Source: Candidatus Pelagibacterales bacterium (GTDB lineage Bacteria; Pseudomonadota; Alphaproteobacteria; TMED109). From it: a stretch of DNA of 35,040 nt. The position numbers and the translations under genes are program-made. Positions 1 to 35,040 of the stretch are shown one piece after another; positions within the stretch are counted from its first letter, which is position 1, and the number at the start of each line of letters is the position of its first letter. The DNA lies in the NCBI GenBank assembly GCA_002714055.1, contig PAWH01000005.1, forward strand, positions 7,975-43,014, read 5' to 3'. Under the pieces are notes generated by a model. The model searched no databases, was not told the DNA's origin, and saw only the letters and a program-made list of their open reading frames with translations.

Positions 1-327
1 CAAAACAATGTATCTCTTATAAAAAAAAATTTTCCTAAAATTAATAATAAGATTGCAATTGAAAAGATTGTAAGACTTATATCTCTAAGTAGGTTAGTTG
101 GTGTTCAATTAAACAATAATCCAAGTATTCTGACCTATATAGATCTTTCATTTGAAAATTCTATTTTAAAAAACAAAATTCAATTTAAGGTAAAGAAATT
201 TATAAAAAGGTTTTCTTTTTGTGAACTAAATATCCTAGGTAATGGTGTTAAAGCCCAAATAGAATCTTTCAAAATCCCAGAAATAAGAAAAATAACTTTT
301 CAAAAAATTAAAAAAAAAATTCCAAGA
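1..327 (+). CDS. 3' part of an upstream coding region, truncated by the window edge. It is stop-free and in the same frame as the SDR ORF that follows. Function unknown.
   Basis: Frame 1 reads without a stop from nt 1 (QNNVSLIKKNFPKINNKIAIEKIVRLISLS...GNGVKAQIESFKIPEIRKITFQKIKKKIPR) straight into ATG 328. A run of 109 stop-free codons is very unlikely by chance in DNA this A+T-rich. An A10 tract at 310-319 lies just before ATG 328, so a fusion and two separate genes cannot be distinguished. Confidence 0.5.
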
Positions 328-963
328 ATGCTATTTTTAAATAAAAATGTATTAATTATTGGAGGGTCTAATGGTCTAGGGGAAATTGCAGTTAATTCTC
401 TATGTGCTTTAGGTGCTAACGTAACTTTTACATATAATAATAATTATTTTAACTCAAATAAGATGGTCTTAGATTTAAAAAAAAATAATATCAAATGTAA
501 TTATTTTAAACTCGATGTAACTAAAATCGGAAAAAAAGATATAACTTTTTTAAAATCAAAAAAATTTGAAAATATTTACTATTTTGCAACACCAAAAATA
601 ACTTCTACAAACAATTTTAATAATAATCTATATAAAAGATATTTAAATTATTATGTAACATCGTTTAAAAAAATATTAAAAAATATTAATTGTTTAACGG
701 AAAAAAAAACTAAAATATTTTTTCCATCAACTATATATATTAATGAGAAAAATGAAAACTTCCCTGAATATGTAAAAGCAAAAAAAAAAGCTGAAAATTT
801 ATGTGATAGCATTAACAAAAAAAATAATTTAAAATATCATATTTTGTATGAAAGATTACCAAGAATTTACACAAGGCAATCTTCATCGTTTTATGAACTG
901 AGTTACTTTGATGGATTTAAAATTATTTTAAAAATAATAAAGAAATTAAACAAATTAAGATAA
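328..963 (+). CDS. Short-chain dehydrogenase/reductase (SDR) family protein
   Basis: N-terminal Rossmann glycine motif VLIIGGSNGLGEIAV. YxxxK active-site motif (YVKAK), preceded by FFPSTIY. Followed 4 nt later by an ACP gene. Confidence 0.7.
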   Translation: MLFLNKNVLIIGGSNGLGEIAVNSLCALGANVTFTYNNNYFNSNKMVLDLKKNNIKCNYFKLDVTKIGKKDITFLKSKKFENIYYFATPKITSTNNFNNNLYKRYLNYYVTSFKKILKNINCLTEKKTKIFFPSTIYINEKNENFPEYVKAKKKAENLCDSINKKNNLKYHILYERLPRIYTRQSSSFYELSYFDGFKIILKIIKKLNKLR

Positions 964-967
964 ATTA

Positions 968-1210
968 ATGAATAAAAACATATATTTAAGACTTTCAAAA
1001 ATATTTGATGATATTTTTGATATTAAAAAAATTAAATTAAAAAAAACTACAAACGCAAAAGATATAAGTAATTGGGACAGTATAAATAATTTAAAACTAA
1101 TTATTATTTTAGAAAAAGAATTTAAAATAAAATTTGATCCGAATGAAATAGTTGAAATAAAAAATGTAGGAGAATTAATTAAATCTATTGAAAACAAAGT
1201 TAAATCTTAG
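968..1210 (+). CDS. Acyl/peptidyl carrier protein (ACP/DltC-like)
   Basis: 80 aa. Carries the phosphopantetheine attachment motif DS(I/L) in NWDSINNLKLIIILEKEF, with the typical helical carrier-protein length and layout. Confidence 0.75.
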   Translation: MNKNIYLRLSKIFDDIFDIKKIKLKKTTNAKDISNWDSINNLKLIIILEKEFKIKFDPNEIVEIKNVGELIKSIENKVKS

Positions 1211-1213
1211 CTC

Positions 1214-2827
1214 ATGCTTTTTAATTCTTACTTATTTATTTTAATTTTCCTGCCTTTAACTCTTTTAAGTTATTATTTTATAGTTCCATTATTAAATTTA
1301 AAAAATATACCAAAACACCAATGTCGCCTCTTTGTTTTACTTATTGCATCTTTAATCTTTTATGGGTATTGGAATCCCAAATATCTTTTTTTAATAGGTG
1401 GTTCAATATTATTTAATTTTTTCCTTGGTTTAAAACTTCATTCACTAACTCAATCAGTTTCGAAAAAATTCTTACTTTTTTTAGGTGTTTCTTTTAATTT
1501 AGCTCTACTTGCCTATTTCAAATATGCTAATTTTTTTGTAGAAAATCTAGAAATTTTTTTGAACTCAACAATAGAGTGGGAAGAAATCGTTTTACCTATT
1601 GCTATATCTTTTTTTACTTTTCAACAAATTGCTTACATAGTTGATGTTTATAATAATAAAACAAACGAATATAAACTACTAAACTATTCTGTGTTTGTTG
1701 GCTTTTTTCCGCAACTTATTGCAGGTCCGATCGTTTATCATAATGAAGTAAAATCACAATATGCTAACTTAGATGTATCAAAAAACAAATATAACAATAT
1801 TAGTGTAGGAATTTGTATTTTTGCTTTAGGACTTTTTAAAAAAGTTGTTATTGCAGATAATTTATCGACCTTTTCTGATCCAATTTTTTTAGCAAATGCT
1901 GAGGGGGGTAGTTTAGTTTTTATTGAAGCGTGGATTGGTATTTTATCTTATACATTCCAACTGTATTTTGATTTTAGTGGATACAGTGATATGGCAGTAG
2001 GATTAGCAAGATTATTTTCTATTCGTTTACCATTTAATTTCAATTCTCCATTTAAGGCAATAAATATTATAGATTTTTGGAAAAGATGGCACATTACATT
2101 ATCCAGATTTATAAACGATTATTTATTTACTAATATTGCAATGTTATTTTTAAGATTTTCTGTAATGAAAAAATTAAATAATTTTAATTTTATATTATCT
2201 ATATTGTTGCCAATACTTATTACTTTTTCTCTGTCTGGCCTGTGGCATGGAGCTTCTTGGAATTTTCTATTATGGGGAACTTTACATGGATTATATATAG
2301 TAATTTGCTATTCGTGGGGAATTATATGCGAAAAATTAAATTTAAATATGTTAAAAAACAACATTTATAAATTGTTTTCTTTAATTTTAACATTTACATC
2401 TGTCACTTTAGCTTTCGTTCCATTTAGAACAAAAAATATTGAAGCAGCTTTATCATTTTATAATTCATTAATTCCTACAAAAAATATATTTTTACCAAAT
2501 GAATTAATTGGTTATTGGCAGAATTATTCTGAAACTTTCTTAAATTATATACCTTATTTTGAATTTAATTTTGAAGGAAATTACGCTCTAAAAGTTATTC
2601 AAATTCAAGACTGTCTAATTTTTACAATTATATCTTTTTTTATTGTATGGACATTTCAAAATAGTAGTAATTTTGTTAAAATTGAAAAAAACAAACTAAT
2701 ATTCCAACAATTTCAAAAATATAAAATTAATGGTTTTGGTGTTTACTATATTTATTTCTTACTTTTCTATTGTCTTTTATCATTAACAAATATAAAACCT
2801 ATACCTTACTTATATTTTCAATTTTAA
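1214..2827 (+). CDS. Membrane-bound O-acyltransferase (MBOAT; AlgI/DltB-like)
   Basis: 537-aa polytopic hydrophobic protein. It has the two MBOAT signature histidine motifs FWKRWHITLSRF and SGLWHGASWNFLLWG. Confidence 0.85.
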   Translation: MLFNSYLFILIFLPLTLLSYYFIVPLLNLKNIPKHQCRLFVLLIASLIFYGYWNPKYLFLIGGSILFNFFLGLKLHSLTQSVSKKFLLFLGVSFNLALLAYFKYANFFVENLEIFLNSTIEWEEIVLPIAISFFTFQQIAYIVDVYNNKTNEYKLLNYSVFVGFFPQLIAGPIVYHNEVKSQYANLDVSKNKYNNISVGICIFALGLFKKVVIADNLSTFSDPIFLANAEGGSLVFIEAWIGILSYTFQLYFDFSGYSDMAVGLARLFSIRLPFNFNSPFKAINIIDFWKRWHITLSRFINDYLFTNIAMLFLRFSVMKKLNNFNFILSILLPILITFSLSGLWHGASWNFLLWGTLHGLYIVICYSWGIICEKLNLNMLKNNIYKLFSLILTFTSVTLAFVPFRTKNIEAALSFYNSLIPTKNIFLPNELIGYWQNYSETFLNYIPYFEFNFEGNYALKVIQIQDCLIFTIISFFIVWTFQNSSNFVKIEKNKLIFQQFQKYKINGFGVYYIYFLLFYCLLSLTNIKPIPYLYFQF

Positions 2828-2865
2828 ATTAATAGTTTTTAATATATAAAATTTTTATTTTTTTA

Positions 2866-3591
2866 TTATTTAAAGATTTTAATTTGTTTTTCTACTTTTT
2901 TTATGTCTGAAGGATAATCAACAGAAATATTATTATCGCTTAGTTTTACGCATATAACTTTTTGATTATTTTCAATTGATCTTAATAATTCTATATTTTC
3001 TTTTTTTTCCAATTTTTTTGATTTAAAATTAGCAAATTTTTTTAAACCTTCTTTTGTAAAAGCGAATATACCAATATGCTTTAGTTTTTTTTTAATTCTT
3101 TTTTTAGAAAAATCTTCTAATCTTGTTAAAAATTTTAATTCCCCTTGTTTTGATTTATTAAGAAAAACAATTGATTTATTCTTGTTTTGCCCAGTTTTAA
3201 TCAAAGAATACCCAGTTGAAATTTCAAATTTATTTTTAATATTTTTTTTTAAAATCAGTATTACTTTATCAATATTCTTTGGATTTATAAGAGGCTCATC
3301 GCCTTGCAAATTAACATATATATCTGAATTGATTTTCTTTGTCACTTCATAAACTCTATCTGTTCCTGTTAAATGCTTAGTTGAAGTCATAGTAACTCTA
3401 ATATTATTATCTTCACAAAATTTCTTTATTCTTTTGTCATCTGTAGCAACAAGACATAAATCAGCCTCTTTTGATAATTTGGCTCTATCCCAAACATGAT
3501 GAATTAATTCTTTTTTTTTAATTTTTGCAAGAGGTTTGCCAGGGAATCTTTTTGAGGCCCATCTTGCTGGTATAATGATTGTAGATTTCAT
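2866..3591 (-). CDS. kdsB: 3-deoxy-manno-octulosonate cytidylyltransferase (CMP-Kdo synthetase)
   Basis: IIIPARWASKRFPGKPLAKI N-terminus, TGTDRVYEV, and the NLQGDEPLI motif typical of KdsB. 241 aa. Confidence 0.85.
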   Translation of the reverse strand: MKSTIIIPARWASKRFPGKPLAKIKKKELIHHVWDRAKLSKEADLCLVATDDKRIKKFCEDNNIRVTMTSTKHLTGTDRVYEVTKKINSDIYVNLQGDEPLINPKNIDKVILILKKNIKNKFEISTGYSLIKTGQNKNKSIVFLNKSKQGELKFLTRLEDFSKKRIKKKLKHIGIFAFTKEGLKKFANFKSKKLEKKENIELLRSIENNQKVICVKLSDNNISVDYPSDIKKVEKQIKIFK

Positions 3592-3608
3592 TTAATAATT
3601 ACTTTTCT

Positions 3609-4688
3609 TTATTTTAAAACTTTAATCCATTCTTCCTGGAAGTGTTTTTTATTACCTTTTTTAAGAATAGTCTTTTGTGCGTTACTACCTAAACTAATTC
3701 TTATTTTCTTATTATTAATTAATAAATTTAAATTTTTTGTTAAATCATTTTCATTATTATTATTAATTAATAAACCATTCTGTTTATGCTTAATAAAATA
3801 TTGTATGCCTGTTATCCTAGTACCTATTATAGCTAATTTGTAATACATACTTTCAATTAATGTATTTGGCATCCCTTCATATCTCGAACAAATTATATAA
3901 ATACTGGATTTTTTATACCATTCATTAATTTTTTTTGATATGCCTTTAAATATTACGTGCTGATTAATTCCTAATTTTTTTATTTCATTTTTTAAGAAAT
4001 TTAATTCTTCTCCATAACCAAAAATTACAAGTTTCCATCCTTTTTTTACAGCACAACTTTTATAAAAACTTTTAATTAATAAATTTACATTCTTTTGATG
4101 TGTTAATCTTCCAACAAATAATATTGTTTTAGTTCTATTTTTTAAAGAAACTTTTCCTTTTAACATGCAAGGATTAGGAATAAAAAGAATTTTTTTAGAA
4201 GGAACAAATTTTTCAAGAACCTTGCCTGAGCTAGGATGATTAAATAAAACTTTATTTGAGAAACGATAAAGCAAGAATCTAAGAATTTTCCAAATATAGG
4301 GTATTTTCTTTTTATTTAAATCATTTCTTTCATTAATTATTAATTTTTTATTTAAATTAAATGACGCAATAATTGAAAGAATATTGACTGTTGTAAGAAA
4401 GCTTATAATGTAATCAGGTCTGTAAACGTTAATTTTTTTTCTAATTCTTTTAATTCGAATATAAGTGTATTGAATTTTCTGAAAAATATTATTTGTTTCT
4501 TTTTCTAAATTAAGACATTCTGAGTTAACTTTAGGATTTAAATTAAAACAACGATTATTCTTTTTTTTAAAATATAAAATTCTTACTTTAAATTTTTTTT
4601 TAATTAAAAAGTTTGCTAAAAAAATTAATATTCTTTCCGCTCCACCTATCTCTAAATCTGAAATTACAAACATAATTTTTTTATTCAT
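3609..4688 (-). CDS. Glycosyltransferase, GT-B fold (family 4 / group 1)
   Basis: ISDLEIGGAERI N-terminus and a C-terminal EX7E motif (SRYEGMPNTLIESM). 359 aa. Confidence 0.8.
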   Translation of the reverse strand: MNKKIMFVISDLEIGGAERILIFLANFLIKKKFKVRILYFKKKNNRCFNLNPKVNSECLNLEKETNNIFQKIQYTYIRIKRIRKKINVYRPDYIISFLTTVNILSIIASFNLNKKLIINERNDLNKKKIPYIWKILRFLLYRFSNKVLFNHPSSGKVLEKFVPSKKILFIPNPCMLKGKVSLKNRTKTILFVGRLTHQKNVNLLIKSFYKSCAVKKGWKLVIFGYGEELNFLKNEIKKLGINQHVIFKGISKKINEWYKKSSIYIICSRYEGMPNTLIESMYYKLAIIGTRITGIQYFIKHKQNGLLINNNNENDLTKNLNLLINNKKIRISLGSNAQKTILKKGNKKHFQEEWIKVLK

Positions 4689-5593
4689 TTTTTTTGCCCA
4701 TTAAGAGTTCCAAAATTTTTAAAATATCTTAAGAAGCCGGTAACACCACTAATTTGAGCTTTAAGCATTGTTATAGAAGCAGAGTCGGTTATTAAACATG
4801 TTTTTAATAAAAAAGGATTAGTATTAAGATAATTCCATCCAATATCGCATGTACGAGAAGTTAAGTATCCTAATTTTCTTAAATATTTAATTTCTCTGTT
4901 CGAATAATCGCCATTAGGAAAACTAAAATGATTAAATTCTTTATTTAATAATTTTTTTAAATCATATTTAGATTTTCTTATTTCTTCCAATGACTCTTTA
5001 TTACTACATTTTGGCAAAATAGCATGATATCTTGAATGACTTTCAAAATTAACATATTTAATCATTTTTTTAATTTCATTTCTACTTAAGGATTGTCTTT
5101 GGAATGTATGTCCTTTATCATCTTTTGTAAAATTAAATTTTTCTTTTAGTATCTTTTCTCTTTTATTTTGAGTAATAGTTTTTAAAAACTCTTTGTTTTC
5201 ATCATCTATGATTTTAAACCAAAAGAACTTTAATGTACTGACTATTTTTGTACATAAATAAATAGTTGGCTTTACTTTATATTTTTTAAATAATTTGATT
5301 AGTTTAAAATTAGATTTGTGACCATCATCAAACGTAATTAATAATGGAAATTTAGGAATGTTAGCCCAGGTATTGTTATAAATTGAATCTGTTAAATCCT
5401 TTAACTCAATTAAATTGTATTTTTTCTTTAAATATATTAAATGTTTCTCAAACGTTTGTACTGTCGGGTTGTGATACAGAACAATTGTAACTTTTTTTTT
5501 TGCTATGAAGAATCTTATAAGAACAGGTATTCCTGAAAATAAGATAATAGTTGCAGCAATCTCTTTAAATACTTTTATAAAAAAATTTTTCAT
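4685..5593 (-). CDS. Polysaccharide deacetylase (NodB homology domain) with an N-terminal membrane anchor
   Basis: NodB motifs LITFDDGHKSN and FESHSRYH. Hydrophobic N-terminus IAATIILFSGIPVLIRFFIA. Its stop overlaps the downstream GT start as ATGA at 4685-4688. Confidence 0.8.
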   Translation of the reverse strand: MKNFFIKVFKEIAATIILFSGIPVLIRFFIAKKKVTIVLYHNPTVQTFEKHLIYLKKKYNLIELKDLTDSIYNNTWANIPKFPLLITFDDGHKSNFKLIKLFKKYKVKPTIYLCTKIVSTLKFFWFKIIDDENKEFLKTITQNKREKILKEKFNFTKDDKGHTFQRQSLSRNEIKKMIKYVNFESHSRYHAILPKCSNKESLEEIRKSKYDLKKLLNKEFNHFSFPNGDYSNREIKYLRKLGYLTSRTCDIGWNYLNTNPFLLKTCLITDSASITMLKAQISGVTGFLRYFKNFGTLNGQKK

Positions 5594-5595
5594 AG

Positions 5596-6610
5596 TTAAA
5601 AATTCGTAAACTCAAAATCGCTATCTATTAAATCAAACTGAAATGATGTATTTATTTTTTTTTTCTTTAAAAAAAAAGCAAAATTTAATTTTTTTTTATA
5701 AATCAAGAACAAATTTAAATTCTTGATAGTTTTTTTATCTATTAAAAACTTTATATAAACATAATTATTTTTATACGCCCACTTGCTTATTTCTAAAAGA
5801 AAACTTCTCAAGTAATAATTGCTAATATTTTCTGGCTTCATAAGTATTTCTAAATACATATTTTTATTTTTTTGACTTTTCTTTATTAAAAAATATTGTC
5901 TTTTATTTTTTAAACTAGCTATCAAATATTGATTTTTAAAAGGTGATTCCAATATTCTCCATTTCAAATATTTTTTATCTCTCAAAGGCTTTAATGATTT
6001 ACTTAAATTATTATTCTTATCTCTTAATTTATTTATATTTTTTTTGGATAAATTATAAAAAGAAATGGTATTCCTCGCTTTATCCATTTTGTTGAATTTG
6101 CAAAGAAAGAAGAAAAAAAATTTATTAAAAAAATCAGAAAAAAAATTATTAAATTTTTTAAGTTTAAAAGGATTAATAGGTATCACAGTTGAAAAAAAAT
6201 TTACATCTGTATTCCAGTTATAATTTTTAAATATTTTTAATGATTTTTTATTACAAAATGTTACACCTATATCTACATTTTTCATCCAAATTTTTGCTAA
6301 ATTTAGCCCTAGTTTTTTTTTTTGGTATTTACGTATTACTAAAAAATCAACAAACCAAGATGCTAAATATTTTTTTTCTTTTATTTTTATATAAAATGGT
6401 ATATGTCCTGCGTGGGAAATAATTTGTTTATTTATTAAAAAAATTTTCGGCGTTGTATATTTTGAAAAATTTATTCTATATAACCATTTCCAATTTTTTT
6501 TTAAAAAATATTTTTTTCGTGGATAATTGTTTTCATAAAATTTTAAAATATAATTTTTTTTTTAGATTTAAAATATCTTTTATTTTAATTGATGAATTAT
6601 TTAATTTCAT
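5596..6610 (-). pseudogene. GNAT-like acetyltransferase, about 337 aa if intact, interrupted by a frameshift in an A10 tract (genuine or a sequencing artefact)
   Basis: The ORF-track piece 5596-6285 stays open upstream in the same frame with no ATG: ...KKNYILKFYENNYPRKKYFLKKNWKWLYRINFSKYTTPKIFLINKQISHAGHIPFYIKIKEKKYLASWFVDFLVIRKYQKKKLGLNLAKIW-MKNVDIG. A 25-codon ORF starts at ATG 6610-6608, overlapping the FkbM stop as TAATG, and runs into the A10 tract (T10 on + at 6554-6563). Deleting one A joins the two pieces. A GNAT-like R-x-x-G-x-(G/A)-like stretch (KKKLGLNLA) and a later YLKWRILESP support the family only weakly. Confidence 0.55.
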
Positions 6611-7569
6611 TATTCTGCAGACAAAAGGACTGTCCTAAGTCCCCCTGTTTTACAAATAAGTTTAATTGCATCTTTATTTCTTATATTTTTATAAATATTT
6701 CTTACCTCTTCATCAGTTTTAATTGACATAGAAATAGGTTTGTACGAAAATTTTTTTTCTAAAAAATTTGTACCTCTTATAGAAGAAGAAGATGCTAATT
6801 TTACTTTATACCCTATAGCAAATAATCCATTTAAAATTTTTTCCATTGAGTTATTTTTATCATATTTTGAAATATGTGTTTCAAAACAAATTAAGGGCAA
6901 TTTAATAAATTTTTTTTTATTTTTTAATAAATTTTCTAAAATTTTAGTTTCGTGGCCCTCTACATCCATTCTTATTAAATCAGGAAAACATTCTTTAATG
7001 CATATATCAATTAATTTAAAGGTTTTAACTTTAATTTTAGATTTTTTATCTAACATTTTTTTGCTGGTTCCTTTAAAATGAAAAGTACCTAAATTAAAAT
7101 GCTCAGAAGTATAAAAAGTTTCGTAACCATTTTTATTAGATACAGCTCCCTCAATTATAGATGTCGATTTTTCGTTGTTAACTTTTAAGTTTTTTTTTAA
7201 TAAATTTATATTATCTGGAACAGGTTCTACTGCTATAATTTTTGAATTCCTTCCTATAAGATTTCTCTCAATCAATAAATAATATCCTATGTTAGAACCT
7301 ATATCCAAAATTTTCATATTTTTTTTCAACACTTTTTCTAAAATAATTTTATGGTCAAGCTCCCTTTCTCCAAAAAGAATTAATGTTCTAGACAAACCTT
7401 TGTCATTTAAATTTAAAAACATTTCAAAGTTATAAATCTTTTTTTTAAGGTATTTTGATAAAAGTATATTTTTATAAAATAAATATTTTAAATGATAAAA
7501 GATTGAAGATAATAATACTGTGATCCCTCTCCTGTTTAAAACAATAAAAAAATTTGTTATTTTTTGCAT
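6610..7569 (-). CDS. FkbM-family SAM-dependent methyltransferase
   Basis: ILDIGSNIGYYLL SAM-binding motif, and the PDLIRMDVEGHETKIL motif characteristic of FkbM methyltransferases. Confidence 0.8.
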   Translation of the reverse strand: MQKITNFFIVLNRRGITVLLSSIFYHLKYLFYKNILLSKYLKKKIYNFEMFLNLNDKGLSRTLILFGERELDHKIILEKVLKKNMKILDIGSNIGYYLLIERNLIGRNSKIIAVEPVPDNINLLKKNLKVNNEKSTSIIEGAVSNKNGYETFYTSEHFNLGTFHFKGTSKKMLDKKSKIKVKTFKLIDICIKECFPDLIRMDVEGHETKILENLLKNKKKFIKLPLICFETHISKYDKNNSMEKILNGLFAIGYKVKLASSSSIRGTNFLEKKFSYKPISMSIKTDEEVRNIYKNIRNKDAIKLICKTGGLRTVLLSAE

Positions 7570-7572
7570 TTA

Positions 7573-9489
7573 TTAAATATATTTTTGCTTCCAAATGATA
7601 TAAACAAGAATTGTCCAGATTTTATTTTGCCAGTTTCTTTTATAAGTAACGTGTTCATTAAATATTTTTTTTGCCTCTGAAATATCAAGTATTCCATCTT
7701 CTATTTTTTTTTGACTAATTAAATCCCAAGCCCAGTCTTTCAGTTCTCCCCTTAACCAATCCGCTAAAGGAACCCCAAATCCCATTTTCGGTCTGTTAAA
7801 AACTTTCTCGTCTATTTTTTCTTTTAAAATATTTCGTAATATTATTTTTGTTTGACCTTGATGTATCTTTAAATTTGTTGGTAGATTAAAAGCAAACTCA
7901 ACAATTCTATGGTCTAAAAACGGTACTCTCATTTCTAAACTATGTGCCATGCTAGCTCTATCTACTTTTGTTAAAATATCACCTGGTAAATAAAAATTTG
8001 CATCAGTTAATTGCATTTGTTCAACAAAATTATTATTGTTTAGTTCAAAATTAATTTTTTGATATTCTTTTAATAAGTCTTTATTTATAGGCATTTCATT
8101 TTTAGTATTAAATGATAATAAATATTCATATATTGATTTAAAATCCTTAATTCTCAAAATACCTGAAAATTTATGAATTTTATCCCCATTAATTTTTCTA
8201 TGAATTTTGTTTCCAAAAATTTTAAAAAAACTGTCGTATGTCCCTGGTGAAATATTTAAAAATAATTCTGATATTTTCTTTCGTAAAAAATATGGAGACA
8301 AAGAAAATATTGTTTTTATTTTTGATGCAAATAAATATCTATTATACCCACCAAAAATTTCATCCCCTCCATCACCAGATAAACAAACTGTAATTTTTTT
8401 TTTTACAAGTTTGGATAATAAAAAAGTTGGTAATTGACTTGAATCTGAGAAAGGCTCATCATATTCTTCAACTATATTTGAAATATTATTTAAAATCTCT
8501 TTTGGATTAATTTGTAAATTAGTATGATTACTTCCAATTATTTTAGCTATTTTAGTCGAATATTCTGTTTCATCAAATAAATCTGAATTATTATAGCCAA
8601 CTGAAAAAGTGTCGATATTTTTTTTTTGTTGACTCATTATTAATGATATAGTTGAACTATCTATACCACCAGATAGAAAAGATCCTAATGGTACATCTGA
8701 TATTAGATGTTGTGAAATAACTTTGCTTAATAAATCTTTTAATCTTTCAGTATATTCTTTTGTAGAATGAGAAAGTTCCTTATTTTTATTTATTTTTTTA
8801 CTTAAATCCCAATATTTTTTTATTTGATACGATCCTTTTGAATCAAATGATAAATAATGCCCAGGTTTAATTTGAAAAGTATTCTCAAAAACGCTATTAG
8901 GAGGGGCTATATAACCAAATTGGAAATAATACAAAAGACTTTTAATTTGTATTTTTTTTTTCCAATATTTATTAGCTATAAAACATTTTGGTTGTGAACC
9001 AAAATAAAGAATTTTATTTTGAATAGACCAATACAATGGCTTAATACCCAATCTATCCCTTGCTAAATATATTTTTCTTTTTTTTTTATCCCAAATAGCG
9101 AAACTAAACATTCCGGCTATTTTAATTAATGTTCGTTGTACACCCCAAGAATCAATAGCTTCAATTAAAACTTCAGTGTCACTATTGCTTTTAAAGGATT
9201 TTCCTTCTTTTTTTAACTCTTCTTTAATTTCTAAATAATTGTATATTTCTCCATTATATATAATGATAAATCTTTTATTTCTTGAAAACATTGGTTGTTT
9301 TCCTAATTTAGAAAGTTCTAATATGGATAATCTTCTGTGGCCTAATGCTATGCAATTTTTTTTATCTATCCAAAAACCTTTATCGTCTGGGCCTCTGCTA
9401 TAAAGACAATTTGTCATTTTCTTAATATTTAAATAAAGGTCTCTCGATCTTTTTTTATTAAGATCCCAAAATCCTGCAATTCCACACAT
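7573..9489 (-). CDS. asnB: Asparagine synthase (glutamine-hydrolysing) family amidotransferase
   Basis: MCGIAGFW N-terminal nucleophile Cys2, SDTEVL, and the PP-loop FLSGGIDSS. 638 aa. Confidence 0.85.
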   Translation of the reverse strand: MCGIAGFWDLNKKRSRDLYLNIKKMTNCLYSRGPDDKGFWIDKKNCIALGHRRLSILELSKLGKQPMFSRNKRFIIIYNGEIYNYLEIKEELKKEGKSFKSNSDTEVLIEAIDSWGVQRTLIKIAGMFSFAIWDKKKRKIYLARDRLGIKPLYWSIQNKILYFGSQPKCFIANKYWKKKIQIKSLLYYFQFGYIAPPNSVFENTFQIKPGHYLSFDSKGSYQIKKYWDLSKKINKNKELSHSTKEYTERLKDLLSKVISQHLISDVPLGSFLSGGIDSSTISLIMSQQKKNIDTFSVGYNNSDLFDETEYSTKIAKIIGSNHTNLQINPKEILNNISNIVEEYDEPFSDSSQLPTFLLSKLVKKKITVCLSGDGGDEIFGGYNRYLFASKIKTIFSLSPYFLRKKISELFLNISPGTYDSFFKIFGNKIHRKINGDKIHKFSGILRIKDFKSIYEYLLSFNTKNEMPINKDLLKEYQKINFELNNNNFVEQMQLTDANFYLPGDILTKVDRASMAHSLEMRVPFLDHRIVEFAFNLPTNLKIHQGQTKIILRNILKEKIDEKVFNRPKMGFGVPLADWLRGELKDWAWDLISQKKIEDGILDISEAKKIFNEHVTYKRNWQNKIWTILVYIIWKQKYI

Positions 9490-9501
9490 ATTATTTTTTA
9501 A

Positions 9502-9549
9502 TTAACTTTCTTAAATAGTCCGAGTATAAACCCTTTGTTAACTTTCTTA
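9502..9549. repeat. Exact 12-nt direct repeat TTAACTTTCTTA (+ strand), two copies 36 nt apart, in the rfbA-asnB intergenic spacer
   Basis: The copies lie at 9502-9513 and 9538-9549. On the coding (-) strand the repeat reads TAAGAAAGTTAA. The second copy contains the rfbA stop codon, and the first ends 12 nt upstream of the asnB ATG. Confidence 0.6.
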
Positions 9550-10365
9550 GACGATTCTCAATATTTTTTTTACAATCCATTTTTTTTTTAAAGCAATTTC
9601 TTCAATACAAGCAATTTGTGACCCTTGTCTTCTTTGTGTTAAATTAACAAAATTATTTGCGGCTAATAAAGTTTCAGAAGTTCCTGTATCAAGCCAAGAA
9701 AATTCCCTTCCTAAATGTTCTACAAAAAGTTTGTTTTCATTTAAATATTTAATATTTACATCCGTTATTTCTAACTCTCCACGTTTAGATGGTTTTAACT
9801 TTTTCACAATATCTATTACTTTATTGTCATAAAAATATAAACCGGTAGCAATTAAATTTGATTTAGGATTGTTTGGTTTCTCAACTATTGAAATAACCTT
9901 ATTATTTTTTCCAATTTCTAAAACTCCGAATCTTTTTGGATCTTTTACTGGAAAAGAAAATATTGTTGCGCCAGTTTGTCTTTTTTTTGCATTAGATAAA
10001 ACTTTTGAAAAACTTGGACCGTAAAATACATTATCACCTAAAACAAGAGCAACGTTGTCTCTTTTTATAAAATTTTTTCCAATATTAAAAGCATCCGCTA
10101 TGCCACTGGGTTTTTTTTGTATTGCGTATGATATCTCTAAACCTAAATCTTCTCCATTACCTAACAGTTCAAAAAAGCTTTTTTTATCTTTATTTCTAAC
10201 AATTATTAAAATTTTCCTTATATCTGCGATCATTAATGTGGAAAGAGAATAAAAAATCATTGGTTTGTCATAAATAGGTAACAACTGTTTATTAACTGCT
10301 AAAGTTGTTGGAAAAAGACGTGAAGCACTTCCAGCTGCTAAAACTATACCTTTATATTGAATCAT
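9547..10365 (-). CDS. rfbA: Glucose-1-phosphate thymidylyltransferase
   Basis: MIQYKGIVLAAGSASRLFPTT..NKQLLPIYDKPMIFY, LGDNVFYG, and EITDVN. The start is set at ATG 10365, which overlaps the rfbB stop as ATGA (10362-10365). The longer ORF-track start at 10440 would overlap rfbB by 79 nt. Confidence 0.85.
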   Translation of the reverse strand: MIQYKGIVLAAGSASRLFPTTLAVNKQLLPIYDKPMIFYSLSTLMIADIRKILIIVRNKDKKSFFELLGNGEDLGLEISYAIQKKPSGIADAFNIGKNFIKRDNVALVLGDNVFYGPSFSKVLSNAKKRQTGATIFSFPVKDPKRFGVLEIGKNNKVISIVEKPNNPKSNLIATGLYFYDNKVIDIVKKLKPSKRGELEITDVNIKYLNENKLFVEHLGREFSWLDTGTSETLLAANNFVNLTQRRQGSQIACIEEIALKKKWIVKKILRIV

Positions 10366-11414
10366 AGTTTTCCTAATCTCTCGCCGGAATAGGAATTCTT
10401 GAGAATTGATTTCCACCATGATTTGTTTGCTAGATACCAATCTACAGTTTTTTCTATACCATGATTAAAATTAATTTTTGGTTTCCATTTTACTTCTTTT
10501 CTAATTTTATTAATATTAACAGAGTATCTTTGGTCGTGGGCTGGTCTGTCTTTGACATATTTTATTAAAGATAAATATGACTTATTATTTTTCCTTGGTT
10601 TCCTTTTATCTAAAATTGTACAAATTTTTTTAACAACACTTATATTTGTTAATTGATTTTCTCCCCCAATATTATATATTTCTCCAATTTTACCAAACTT
10701 TAGAATCTCATAGATAGCATCAACGTGATCTTCAACGTAGATCCAGTCTCTAATTTGATTACCTTTACCATATACTGGCAAATCTTTTTCTTGAATAGAA
10801 TTAATGATCATTAAAGGAATTAATTTTTCTGGAAACTGATACGGTCCGTAATTATTAGAACATCTAGTAATAATAATTGGAAATTTATAAGTTTTATAAA
10901 ATGCCATTATGATTTCATCAGCAGCTGCTTTTGAAGCTGAATACGGAGAGCTTGTTATATATTTTGATCTTTCATTAGCTGATCCTTTATCAATGCTGCC
11001 GTACACTTCGTCTGTTGAAATTTGTATAAATTTAAATTTATTTTTTAAATTTAATCCTAAATTAATCCAATAGTTTTTAATTTCATTAATAAGATGTGAA
11101 ACACCAAAAACATTAGTTCTTACAAATGGCATAGGATTATCAATTGATCTATCAACATGTGTTTCTGCTGCAAAATTTATAATATATAGCGGCTTATATA
11201 ACCTTAAAATTTTTCTAATGGAAACAGAATCTATTATATTTGATCGAATAAATTTATAATTTCTAAATTTATTTAAATCATTTATATTTTTGTTTGATGA
11301 TGCGTAAGTTAAAGCATCGATATTAACAACGAAAAAATTTTTGTTAATTACTTTTCTAATATAATTAGAACCTATGAAACCTGCTCCGCCAAAAATTAAA
11401 ATATTTTTTTTCAT
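10362..11414 (-). CDS. rfbB: dTDP-glucose 4,6-dehydratase
   Basis: ILIFGGAGFIGSNY, ISTDEVYG, and YSASKAAAD (YxxxK). 350 aa. Confidence 0.9.
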   Translation of the reverse strand: MKKNILIFGGAGFIGSNYIRKVINKNFFVVNIDALTYASSNKNINDLNKFRNYKFIRSNIIDSVSIRKILRLYKPLYIINFAAETHVDRSIDNPMPFVRTNVFGVSHLINEIKNYWINLGLNLKNKFKFIQISTDEVYGSIDKGSANERSKYITSSPYSASKAAADEIIMAFYKTYKFPIIITRCSNNYGPYQFPEKLIPLMIINSIQEKDLPVYGKGNQIRDWIYVEDHVDAIYEILKFGKIGEIYNIGGENQLTNISVVKKICTILDKRKPRKNNKSYLSLIKYVKDRPAHDQRYSVNINKIRKEVKWKPKINFNHGIEKTVDWYLANKSWWKSILKNSYSGERLGKL

Positions 11415-11492
11415 ATTATATTTATATGTATTAATTTAAAATCATTCATATTTTTTATTTAATTTTTCTGCATAATAAAAATCTTATTCTTA

Positions 11493-12617
11493 TTACAAAT
11501 TAATTAAATGTTTTTTTGTTCCATCTATTGCATAATAAATTTTTGACATACGATTAACATGATTTTTAACATTAAATTTTTTTTTTGCAAATTTTTCTGC
11601 TCTAAAAATTATTTTTTTAAGATCTTTTTTTTTTGAATTTAAAATTTTAATAGAAATATTTGTAAGCTCTTGCAAATTATTTCTCTTAACCAACCATCCG
11701 TTAAAATTATTTTTAATAATTTCTTTATGTGCTCCAGAGTCAACAGCAACAACTGGTGTTTTTGAGAGCATTCCTTCTACAATTGTTCTATTAAAGCCCT
11801 CATTCTCAGATGTTAGAATGAGTAAATCACAATTTTTTAGCCAAAATTCTTTATACCTTGAAAATCCTACATAAATTATTTTTTCGTTTATTCTTTTTGA
11901 TAAAATTTTCTTTAATATTTTTTTTTTATCAGATCCGACAATAAAAAAAATAGAGTTAGTTAGAATTTTAGATATAGCTTGAGCAGTCTTAATAAAAAGA
12001 TCTACTCTTTTACTTTCAATTATATTGGCAAGAAATAAAACTTTTTTTATTTTTTTATCCTTTAAATATTTGTTTGATAATTTATTTTTTTTTGATTTAT
12101 TTATAGTTACTGGATTAAATATTTTTAAAGATTTTTTTTTATTAAATTTAGGAAGACTATTAAAAACAAAATCAGATATACAGATAATATTTTCAGTAAA
12201 AAAAAACAAAATATTGTGAAGTGCCCATTTAGGGAAAACAATTCTTTGATGCCACACTAATTTTGCTCTACTAATTTTTGTTGGTAATATCCAGGACAAG
12301 CCAGCACTAGAGTCATTTAAATGAATAATATCTATATTTTTTTTATTTATATAAGGAGTTATTTTTAAGATATTTTTAAAAATAATTATTAAATTTCTTA
12401 ATACCCCTTTCTTTTTTCCAACAAAATCATCTAATTTTAAAAACTGTGGTTTTAAACCTTCGTTGATTAAATGTGGGTGCAGTATGTCTTTTTTATGCAA
12501 TAAAGGAATTGCTTCAAATTTCTTTTTATCTAATTTCTTTATTAATTCTATAGAAGATAAATGACTGCCGCCTATGCTGTCTCCAACAAAGGGATAACAA
12601 ATACGTATTTTTTTCAT
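11493..12617 (-). CDS. Glycosyltransferase, GT-B fold (family 4 / group 1)
   Basis: PFVGDSIGGSHLS N-terminus and EX7E motif SENEGFNRTIVEGM. 374 aa. Confidence 0.8.
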   Translation of the reverse strand: MKKIRICYPFVGDSIGGSHLSSIELIKKLDKKKFEAIPLLHKKDILHPHLINEGLKPQFLKLDDFVGKKKGVLRNLIIIFKNILKITPYINKKNIDIIHLNDSSAGLSWILPTKISRAKLVWHQRIVFPKWALHNILFFFTENIICISDFVFNSLPKFNKKKSLKIFNPVTINKSKKNKLSNKYLKDKKIKKVLFLANIIESKRVDLFIKTAQAISKILTNSIFFIVGSDKKKILKKILSKRINEKIIYVGFSRYKEFWLKNCDLLILTSENEGFNRTIVEGMLSKTPVVAVDSGAHKEIIKNNFNGWLVKRNNLQELTNISIKILNSKKKDLKKIIFRAEKFAKKKFNVKNHVNRMSKIYYAIDGTKKHLINL

Positions 12618-12623
12618 TTTTTA

Positions 12624-14403
12624 TTAATTTTTTTCATCAATTAGTTTTAAGAAATAATTTATTGAAATTAATGACATCGTAAATTGATCATATTCATAAT
12701 GTTTTTCTTCCATTAATTTTTTTAAATGTTTTTTTATTTCAGAAAAGTCTAAAAAGCTTATTTGAGACAATCTTTCACTATTTATTGTATCTTCGATATA
12801 TTCTGCCCAGTCATTTTTGAATAAATACCCTATAGGTAACCCCATTCTTTCAAAAGAATCATCTTTAGTTTTTTTTTTTATAATTTTTCTTTTTAAAAAA
12901 TTTAAAGTTTGAAAAATTGTTTTTCTATAACTAGAGTATTCTATTGGCATGTTAGTATTAGAACTTATTAATTTTGCAAGCTTTGGACTTAATTTTTTTA
13001 AACTTAATCTTTGAATTCTTGAATCAAACCTATATTCCCAAGGTAATCTTTGATAAAAATCAAATAAATCATTATCAAATAAAGGTGTTCTAATTTTTAT
13101 ACTAGAATTCATAGAAATAATATCAGAACGACTGTAATGTCTTGCTAAATCATGAAAAGTTAAAAATTCATATAAATCATTCTTAGAATTACAAAATTTT
13201 TTTCCTATATCTCTTATTTGTTCTAGTTCATGTCTTAATTTTTCCATCATTAACTTATAATTTTTCTTTTTTACAAAATCAAAAATATTAGCTCCTTTAG
13301 TTTTATATGGAATATTGTTCAAAAAATATTCAACTACGTTTTTAATTTTAACAGGGATTATTAAATCAAATTTTTTATTAATTAGTGTCAATTTTTTTCT
13401 AGGTAAATACATGCCTTGGAAAGCATAATCAAAACCATGACCATGTAAACAAACATCTACTTTTTTTTTAATATCCTTTCCATGATTATAAAATAAACAT
13501 TGCGGTTCATACGTTGCACTGGTTGAATAAATTGCTTCAGGAAAAGATTTTTTATAATGGTTTTTTTTATTTATAATAAAATAATGTGGAGTCTTAGCAA
13601 TACGCGCTGCTTCTTTAGCAACTTTAACTTCTCTATTTTTAAATGAATTTATTGTAAAAGTAGATAAATTAAAATTATTTTTTCTTGCACAAGCTAGTAT
13701 TAATCTGGTATCCATTCCTCCGCTTAAAAATAAACCAAATCTATTTTTATCAGACATTTTTTTTTTTTAAAGAATTTGTTAAGTGAAATATTAATTCATC
13801 ACTTGATTTATCAATATTTTTTTTGGTCTTTTGAATAAAATTAGGGTTCCAATATATTGTTTTGTATATTTTCTTTTCTTCAAATATTAATTTTGATGCG
13901 GGTGTTAATATTTTAACATTTTTGGCTGTTGTTTTTTCACCAAAATTTCTTCTAAATAATAGCAATTCAAATAACGAATCTTCATTTATTTTAAATAATC
14001 CTAGTTCTTTTAATCTAATAATTATTTCAAAAAGATTTAATGAAATCAAAAATATATTTTTATCTTTATAATACCATATAGTTGGAAAATTAAATCTACT
14101 TGAAATTATCTCAATTTTTTTTTTTGACAAAGAAATAATAACAAATTCACCGTCAACCTTTTTTAACCATTTATTTTTATTTTTATTATTTATAAATGAA
14201 AAAACAAAGTGTTTATTGCTAATTTTATTATTTATGATCGGATTACCTATAATGCATAATTTGTTATTAAAAAAATTATAAAAAGAAATATCTAAATTTT
14301 CTTTTTTATATTTTAAATAAGCAAAATCTTTTCCAAACTTTGACCAGATCTTGTTTTTATTCTTATATTTTGATATTTCTAAAATAAAACTAGGTAATGG
14401 CAT
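12624..14403 (-). pseudogene. AsnB-like amidoligase lacking the N-terminal Cys nucleophile, split by a frameshift in an A12 tract (genuine or a sequencing artefact)
   Basis: ORFs 13750-14403 and 12624-13757 overlap by 8 nt at T12 (+ strand 13757-13768). Removing one A gives ...ELIFHLTNSLKKKMSDKNRFGLFLSGGMDTRL. This parallels the two intact paralogues at the same position (..LISDVPLGSFLSGGIDSS and ..LYSDAKKCLFLSSGIDSS). The combined length of about 593 aa matches them. The N-terminus is MPLPSF, with no Cys2. Confidence 0.65.
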
Positions 14404-16182
14404 TTAACTTTTTAAAAAATCATTTACTATTTCTTTTCTAACTAAAAATCTTGTCCAACTTGGGTTTTGATTTAACTTCTTTTCTTTCAGATTATTAGTT
14501 ATTGAATCAGAAGAATATTTTTTATTCTTTTGTAAAAAATCTTCAAAAGGATATACAAACCCTTTTTTAAAACCAAAAATAAGTTTCTTTGGTAAGTATC
14601 GTTCTAAAATTTTCCTAAATATGAATTTTTGCGTTTTATATTTGTTATATTTAAATTTAGAAGCACTAAATAATGAAATTAAATTAGAGTTTAAATATGG
14701 AGATCTAAATTCATAGCCTGCTCTCATTCCACCATGATCAAACGTGATAAGTCGGCTGTTTGGCATCACATTTTTAAAATCAAAATTTTCTACACTTTTA
14801 AATAAATTATTTCCAGTAAAACTAGAAAAACTTTTTTTAGCCCACTCCTCCATATAAGGTATTTCTTTTAACTGACTTATTAAATTAGTATTTTTTAAAG
14901 CGATATATAAAAACTCATTTTTTACACCAAAAATATTTCTAAAAATTTCTATCTTACTATTGTAGTTATTTAATGGTTTTAGAATGAATGATATAAATAA
15001 TCTAAGTTTCTCTGGCATTGCATACAGATTCTTATATTTTTTTATAAATGTTTGTTTTCTATAACCTGAAGATATTTCGTCGCCACCCATACCAGTTATA
15101 CCTACTTTATATTTAAGTTTTTTTGCTATAAGAGCCATTTGATAAGTGGGAATAATTGTTAAATTATCATTAGGTTGCCCGTACATAGTTAATAAATAGT
15201 TTGTATCAACTTTTTTATCATCTAATTTACATGGTATTATTTGATGGGGTAGTTTTAAATAGTTAGCTATTTTTTTAGCTTCTTTAGTTTCATCTAAAGA
15301 TTTAGATTTGCCAAAACCTACTGTTATTGTATGAATATTATTTTTTAACTCTTTTGAAATTATTGAAGCTAATAAAGAAGAATCAATCCCACTTGAAAGA
15401 AAAAGACACTTTTTTGCATCTGAATACAAGCGTGATTTTACACTTTTAATTATCTCATTATTTATATCATCAATATAATTCTCATTAATATCTACTAACT
15501 CTTTATGATTTATATTCTCGCTATAATTAAATTTTTTTTTAATAACTCCTTTTTTTAACAAAATAGCTGTTGCTGGCTCAACACAAAAGATATTTTTATA
15601 CGCAGTGTATGGGCTTGGGACATATCCTAAAGCTAAATAAGCTGCAAGTTTTTCATTATTTAAATCTTTTTCTTTTTTTAACAATTTAACTAAAGGATAT
15701 ATTTCTGAAGAAATATAGACGCCATCTTTTGTAGTTGCATAAAACAGTTGTTTTTCTCCAAATTTATCTCTTGCTATCCAAATATTTTTTCCATTCCAAA
15801 TAACAAATGCAAACATTCCATCTAAATAATTAAGGCAAGAATTATTAAGGTTTTGCCAATATTTTAATAAAACTTCGGTATCAGAATTTGAGCAAAATTT
15901 AATACCTTTTAGTTCTAACTCTTTTTTAATTTCAAGAAAATTATATATTTCTCCATTATAAGCTAATACATGCTTATTATTAATCATTGGTTGGTTTCCT
16001 TTTAAAGATAAATCCATAATAGATAATCTAGTGTGTCCTATGTAAACTCCTTCTTTTTTATTGTACCATTCCCCATCAGAGTCTGGGCCTCTGTGTTTTA
16101 ACATTTTTTTACCTTCTCTTCCTAATAAAATATCTTTTTTATTTAAAGGTCTTTTTAAAATAAATGAAAATATTCCACACAT
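14404..16182 (-). CDS. asnB: Asparagine synthase (glutamine-hydrolysing) family amidotransferase
   Basis: MCGIFSF N-terminal Cys2, SDTEVLL, and a variant PP-loop FLSSGIDSS. 592 aa. Confidence 0.8.
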   Translation of the reverse strand: MCGIFSFILKRPLNKKDILLGREGKKMLKHRGPDSDGEWYNKKEGVYIGHTRLSIMDLSLKGNQPMINNKHVLAYNGEIYNFLEIKKELELKGIKFCSNSDTEVLLKYWQNLNNSCLNYLDGMFAFVIWNGKNIWIARDKFGEKQLFYATTKDGVYISSEIYPLVKLLKKEKDLNNEKLAAYLALGYVPSPYTAYKNIFCVEPATAILLKKGVIKKKFNYSENINHKELVDINENYIDDINNEIIKSVKSRLYSDAKKCLFLSSGIDSSLLASIISKELKNNIHTITVGFGKSKSLDETKEAKKIANYLKLPHQIIPCKLDDKKVDTNYLLTMYGQPNDNLTIIPTYQMALIAKKLKYKVGITGMGGDEISSGYRKQTFIKKYKNLYAMPEKLRLFISFILKPLNNYNSKIEIFRNIFGVKNEFLYIALKNTNLISQLKEIPYMEEWAKKSFSSFTGNNLFKSVENFDFKNVMPNSRLITFDHGGMRAGYEFRSPYLNSNLISLFSASKFKYNKYKTQKFIFRKILERYLPKKLIFGFKKGFVYPFEDFLQKNKKYSSDSITNNLKEKKLNQNPSWTRFLVRKEIVNDFLKS

Positions 16183-16333
16183 AGTGCTATTGATATTTAT
16201 AACTTATTTTTTTTATTAATTGCACCATCCTCGAAGAAGAACAATGTTTTGCATAATAAATATAGTAATTTAAAAAGGAACGTATGTTTTTTAGGTTTAC
16301 TTTTTTTATATTATTTTTTTTCAAATTTTTTAA
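16183..16333 (-). promoter_or_regulatory. Largest non-coding gap in the minus-strand array. It is a candidate internal promoter or leader region upstream of the asnB-like gene.
   Basis: 151 bp with no long ORF, whereas most other junctions are 0-20 bp or overlap. It contains a locally G+C-richer stretch (ttgcaccatcctcgaagaagaac, about 16220-16242). No reliable -35/-10 call is possible in this composition. Confidence 0.25.
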
Positions 16334-17002
16334 CTATTTTCTTAAATATTTTTTTACTAATCTTAAATCAGATAAATAATTAATATCTATGGAAACCTTC
16401 TTCTTCATTTTATAAGGAATGATTTTATTACCATAAATTTTACCTTTTATAACCAAATTTTTTTTCATTATAAGAATAGCAGGGCCATTTCTTATTATAT
16501 ATTCTTTATTTTTATTATAAAAATCGATTTTATTATTAAAAAAACTTAAATACCCGTTTTTTTCAATCATAATTTTAGATTTTTCTCTAACATTTTTTTT
16601 TGTAGTTACACTTACGAGTGTGTCTGGTTTTTTTTTATAAAATAACTTTATTGCACTATCAATATCTTTGCCGGTTCTTAAAGGTGACGTTGGTTGTAAT
16701 AAAACAATTAATTTAACTTTTTTAAAAATTTTCTTTTTAATTACATGCTTTATTACTTCTAACATATTAACTTTATCACCTGATAATTTTTTCGGACGAA
16801 CAAAAGGAGCTTTTATATTTAAATCCTTTGATAACTTAATTATTTTTTTACTATCTGTAGTTACAACAATATCATCAAGTAATTTTGAATTTTTTGCAGC
16901 TTCTAATGTATATTGCACTAATGGCTTTCCATTTAATTTAAAAATATTTTTATTTCGTATTCTTTTTGAACCAGATCTAGCAGGTACTAATCCTATTATC
17001 AT
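16334..17002 (-). CDS. Acylneuraminate cytidylyltransferase family (CMP-ulosonic acid synthetase; NeuA/PseF/LegF-like)
   Basis: MIIGLVPARSGSKRIRNKNIFKLNGKPLVQYTL N-terminus and LLQPTSPLR. 222 aa. Confidence 0.8.
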   Translation of the reverse strand: MIIGLVPARSGSKRIRNKNIFKLNGKPLVQYTLEAAKNSKLLDDIVVTTDSKKIIKLSKDLNIKAPFVRPKKLSGDKVNMLEVIKHVIKKKIFKKVKLIVLLQPTSPLRTGKDIDSAIKLFYKKKPDTLVSVTTKKNVREKSKIMIEKNGYLSFFNNKIDFYNKNKEYIIRNGPAILIMKKNLVIKGKIYGNKIIPYKMKKKVSIDINYLSDLRLVKKYLRK

Positions 17003-17003
17003 T

Positions 17004-18005
17004 TTAATTTATTTTGCTATATAACTCGTGTTGGTAGCCAAGGACTTCTGTGTGTCTTAACCTTTCCTCATTTGTAAAGTTTCCTGGTAAATTAATTTTT
17101 TTTAATTTTTTTAAAAATGTTGGTAATTTTTTTTGAAAAATAGTGGTGTAATGTAAATATAAAATTATTCGTGGATTATTTCTTTTATTTTTTAACGGTC
17201 TACTACCATAATGATAACATGAACAAGTATCAACAAATGCCATTTGTTTTTTTGGTCCGGTTAATTCAATTGGGTTTGTGTTAAGATTAAGTTTTTCTAT
17301 ATATGAATCAGGAATTTTCATATTTCTTTTATTTACTAGTTTTAATCGTTTCAATTTTGAATATATAGTTTTAGATATATCGCTCGGATAAATGGTTAAA
17401 GGGCCAGAATATTTGTTCACAGGATATAAATTAATAAAAAGTTTTACTTGTTTTAGATCCTCACCATCTAAATGAAAACTTTGAGAATTTCCTTGGGAAA
17501 AATTTTCATTTGGTGAATACCATAAATTTGCAGTATTTAAAACTGGTTTTGTTCCTAAATATTTAGAAATTATATCAATAATATTTTTATCACAAGAAAA
17601 ATCAAAAATAGGGGTTGCAGTAGGATCTGTTAAATCAAGAACAATACTTCTTAAAAAATCTTTTTTAAATTTTTTGTTTAATAAATTATTTTTATTTCTT
17701 TTAAAGATTTCGTTTGCACAGTTAATTGCTTTTATAAATTTTTTATTATTTCCATTTGTTATTAAAAAACCTTTCTTTTTATCAATTGAATATTTTAAAT
17801 TTTTTTTTATATATTTTCTTTTACTAAATATTCTGTAATTAAGTATTTTTGAAAAAAAAGTATATAACTTAATAGCAATAAAATTATCTGGCACAAAATG
17901 CATACCTATATATTGAGGTTTTTTTATTAAACTTACCAACCTAGCAAAAAAGGTTTGTCCTGATTTAGGCAAGAAAGAAATTAATTTTTTTAAAAATTTT
18001 ATCAA
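17004..18005 (-). CDS. Putative Fe(II)/2-oxoglutarate-dependent dioxygenase (PhyH-like)
   Basis: HxD motif in SQSFHLDGED, followed by a distal His (CSCYHYGSRP). The start codon is TTG (18005-18003), overlapping the upstream stop as TTGA. 333 aa. Confidence 0.5.
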   Translation of the reverse strand: MIKFLKKLISFLPKSGQTFFARLVSLIKKPQYIGMHFVPDNFIAIKLYTFFSKILNYRIFSKRKYIKKNLKYSIDKKKGFLITNGNNKKFIKAINCANEIFKRNKNNLLNKKFKKDFLRSIVLDLTDPTATPIFDFSCDKNIIDIISKYLGTKPVLNTANLWYSPNENFSQGNSQSFHLDGEDLKQVKLFINLYPVNKYSGPLTIYPSDISKTIYSKLKRLKLVNKRNMKIPDSYIEKLNLNTNPIELTGPKKQMAFVDTCSCYHYGSRPLKNKRNNPRIILYLHYTTIFQKKLPTFLKKLKKINLPGNFTNEERLRHTEVLGYQHELYSKIN

Positions 18006-18880
18006 TTTCTAATTTCAACCCATAAATGGCTAGCTAATTTATTTGCTTCTACATAATTTATATAAAGATTTTCAAATTCTTTATCAAATATTTTTAATTT
18101 ATTCAACCCACTGGGTTTTTTATCTCTTAACCACAGTAACAAATTAGAAAAGTCCATTTCATGATAATAAGATATTTTATATTTTTTAATTCCTGATTTT
18201 TTTAAAAAAAAACTCATTGATTCTTCATTAAAATATAATGTATGTGCAGTTCGAAAATTAAAAGAACTGAAACTATCAGGTATTAAATTCATTAAAATAT
18301 CATTAAAATTTGGCGTTACTATATATGCAGTTCCATTTTTATTTAATATTTGTTTAATATTTTTTAAGAATTCAACAGGTTGATTAATATGCTCAATTAC
18401 ATCAAAGGAAACAATTATATCTGCTTTAATTTTTTTTTTAATTAAATCTTCTGGATAAGAAAAAGTTAAGTGTTTTTTTTTTAAATAACTATGCCAAAAG
18501 AATGCCGGTTCAACTGCTATAGTTTTAGAAGAATTTTTTTTAATATTGTTTAAAAAAGTTCCGCCTCCTGCCCCAAAATCAGCAACTACTTTTTTTTTAA
18601 ACTTTGTTTCTCCTATTTTTTTTATTTTTTTTTTAATCCTGCTTTTATGTAATTTATGGTAAATATTTATTTCAGATGAATTATTAAATTTTTTTCTATA
18701 TTCATTTGTTTCATAAAAACTTTTCTTTTTTGGTTTTTCAAGAAATTTTAAATTGCATTTATTGCAATTAAAAATGCGAAATTTATTCTTAGTTAATTTA
18801 CCGAAAGATCCACTTCTAATTCTACCATAGTAAATCGTTTTTAAATTTTTGTTATTACCGCAATGACACCTATTATTCAT
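18002..18880 (-). CDS. Class I SAM-dependent methyltransferase with an N-terminal zinc ribbon
   Basis: Cys pairs CHCG...CNKCN at the N-terminus. SAM motif VADFGAGGGTFLN. Post-motif IIVSFDVIEHI. Confidence 0.75.
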   Translation of the reverse strand: MNNRCHCGNNKNLKTIYYGRIRSGSFGKLTKNKFRIFNCNKCNLKFLEKPKKKSFYETNEYRKKFNNSSEINIYHKLHKSRIKKKIKKIGETKFKKKVVADFGAGGGTFLNNIKKNSSKTIAVEPAFFWHSYLKKKHLTFSYPEDLIKKKIKADIIVSFDVIEHINQPVEFLKNIKQILNKNGTAYIVTPNFNDILMNLIPDSFSSFNFRTAHTLYFNEESMSFFLKKSGIKKYKISYYHEMDFSNLLLWLRDKKPSGLNKLKIFDKEFENLYINYVEANKLASHLWVEIRN

Positions 18881-18896
18881 TTTTTTTAATTAAATT

Positions 18897-20388
18897 TTAC
18901 CAATCTTCTAGGACTGTTTTTCTAAGTATTGGGTCTGCTCGTTGTATATTTCTATCTATATAAAAAGAATCTCCTTTTATATGTTTAGTTGAAATTTCTT
19001 CAAATATAACTCCTGTTTTTGTTTTAAATGAATGAATATCTCTTCTTTGTATTAATAATGTGTCGCCTTTTTTCAAATCAAATGTTTCATCATTTCTTTT
19101 TACAGTCATACTTCCTGATAAAATATGAAATGTTTCTTCTTTTTTTTCATGATAATGTGAAGGGTGGGATTGGCCCGGTAGTTGAGCAATTAACTTTTTA
19201 CAATAATCTCTATTAATTATTGTTATTAGTAAAGCGCCAACTTTCTCGAATTTATCCATATCATAATGGTGCGACAACTCTATTTCGTAATTATTGCCAA
19301 TTGTAACATTGGCTTCATTAAACATTCCTTTAAAAATATGTATTAATCTTCTTATCTTATAAAAGTCTAGTTTTTTTGGAAAATCGATAATTGGCTCATT
19401 TTTTTTATAATTTTTTGTTGATTTAATTGAAATATTAAAATCACCAGAAGTTAATTGCTTATTTTGAACCGGCATAGCAAAATAAATTTTATCTTTTGAA
19501 ATTAATTCATTTTTTTTTTATTTCTTTTTTACAGTAGACTCCCCTTGCTAATTCCTTAATTGAGTTTACTTCTTCTTTAGTAAGTATTTTATTATCTTCT
19601 AAACCTAATATTTCTTTTGCTTCTTTAGATGAATCAATCCATCTGTCTAATTGTAATTTATTTAATGAATATTTGTTTAATGGTTTATTAATATCATCAA
19701 TACCAACGTGTCTTTCTAATATATCCGCCCCTGCAGTTACTGCCATTTTTACAGTTTCAAAATCCTCTGGGTTTTCATGACCTGAATAACCAATGCAAAT
19801 ATCGGGGTATCTGTTTTTATATTTTTTAATTAAATTTAAATTTAAATTTTTTCTTGGCGTGGGGTAGATACTTACACAATGCATTAGCGCAAAATTTACA
19901 TTTCTATGAATAAAAAAATTATATACTTTATCAACACTTTCTAGGTTATGACCTCCAGTAGAAATAATTACAGGTTTTTTTGTTGAACTAATTTTTTCTA
20001 ATAATGGCCAATCTGACATACTGCAACTGGCAACTTTTATAATAGATAAATCTTGTTTTTGACATAAATCAACTGAAGATTCATCAAAAGGGGTTGAAAT
20101 TGGGATTAACCCTTTTTTTATAATATATTTAACTAGAACATTGAAATCTTTTATACTTAATTCAGTATCCAAGAATCTTTTTACATGTTTATTTTCGTTG
20201 CTTTTAATGTATTTAGGATGAATAAAATTTTTTAAATTTCTATATTGCAATTTAACAGCTCCTTTTATCGAGAATCTTTTTGCAACTATTGCACACTGAT
20301 CGATTATTTTCTTTGCTGATAAAATACTTCCAGAATGATTATTAGCCATTTCAAAAATATATAAATCTTTAAAAATTAAATTATTCAT
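18897..20388 (-). pseudogene. Divergent NeuB-family ulosonic-acid synthase fused to a SAF domain and a D-lyxose-isomerase-like cupin, split by a frameshift in an A10 tract (genuine or a sequencing artefact)
   Basis: ORF 19507-20388 has a NeuB-like TIM-barrel (FEMANNHSGS, KLQYR, IKVASCSM, IISTGG, CVSIYPTP, GYSGHE, ERHV) and stops inside the start of its SAF domain (ARGVYCKKEIKKK*). The frame of ORF 18897-19475 is open upstream to the tract (NELISKDKIYFA-MPVQNKQLTSGDF). Removing one A of T10 (+ strand 19510-19519) gives KKEIKKNELISKDKIYFAMP, which parallels KRKIKKNQIIEFDDLTFKKP in the bona fide neuB of this window. The C-terminal cupin has HPSHYHEKKEETF ... IHSF ... EEISTKHIKGDSFY. Confidence 0.65.
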
Positions 20389-21814
20389 TTTTTAACTTTT
20401 CAACAGTTCTTTCAATTGCATCCTTTTTGTCATTTTTTTTATTAAATTTAAAAAAGCTAATTAAATCTCTTAAAGGTTGTGTTAATTTCCAAGAAGTAGA
20501 ATTCAAAATATTTTGAATTTCTGTATTTGGGCTATATAACTTATATTTGTCGCTTAAATTGTCTACATGAATCCAGTTTTTTTTATTAAAATCTTTAAAG
20601 TTAATTTTATAAATATCTCCAGTGTATCTATCTGACACAAAAAAAGAATTATTTGAAGTTCGGATAATACTATGTGGATTTACGGAAGTTTTATACAAAT
20701 CTGAATAATGCCACTCGTTATCAATTTTTTTTATACCTTTAATAATTCCTGAACAAAAATCAGAAAAAATAAAAACTCCATCCCAATTTTTATCATTTCC
20801 ACGAAATGTTCCTCCTGCTATAACTGAACAACCTTCTTTGTGATTCCATTCAATTATTGGCCATTTATATTTGATATTTTTCCTGTTTCTCAATGTCTCA
20901 GAACGGCAATCTTCTTCACTAGCAAACATATCTTTTCTACAATGTAGTCCTTCAAATTTATTCCAACCGTAATTTTCCTTACCTGAACTTTCATTTGATT
21001 GAAAATTAATTTCTTCATAATTATCCCATCCTGTATCAGCAATATATAAATCTCCATTTTCAGTATCAAAAACAATTCCAGATTTAGCGGGGGATCTTAA
21101 ACCATACGCCCATATTTCAGATCTTTTCCCCTTAGATTCATGATAATAAGGATTGCTCTTAGGTATTTCATAACCATTCTCCATAGAATCAACATCAATT
21201 CTTAAAATTTTTCCCTCTAACTTTTTTAAATTTTGCGCAGTACCACTTGGATTACCTCCAATATCCCCGTCTCCGATTCCAATATAGAGAAAATTATCTT
21301 TAGGACTGAAATCTAATGAACCAGCTGCATGTTCATAAGTATGTTTTTCAATATCAATTAAAATTTCTTCATTTACAGAAATAAGACTTTTACAATCATC
21401 AGTAACATTGAATCTACTTAAAACAAAGTTGCCAAATTTGTTTGTATAAGTTACATAAACTTTTTTTTTAATCTCGCCAAATCTATATGAAAAAGCAAAA
21501 TCTAAAATTCCTTCTTCCATTGAATTACCTTGTTCTTCTCCTCCCAACAAAACTTTATTTCTTAAATCAGCAAAAGGTTCTTGAAGTTCATAATGTTCAT
21601 TATCTTTATATACTAATAATTTTGCTATACCTGAATGTCTACCAAATAAAATAAAGCTATTTTTACTATTCTCTCCACAGTTTGTAGGAAAAGGTGTCAT
21701 TAATGTAAATGGAAACAAACCCTTTTTATAAAAAGAAACATCAACTTGATTAGCAAAACAAGTATTAAAATATAAAAAAAAGAAAAAAGAAGTTATTATT
21801 AGTTTTTTTAACAT
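20381..21814 (-). CDS. PQQ-dependent (glucose/sorbosone-type) sugar dehydrogenase-like beta-propeller with a signal peptide
   Basis: N-terminus MLKKLIITSFFFFLYFNTCFANQ. Family motifs GIGDGDIGGNPSGTAQNLKKLEGKILRID, EIWAYGLRSPAK and NYEEINF....GKENYGWN. 477 aa. Confidence 0.7.
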   Translation of the reverse strand: MLKKLIITSFFFFLYFNTCFANQVDVSFYKKGLFPFTLMTPFPTNCGENSKNSFILFGRHSGIAKLLVYKDNEHYELQEPFADLRNKVLLGGEEQGNSMEEGILDFAFSYRFGEIKKKVYVTYTNKFGNFVLSRFNVTDDCKSLISVNEEILIDIEKHTYEHAAGSLDFSPKDNFLYIGIGDGDIGGNPSGTAQNLKKLEGKILRIDVDSMENGYEIPKSNPYYHESKGKRSEIWAYGLRSPAKSGIVFDTENGDLYIADTGWDNYEEINFQSNESSGKENYGWNKFEGLHCRKDMFASEEDCRSETLRNRKNIKYKWPIIEWNHKEGCSVIAGGTFRGNDKNWDGVFIFSDFCSGIIKGIKKIDNEWHYSDLYKTSVNPHSIIRTSNNSFFVSDRYTGDIYKINFKDFNKKNWIHVDNLSDKYKLYSPNTEIQNILNSTSWKLTQPLRDLISFFKFNKKNDKKDAIERTVEKLKNE

Positions 21815-21819
21815 ATTTA

Positions 21820-22779
21820 TTAATTAATTATTTTTTTTGATTTTAAAATTTGTTTATTAATTTCAATGCTATTTTTAAAATCATGTAACGGAAATTTTTT
21901 ATTTTTTAAACAAATATTCAAGAAGTAATCTATAGACTTTTCTAATGAATTATTCATTATATCTTCTTCAGATATTTTCCATGTTTTAGAAACAGAAGAT
22001 CTACAATATCTTTTAGTGTGAATATTTTTTTTATGTCCTATCAAAAGTTGTGCTTTATTATCATAAATCTCGAAAATTCCATTTGTTCCAATTAATTTAA
22101 TATGAAAATCAAAAGCTGTCACATAGGAAAGATAAATAAATAATTTTAAATTATTTGGATATTTGGCTATAACAGAACAATTATCATAAGAGCTTGTTTC
22201 TTTTACTATATTACTAGAATAATGAATAATTTCTTTTGGTTTATTAAAAAGAATTGAGAAAAGATCTATATAATGTATTCCAACATTCTCAACAAGACCT
22301 AATTTATTTAATGTTTTTTTAGATCTCCATGATTTCTTATAATTAATATTTTTCCCAAACAAATGCGATGATGAAATATAAGCATGGTAAATATTTCCTA
22401 ATTTTTTCCTTTTTATTAAATCATTTAGAATATTAAATATTTTACCATATCTTAAATTAAAATTAAAAAACGTTTTTTCTGGATCATTTTTTAACTTGTT
22501 AAGTTCTTTTAGTGATACTGCCGGAGGTTTTTCACAAAAAATATATCCCTTAAATCTTTTCTCAAAAAACTTTAAATATTTATAATGAGTATAATTCGGA
22601 GATAATATTAATATTACATCACAATTAATTAAATCATTTAAATTTCTAGTAAATTTAATTCCATTAATTTTTTTTGGATAGTAAATTTTACTGATAAATA
22701 CATTTTTTCTTTTTTTAAAAATTTCTAGAATTTTTTTAGCATGATTCTTATAACCAATTGCACCAACATTTAATTTCAT
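21820..22779 (-). CDS. Gfo/Idh/MocA-family NAD(P)-dependent oxidoreductase
   Basis: KLNVGAIGYKNHAKK Rossmann start and the IFCEKPPAVSLKEL (EKP) motif. The start is set at ATG 22779, one nt after the upstream stop, rather than the GTG at 22800. Confidence 0.75.
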   Translation of the reverse strand: MKLNVGAIGYKNHAKKILEIFKKRKNVFISKIYYPKKINGIKFTRNLNDLINCDVILILSPNYTHYKYLKFFEKRFKGYIFCEKPPAVSLKELNKLKNDPEKTFFNFNLRYGKIFNILNDLIKRKKLGNIYHAYISSSHLFGKNINYKKSWRSKKTLNKLGLVENVGIHYIDLFSILFNKPKEIIHYSSNIVKETSSYDNCSVIAKYPNNLKLFIYLSYVTAFDFHIKLIGTNGIFEIYDNKAQLLIGHKKNIHTKRYCRSSVSKTWKISEEDIMNNSLEKSIDYFLNICLKNKKFPLHDFKNSIEINKQILKSKKIIN

Positions 22780-22780
22780 T

Positions 22781-23899
22781 TTATAAACCACACCTATCAC
22801 ATGGATTATATTTATGTCTTTTCTTTTCTAGGTGAAGTTTTCTTAATTTATTTAATTCTTTGCTATGCCAAATTTGTTTAATTGTTTTATTACTCAAATT
22901 TCCAGGTGATAATAAGCTTTTATAATCAGCATCACATGGATTGCAAACACCATCGAACCAAATATATAATCTTTCCCAAAGATATACACATGGATGATTA
23001 TTTTTTTTATTTGGTATATTCTCATATGTATTCCATCTTTCTTGACACTGAACATATGCAACGTTATCAACTATTTTAGACCAAAATTTTTTAAATTCTT
23101 TTTCATTTTGTTCTTTCTTAAATTTAACACCAGAGACTCTTATTTCTAACCCAGAGTTTTTATAATACTTGTTTCTAATATCTGCTAAAAGTTTAATATT
23201 TTTTAATACCTGCGTATATTTTCCACCCTTTCTTATCTCCTCATATTGTTTTTCTATATGTGAATCTATTGAAATTACAACAATATTTATATTTGAATTT
23301 AATATTTCATGACATAATTTTTCATTTAATTTTGTTGCATTAGTATTTAATTTAACATCAATAAAGTTTTTCTTTTTTGAAACATATTTTATCATTTGAG
23401 AAATCTTTGGGTGGAGCAAAGGTTCACCTCTACTTGCAAGTGTTATGGCAGATGTCCCATTGCTTGAAGCTTCATCAATTATTTTTTTAAAAAGATTGAA
23501 ATTCATAAATCCCATAAAAGGTTTTTTAGTAAAACTCTTATCAATTTGAAAACACATTACACATCTTAAATTGCATACTGAAGTAGGTTCAACAAGAAGA
23601 TATACAGGAAATTTAGAAATAATTTTTTTTTCAGGATAAATATTTAATTTATATCTATAAATTAAATATTTTATCCATTTTTTTTCATCCATTCTTTCTA
23701 AATGAAAATATTCTTGAGGAGTTAAAATAAAAGGAAATTTATTATTATTTAAACTATTAATTAATTCATCAATAATTATTCGATCTTCTGATACTAATTT
23801 TAAACTTTTTGCTAATTTAATAATTTTTTTTAAATTAATAAAAGGTGTTTTTTTATTTTGTAAAAACCTCAATCCAGAAGGATGTTTAAAATTTACCAT
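22781..23899 (-). CDS. Radical SAM enzyme with a C-terminal SPASM/twitch-like Cys-rich domain
   Basis: CxxxCxxC in VEPTSVCNLRCVMCFQ, with SRGEPLLHP. C-terminal cysteines HPCVYLWERLYIWFDGVCNPCDADY ... NPCDRCG. 372 aa. Confidence 0.8.
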   Translation of the reverse strand: MVNFKHPSGLRFLQNKKTPFINLKKIIKLAKSLKLVSEDRIIIDELINSLNNNKFPFILTPQEYFHLERMDEKKWIKYLIYRYKLNIYPEKKIISKFPVYLLVEPTSVCNLRCVMCFQIDKSFTKKPFMGFMNFNLFKKIIDEASSNGTSAITLASRGEPLLHPKISQMIKYVSKKKNFIDVKLNTNATKLNEKLCHEILNSNINIVVISIDSHIEKQYEEIRKGGKYTQVLKNIKLLADIRNKYYKNSGLEIRVSGVKFKKEQNEKEFKKFWSKIVDNVAYVQCQERWNTYENIPNKKNNHPCVYLWERLYIWFDGVCNPCDADYKSLLSPGNLSNKTIKQIWHSKELNKLRKLHLEKKRHKYNPCDRCGL

Positions 23900-23977
23900 T
23901 TTTTTTAAATTAATTTATGTAAAAAATTAATAAAGTTTTTTCTAGATCTCCCATTTATTGTATAATCTTTATTAAGT

Positions 23978-25108
23978 CTAGATACATTTGTTTTTTTTTT
24001 TTTTAATTTTATAAATTTTTTTTTTTAAAATAAGATATAAATTATTCATATTTACTACACTTCTTAATTTTTTACTTTTTATCCAAGAAAAATTCAAATT
24101 TACAAAATCTAGATTTATTATTGGTATATTACATATTTCTGCAACAGAAACAGTTGTTGAATTACCACATAAATATATGTCTGATATAGGAATCAGATCT
24201 ATATAAGATTTTTTTGAGATAATGAAATTATAATTTTTTATTAAATTTTTGTAGAAATTTAAATTAGTTTTCGGGTGAAAAATTAAAATAACATTCTCTT
24301 CAATACGGTGTAAAACTTCGAAAATAATTTTTAAGTGTTTTAACTGTGTTTTCATAGAAATTATGTTGTGTTCTGGATTATGAGGAACTGAAAATAAAAT
24401 AATTTTCTTTTTTTTAATAAATTTCTTATTACTAAAGAATTCTTTTACAATATTTTCTTTATTATTTATTGAATTTAATAAATTATCATATTCCAAGGCT
24501 CCAAAATTCAGAATTTTTTCTCTTTTTAATCCTAAGTTTAACATATGTTTAATTTCTTTTTTTCCTTTAGCTATTATATGATCACTTTGACTAGCTCCAA
24601 CGCACCATGGTTTTTTTGGAAGCATGCCTACAAAATGTAAACATAAGATTAAAGGTCCAGGTGAAAATAATAATCTTCCGTATTTAGTTTTACATAATTG
24701 GTTTCTAAAAAAAAAAGAAATTAATAAATTTAGAAAACTCATTAAATTATCTATTCCAACCTTAAATTCTTTTTTGTTCTTCCTTGTCCACGAAACCATA
24801 TCTAATGATGGCAGTAAAGAAGATGTTGTTGTAATTATTGTTTTAATTTTTAATTTATTAGCAACTTTTAATATAGGTGGGATTGGTCCAAGTTCTCTGT
24901 CACCAGGCAGCAAAATTGCTATAGGCTTAAAATTATTAAATAATTTATAAAAAAAATTATAATCCTTTCTAAGTTTTTTTATTGTAAAAAAAAAACTTTT
25001 AAGATTAACAATATTTTGAATTTCTTTTGTTTTTAAAAAAATAAAATTAATTTTTTTCTTTATGCAATAATGTTTAAATATTATTGTTTTATTAGTACCT
25101 AAAATCAT
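23978..25108 (-). CDS. Putative capsular-polysaccharide biosynthesis / glycosyltransferase-like protein (KpsS/LpsZ-type). The N-terminus may extend to about 25210.
   Basis: C-terminal LCGNSTTVSVAEICNIPIINL resembles the NST..EA...P motif of capsule-synthesis proteins. The frame stays open for 40 codons upstream of ATG 25108; the last 34, counted from an ATA at 25210-25208, read IKKKKIVFLVPRHETSWWQHIFQYYLLKKDFFPI. There is no ATG/GTG/TTG in that stretch. Confidence 0.45.
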   Translation of the reverse strand: MILGTNKTIIFKHYCIKKKINFIFLKTKEIQNIVNLKSFFFTIKKLRKDYNFFYKLFNNFKPIAILLPGDRELGPIPPILKVANKLKIKTIITTTSSLLPSLDMVSWTRKNKKEFKVGIDNLMSFLNLLISFFFRNQLCKTKYGRLLFSPGPLILCLHFVGMLPKKPWCVGASQSDHIIAKGKKEIKHMLNLGLKREKILNFGALEYDNLLNSINNKENIVKEFFSNKKFIKKKKIILFSVPHNPEHNIISMKTQLKHLKIIFEVLHRIEENVILIFHPKTNLNFYKNLIKNYNFIISKKSYIDLIPISDIYLCGNSTTVSVAEICNIPIINLDFVNLNFSWIKSKKLRSVVNMNNLYLILKKKIYKIKKKKNKCI

Positions 25109-25229
25109 AATTGGGAAAAAATCTTTTTTTAATAAATAATACTGAAATATATGTTGCCACCATGATGTTTCATGCCTGGGAACTAAAAAAACTATTTTCT
25201 TTTTTTTTATGTTCCTTGTAAATAAATTT

Positions 25230-26615
25230 TTAAATTGATTTTCTATTTTTTTTATAATTTAAAATAATTTGCTTTATAATTTTAATTGTTTTTGCTTTTA
25301 AATTATGTGGCCTAGAATCTAGATAATGCTTAAAAATATCCTCTGACCCAAAATAATAATTAAATTTTTTATCTTTAGAATTATTTATACATTTATTTAT
25401 TTTATTTGATAAATCTAAAGGATTATTTGCAATAAAAAAATTTTTTTGAAACTTTTTAAAATAAACATTCTTTCTTTCAACTCCTACTGCTTCATCAAAA
25501 TTTGGAATTATAGGTTTGCATCCTAATGCTAGAGCTTCCAATAAAACTGTAGAATTAAAGCCGATAACATTTATAGAATTTTTTATTAAATAAATTGATG
25601 GTTTGTTTGTTATAACTAGGTTCTTTATACTTTCAATATCTTTTCCAGAAACTTTTTTTATAACATTTTCTATTTCATTTATCCACCAGTCTGCCCAATT
25701 CTTGGGTTTTATATAAAAAGTAATATTTGCATTATTTAACGCACTTAAAATAAATGTTTTATGCGTGTTAAAAAAAAGTTTTGAGAAACCTTCGTCATAA
25801 TTCTTTGAAAAGTAATGAGACCTTCTATTTTTTGGAACAATATTGCCTGAATAATGACCAAATGAAAATAGAGTAAAAAATTTTTTGTTTACTATTTTTT
25901 GTTTTTTAATTTCTTGAAATTTTAACATACCTGATGAATAAATATTTTTTTTATCTATCAATTTAGATTTAATAAATAAATCTCTAACAATTTTATTTGG
26001 TGCAACAACAGCTGTTCCTTGAAATTTTTGTTTAATTTTTTTTAAATGTTTTGCTCTAAAATTAATATGACCTCTGTCAGTTATAGATTGTTCTTTATGA
26101 AGACATATAAAAGGTATGCCTCCTTTATGAAATCCTGATGCCCATTCTTGTTCCTGACTATAATGTATTGCGCATGTTAAAGCACAGTCAATCTTTGTAA
26201 AAAAATTTATTGTTCTAACAATATTGGATACAAAAATAGATTTTTTTCTTCTTTCATTTAAAACTTTTTTTTTTGTTTTTAAATAATAATATTGGTCAGC
26301 GGATTTGCCCCAAAAACCAAGATCCTCATATCTTATTTTTTTATAATTCTTTTCTATTTGAGCATTAATAGGATTTGTATTAAATAAGGAATTTATTCTA
26401 TTGTAAATAAAATCAGAAATTATAATTAAACAAATATTCTTTTCTCTTTCTAATAACTTGACGCTATCAGCCCATCTGTGATGACTAAAAATAATTATTC
26501 TTAAACTCGACCTCTTTTTAAAAAAAATTAATTTTAAAAAAAACAAACTTATAAAAATTCCTAAAATAAATCCAAAGAATTTATTCTTTAAAATAATTTT
26601 AATTAATTTAATCAA
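25230..26615 (-). CDS. Putative membrane-anchored capsular-polysaccharide biosynthesis / glycosyltransferase-like protein
   Basis: N-terminal TM helix FFGFILGIFISLFFLKLIFF. C-terminal VIGFNSTVLLEALALGCKPIIP motif. TTG start (26615-26613) overlaps the neuC stop as TTGA. 461 aa. Confidence 0.45.
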   Translation of the reverse strand: MIKLIKIILKNKFFGFILGIFISLFFLKLIFFKKRSSLRIIIFSHHRWADSVKLLEREKNICLIIISDFIYNRINSLFNTNPINAQIEKNYKKIRYEDLGFWGKSADQYYYLKTKKKVLNERRKKSIFVSNIVRTINFFTKIDCALTCAIHYSQEQEWASGFHKGGIPFICLHKEQSITDRGHINFRAKHLKKIKQKFQGTAVVAPNKIVRDLFIKSKLIDKKNIYSSGMLKFQEIKKQKIVNKKFFTLFSFGHYSGNIVPKNRRSHYFSKNYDEGFSKLFFNTHKTFILSALNNANITFYIKPKNWADWWINEIENVIKKVSGKDIESIKNLVITNKPSIYLIKNSINVIGFNSTVLLEALALGCKPIIPNFDEAVGVERKNVYFKKFQKNFFIANNPLDLSNKINKCINNSKDKKFNYYFGSEDIFKHYLDSRPHNLKAKTIKIIKQIILNYKKNRKSI

Positions 26616-27763
26616 TAGGAGATTTGTTTTTGTATTTTAACCTTAACTTTTTGAAGAATATTTGATATTTTCTTCCCGGAACTACCTTCGCCATAAATAT
26701 ATTCTTTTTTATATTTTTTTTTCTTAATTTGTTTTAATATAGAATTATATATTTCTTCTTTCTTATAATCACAATCAATTGTATTTTTTCCTCTTTCTCT
26801 TCTTGATTGCCTTGTTCCTATATTAACAACTGGTGTTCCTATATACGCGCCTTCCCTTATACCGCTTGAAGAATTGCCAACTAAACAACTGGTTTTTGAC
26901 ATTAATTTCATGTATATTTCTGGTGGAAAATTTTTATAAAATCTTGCATTAGTTATTTTTCGTTTTTCTCTGTATTTTCTAAATATTCTAGAAATATCAT
27001 CTGAACCCGCATCTGGGTTTGGCCAAAGAATTATTTTTTGCATATTTATTTTAATAATTGCCTCCATAGTAGCTTCTATTTGTCTTGTAGTGTTATTACA
27101 TTCAGTTGTAACAGAATGCTGAGAAACCATAATAAATGGTTTTTGAAAATTAATTTTATCTCCTACACCTGAATCCAAAAATTTATTATTTAAATTAAAT
27201 TTTTTTTCATTTAAAACATTTTTAGCTAAATCGATTCTTGGGCAACCAACTAGAAAAACGGTTTCTTTTTTTTCTCCTAATTTTATTATTCTTTCTTTAG
27301 CATCTTTGCTTGCAGGAAAATGTATATGTGAAAACTTTGTTATTGCATGTCTTATGCTTTCATCAATTGTCCCTGAAACTTCACCGCCCATTGTATGTGC
27401 TATAGGAATATTCATATAACTAGCTGCAATAGAAGTAGCCATATTCTCATATCTGTCTCCAACAATTACAACTATATCTGGTTTTAAGTGTTTAAAAACT
27501 GTTGGAAGCTCAAGTAAGCCCATGCCGGTTGACTTTGCCATCGTTTCTACAGTCTCGCCCTCAACAAGCATATGAACTTTATGATTTATTTTAAATCCGT
27601 CTTTTTTAATCAAATCAATAACGGATCCAAATCTATCTATTAAAGCTGATGCTCCAACAACAATTTGTAAAGTTAAATTCTTATTTTTAGATACACTTTC
27701 TAGAACAGATTTAATACTGCTATAATTAGCTCTGGATGATATAACTGCACAAATTTTTTTCAT
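26612..27763 (-). CDS. neuC: UDP-N-acetylglucosamine 2-epimerase (hydrolysing type)
   Basis: VGDRYENMATSIAASYMNIPIAHTMGGEVSGTIDESIRHAITKFSHIHF, typical of NeuC/LegG-type epimerases. 383 aa. Confidence 0.85.
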   Translation of the reverse strand: MKKICAVISSRANYSSIKSVLESVSKNKNLTLQIVVGASALIDRFGSVIDLIKKDGFKINHKVHMLVEGETVETMAKSTGMGLLELPTVFKHLKPDIVVIVGDRYENMATSIAASYMNIPIAHTMGGEVSGTIDESIRHAITKFSHIHFPASKDAKERIIKLGEKKETVFLVGCPRIDLAKNVLNEKKFNLNNKFLDSGVGDKINFQKPFIMVSQHSVTTECNNTTRQIEATMEAIIKINMQKIILWPNPDAGSDDISRIFRKYREKRKITNARFYKNFPPEIYMKLMSKTSCLVGNSSSGIREGAYIGTPVVNIGTRQSRRERGKNTIDCDYKKEEIYNSILKQIKKKKYKKEYIYGEGSSGKKISNILQKVKVKIQKQISY

Positions 27764-27766
27764 ATT

Positions 27767-28750
27767 TTAATAATAATCTCCAATTTTTAGGATATAATCA
27801 TCTTTCAAATTTTTTTTTGCTCTTTTTCCTAATATTTGCTTATATTTTCTAGGGCTAATTCCATATCCAGGTTTTTTAAAAGTTAAATCATCAAATTCAA
27901 TTATTTGATTTTTTTTTATTTTTCTCTTTATAACTATACTTTTTTCAAAAATCATTTTCATTTTTTTTAATTTTCTTAAATTATTCTTATTTACATCATT
28001 TTTTATAATAATTTGAGCTTCATTAAGGCAATTAACCATGTTTCGAAATTCATCTGGCTCCAAAGCATTAAAAGCATCGCTACCATACATCTTTCTTGAC
28101 AAAGTTAAATGTTTTTCAATAGCTGTTGTTTTATAAAATACAGAAAGTATGGCAGCTGTAATTCCAATTGTATGATCTGAAAAACCTACTGGTCTATTAT
28201 ATTTCTTTTTTATTTCAGCAATAATATTCAACCCGGCATCTTTTAAAGTACAAGGGTATAAGGATGTGCATTGCATTATAGTTAATTTTTTAATATCTTT
28301 TAATTTTTTTACTGCTAAATCTAATTCTTTCCAATTAGACATTCCTGATGATAAAAAAGTTGGTTTATTAATTTTATTTATTTTTTCAATTAAAGGAATA
28401 TTTGTAATTTCTCCTGATGGTATTTTATAATTTTTAACTTTAATTTTTTCTAATAAATCTATTGCTTCTAATGAGAATGGAGATGATAAAAAGTTTAATT
28501 TCTTTTTTTCAACATAATTTTTTAATTTTTTCCATTGATTAATATTAAAACTAGTTCTTTTAAAATAATCATATCTTTTTTCTTTTTTAAAATATTTAGG
28601 AGAAGGAGCATTTCTTAAAGTTTCTGCTTCAGCAATATGTGTTTGAAACTTAACAGTAGTAGCCCCACAGTCTTTTGCTTTATCTACTAATTTAAAAGCT
28701 AATTTTAATGATCCGTTATGTACTGAACCAATTTCTGCAATAATGTCCAT
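27767..28750 (-). CDS. neuB: N-acetylneuraminate (nonulosonate) synthase with a C-terminal SAF domain
   Basis: IIAEIGSVHNGSL, VKFQTH, KIPSGE, FLSSGMS, CTSLYP, GFSDHT, EKHLT, and SAF tail KRKIKKNQIIEFDDLTFKKPGYGISP. Confidence 0.85.
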   Translation of the reverse strand: MDIIAEIGSVHNGSLKLAFKLVDKAKDCGATTVKFQTHIAEAETLRNAPSPKYFKKEKRYDYFKRTSFNINQWKKLKNYVEKKKLNFLSSPFSLEAIDLLEKIKVKNYKIPSGEITNIPLIEKINKINKPTFLSSGMSNWKELDLAVKKLKDIKKLTIMQCTSLYPCTLKDAGLNIIAEIKKKYNRPVGFSDHTIGITAAILSVFYKTTAIEKHLTLSRKMYGSDAFNALEPDEFRNMVNCLNEAQIIIKNDVNKNNLRKLKKMKMIFEKSIVIKRKIKKNQIIEFDDLTFKKPGYGISPRKYKQILGKRAKKNLKDDYILKIGDYY

Positions 28751-28761
28751 AACAACAAATT

Positions 28762-29496
28762 TTAATTTGGGTTAATATACTTATTATTTTTTTTTAAAAT
28801 TTTCTCAGCATACTCAAAATCTTTCAAGTTATCTATATCAACAGAAGCCGTGTCATCTAACATAAAAGGTAAAATTTTTTTTCCTGACATACTTTTTTTT
28901 AATAAAATTGTAGAGGTTTTTGTAATATCTATTTCCGCTGTTTGCCAGTATGTTTTAGGCAACATTTGTCTAGGCAAATTATATGCTTCTTTTAAATTTC
29001 TTAACTTTAAAATTGGAAATAATTTATTTTTTTCAATAAACCACATTTTATAAGGAGTTTTTTTATTTAAACAAACAGATCTAAGAGAATCGTACTTTTT
29101 TTGTTTAAAAATTTTTTTTAAAGCTTTATCTAAAGAGTCTTTTTTTCTTATCGGAGAAGTTGGTCTTAAATTTACAACATAATCAGGGCAATAATTAAAT
29201 TTTTTTTTTAAGAAATTTAACGCATGGTAAAAAACCTCAAAATCTGTTGACAAATCTTTAGATATACCTTTAGGTCTTATAAAAGGAATTTCAGCACCAT
29301 ATTTCTTTGCAATCTTTGCAATTTTTAATGAATCCGTACTACAAATTACTCGATTTACAATTTTTGAATTTAATCCCGCAATTACAGAATAAGCCAACAA
29401 CGGATGTCCGTTCAATAACTTTATATTTTTGTCTTTTATCCCCTTACTTCCTTCTCTTGCAGGAATAATAGCTAAAACATCATTTTTTTTTGTCAA
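28762..29496 (-). CDS. neuA: Acylneuraminate cytidylyltransferase (CMP-nonulosonate synthetase)
   Basis: AIIPAREGSKGIKDKNIKLLNGHPLLAYSV and NLRPTSPIR. 244 aa. Confidence 0.85.
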   Translation of the reverse strand: MTKKNDVLAIIPAREGSKGIKDKNIKLLNGHPLLAYSVIAGLNSKIVNRVICSTDSLKIAKIAKKYGAEIPFIRPKGISKDLSTDFEVFYHALNFLKKKFNYCPDYVVNLRPTSPIRKKDSLDKALKKIFKQKKYDSLRSVCLNKKTPYKMWFIEKNKLFPILKLRNLKEAYNLPRQMLPKTYWQTAEIDITKTSTILLKKSMSGKKILPFMLDDTASVDIDNLKDFEYAEKILKKNNKYINPN

Positions 29497-29503
29497 ATCA
29501 AAA

Positions 29504-30478
29504 CTAAGTAAACATTTTTATAAATTTTTTATAATCATAAATATAATCGTATACCTCGTATCTTCTATCACATATTACATTTATGATTGTATCATTTTCT
29601 AAATATTCAATATCGGTCCATGTCATTTTATTTATAAATAAGCCAGTTTTATTATTTTTTAACAAAAAAGTTTTTTTATTCTTTTTTGAAAAAAAACAAT
29701 TAACCCTAACTTTTCCTTTTTGGCAGATAAGAAATTGATTGCATTTCTTGTGAGCGTGGCCACCTCTTTTAACATTTTTATTTCCTTTAATATAAAAAAT
29801 TCTTTTTATATTTTTCATTTTATAAATTTTTGGTTCAAAATAAGATAAGGAGGCTTTTTTACCTGAAAAAAAGGGAATTTTTATCAAGTATGGCTTATTA
29901 TTTTTTAGATTATATTTTAAAATTTTATTAAAATTATTTTCTATAATTTCTGTAAAATAGGGAAATGTTTTATCCCTTTTATTAAGAATTGGGCTTTTTA
30001 TAGGCCACTTAATATTTAGATCTTTATCATCCCATTTTATACCTTTCTCATTATTTTTATTAAAATATTCTGTTGTTTTGTAATTAATTTTTGCTTTTTT
30101 ACTTAATACACAAAATCCGTGCCCAAAACCTCTAGGAATATATAGATGATAGTGATTTGTATCAGATAATTCCAAAGCAAACCATTTTTTAAATGTTGCA
30201 GAATCTTTTCTTAAATCTACTATTACATCCCAGATTTTACCTTCAACTACCGAAAGAAGCTGGGCCTGCTGTTTGCCTTTTAAAAAATGTATTCCTCTTA
30301 TTACATTTTTTTTCGAAAAAGATCTGTTGTCTTGAAGAAAATCTTCATTTATTCCTATGTTGGCTAATTTTATTTTTTGAAAAGTTTCATAAAAATAACC
30401 TCTATTATCTAAAAAAACATCTGGTTTATAGACAATTATGTCTTTAATTTTCTTTGGATTTTTATATATTATTTTCAT
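29504..30478 (-). CDS. Fusion protein. N-terminal dTDP-4-dehydrorhamnose 3,5-epimerase-like (RmlC) cupin plus C-terminal WxcM/FdtA-like dTDP-4-keto-6-deoxyhexose 3,4-isomerase cupin.
   Basis: Residues about 1-175: DNRGYFYETF, NRSFSKKNVIRGIHF, GKIWDVIVDLR, LYIPRGFGHGF, INYKTTEYF, IKWDDKDLNIKWP. Residues about 190-324: IKRIFYIKGNKNVKRGGHAHKKCNQFLICQKGKV ... DRRYEVYDYIYDYKKF. Confidence 0.75.
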   Translation of the reverse strand: MKIIYKNPKKIKDIIVYKPDVFLDNRGYFYETFQKIKLANIGINEDFLQDNRSFSKKNVIRGIHFLKGKQQAQLLSVVEGKIWDVIVDLRKDSATFKKWFALELSDTNHYHLYIPRGFGHGFCVLSKKAKINYKTTEYFNKNNEKGIKWDDKDLNIKWPIKSPILNKRDKTFPYFTEIIENNFNKILKYNLKNNKPYLIKIPFFSGKKASLSYFEPKIYKMKNIKRIFYIKGNKNVKRGGHAHKKCNQFLICQKGKVRVNCFFSKKNKKTFLLKNNKTGLFINKMTWTDIEYLENDTIINVICDRRYEVYDYIYDYKKFIKMFT

Positions 30479-31416
30479 TTCTTAACATTATTGGAATTTT
30501 TTAACAAAGAAATTGTGTCGAAAATTCTTTTTTTTATATTTCCTTTAAATTTGAAATGCATATCGTTGATATTTTTGTTATTAACCAAAAATGAATTTGG
30601 CTTTAAATCTATTTTTTTCTCAAATGTAATTTTAAGACTGGGTAAAAATTTTTTTATAATATTAACTAACTCAATAGTAGTTAAGTTATTAGTAACTAAA
30701 TTAAAAGTTTTGTTATATTTCCTATTCTTAATTAAAAAAGTCATTGCTAAATTTAAATCTTTTAAATCTAAATATGGTTTTGATACATTTATAAAATTCT
30801 TCCATATTGTTAATGGTAAATTGTAAACTGCCTGCCAACAAAATTTATTTACTGCAGTATGAAATCTCATTCCCGGTGAAACGCCAGCAATAGTTCCTAA
30901 TCGAAGAATTAAATAATTAAAATTATATTTTTTTGATTTAAATTTTATTAATTTTTCTTCTTCTAATTTTATTTTTGAGTAAGGAGTGTCAGGTTTTAGT
31001 TCATCTACAGAGCAATTTTCATCAACAACTTTTTTTTTTGTATTATAAACGCTTGTCGAAGACATAAAAATTAAATTAGCTTTCTTTTTTGAACATGCCT
31101 CAACTATAAACTTAGTATTACTAAAATTTGTTTCTTTATATATTTTAGGTATTCTAAAACTTTCCCAAGCATTTGTTAATGCAGCTAAATGAATGACAAC
31201 ATCTTCTTTTTTTAAAATTTTTTTTAAATTTATTTTTTTAACATCAGAATACATAAATTTATATTTATATTTTTTATCTAAATTAAAAAGTGATGAATAT
31301 CTAGAGGTGCTAAGATTGTCAATAATTATAAAATTCGACTTTAAAAAATATTTAGGTAAATTTCTTATTAAAAAAGAACCTATATGTCCTAATCCTCCTA
31401 TTATGTAAAAATTCAT
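30475..31416 (-). CDS. NAD-dependent epimerase/dehydratase family (extended SDR). It is a candidate NDP-4-ketohexose reductase.
   Basis: FYIIGGLGHIGSFL, MSSTSVY, and YSKIK (YxxxK). ATGA overlaps at both ends (30475-30478 and 31413-31416). Confidence 0.75.
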   Translation of the reverse strand: MNFYIIGGLGHIGSFLIRNLPKYFLKSNFIIIDNLSTSRYSSLFNLDKKYKYKFMYSDVKKINLKKILKKEDVVIHLAALTNAWESFRIPKIYKETNFSNTKFIVEACSKKKANLIFMSSTSVYNTKKKVVDENCSVDELKPDTPYSKIKLEEEKLIKFKSKKYNFNYLILRLGTIAGVSPGMRFHTAVNKFCWQAVYNLPLTIWKNFINVSKPYLDLKDLNLAMTFLIKNRKYNKTFNLVTNNLTTIELVNIIKKFLPSLKITFEKKIDLKPNSFLVNNKNINDMHFKFKGNIKKRIFDTISLLKNSNNVKK

Positions 31417-32429
31417 TTTTTTAACTTTAAATTTATATTTCTTTTATATTTCTCGTATTCAGTGAATTCAGGATAAATTCTTCTATAAATTCCTTTTAAA
31501 AAAAAATATAATCTTTTAGGTAAAAAAATTGACAAAACTTTGGTAACAAATACAGATGCTAAATGTAAGAATCTATTAATAATTATTCTCCCTACAACAG
31601 GGAATATGATTAATTTCTTTTTTAAACTTATTGGAAGAAAAATAACAGAAACTGTAAACTTGCATGATACTTTTAAAAAATTAATTCTAGACATAGCTGA
31701 TAAAATATTTGGATCATTTGGTTTTCTTTTTAAATAACCTTCGCTATGAATGGTTTTCTTTAAATAAGTTTTTGTACTATAAGTAATATCACCCATTAAA
31801 GCCATGCTTGAGTTTATAACTCTTTCATTAATTATTGGGCCAGTTTTAATATATGATTTTATTACTTTAATTAATGTTTCTTTTTTATTTAAAGAATGCA
31901 CAAGTGAACCATAGGCAGGAAATAGTAAGGGGTTTATTTTTCTTTTTCTTACTAAAAACATAGATATTAAATTAACTAATGATAATTTATCTGGTAAATT
32001 ATCCCCTTTATAATCTCTTTTTTGTATCTTTTTTCCATTTTCATCTATATCAAATACAGTTGTTCCACATGATACAGATTTAGGATTTTTTCTTAACTGT
32101 TTTACTGACTCAGAAACAAAATTTTTAGAATAAAAATCATTAGGGCAGGGCCAAAATACATATTCTCCTTTAGATAAATTAATCGCTTTATAATAATTCA
32201 TCCAACTGCCCAAATTTTTTTTATTTTTATTTAGTAAAATCTTTTTACTACTTTTTTCTACAATTTTTTTGCATATTTCAAAACTTTTATCTATCGAATT
32301 ATCATCAGAAATTACAAATTCTATATTTTTATAATTTAATTTTAATAAATTTTTTACAGTTTCTTCTAAGTTGTCTTTCTCACTATTATAAGTTAGAAAA
32401 CAAACTGAGACTTTTGGTAAACTATTCAC
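31413..32429 (-). CDS. Glycosyltransferase family 2 (GT-A) with a hydrophobic C-terminal segment
   Basis: VSVCFLTYNSEKDNLEETVKNLLKLNYKNIEFVISDDNSIDKS. C-terminal FTVSVIFLPISLKKKLIIFPVVGRIII. Confidence 0.8.
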   Translation of the reverse strand: MNSLPKVSVCFLTYNSEKDNLEETVKNLLKLNYKNIEFVISDDNSIDKSFEICKKIVEKSSKKILLNKNKKNLGSWMNYYKAINLSKGEYVFWPCPNDFYSKNFVSESVKQLRKNPKSVSCGTTVFDIDENGKKIQKRDYKGDNLPDKLSLVNLISMFLVRKRKINPLLFPAYGSLVHSLNKKETLIKVIKSYIKTGPIINERVINSSMALMGDITYSTKTYLKKTIHSEGYLKRKPNDPNILSAMSRINFLKVSCKFTVSVIFLPISLKKKLIIFPVVGRIIINRFLHLASVFVTKVLSIFLPKRLYFFLKGIYRRIYPEFTEYEKYKRNINLKLKK

Positions 32430-32432
32430 TTA

Positions 32433-33171
32433 TTACTTTATTTTCTTTAAATATCCTGACTGATTGCATGAAAAAAATAATTTTTTATCAATATCTTTAT
32501 CTATTATAAAATTTTTATTATTTTTTAAAAAAGCTGCTACCGCTGTCATTGGATTTTTCTTTAAATCCCAAGGCCTTTTTCTTCCTTTAACCTTGCCGCC
32601 TATAAAATTTAAAATTGTATCGCATACAATTATGTAAGATTTCTTTGATACATACTTAGAATAAAAATTTAATTCATCTAAAACATGTTGGTGTGTATGA
32701 TGTGAATCTAAAATAACCATAATTTTTTTTTTTCTTTTTAAATTCATTTTTTAATTTTTTATCAATATCTTTACTTAAAGAATTATTTTTAATTAGCTCA
32801 ATTCTTTTTGAAAATTTTTTATTTTTTAATTTATTGACAATTTTTTTATCTAAATTTAAATCTATACCAATAACTTTACCTTTATTTATACTATCTAAAA
32901 TTGTTGCATAAAATAAAATACTGCCTCCCCAAGCAACCCCAGTTTCAACTATAATATCGGGTTTAATTTCAAAAATTTTCTCTTGAATTACAATCATATC
33001 TGAAGGTGATTGCAAAATTGGTTCCCCAAGCCAATCCCATTGATAGACATAGCTCAAATCAGTTGCTATTTCATTAAATTTTTGTGAATAAACTCTTAAT
33101 TTATTTGATTTACCAATGGCCTCTAGGTATTTTTTTCTTTGTTTCTCAAATAATTTTCTATTAAATGTCAC
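32433..33171 (-). pseudogene. CmcI (cephalosporin hydroxylase)-family methyltransferase split by a frameshift in an A11 tract (genuine or a sequencing artefact)
   Basis: ORF 32674-33171 carries WDWLGEPILQSPSDMIVIQEKIFEIKPDIIVETGVAWGGSILFYA...VIGIDL. ORF 32433-32747 carries the second half, IMVILDSHHTHQHVLDELNFYSKYVSKKSYIIVCDT. Removing one A of T11 (+ strand 32723-32733) joins them as ...NEFKKKKKIMVILDSHH. The start is GTG at 33171. Confidence 0.65.
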
Positions 33172-33910
33172 TTTTTTTTTTAAATAATAAATTAGAAGTA
33201 TTTTTAATTCTATTTTCTTTTTTAAAGTTTCCCATGGGTAAAGTTTTTTGTGAATAATGGCAGGGATCTTTGAATGGAACCATAGATATTAATTCATAAT
33301 TATTAATTTTTAAGCAATTTATCAAATCATTTTTATTTAAAAACCTATAAGGAACTATATTCTTTTTATTAATTATTTGATTTGATATAAAAGACTTATT
33401 TTTTGTAAGAGGTGTATCTGAAAAAATAATATATTTTGGATTATAAGAACAAATTTGTTTAATTAAATCTTCCCACATCTCAACATATTGAATTGAACTA
33501 CCTAAATGAATAATTCCAAAAATTTTTCCTTTAATATATTTTAAATTTTCAAAATATTTAACATTATTTACATGCTTATATATATTATTAGCTAATTTAC
33601 AAATTATTTTATTTTCAATGACAGTTAAATTAAATTTAAACTTTTTTTCAGTAAATCTTCTTAATTTTATATATAATTCTCCAAGTCCTCCTCCAAAATC
33701 AAGAATTTCGAGTTTTTTTTTTATTTTTAATTCAGATAAAATAATTGGATAAATAAAATAATCATAAAATATAAAATTTTTTTCAATAAGTTTTTTATTT
33801 TTTCTTAATTTTTCTATCCATAAATTACTTTCAAAAAAATTATTATTTTTTATAGGAAATTTATTTAGAGTACCTTTCCATAAAATGTTTTTTTTATTTT
33901 TTTTTTGCAT
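33161..33910 (-). CDS. Class I SAM-dependent methyltransferase (resembles the LIC12133/TIGR04325-type found in O-antigen loci)
   Basis: SAM motif ILDFGGGLGELY. 249 aa. Its ATG overlaps the aminotransferase stop as TAATG at 33908-33912. Confidence 0.65.
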   Translation of the reverse strand: MQKKNKKNILWKGTLNKFPIKNNNFFESNLWIEKLRKNKKLIEKNFIFYDYFIYPIILSELKIKKKLEILDFGGGLGELYIKLRRFTEKKFKFNLTVIENKIICKLANNIYKHVNNVKYFENLKYIKGKIFGIIHLGSSIQYVEMWEDLIKQICSYNPKYIIFSDTPLTKNKSFISNQIINKKNIVPYRFLNKNDLINCLKINNYELISMVPFKDPCHYSQKTLPMGNFKKENRIKNTSNLLFKKKSDI

Positions 33911-35040
33911 TAAATTTTATATTTTCTCAAAATTCTCGATAGTTCTTTACAAACATTACTTATATGTGTCTTGGTTAAATCTAGAGCGTTGGGTAACCCT
34001 ATGCCTCTTTTGTTTAATAAATATGAAATTTTATTTTTTTCTTTTAAATTTTTTTGTTTAAAAACTGGCATGGAACTTAATGGATAAAAAAAAGGTCTAG
34101 TAGGTATGTTTTTTTTTTCTAATTCTTTAGCTAATTTTTTTGAATTAATTTTGTATGAATTTCCAAGTACGATGTGAGTATGCCAAAAACTATTATAAAT
34201 TTCTTTAGTATCAATATTAAATTGAATATCAGTAAAATTTTCTAAATTCTTTTTATATTGATAAAAAATCCATCTTTTTTTATCAACTAATTTGTTTAGT
34301 CTTTTAAATTGCGCGTAACCTAGAGCTGCTTGTATATTAAAAGGCATGTATTTATAACCTAGTTCATCAAAAAAATATGATCCTGGCTTTCTTCCATGAT
34401 CTCTTAGAAACTTGCATCTTTCATAAATTTTTTTATTATCAGTAGTTAACATCCCTCCTTCCCCAGTAGTCAAAGTTTTTGTTCTATGGAAACTAAAAAC
34501 AGAAGCTAATCCAAATTTTCCTGATTTAATATCTTTATATTTTGACCCCAAAGACTCAGCTGCATCTTCAATAAGAGGAATTTTTTTTTCTTTAAGAATT
34601 TTCCTAATTTCAAACATTTTTGGCATATTCCCATATACTCCAACAACAATTACTGCTTTCGTTTTTTTTGTAATATTTTTTTTTAATTCCTTTGGGCACA
34701 TGCACCAGCTATTTTTTTCAACATCACAAAATATTGGTTTGGCTCCTACATACGCAATTGGCGAAGCTGTTGCAATCCAGGTTGTTTCAGGAACTATAAC
34801 TTCATCTCCTTTTTTTATTCCTAAAGACAAAAGCAATAAATGTATAGCGCTAGTACAATTAGTTGTCATTAAAGAAAAATTTCTTTTATGAAACTTTGCA
34901 AAATTTTTCTCAAACTTTTCAACATAATAATATTTTTTTTTTCCATACCAACCATTTGAAAGTGCATCTAAAATATATTTTTTTTCAAGATTAGAAATTA
35001 ATGGTCCAGATACCTCAGTTGGAAACTTATTATTTTTCAT
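33910..35040 (-). CDS. DegT/DnrJ/EryC1/StrS-family PLP-dependent sugar aminotransferase
   Basis: GDEVIVPETTWIATASPIAYVGAKPIFCDV, IEDAAESLGS, and the PLP-lysine region FSFHRTKTLTTGEGGML. The ATG falls exactly at the window edge (35040). Confidence 0.85.
   Translation of the reverse strand: MKNNKFPTEVSGPLISNLEKKYILDALSNGWYGKKKYYYVEKFEKNFAKFHKRNFSLMTTNCTSAIHLLLLSLGIKKGDEVIVPETTWIATASPIAYVGAKPIFCDVEKNSWCMCPKELKKNITKKTKAVIVVGVYGNMPKMFEIRKILKEKKIPLIEDAAESLGSKYKDIKSGKFGLASVFSFHRTKTLTTGEGGMLTTDNKKIYERCKFLRDHGRKPGSYFFDELGYKYMPFNIQAALGYAQFKRLNKLVDKKRWIFYQYKKNLENFTDIQFNIDTKEIYNSFWHTHIVLGNSYKINSKKLAKELEKKNIPTRPFFYPLSSMPVFKQKNLKEKNKISYLLNKRGIGLPNALDLTKTHISNVCKELSRILRKYKI

Follow-up and report, generated by a model that had tools for sequence, protein, structure and literature searches.

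The question raised by this locus is whether a synthase of the NeuB type can be supplied with its sugar substrate by a second enzymatic domain carried on the same polypeptide. The bacterial routes to nonulosonic acids, which lead to the Neu, Leg and Pse sugars, all start from nucleotide-activated amino sugars. In the window, by which is meant the whole stretch of 35,040 nucleotides analysed here, a preliminary description made from the sequence had placed a NeuB-like barrel joined to a SAF domain and a cupin of the lyxose/mannose-isomerase type, and had proposed that this fusion opens a second, distinct route to an ulosonic acid that contains no amino group. According to the present analysis, the fusion enzyme probably generates for itself the substrate from which it builds a surface sugar that resembles sialic acid but contains no amino group.

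Gene structure

The fusion gene, its domains and the tract that interrupts it occupy the following positions.

18897..20388, minus strand: NeuB-SAF-isomerase fusion gene with a 496-aa product, split here into open reading frames of 293 and 192 aa
19603..20367, minus strand: NeuB-type TIM-barrel PEP-condensing domain, residues about 8-262 (Pfam NeuB, 8e-47)
19510..19519, minus strand: A10 homopolymer (T10 on the plus strand), with one surplus A compared to all near-identical contigs except L089
19395..19581, minus strand: SAF/antifreeze-like domain, residues about 270-331, interrupted by the frameshift (alignments to TIGR03569 and 3g8r)
18900..19391, minus strand: cupin with the D-lyxose/D-mannose-isomerase fold, residues about 333-496 (Foldseek, profile against PDB, Pfam)

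The minus-strand reading frames at 20388..19507 (293 aa) and 19475..18897 (192 aa) lie in different frames and form a single gene, because an intact and identical protein exists elsewhere and because seven related contigs carry a tract of nine adenines in place of ten. The run of ten creates the TGA that ends the 293-aa frame, so that the frameshift falls after residue 293, within the SAF domain. Conceptual removal of one A gives a protein of 496 aa, in agreement with the single product of about 495 aa that the preliminary description had proposed, and this corrected product is 100% identical to the intact proteins P0001 and P0271. The tract has nine adenines in all six of the independent marine metagenome contigs L001-L006, whose DNA is 99.7-99.9% identical to that of the window, as well as in L090, a relative with 80% identity.

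The public record of the MAG presents the two halves as separate entries, its GenBank annotation giving one hypothetical protein of 293 aa and another of 192 aa, but it is scarcely credible that they are two independent genes. A few stand-alone cupins of the same type (P0233, P0246, beside a 345-aa NeuB in L094) would be compatible with such an arrangement; however, the break interrupts the SAF domain, the 192-aa frame begins at an internal methionine (Met305 of the full-length protein) whose position in the alignment is conserved, near-identical DNA and at least 577 species have the intact form, and the genes of L094 are themselves fragmented in the manner typical of indel errors. For the comparison of stand-alone cupins and unfused NeuB genes, contigs L093, L095 and L096 are too short.

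The extra A within this single gene is most simply regarded as a homopolymer error or a rare variant. It is rather unlikely, though it merits consideration, that the gene is really broken in the sampled Pelagibacterales, either as a pseudogene or because slipped-strand changes in the poly-A tract switch it on and off. Ten adenines are common to the window and one other assembly (L089, a separate ENA assembly from the Tara run ERR599159), a second gene of the window, which encodes a CmcI-type methyltransferase (32433-33171), is split at a run of eleven adenines, and the indels that distinguish the window from related contigs are confined to homopolymers. On the other hand, the source sample of L089 is possibly the MAG's own, so that the two assemblies are perhaps not independent, and they are set against the six contigs and the more distant relative with nine adenines; moreover, the gene contains no further disabling changes, the protein is 100% conserved on either side of the tract, and homopolymer miscalls are a frequent artefact of assembly. 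Programmed frameshifting was also considered and was dropped, since relatives encode the protein in one frame with nine adenines.

The synthase and SAF domains

The three-part architecture of barrel, SAF domain and cupin is borne out by Pfam, TIGR03569, the alignment to 3g8r and Foldseek, and the predicted model of the whole protein has a pLDDT of 91.6. The barrel scores 160.1 bits against the Pfam NeuB family (PF03102; cut-off 22.1, E = 8e-47) and does carry the two unusual motifs that had been noticed in it, FEMANNHSG (residues 11-19) and KLQYR (46-50). The residues E13, H18, K46, Q48, K118, S121, S143, Y175, S202, H204, E225 and H227 are conserved with respect to characterised NeuB enzymes, and all of them apart from Y175 are invariant in an alignment which includes the NeuB of N. 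meningitidis (NmNeuB), the Kdn-9-P synthase of P. parvum and 3g8r; in the same alignment the two metal-binding histidines and the Lys, Ser and Gln residues that bind PEP are present in the fusion's barrel. Since the universally conserved NeuB residues are all kept, the synthase domain is predicted to be catalytically competent. The SAF region is covered by TIGR03569 as far as profile position 327 of 329, by the 3g8r alignment as far as residue 324, and by Foldseek over 329 columns; the Pfam SAF model gives no match at E <= 1 to the fusion sequence itself and matches weakly in the relatives P0136 and P0184.

The structure 3g8r, a structural-genomics entry from Chromobacterium violaceum described as a "probable spore coat polysaccharide biosynthesis protein E", for which no published function was found, belongs to the same NeuB subfamily as the fusion (5e-73 by sequence, compared with 4e-29 for NmNeuB; Foldseek 4e-34 with the model of the fusion, TM 0.88 on the target). 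The two proteins have in common FEMANNHxG, KLQYRN, an SCS motif and, within the SAF domain, FAxP, but 3g8r is 350 aa long and has no isomerase domain, whereas the fusion adds about 165 residues of lyxose-isomerase fold.

With NmNeuB (1xuu) and PseI (8h2c) the fusion shares the TIM barrel and the domain-swapped SAF cap, and it keeps their two metal-binding histidines and PEP-binding Lys and Ser residues, but the identity is about 26% and the scores fall below both equivalog cut-offs: 169.2 bits against 399.65 for the NeuB equivalog TIGR03569, and 134.9 bits against 340.25 for the PseI equivalog TIGR03586. Three positions of NmNeuB are altered. Ser123 of the fusion stands at the position of E134, an Asn replaces D247, and Met305, within a near-invariant FAMP motif, stands at the position of Arg314, a SAF-domain residue which binds the N-acetyl group and is essential in NmNeuB, PDB entries 4ipi and 4ipj representing its R314A and R314K mutants.

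The C-terminal domain

The C-terminal domain contains an N-terminal helix and an SHHY strand, followed by the motif HPSHYHEKKEETF at residues 408-420, IHSF at 451-454 and the motif EEISTKHIKGDSFY at 463-476. When the predicted model of the C-terminal reading frame (pLDDT 89.9) is compared with known structures by Foldseek, the top ten matches are all D-lyxose isomerases (2y0o, 7nzo/p/q and 3kmh/3mpb), and these are followed by phosphomannose and L-ribose isomerases; the best match, 2y0o, has an E-value of 1.8e-11, a TM score of 0.71 and an rmsd of 1.8 Å over 163 of 171 residues. A family profile of the domain, run against PDB sequences, likewise finds 2y0o (5.8e-12) and 7nzo (8.4e-10), and the Pfam models Cupin_2 (2.6e-12) and Lyx_isomer (PF07385; 23.4 bits against a cut-off of 20.8, E = 4e-5) both match, the latter partially, over profile positions 57-110 of 222.

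The domain is similar in its whole fold to YdaE of B. subtilis (2y0o), TsLI of Thermofilum (7nzo-q) and Z5688 of E. coli O157 (3kmh/3mpb), and shares with them the metal site formed by three His and one Glu and the Lys and Glu residues which are needed for activity in those enzymes. It differs from them in that the identity is about 20-22%, in a shorter loop between HxH and KxE, and in extra invariant residues (SHHY and, in domain numbering, R63, R118 and R159-K160); the characterised lyxose isomerases are, in addition, free-standing catabolic enzymes which use free sugars, not phosphates. The metal ligands H411, H413, E418 and H452, together with K398, K416 and E464, are invariant across the fusion family. 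The active-site residues of TsLI are K62, H75, H77, K86, E88, H143, E156 and D163 (PMC8378251), and the first seven of these eight align to the invariant K398, H411, H413, K416, E418, H452 and E464 in turn, while the eighth, D163, is aligned by the HMM two positions away from the invariant D473 and its equivalent is uncertain. Fold and residues together point to a predicted aldose-ketose isomerase of the lyxose/mannose type. This is the type that the preliminary description had assigned from a YdaE signature; the assignment stands, but the strings given for that signature were imprecise, YdaE reading HRH-x8-KQE.

It is unlikely that the cupin, instead of supplying the aldose by isomerisation, is a helper that opens or anomerises the sugar ring, an epimerase of the substrate or of the product, or a sugar-binding regulatory domain. 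Generic cupins do match the domain (the AraC ligand-binding domain at 8e-6 and WbuC at 0.004, and the KdgF and CapF cupins by Foldseek), the open-chain aldehyde is the form used by NeuB enzymes, and ring opening is the first step that has been proposed for lyxose isomerases (PMC8378251). However, the lyxose-isomerase fold is matched over the entire domain of about 165 residues, beyond the barrel alone, both the proton-transfer residues K416, E418 and E464 and the metal ligands stay invariant from phylum to phylum, and at the 80 loci described below the module has no other conserved neighbour that could provide a precursor.

Genomic neighbourhood

A database survey of the NeuB+SAF+cupin architecture shows that the fusion is widespread and is no peculiarity of the source genome, being encoded in at least 577 species genomes from more than 8 phyla. 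The database names for the family are generic ("N-acetylneuraminate synthase (family protein)"), literature searches found no paper on it, and the SugarBase preprint does not cover it. A tblastn search of plasmids recovered ordinary NeuB genes only (BpsE and haloarchaeal NeuB), and not the fusion. The genes that surround the fusion in the window are listed here, with the canonical set last.

16334..17002, minus strand: PseF-like CMP-sugar cytidylyltransferase (CTP_transf_3 1.3e-25; PseF 2.6e-35, below cut-off)
17004..18005, minus strand: 333-aa protein between the cytidylyltransferase and the methyltransferase, with an HxD...H motif seen by eye
18002..18880, minus strand: SAM methyltransferase (Methyltransf_23/DREV type), immediately downstream of the fusion
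20381..23899, minus strand: three upstream co-oriented, SAR11-specific genes, namely
20381-21814, minus strand: GSDH-like beta-propeller, overlapping the start of the fusion gene
21820-22800, minus strand: GFO/IDH/MocA oxidoreductase
22781-23899, minus strand: radical SAM/SPASM protein
26612-27763: NeuC-type epimerase of the canonical set
27767-28750: NeuB+SAF gene of the canonical set
28762-29496: CTP_transf_3 gene of the canonical set

Neighbourhoods were counted over 80 sampled homologous loci, using the genes within 10 kb. The only widely conserved neighbour of the fusion is a PseF-like cytidylyltransferase which forms one cluster, is present at 63 of the 80 loci in many phyla, and usually lies directly upstream. 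The gene at 16334..17002 belongs to this cluster and is the probable activating partner of the fusion in the window. About two thirds of the cluster's proteins (roughly 40-47 of 70, a few second copies and two genes of the window being counted among the 70) end in a HAD-like domain that bears the motif DxDG[TV] and matches TIGR01689 (3e-5) and 9iqw (9e-14), and in P0136 a HAD_2 domain is fused to the NeuB-SAF-isomerase itself. Maf-like flagellin glycosyltransferase genes occur at 48 of the loci, and in Bacillota the fusion module sits in flagellin-glycosylation islands together with Maf transferases.

These data bear on whether the fusion could be an ordinary N-acetylneuraminate, legionaminate or pseudaminate synthase with an accessory cupin, which is how its database name would have it and which would suit the proximity of the Bacillota copies to Maf transferases, known for the transfer of Pse and Leg. 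Such an identity is very improbable. Because the scores miss both equivalog cut-offs by a wide margin, because Arg314 is replaced by Met, and because a NeuC homologue is found within 10 kb at none of the 80 loci and a DegT aminotransferase at only 6, the fusion does not appear to be an enzyme of the Neu5Ac, Pse or Leg type; it has also lost E134 and D247 of NmNeuB, and, unlike the NeuB and PseI systems, it is not linked to an amino-sugar pathway. The window, moreover, holds a separate canonical set, about 7 kb away as had been noted. The NeuB of this set falls below the NeuB equivalog cut-off as well (340 against 399.65), and its product could therefore be Neu5Ac or a Leg-type sugar. The proposal that the fusion belongs to a second, non-amino route fits the loss of the arginine, the lack of NeuC at the sampled loci and the linkage of a dedicated cytidylyltransferase.

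The remaining neighbours are more local. The methyltransferase probably modifies the sugar; the same pairing with the fusion is found in distant genomes (Lysinibacillus L007, and L014, L026, L030, L044 and L073), and the same type of methyltransferase adjoins a stand-alone cupin in L095. The 333-aa protein has no Pfam or NCBIfam match and is kept at the same position in the SAR11 relatives L001-L006, L089 and L090. The GSDH, GFO and radical SAM genes have the same order in L001-L006 and L090; among the 80 other loci the first two are found at none and the third at one, and it is their linkage to the fusion that suggests a role in the pathway.

Proposed pathway and comparison with known systems

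On balance, and with some confidence, we favour a bifunctional enzyme that converts a ketose or ketose phosphate into an aldose of manno or lyxo configuration and joins this aldose to PEP, giving a non-amino ulosonic acid which is then activated with CMP. In the first step the cupin, by means of its Mn/Zn-type site of three His and one Glu and its catalytic Lys/Glu pair, would isomerise the ketose to a 2,3-cis (manno/lyxo) aldose, the flux presumably running in that direction; the ketose would most likely be fructose-6-phosphate, and less likely free fructose or another ketose phosphate (xylulose-5-P, ribulose-5-P or sedoheptulose-7-P). In the second step the SAF-capped NeuB-type barrel would condense the aldose with PEP to an amino-free 3-deoxy-2-ulosonic acid, most likely Kdn-9-P or Kdn. 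In the third step the PseF-like cytidylyltransferase would make the CMP-sugar, and in most other genomes the HAD phosphatase fused to that enzyme would strip the phosphate. Within the Pelagibacterales island, decoration of the sugar on its way to a surface glycan is the probable role of the methyltransferase next to the fusion and of other neighbouring genes.

The sugars named in the preliminary description, free fructose and mannose or xylulose and lyxose, have to be revised: phosphorylated sugars (Fru-6-P and Man-6-P) are favoured over free ones because HAD phosphatase partners recur, although the cytidylyltransferase of the window has no HAD domain and no phosphatase was recognised in the window when its unassigned reading frames were scanned with Pfam and NCBIfam at relaxed thresholds.

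One precedent in chemistry is the pathway of Bacteroides thetaiotaomicron and Prymnesium parvum, in which Man-6-P and PEP give Kdn-9-P, then Kdn and CMP-Kdn, and in which the P. parvum synthase is specific for Man-6-P (PMC6200933, the supplement of which provided the sequence of that synthase). The fusion module is organised on the same principle, with a synthase, a HAD phosphatase and a CMP-transferase, and three features, namely KxQxR, a Ser where NmNeuB has E134, and SGH instead of SDH, are common to the fusion and the P. parvum synthase but not to ManNAc-using NeuB. The known Kdn enzymes, in contrast, have no fused isomerase, the P. parvum enzyme lacks a SAF domain, and the fusion module has its phosphatase, which belongs to another HAD type, joined to the cytidylyltransferase. 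Membership of the fusion in the characterised Kdn-9-P synthase clade was rejected, the P. parvum enzyme showing 25% identity to the fusion (E = 1e-9) and being closer to the window's canonical NeuB (27% identity, 3e-19).

The Kdo pathway proceeds through KdsD, KdsA, KdsC and KdsB, that is, from a ketose-phosphate isomerase through PEP condensation and a phosphatase to CMP activation, and on paper the proposed fusion route has the same order of steps. The proteins are unrelated or only distantly related, the Kdo enzymes comprising a SIS-fold isomerase, the KdsA barrel and a KdsC-type HAD, and, unlike the four Kdo proteins, the steps of the fusion route would be packed into two polypeptides.

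A bolder version of this scheme is put forward tentatively. Two polypeptides would together turn a central ketose phosphate, with PEP and CTP, into a non-amino ulosonic acid activated with CMP, the fused isomerase passing each newly formed aldose in its open-chain form straight to the active site of NeuB. The product would be Kdn or an undescribed sugar; xylulose-5-P, for example, would give an octulosonic acid and sedoheptulose-7-P a ten-carbon acid. In many gut Lachnospiraceae and other Bacillota this sugar would be the flagellin glycan that has so far escaped recognition, and in SAR11, Bacteroidota, Gammaproteobacteria and candidate-phyla bacteria it would lie on the cell surface.

Implications

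If the favoured reading of a fused isomerase and synthase is true, the family adds to the nonulosonic acid routes a widespread two-gene route which starts from central metabolism, and it would explain why genes for precursor supply are missing at the fusion loci. It would also provide a candidate for the Maf-attached flagellin sugar of many gut and soil Bacillota, and the fused enzyme would be a compact biocatalyst for the conversion of cheap ketoses into Kdn-type sugars. The locus also draws attention to a second or third acidic surface sugar in SAR11. No marine bacteria are more abundant than this group, and its variable glycosylation island is believed to influence how the cells interact with phages and grazers.

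The fusion gene

In the window, the gene is present as two open reading frames that are separated by a homopolymer:

20388..19507 (-): 5' open reading frame of 293 aa, which stops at a TGA after an A10 run
19510-19519 (-): A10 run, the site of the reading-frame break
19475..18897 (-): 3' open reading frame of 192 aa, in a different frame

The break interrupts the SAF domain after residue 293, and deletion of one A from the run produces a single protein of 496 aa, as against the approximately 495 aa proposed in the preliminary description. This corrected protein exists intact in the databases: P0001, a cluster representative of 483 aa for which a later start was called, and the 496-aa member P0271 are both 100% identical to the corrected translation. 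The run is A9 in all six metagenome contigs (L001-L006, from marine samples including Tara Oceans), whose DNA is 99.7-99.9% identical to the window with homopolymer-length changes as the sole indels, and it is A9 too in L090, an 80%-identical relative. We conclude that the two open reading frames are one gene. An A10 run occurs in one further assembly, L089, which originates from Tara run ERR599159, possibly the sample that also gave the MAG. Most probably, the extra A reflects a mistake in assembly or a rare variant, and a true frameshift in the sampled population is a less probable explanation. Both halves are called hypothetical proteins in the deposited annotation of the Pelagibacterales MAG contig.

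Elsewhere in the window, another homopolymer frameshift splits a CmcI/rhamnosyl O-methyltransferase-type gene at 32433-33171 (-) into two overlapping open reading frames (32433-32747 and 32674-33171), whose products match two halves of PF04989 and which have an A11 run at their junction. Near ~23991, the window and the contigs L001, L005 and L006 (99.7-99.9% identical) differ by one base in a long A run (A13 versus A12), and L006 has its own one-base change in an A run at 18625, which breaks its methyltransferase in two. Across the whole island, A runs are either unstable in length or mis-assembled.

The synthase and isomerase-like domains

The fusion matches Pfam NeuB at 8e-47, and the NCBIfam NeuB model, which spans residues 11-331 and so includes the SAF domain, scores 169 bits, below its equivalog cut-off of 399.65, just as the PseI model (135) scores below its cut-off of 340. 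Among solved structures, 3g8r (5e-73) comes closest to the first two thirds of the protein; it is an uncharacterised Chromobacterium violaceum 'SpsE' of 350 aa with the same unusual FEMANNHxG and KLQYRN motifs. When the fusion is aligned with the Neisseria meningitidis enzyme (NmNeuB), the canonical NeuB of the window and the P. parvum Kdn-9-P synthase, whose biochemistry has been characterised, the universally conserved catalytic residues are all found to be retained (E13, H18, K46, Q48, K118, S121, S143, Y175, S202, H204, E225 and H227). The fusion differs from NmNeuB in having Ser in place of E134, Asn in place of D247 and, in the SAF domain, Met305 (at which the 192-aa open reading frame starts) in place of Arg314, which we take to be the residue that binds the N-acetyl group. 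Structures of the R314A and R314K mutants of NmNeuB are available as PDB 4ipi and 4ipj.

The C-terminal domain matches Pfam Cupin_2 at 2.6e-12 and Pfam Lyx_isomer partially, only slightly over threshold, and AlphaFold pLDDT is 91.6 for the full protein and 89.9 for the 192-aa open reading frame. In a Foldseek comparison of this region with the PDB, D-lyxose isomerases rank first, among them B. subtilis YdaE (2y0o; E 1.8e-11, TM 0.71, rmsd 1.8 A, 163 columns, 171-residue chain), the Thermofilum enzyme TsLI (7nzo/p/q) and E. coli Z5688 (3kmh/3mpb), followed by small archaeal phosphomannose isomerases and L-ribose isomerases; the domain profile matches the sequences of 2y0o at 5.8e-12 and 7nzo at 8.4e-10. 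The sugar and metal contacts of TsLI are K62, H75, H77, K86, E88, H143, E156 and D163, and the residues equivalent to K86, E156 and D163 are reported to be indispensable (PMC8378251). HMM alignments equate seven of these eight with the family-invariant residues K398, H411, H413, K416, E418, H452 and E464, and put an invariant D473 two positions off D163. The structure matches, the profile matches and the correspondence of contact residues together bear out the earlier assignment of the cupin to the lyxose/mannose-isomerase type, while the exact signature strings quoted for it proved approximate.

Distribution and gene neighbourhood

The NeuB-SAF-isomerase fusion is common. The best 120 protein-search matches are all 483-511 aa long, nearly all with NeuB and cupin annotations, and the C-terminal module alone retrieves 742 clusters at 50% identity (315 at E<=1e-10), most of which are about 490-515 aa with the module C-terminal. 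With one genome scanned per species, at least 577 loci were confirmed, and these are spread over Bacillota, Bacteroidota, Gamma- and Alphaproteobacteria, Desulfovibrio, Planctomycetes, Verrucomicrobia, Chloroflexi, Acidobacteria, Ignavibacteria and one candidate-phylum lineage. A rare extended form, P0136 (723 aa), adds HAD_2 after the isomerase domain. Other rare forms are P0184, with a C-terminal extension containing DxDD, and P0217, in which an isomerase-like cupin is joined to a thiamine-diphosphate enzyme.

Clustering of the open reading frames from 80 of these loci revealed a sole broadly conserved neighbour, a PseF-like CTP_transf_3 cytidylyltransferase, which is present in 63 and lies nearly always directly upstream of the fusion. 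Its cluster comprises 70 proteins, two window genes and a small number of second copies included, and about 40-47 of these carry at the C-terminus an additional HAD-type domain that contains a DxDG[TV] motif. The HAD-type domain matches TIGR01689 'capsule biosynthesis phosphatase' (3e-5); its closest PDB entries, as in Lysinibacillus fusiformis (L007, 8973-10004), are 9iqw 'capsule biosynthesis protein' (9e-14), for which no publication was found, and 1xpj. A NeuC homologue is present in none of the 80 loci and a DegT aminotransferase in only six. Maf-like (MptE-like) flagellin glycosyltransferase genes occur in 48, flagellin genes in 39, and CDP-glycerol glycerophosphotransferase, IspD/TagD-type and LicD genes in many. 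In L092, the locus of the relative P0008, the two-gene module sits within a phosphonate-glycan locus (PEP mutase, TPP decarboxylase, Fe-ADH and CDP-alcohol phosphatidyltransferase genes), which suggests phosphonate decoration of the sugar in some lineages.

The SAR11 cluster and the surrounding island

The (-) strand order shared by the window and its close relatives is radical SAM/SPASM, GFO/IDH/MocA oxidoreductase, GSDH-like protein, fusion, methyltransferase, a 333-aa protein and a 222-aa cytidylyltransferase without the HAD domain. The genes immediately around the fusion are:

20381-21814 (-): glucose/sorbosone-dehydrogenase-like (GSDH-like) beta-propeller protein with a hydrophobic N-terminus
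18002-18880: Methyltransf_23 methyltransferase, directly after the fusion
17004-18005 (-): 333-aa protein, between methyltransferase and cytidylyltransferase in all SAR11 relatives

The beta-propeller gene, whose 3' end shares 8 bases with the start of the fusion gene, belongs to the SAR11 version of the cluster only (0 of the 80 other loci), and its product is an odd companion for a cytoplasmic sugar pathway. A similar methyltransferase adjoins the fusion at six distant loci, that of Lysinibacillus included, and a stand-alone cupin in L095. The 333-aa protein has no family match in Pfam or NCBIfam; by eye, it contains an HxD...H pattern (FHLDGED ... CYHYG) suggestive of Fe/2-oxoglutarate dioxygenases.

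Further genes of the island are:

28762-29496 (-): cytidylyltransferase of the canonical set
27767-28750 (-): NeuB with SAF domain of the canonical set
26612-27763 (-): NeuC-type epimerase of the canonical set
33910-35040: DegT aminotransferase
2866-3591 (-): KdsB-like CTP_transf_3, which passes an NCBIfam subfamily cut-off
29504-30478 (-): double-cupin fusion of 324 aa, with an RmlC domain (1e-62; dTDP-4-dehydrorhamnose 3,5-epimerase) and a WxcM/FdtA-like C-terminal domain (4e-29)
7573-9489, 12624-13757, 14404-16182 (-): asparagine-synthase-like genes, one without the glutamine amidotransferase domain
23978-25108, 25230-26615 (-): two large genes between both ulosonic-acid modules

The separate neuCBA set that had been placed 7 kb away is present at 26612-29496, 6-9 kb upstream of the fusion. 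Because its NeuB scores 340 bits, below the equivalog cut-off of 399.65, and the DegT aminotransferase is close by, the set may serve to make a Leg-type sugar and not Neu5Ac. The CTP_transf_3 proteins at 16334-17002 and 28762-29496 (-) are PseF-like, below cut-off, and with that at 2866-3591 they give the 35-kb island three CMP-ulosonate activators, which implies up to three CMP-activated ulosonic acids. The asparagine-synthase-like proteins may be amidotransferases acting on sugar carboxyl or acetamido groups. One of the two large genes has a weak Epimerase_2-like match (1e-5, below cut-off) and the other product (461 aa) is without a family match; both may be glycosyltransferases for CMP-sugars.

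Proposed function

The mechanistic claims that the evidence supports can be ranked by falling certainty. The most certain is that the fusion is a competent PEP-condensing ulosonic acid synthase which is not tuned to N-acetylated substrates, and the second is that this synthase is covalently joined to a domain fully equipped as a metal-dependent aldose-ketose isomerase for manno/lyxo aldoses. The third is that the fusion and its cytidylyltransferase partner form a module which needs no further dedicated precursor genes, so that the acceptor must come from central metabolism. The least certain is a phosphorylated intermediate, to which the recurrent inclusion of a phosphatase in the module points. 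A live rival reading is that the cupin is a helper only, acting in ring opening, epimerisation or regulation.

The simplest fitting pathway would convert Fru-6-P to Man-6-P, condense this with PEP to Kdn-9-P, and proceed through Kdn to CMP-Kdn, formally in parallel with the Kdo pathway. B. thetaiotaomicron and P. parvum are known to use this Kdn pathway (PMC6200933). Like the P. parvum synthase, which is specific for Man-6-P, and unlike the ManNAc-using NeuBs, the fusion has Ser at the E134 position, KxQxR, and SGH for SDH, and these three common sequence features lend the Kdn pathway modest extra support. Some caution in this reading is called for: the family lies outside the known Kdn-9-P synthase clade (25% identity), the window's own cytidylyltransferase partner is without the HAD domain, and characterised lyxose isomerases act on free sugars. 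Other ketose phosphates as substrates would lead to other, possibly novel, products.

Literature searches found no publication on the NeuB-SAF-isomerase architecture, and in public databases the proteins carry generic names ('N-acetylneuraminate synthase family protein', 'sialic acid synthase SpsE/quercetin dioxygenase-like cupin family protein'). The two domains and the logic of the pathway each belong to a known kind; what is undescribed is the fusion of the two domains, the two-gene module and the breadth of that module. The identity of the sugar is what specialists would want to learn.

What the first reader, a model, noticed from the sequence alone, without database searches (positions are those of the whole stretch)
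20381..23899. Radical SAM/SPASM enzyme, Gfo/Idh/MocA oxidoreductase and a signal-peptide PQQ-type sugar dehydrogenase sit inside the cytoplasmic glycan array
These three adjacent genes are atypical for O-antigen or capsule loci.
- The radical SAM protein has the CNLRCVMC cluster motif after an N-terminal extension of about 100 aa, plus a Cys-rich C-terminal SPASM/twitch-like region. Enzymes of this type acting on carbohydrates include the BtrN-type radical dehydrogenases. That is established family knowledge; relevance here is inference.
- The next gene is an inositol/sugar dehydrogenase-type Gfo/Idh/MocA enzyme.
- The third is a soluble glucose/sorbosone-dehydrogenase-like beta-propeller with a clear Sec-type signal peptide. 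It would act outside the cytoplasm, unlike every other biosynthetic enzyme here.

Together they could form an oxidation, epimerisation or deoxygenation branch, or a post-export oxidation step of the glycan. I saw no PQQ biosynthesis genes in the window.
Basis: partly seen in the sequence, partly recalled or inferred. Interest (0 to 1): 0.6.

Follow-up and report, generated by a model that had tools for sequence, protein, structure and literature searches.

The report
Radical-SAM/reductase pair in sugar-acid island
Two of the three genes form a widespread but unstudied enzyme pair that probably reshapes a sialic-acid-like surface sugar in marine bacteria, and the third, a secreted propeller protein, is a local add-on that may not use the PQQ cofactor.

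Summary
The three ORFs exist exactly as described: a radical SAM/SPASM protein (22781-23899), a Gfo/Idh/MocA oxidoreductase (21820-22800) and a GSDH-type propeller with an N-terminal signal-like segment (20381-21814), all on the minus strand. They are not one conserved unit. In 80 metagenome loci with a homolog of the radical SAM gene, a Gfo homolog lies directly downstream in 65 of 73 assessable loci. The propeller occurs in 1 of 80. The radical SAM protein has only four invariant C-terminal cysteines, so it likely holds one auxiliary cluster ('twitch'). Its best profile match among solved structures is BtrN. The pair usually sits with NeuB-type synthases and CMP-transferases, and relatives are fused to a cytidylyltransferase or an NAD dehydrogenase. 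I read it as a redox tailoring pair (epimerisation or deoxygenation) for a CMP-activated ulosonic acid. The propeller belongs to the Hedgehog-interacting-protein-like branch. It keeps the catalytic His and one Arg but lacks the Asn and the C-terminal Arg pair of PQQ enzymes. The genome does carry pqqBCDE, with a pqqA-like ORF, on another contig. Verdict: observation confirmed, interpretation partly supported, moderate interest.

The parts
22781..23899 (-). Radical SAM enzyme, 372 aa: N-terminal four-helix domain (about residues 20-91), radical SAM core, C-terminal one-cluster (twitch-type) domain
   Evidence: Pfam PF04055 and PF13186; invariant Cys in 24 homologs; BtrN is the best PDB profile match; AF2 model pLDDT 85.7
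23552..23575 (-). CNLRCVMC, the CX3CX2C motif of the SAM-binding 4Fe-4S cluster (C109, C113, C116)
   Evidence: Translation; invariant in alignment A1
22790..22990 (-). Auxiliary-cluster domain, residues 304-370, with invariant C304, C322, C367, C370 (spacing Cx17Cx44Cx2C); C319 is not conserved
   Evidence: this region aligns to BtrN residues 163-236 of 4m7s
21820..22800 (-). Gfo/Idh/MocA NAD(P)-dependent oxidoreductase, the conserved partner of the radical SAM gene; likely true start is the ATG at 22779
   Evidence: Pfam; FCEKPP and IHxxD invariant in 13 partners; adjacent in 65 of 73 loci
20381..21814 (-). Exported six-bladed GSDH/HHIP-like propeller, 477 aa, with a C-terminal helical tail; a lineage-specific insertion between the Gfo and NeuB genes
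   Evidence: Pfam PF07995 84.3 bits; AF2 pLDDT 81.0; Foldseek HHIP and YliI; present in 1 of 80 loci
21752..21814 (-). Signal-peptide-like N-terminus of the propeller (residues 1-21)
   Evidence: Sequence; helix 2-17 in the model; similar N-termini in the 4 closest relatives. No predictor was run.
20468..20494 (-). SWKLTQPLR motif in the C-terminal tail of the propeller
   Evidence: In the six-frame genome and all fetched loci it occurs only in this subfamily: the window copy, the paralog and L012
19507..20388 (-). Short NeuB-type ulosonic acid synthase (293 aa, no SAF domain)
   Evidence: Pfam NeuB 2.1e-47; below the NeuB and PseI NCBIfam cut-offs
18897..19475 (-). Cupin (lyxose-isomerase-like), fused to the NeuB synthase in L012, L013 and L015
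   Evidence: Pfam; fusions of 502, 518 and 547 aa
18002..18880 (-). SAM-dependent methyltransferase of the same sub-operon
   Evidence: Pfam Methyltransf_23
17004..18005 (-). 333-aa protein with no Pfam family; weak PhyH-like (Fe/2-oxoglutarate dioxygenase) similarity across the HxD...H motifs
   Evidence: No Pfam hit; BLASTP E 9e-5 to the island's PhyH protein
16334..17002 (-). PseF-like CMP-sugar cytidylyltransferase that closes the sub-operon
   Evidence: Pfam CTP_transf_3; TIGR03584 122 bits, below its cut-off of 205.7

Best explanation
The finding holds two separate things. (1) The radical SAM gene and the Gfo/Idh/MocA gene are a conserved two-gene redox tailoring unit of cytoplasmic glycan pathways, most often pathways that build and CMP-activate a sialic-acid-like (ulosonic) sugar. 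The radical SAM enzyme has the SAM cluster and a single auxiliary 4Fe-4S cluster, like BtrN. Inferred mechanism: it abstracts a hydrogen atom from a sugar carbinol carbon and yields a keto intermediate, either directly (BtrN-type dehydrogenation) or after loss of a neighbouring hydroxyl (AprD4-type diol dehydration). The NAD(P)H-dependent Gfo partner then reduces the ketone. The net result is epimerisation or deoxygenation of the ulosonic acid or its precursor. In this window the product would come from the NeuB+cupin synthase, be methylated and possibly hydroxylated, and be activated by the downstream cytidylyltransferase. (2) The propeller is a lineage-specific, co-packed insertion. It is exported, belongs to the HHIP-like branch of the GSDH fold, and most likely acts on or binds the glycan at the periplasmic side. 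Whether it uses PQQ is open. Shown: domain content, conserved adjacency, cysteine pattern, gene context, fusions, patchy distribution, the residue pattern of the propeller, and presence of pqq genes. Inferred: substrate, chemistry, export and cofactor.
Confidence: 0.6

Rival explanations
1. One reading: the three genes form one branch, in which the radical SAM enzyme and the Gfo enzyme modify the sugar in the cytoplasm and the exported propeller is a PQQ-dependent dehydrogenase that oxidises the glycan after export.
For: The propeller gene is wedged into the operon with a 5-nt gap and an 8-nt overlap. It holds the same position in L012. Relatives at 73% and 55% identity exist. The genome has pqqBCDE above cut-offs and a pqqA-like ORF, and pqqC is above its cut-off in 40 of 46 family genomes. 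The catalytic-type H162 and R240 are invariant. Pieces of all three genes occur in RNA libraries.
Against: The propeller accompanies the pair in 1 of 80 loci and in neither G032 nor G143. Ser241 replaces the Asn of the Arg-Asn pair, and the C-terminal Arg-x-Arg (QRIRDV in YliI) is NPH here. A member of its clade matches HHIP full-length at 4e-43 but matches PQQ enzymes only over the N-terminal part, at 2e-20. TIGR03606 scores 52 bits against a cut-off of 434.55. The family's genomes already have canonical full-length GSDH enzymes that could account for the pqq operon.
Confidence: 0.2
2. The radical SAM protein is a protein or peptide maturase (like anSME, SuiB or the tungsten-enzyme maturases) whose target is the adjacent Gfo-like protein or another protein, not a sugar.
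For: The adjacency to one protein family is strict (65 of 73), as for maturase-target pairs. SuiB and SkfB top the structural lists. The best NCBIfam partial hits are TIGR04317 and TIGR04311 maturases.
Against: Those NCBIfam hits cover only the radical SAM core and lie far below cut-off (98 against 380 bits). There is one auxiliary cluster, not the two of SuiB, anSME and other full-SPASM maturases (the two-cluster feature of those enzymes is recalled, not tested here). There is no PqqD/RRE Pfam hit at E <= 0.01. Only 78 nt lie upstream and the Gfo gene overlaps downstream, so there is no room for a precursor gene beside it. Fusions are to sugar-pathway enzymes. The Gfo partners keep ordinary catalytic motifs.
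Confidence: 0.1
3. The two enzymes act in the same pathway but not on the same carbon. The radical SAM enzyme alone is a radical epimerase (as reported for twitch enzymes of aminoglycoside pathways; recalled) and the Gfo enzyme oxidises another position, for example ahead of a DegT-type transamination.
For: DegT aminotransferase genes occur in 18 of 80 loci and in 13 of 32 long loci. The nearest solved Gfo relatives include WbpB, a UDP-sugar 3-dehydrogenase that feeds a transaminase (the WbpB function is recalled).
Against: DegT is absent from most loci, whereas the Gfo partner is nearly always adjacent and often overlaps the radical SAM gene. The fusion of a relative to another NAD dehydrogenase (P0336) points to a coupled redox step.
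Confidence: 0.15

Closest known systems
BtrN (2-deoxy-scyllo-inosamine dehydrogenase of butirosin biosynthesis; PDB 4M7T/4M7S), prototype 'twitch' radical SAM enzyme
   Different: The window protein has an extra N-terminal four-helix domain of about 90 aa and an obligate Gfo neighbour, and it sits in surface-glycan loci, not aminoglycoside loci. Identity is only about 20%. Its activity is unknown.
AprD4/AprD3 (radical SAM diol dehydratase and NADPH-dependent reductase; C3' deoxygenation in apramycin biosynthesis)
   Same: A radical SAM enzyme working with a dedicated nicotinamide-dependent reductase on a sugar (passages of PMC5461906). This mirrors the conserved radical SAM + Gfo adjacency here.
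   Different: Homology to AprD4 or AprD3 was not tested (no sequence or structure of them came up in any call). The pathway and organisms differ. The analogy concerns how it may work, not family membership.
CMP-Kdn / CMP-sialic-acid-type pathways (isomerase, NeuB-type synthase, KdsC-like phosphatase, cytidylyltransferase)
   Same: The pair is embedded in cassettes with a NeuB-type synthase, SIS isomerase or cupin, small HAD phosphatase and CTP_transf_3. The window sub-operon ends with a PseF-like cytidylyltransferase.
   Different: The synthase lacks the SAF domain and is fused or paired with a cupin. No component reaches an equivalog cut-off. Known pathways of this type have no radical SAM step, to my knowledge and in five full-text searches.
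Hedgehog-interacting protein (HHIP) propeller and soluble aldose sugar dehydrogenase YliI/Asd (PDB 2G8S)
   Same: Six-bladed GSDH fold. HHIP is best by phmmer (2e-13) and by Foldseek (2.5e-19). YliI is best by profile (7.5e-53) and by target coverage (TM 0.80). The catalytic-type His and the first Arg are kept.
   Different: Compared with YliI: Ser in place of the Asn of GIRNPQ, a 2-residue insertion, and no QRIRDV Arg pair. Compared with HHIP: a bacterial protein with a signal-like N-terminus, no EGF modules, and a unique helical tail with the SWKxTxPLR motif.

Membership tests
Radical SAM superfamily (PF04055) | CX3CX2C motif for the SAM-binding 4Fe-4S cluster within a partial TIM barrel | tested here: met
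   CNLRCVMC at residues 109-116, invariant in 24 homologs; Pfam 61.7 bits against a cut-off of 29.5; barrel-like alternation of strands and helices in the model
Full SPASM enzymes (two auxiliary clusters, seven or more conserved Cys) | Seven-cysteine C-terminal motif that binds two auxiliary 4Fe-4S clusters (definition recalled) | tested here: not met
   The Pfam SPASM model matches (43.7 bits), but only C304, C322, C367 and C370 are invariant; C319 varies. That is enough for one cluster.
Twitch radical SAM enzymes of carbohydrate pathways (BtrN type) | Single auxiliary cluster bound by four Cys in a shortened SPASM domain | tested here: met
   Four invariant Cys; this domain aligns to BtrN. 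The cluster itself is not testable here.
Twitch radical SAM enzymes of carbohydrate pathways (BtrN type) | Closer to BtrN than to peptide-modifying SPASM enzymes | tested here: inconclusive
Twitch radical SAM enzymes of carbohydrate pathways (BtrN type) | Oxidation of a sugar or cyclitol secondary alcohol with SAM cleavage | not testable with these tools
   Needs an anaerobic enzyme assay
RiPP or protein maturases (SuiB, SkfB, anSME) | Peptide-recognition (RRE/PqqD-like) domain or a precursor or target gene beside the enzyme | tested here: inconclusive
   No PqqD Pfam hit at E <= 0.01. The N-terminal domain is four helices and was not searched on its own. Only 78 nt lie upstream and the Gfo gene overlaps downstream. 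The Gfo protein as target is not excluded.
Gfo/Idh/MocA oxidoreductases | N-terminal Rossmann domain, C-terminal alpha/beta domain, EKP motif and catalytic His/Asp | tested here: met
   PF01408 38.7 bits, PF22725 56.6 bits; EKP at residue 90 and GIHYID at 176; invariant in 13 partners. No equivalog: TIGR04380 42 bits against a cut-off of 355.
PQQ-dependent soluble glucose/aldose dehydrogenases (PF07995; TIGR03606) | Family model above its cut-off | tested here: inconclusive
   Pfam GSDH 84.3 bits against 25, but over only part of the profile (45-227 of 332). NCBIfam TIGR03606 52 bits against 434.55.
PQQ-dependent soluble glucose/aldose dehydrogenases (PF07995; TIGR03606) | Catalytic His (sGDH His144) and the Arg of the Arg-Asn pair at the quinone oxygens (passages of PMC6881789) | tested here: met
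   H162 and R240 are invariant in 15 aligned sequences
PQQ-dependent soluble glucose/aldose dehydrogenases (PF07995; TIGR03606) | Asn next to that Arg, and the C-terminal Arg residues that hold the PQQ carboxylates | tested here: not met
   Ser241 (Ser or Ala in the window protein and its 3 closest relatives; Asn in the other 11, including the paralog). YliI QRIRDV and GRIRDI of canonical relatives align to VNPHSI. Caveat: the C-terminal alignments of the PQQ-bound 3DAS, 3A9H and 2ISM could not be seen.
PQQ-dependent soluble glucose/aldose dehydrogenases (PF07995; TIGR03606) | PQQ supply in the organism | tested here: met
   pqqB 369, pqqC 323, pqqD 73 and pqqE 549 bits, all above cut-offs, on contig C24; a pqqA-like ORF
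HHIP-like cofactor-free propellers | Full-length similarity to the HHIP propeller, including the C-terminal blades | tested here: inconclusive
   The window protein matches HHIP over residues 45-247 only. Clade member P0154 matches HHIP full-length at 4e-43. Foldseek's top hits are HHIP. Absence of a cofactor cannot be tested here.
Sec-exported proteins | Cleavable N-terminal signal peptide | tested here: inconclusive
   A basic n-region, a 12-residue hydrophobic run and small residues at -3 and -1 (C-F-A), conserved in relatives. No predictor or experiment.

The most novel reading that the evidence does not exclude
The radical SAM + Gfo pair carries out a radical-initiated deoxygenation or C-epimerisation directly on a (CMP-)ulosonic acid. 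No sialic-acid-like pathway is known to include such a step. It would generate new nonulosonic (or longer) acid isomers on the surface of abundant marine bacteria. In this lineage the co-packed exported HHIP-like propeller would be a new kind of periplasmic enzyme or lectin that oxidises or grips that acidic glycan after export, using PQQ through a non-canonical binding site.
Probability: 0.15. Interest if true: 0.75.

Novelty: new variant of a known kind. Interest (0 to 1): 0.45.

Why it matters
Sialic-acid-like sugars decorate bacterial surfaces and shape recognition by phages, grazers and hosts. Their known biosynthetic routes use no radical chemistry. This work shows an unnamed BtrN-like radical SAM family with a fixed NAD(P) partner. 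It recurs in hundreds of marine metagenome contigs yet in very few reference genomes, which fits strain-variable surface-glycan islands. Working out its reaction would add a new tailoring step, and probably new sugar structures, to this pathway class, and would give a new enzyme pair for glycoengineering. The exact stretch is near-identical in marine DNA runs of many studies, so the organism and its glycan are environmentally relevant. The propeller result is also a caution: a 'PQQ-dependent sugar dehydrogenase' label on HHIP-like bacterial propellers is not backed by the cofactor-binding residues.

Tried and rejected
- Complex prediction of the radical SAM protein with its Gfo partner returned no verdict (score 0.00). 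It says nothing either way.
- NCBIfam gave no family above cut-off for the trio or for 9 relatives and fusion proteins.
- Five literature searches found nothing on this pairing: 'radical SAM' with 'nonulosonic acid' (0 papers), with 'legionaminic acid' (2, judged irrelevant from the listing), with 'Gfo Idh MocA' (0), with 'twitch', 'polysaccharide' and 'epimerase' (0), and with 'sialic acid synthase' (3, judged irrelevant from the listing). Subscription journals are not in that library.
- Earlier-findings look-ups by place and by sequence gave nothing.
- I tried to read how PQQ-bound Asd structures (3DAS, 3A9H, 2ISM) align to the C-terminal blades of the HHIP-like clade, but the five alignments shown were all HHIP.
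- Read laying: all runs were contigs, no piece bridged a gene junction by the 31-letter rule, parts of the stretch had no cover in the RNA runs, and DNA carry-over in RNA libraries cannot be excluded.
- Pfam found nothing for the window ORFs 17004-18005, 23978-25108 (only a sub-threshold Epimerase_2 hit), 25230-26615, 5596-6285 and 13750-14403.
- I considered and dropped the idea that the about-445-aa GSDH proteins common in the family are orthologs of the window copy: the window protein does not find them at E <= 1e-20.

Full report
OBSERVATION. The window is AT-rich (about 23% GC). From 2866 to 35040 it is one run of minus-strand genes for glycan synthesis. The three ORFs of the finding are real and lie at the stated coordinates. 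Pfam gives Radical_SAM and SPASM for 22781-23899, the Gfo/Idh/MocA N- and C-terminal domains for 21820-22800, and GSDH for 20381-21814, all above the curated cut-offs. The CNLRCVMC motif is residues 109-116. The propeller begins with a basic, then hydrophobic, then C-F-A segment. The structure model shows this as a helix ahead of the propeller. No signal-peptide predictor was available. The genes are tightly packed: a 5-nt gap between Gfo and GSDH and an 8-nt overlap between GSDH and the next gene. The Gfo start is more likely the ATG at 22779 than the GTG at 22800.

SURROUNDINGS. Directly downstream on the same strand lie a short NeuB-type synthase without a SAF domain (19507-20388), a cupin (18897-19475), a methyltransferase, a 333-aa protein with weak PhyH-like similarity (E 9e-5) and a PseF-like cytidylyltransferase (16334-17002). 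Upstream lie two proteins with no family, then NeuC, a full NeuB and another cytidylyltransferase (26612-29496). The whole 69,335-nt contig is about 23% GC against 31.0% for the genome. It also holds a third NeuB and cytidylyltransferase set, an ABC exporter, and a NusG-like gene at the head of the long operon. The trio therefore sits inside a very large, compositionally distinct glycan island with several sialic-acid-like cassettes.

IS THE TRIO A UNIT? No.
- An alignment of 24 homologs of the radical SAM protein (A1) was used to scan metagenome contigs. 599 stretches matched a pattern, 567 were confirmed as relatives, and the best 80 were kept as loci.
- A tblastn of 31 window proteins against these 80 loci shows a Gfo homolog directly downstream on the same strand in 65 of the 73 loci that have at least 300 nt downstream. 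The eight exceptions are L021, L022, L048, L049, L063, L070, L079 and L089.
- The same adjacency holds in G032, a genome of the same family (overlapping genes), and in G143, a closed genome of the same class (abutting genes).
- The propeller was found in 1 of 80 loci: L012, the closest relative, with 89% identity for the radical SAM protein. There it is only 54% identical, while the other shared genes are 71-99% identical.
- Neither G032 nor G143 has a propeller gene beside the pair.
- With the window propeller as query, only G000's two copies match well among 46 genomes of the family. Two others give weak hits of 36-37% identity.
- In the 43 loci with at least 600 nt beyond the Gfo gene, the next gene is NeuB in 8, a cytidylyltransferase in 4, the propeller in 1, and genes with no counterpart in the window in 30.

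THE RADICAL SAM PROTEIN.
- Cysteines: in A1 the invariant cysteines are C109, C113 and C116, and only C304, C322, C367 and C370 besides. C319 varies. Four C-terminal cysteines fit one auxiliary cluster, that is, a twitch-type domain and not a full SPASM domain.
- Sequence placement: a profile of A1 finds BtrN as the best solved structure (E 2.4e-16), aligned through this domain. Next come CteB (2e-10), anSME (2.3e-9), MoaA and DesII.
- Naming: no NCBIfam model reaches its cut-off for the protein (best 98 bits against 380) or for nine relatives.
- Abundance: the family is large in metagenomes. 2205 proteins scored E <= 0.001 among 6661 candidates, and 2630 cluster representatives scored E <= 1e-30 with the profile. 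It is rare in reference genomes: 2 of 45 other genomes in the family and 1 of 400 other genomes sampled in the class. That fits a gene of variable surface-glycan islands.

CONTEXT AND FUSIONS.
- NeuB-like genes occur in 40 of 80 loci and in 25 of the 32 loci of at least 10 kb. Cytidylyltransferases occur in 17 of 80 (9 of 32) and DegT aminotransferases in 18 of 80 (13 of 32).
- Pfam on 112 neighbouring ORFs from 11 long loci (11 of the 32; chosen for length and diversity) shows recurrent partners: SAF-less NeuB, SIS_2 isomerase, small KdsC-like HAD phosphatase, CTP_transf_3, SDRs, glyoxalase, and in some loci Capsule_synth, ABC exporters or sulfation genes.
- In L012, L013 and L015 the NeuB and cupin genes are one fused gene, so the two window genes work together.
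- Longer relatives are fused to a cytidylyltransferase (P0330), a 2-hydroxyacid NAD dehydrogenase (P0336), an FkbM methyltransferase (P0329) or an unknown 490-aa region (P0244).
- The Gfo partners keep FCEKPP and IHxxD in all 13 aligned sequences. Their nearest solved relatives are inositol 2-dehydrogenases, and WbpB is also listed.
- The link to ulosonic acids is frequent but not obligate. G143 and G032 have the pair in other glycan contexts with no NeuB within 10 kb.

MECHANISM (INFERRED). The radical SAM enzyme resembles BtrN and always has an NAD(P) oxidoreductase next to it. A documented precedent is AprD4, a radical SAM diol dehydratase, with its NADPH-dependent reductase AprD3, which together deoxygenate a sugar (passages of PMC5461906). 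I therefore propose that the radical SAM enzyme makes a keto intermediate at a sugar carbinol, directly or after dehydration, and that the Gfo enzyme reduces it. The net result would be epimerisation or deoxygenation of the ulosonic acid or its precursor. The cytidylyltransferase fusion suggests the substrate is near the CMP-activation step. None of this chemistry is shown. A complex prediction for the two proteins gave no verdict and is not used.

THE PROPELLER.
- Placement: by sequence, the nearest solved proteins are Hedgehog-interacting protein (2e-13) and then E. coli YliI (1.4e-11). The model (pLDDT 81.0) is a six-bladed propeller (residues 24-406) with a helical tail. Foldseek puts HHIP first by E-value (2.5e-19; the top entries are HHIP bound to heparin or a GAG mimic) and YliI first by target TM-score (0.80). 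A compact member of its broader clade (P0154) matches HHIP over its full length at 4e-43, but matches PQQ enzymes only over the N-terminal part, at 2e-20.
- PQQ reference residues: passages of PMC6881789 name His144 of sGDH as catalytic, an Arg-Asn pair at the quinone oxygens, and C-terminal Arg (such as Arg408) and Lys377 at the PQQ carboxylates. Passages of a 2026 preprint use the His, the Arg-Asn pair and a C-terminal Arg in a nine-residue PQQ signature, and report that only 483 of 2,290 six-bladed propellers had all nine.
- Residues here: in the alignment of 15 sequences, H162 and R240 are invariant. Position 241 is Ser or Ala in the window protein and its three closest relatives, and Asn in the other 11, including the paralog. 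The Arg-x-Arg motif (QRIRDV in YliI, GRIRDI in canonical relatives of this family) aligns to VNPHSI. NCBIfam TIGR03606 scores 52 bits against a cut-off of 434.55.
- PQQ supply is not the obstacle. pqqB, C, D and E are above cut-offs on contig C24, with a pqqA-like ORF upstream (the PqqA motif is recalled). pqqC is above its cut-off in 40 of 46 genomes of the family. Those genomes also carry canonical full-length GSDH enzymes.
- Paralog: a second copy (41% identity) lies about 30 kb away on the same contig. It is transcribed divergently from the operon head and sits beside two PMT_2 (GT-C) genes and a VTT/DedA gene. These act at the periplasmic face (family knowledge).
- Tail motif: both copies and the L012 copy share a C-terminal SWKxTxPLR motif that is found nowhere else in the genome or in the fetched loci.
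- Reading: an exported, lineage-specific accessory protein that acts on or binds the glycan outside the cytoplasm, with cofactor use open.

PRESENCE AND EXPRESSION. The 4.6-kb stretch is held near-identically (half or more of its sampled words) by 17 marine DNA runs. The 20 runs that hold any part come from 15 studies. Contigs from three RNA-labelled libraries (one labelled RNA only by guess) lie with 0-1 differences on parts of the radical SAM, Gfo, propeller and NeuB genes. None bridges a gene junction, and DNA carry-over is possible. This is a weak hint of expression only.

KNOWN OR NEW. Five full-text searches found no paper that links a radical SAM enzyme to nonulosonic, legionaminic or sialic acid synthesis or to a Gfo/Idh/MocA partner (for the five papers listed I saw only the search listing). 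The library lacks most subscription journals. Earlier notes of this scan (AI notes) describe BtrN-like radical SAM enzymes in CMP-ulosonic cassettes of other genomes. They agree with this reading and were partly re-tested here through my own context analysis. The fixed Gfo partner is, as far as those snippets show, an addition.

VERDICT. The conserved, unstudied radical SAM + Gfo pair is a new variant of the twitch-type sugar-modifying radical SAM enzymes. The propeller is an HHIP-like add-on whose PQQ label is doubtful. Interest is moderate (0.45).

Noticed in passing
G000 contig C24, locus L004 4622-7924 (minus strand): A complete pqqB, C, D, E operon above NCBIfam cut-offs, with a small upstream ORF whose last 24 residues look like PqqA. 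pqqC is above its cut-off in 40 of 46 genomes of the family, so PQQ synthesis is a core trait of this group.
   Followed up: yes
G000 contig C34 59900-61249 (+), outside the window (L005 1243-2592): A second signal-bearing GSDH/HHIP-like paralog (41% identity). It is divergent from a NusG-like gene and a 202-aa unknown protein at the operon head, and sits next to a 445-aa polytopic membrane protein, two PMT_2 GT-C glycosyltransferases and a VTT/DedA protein.
   Followed up: partly
window 18897-20388; L012 11248-12756; L013 6894-8450; L015 7559-9202: The SAF-less NeuB synthase and the cupin are one fused protein (502-547 aa) in three related loci. In the window they are separate genes in different frames with a 31-nt spacer. 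The cupin may replace the SAF domain of ordinary NeuB enzymes, or the window gene may be split.
   Followed up: partly
window 20468-20494 and the C-terminal tails of relatives: An SWKxTxPLR motif lies in a predicted helical tail after the propeller, conserved in the window copy, the paralog, L012, P0122 and P0123, with a looser RW.WTEP form in P0126, P0127 and P0131. Its function is unknown.
   Followed up: partly
window 17004-18005 (-): A 333-aa ORF with no Pfam family aligns weakly (E 9e-5) to the island's PhyH-type dioxygenase across HxD and distal His motifs. It may be a sugar hydroxylase of the sub-operon.
   Followed up: partly
whole contig C34 (69,335 nt), window included: The entire contig is about 23% GC against 31.0% for the genome. 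It carries at least three NeuB-type synthases, four CTP_transf_3 cytidylyltransferases, three asparagine-synthase-like amidotransferases (window 7573-9489, 12624-13757, 14404-16182) and an ABC exporter. It is one giant variable glycan island.
   Followed up: partly
proteins P0330, P0336, P0329, P0244: Relatives of the radical SAM protein occur as fusions with a cytidylyltransferase, a 2-hydroxyacid NAD dehydrogenase, an FkbM methyltransferase and an unknown 490-aa N-terminal region.
   Followed up: partly
L083, L091, L011 (G032), L104 (G143): A fused ABC exporter (ABC_membrane + ABC_tran, about 590 aa) lies next to or near the radical SAM + Gfo pair in four otherwise different loci.
   Followed up: no
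G028 contig C2 2264-2973: The pqqC match in this relative carries six in-frame stops (3 TGA, 3 TAA) and falls below the cut-off. It may be a pseudogene.
   Followed up: no
L004 (G000 contig C24): Translations of this contig contain many X residues, so the assembly holds ambiguous bases there.
   Followed up: no
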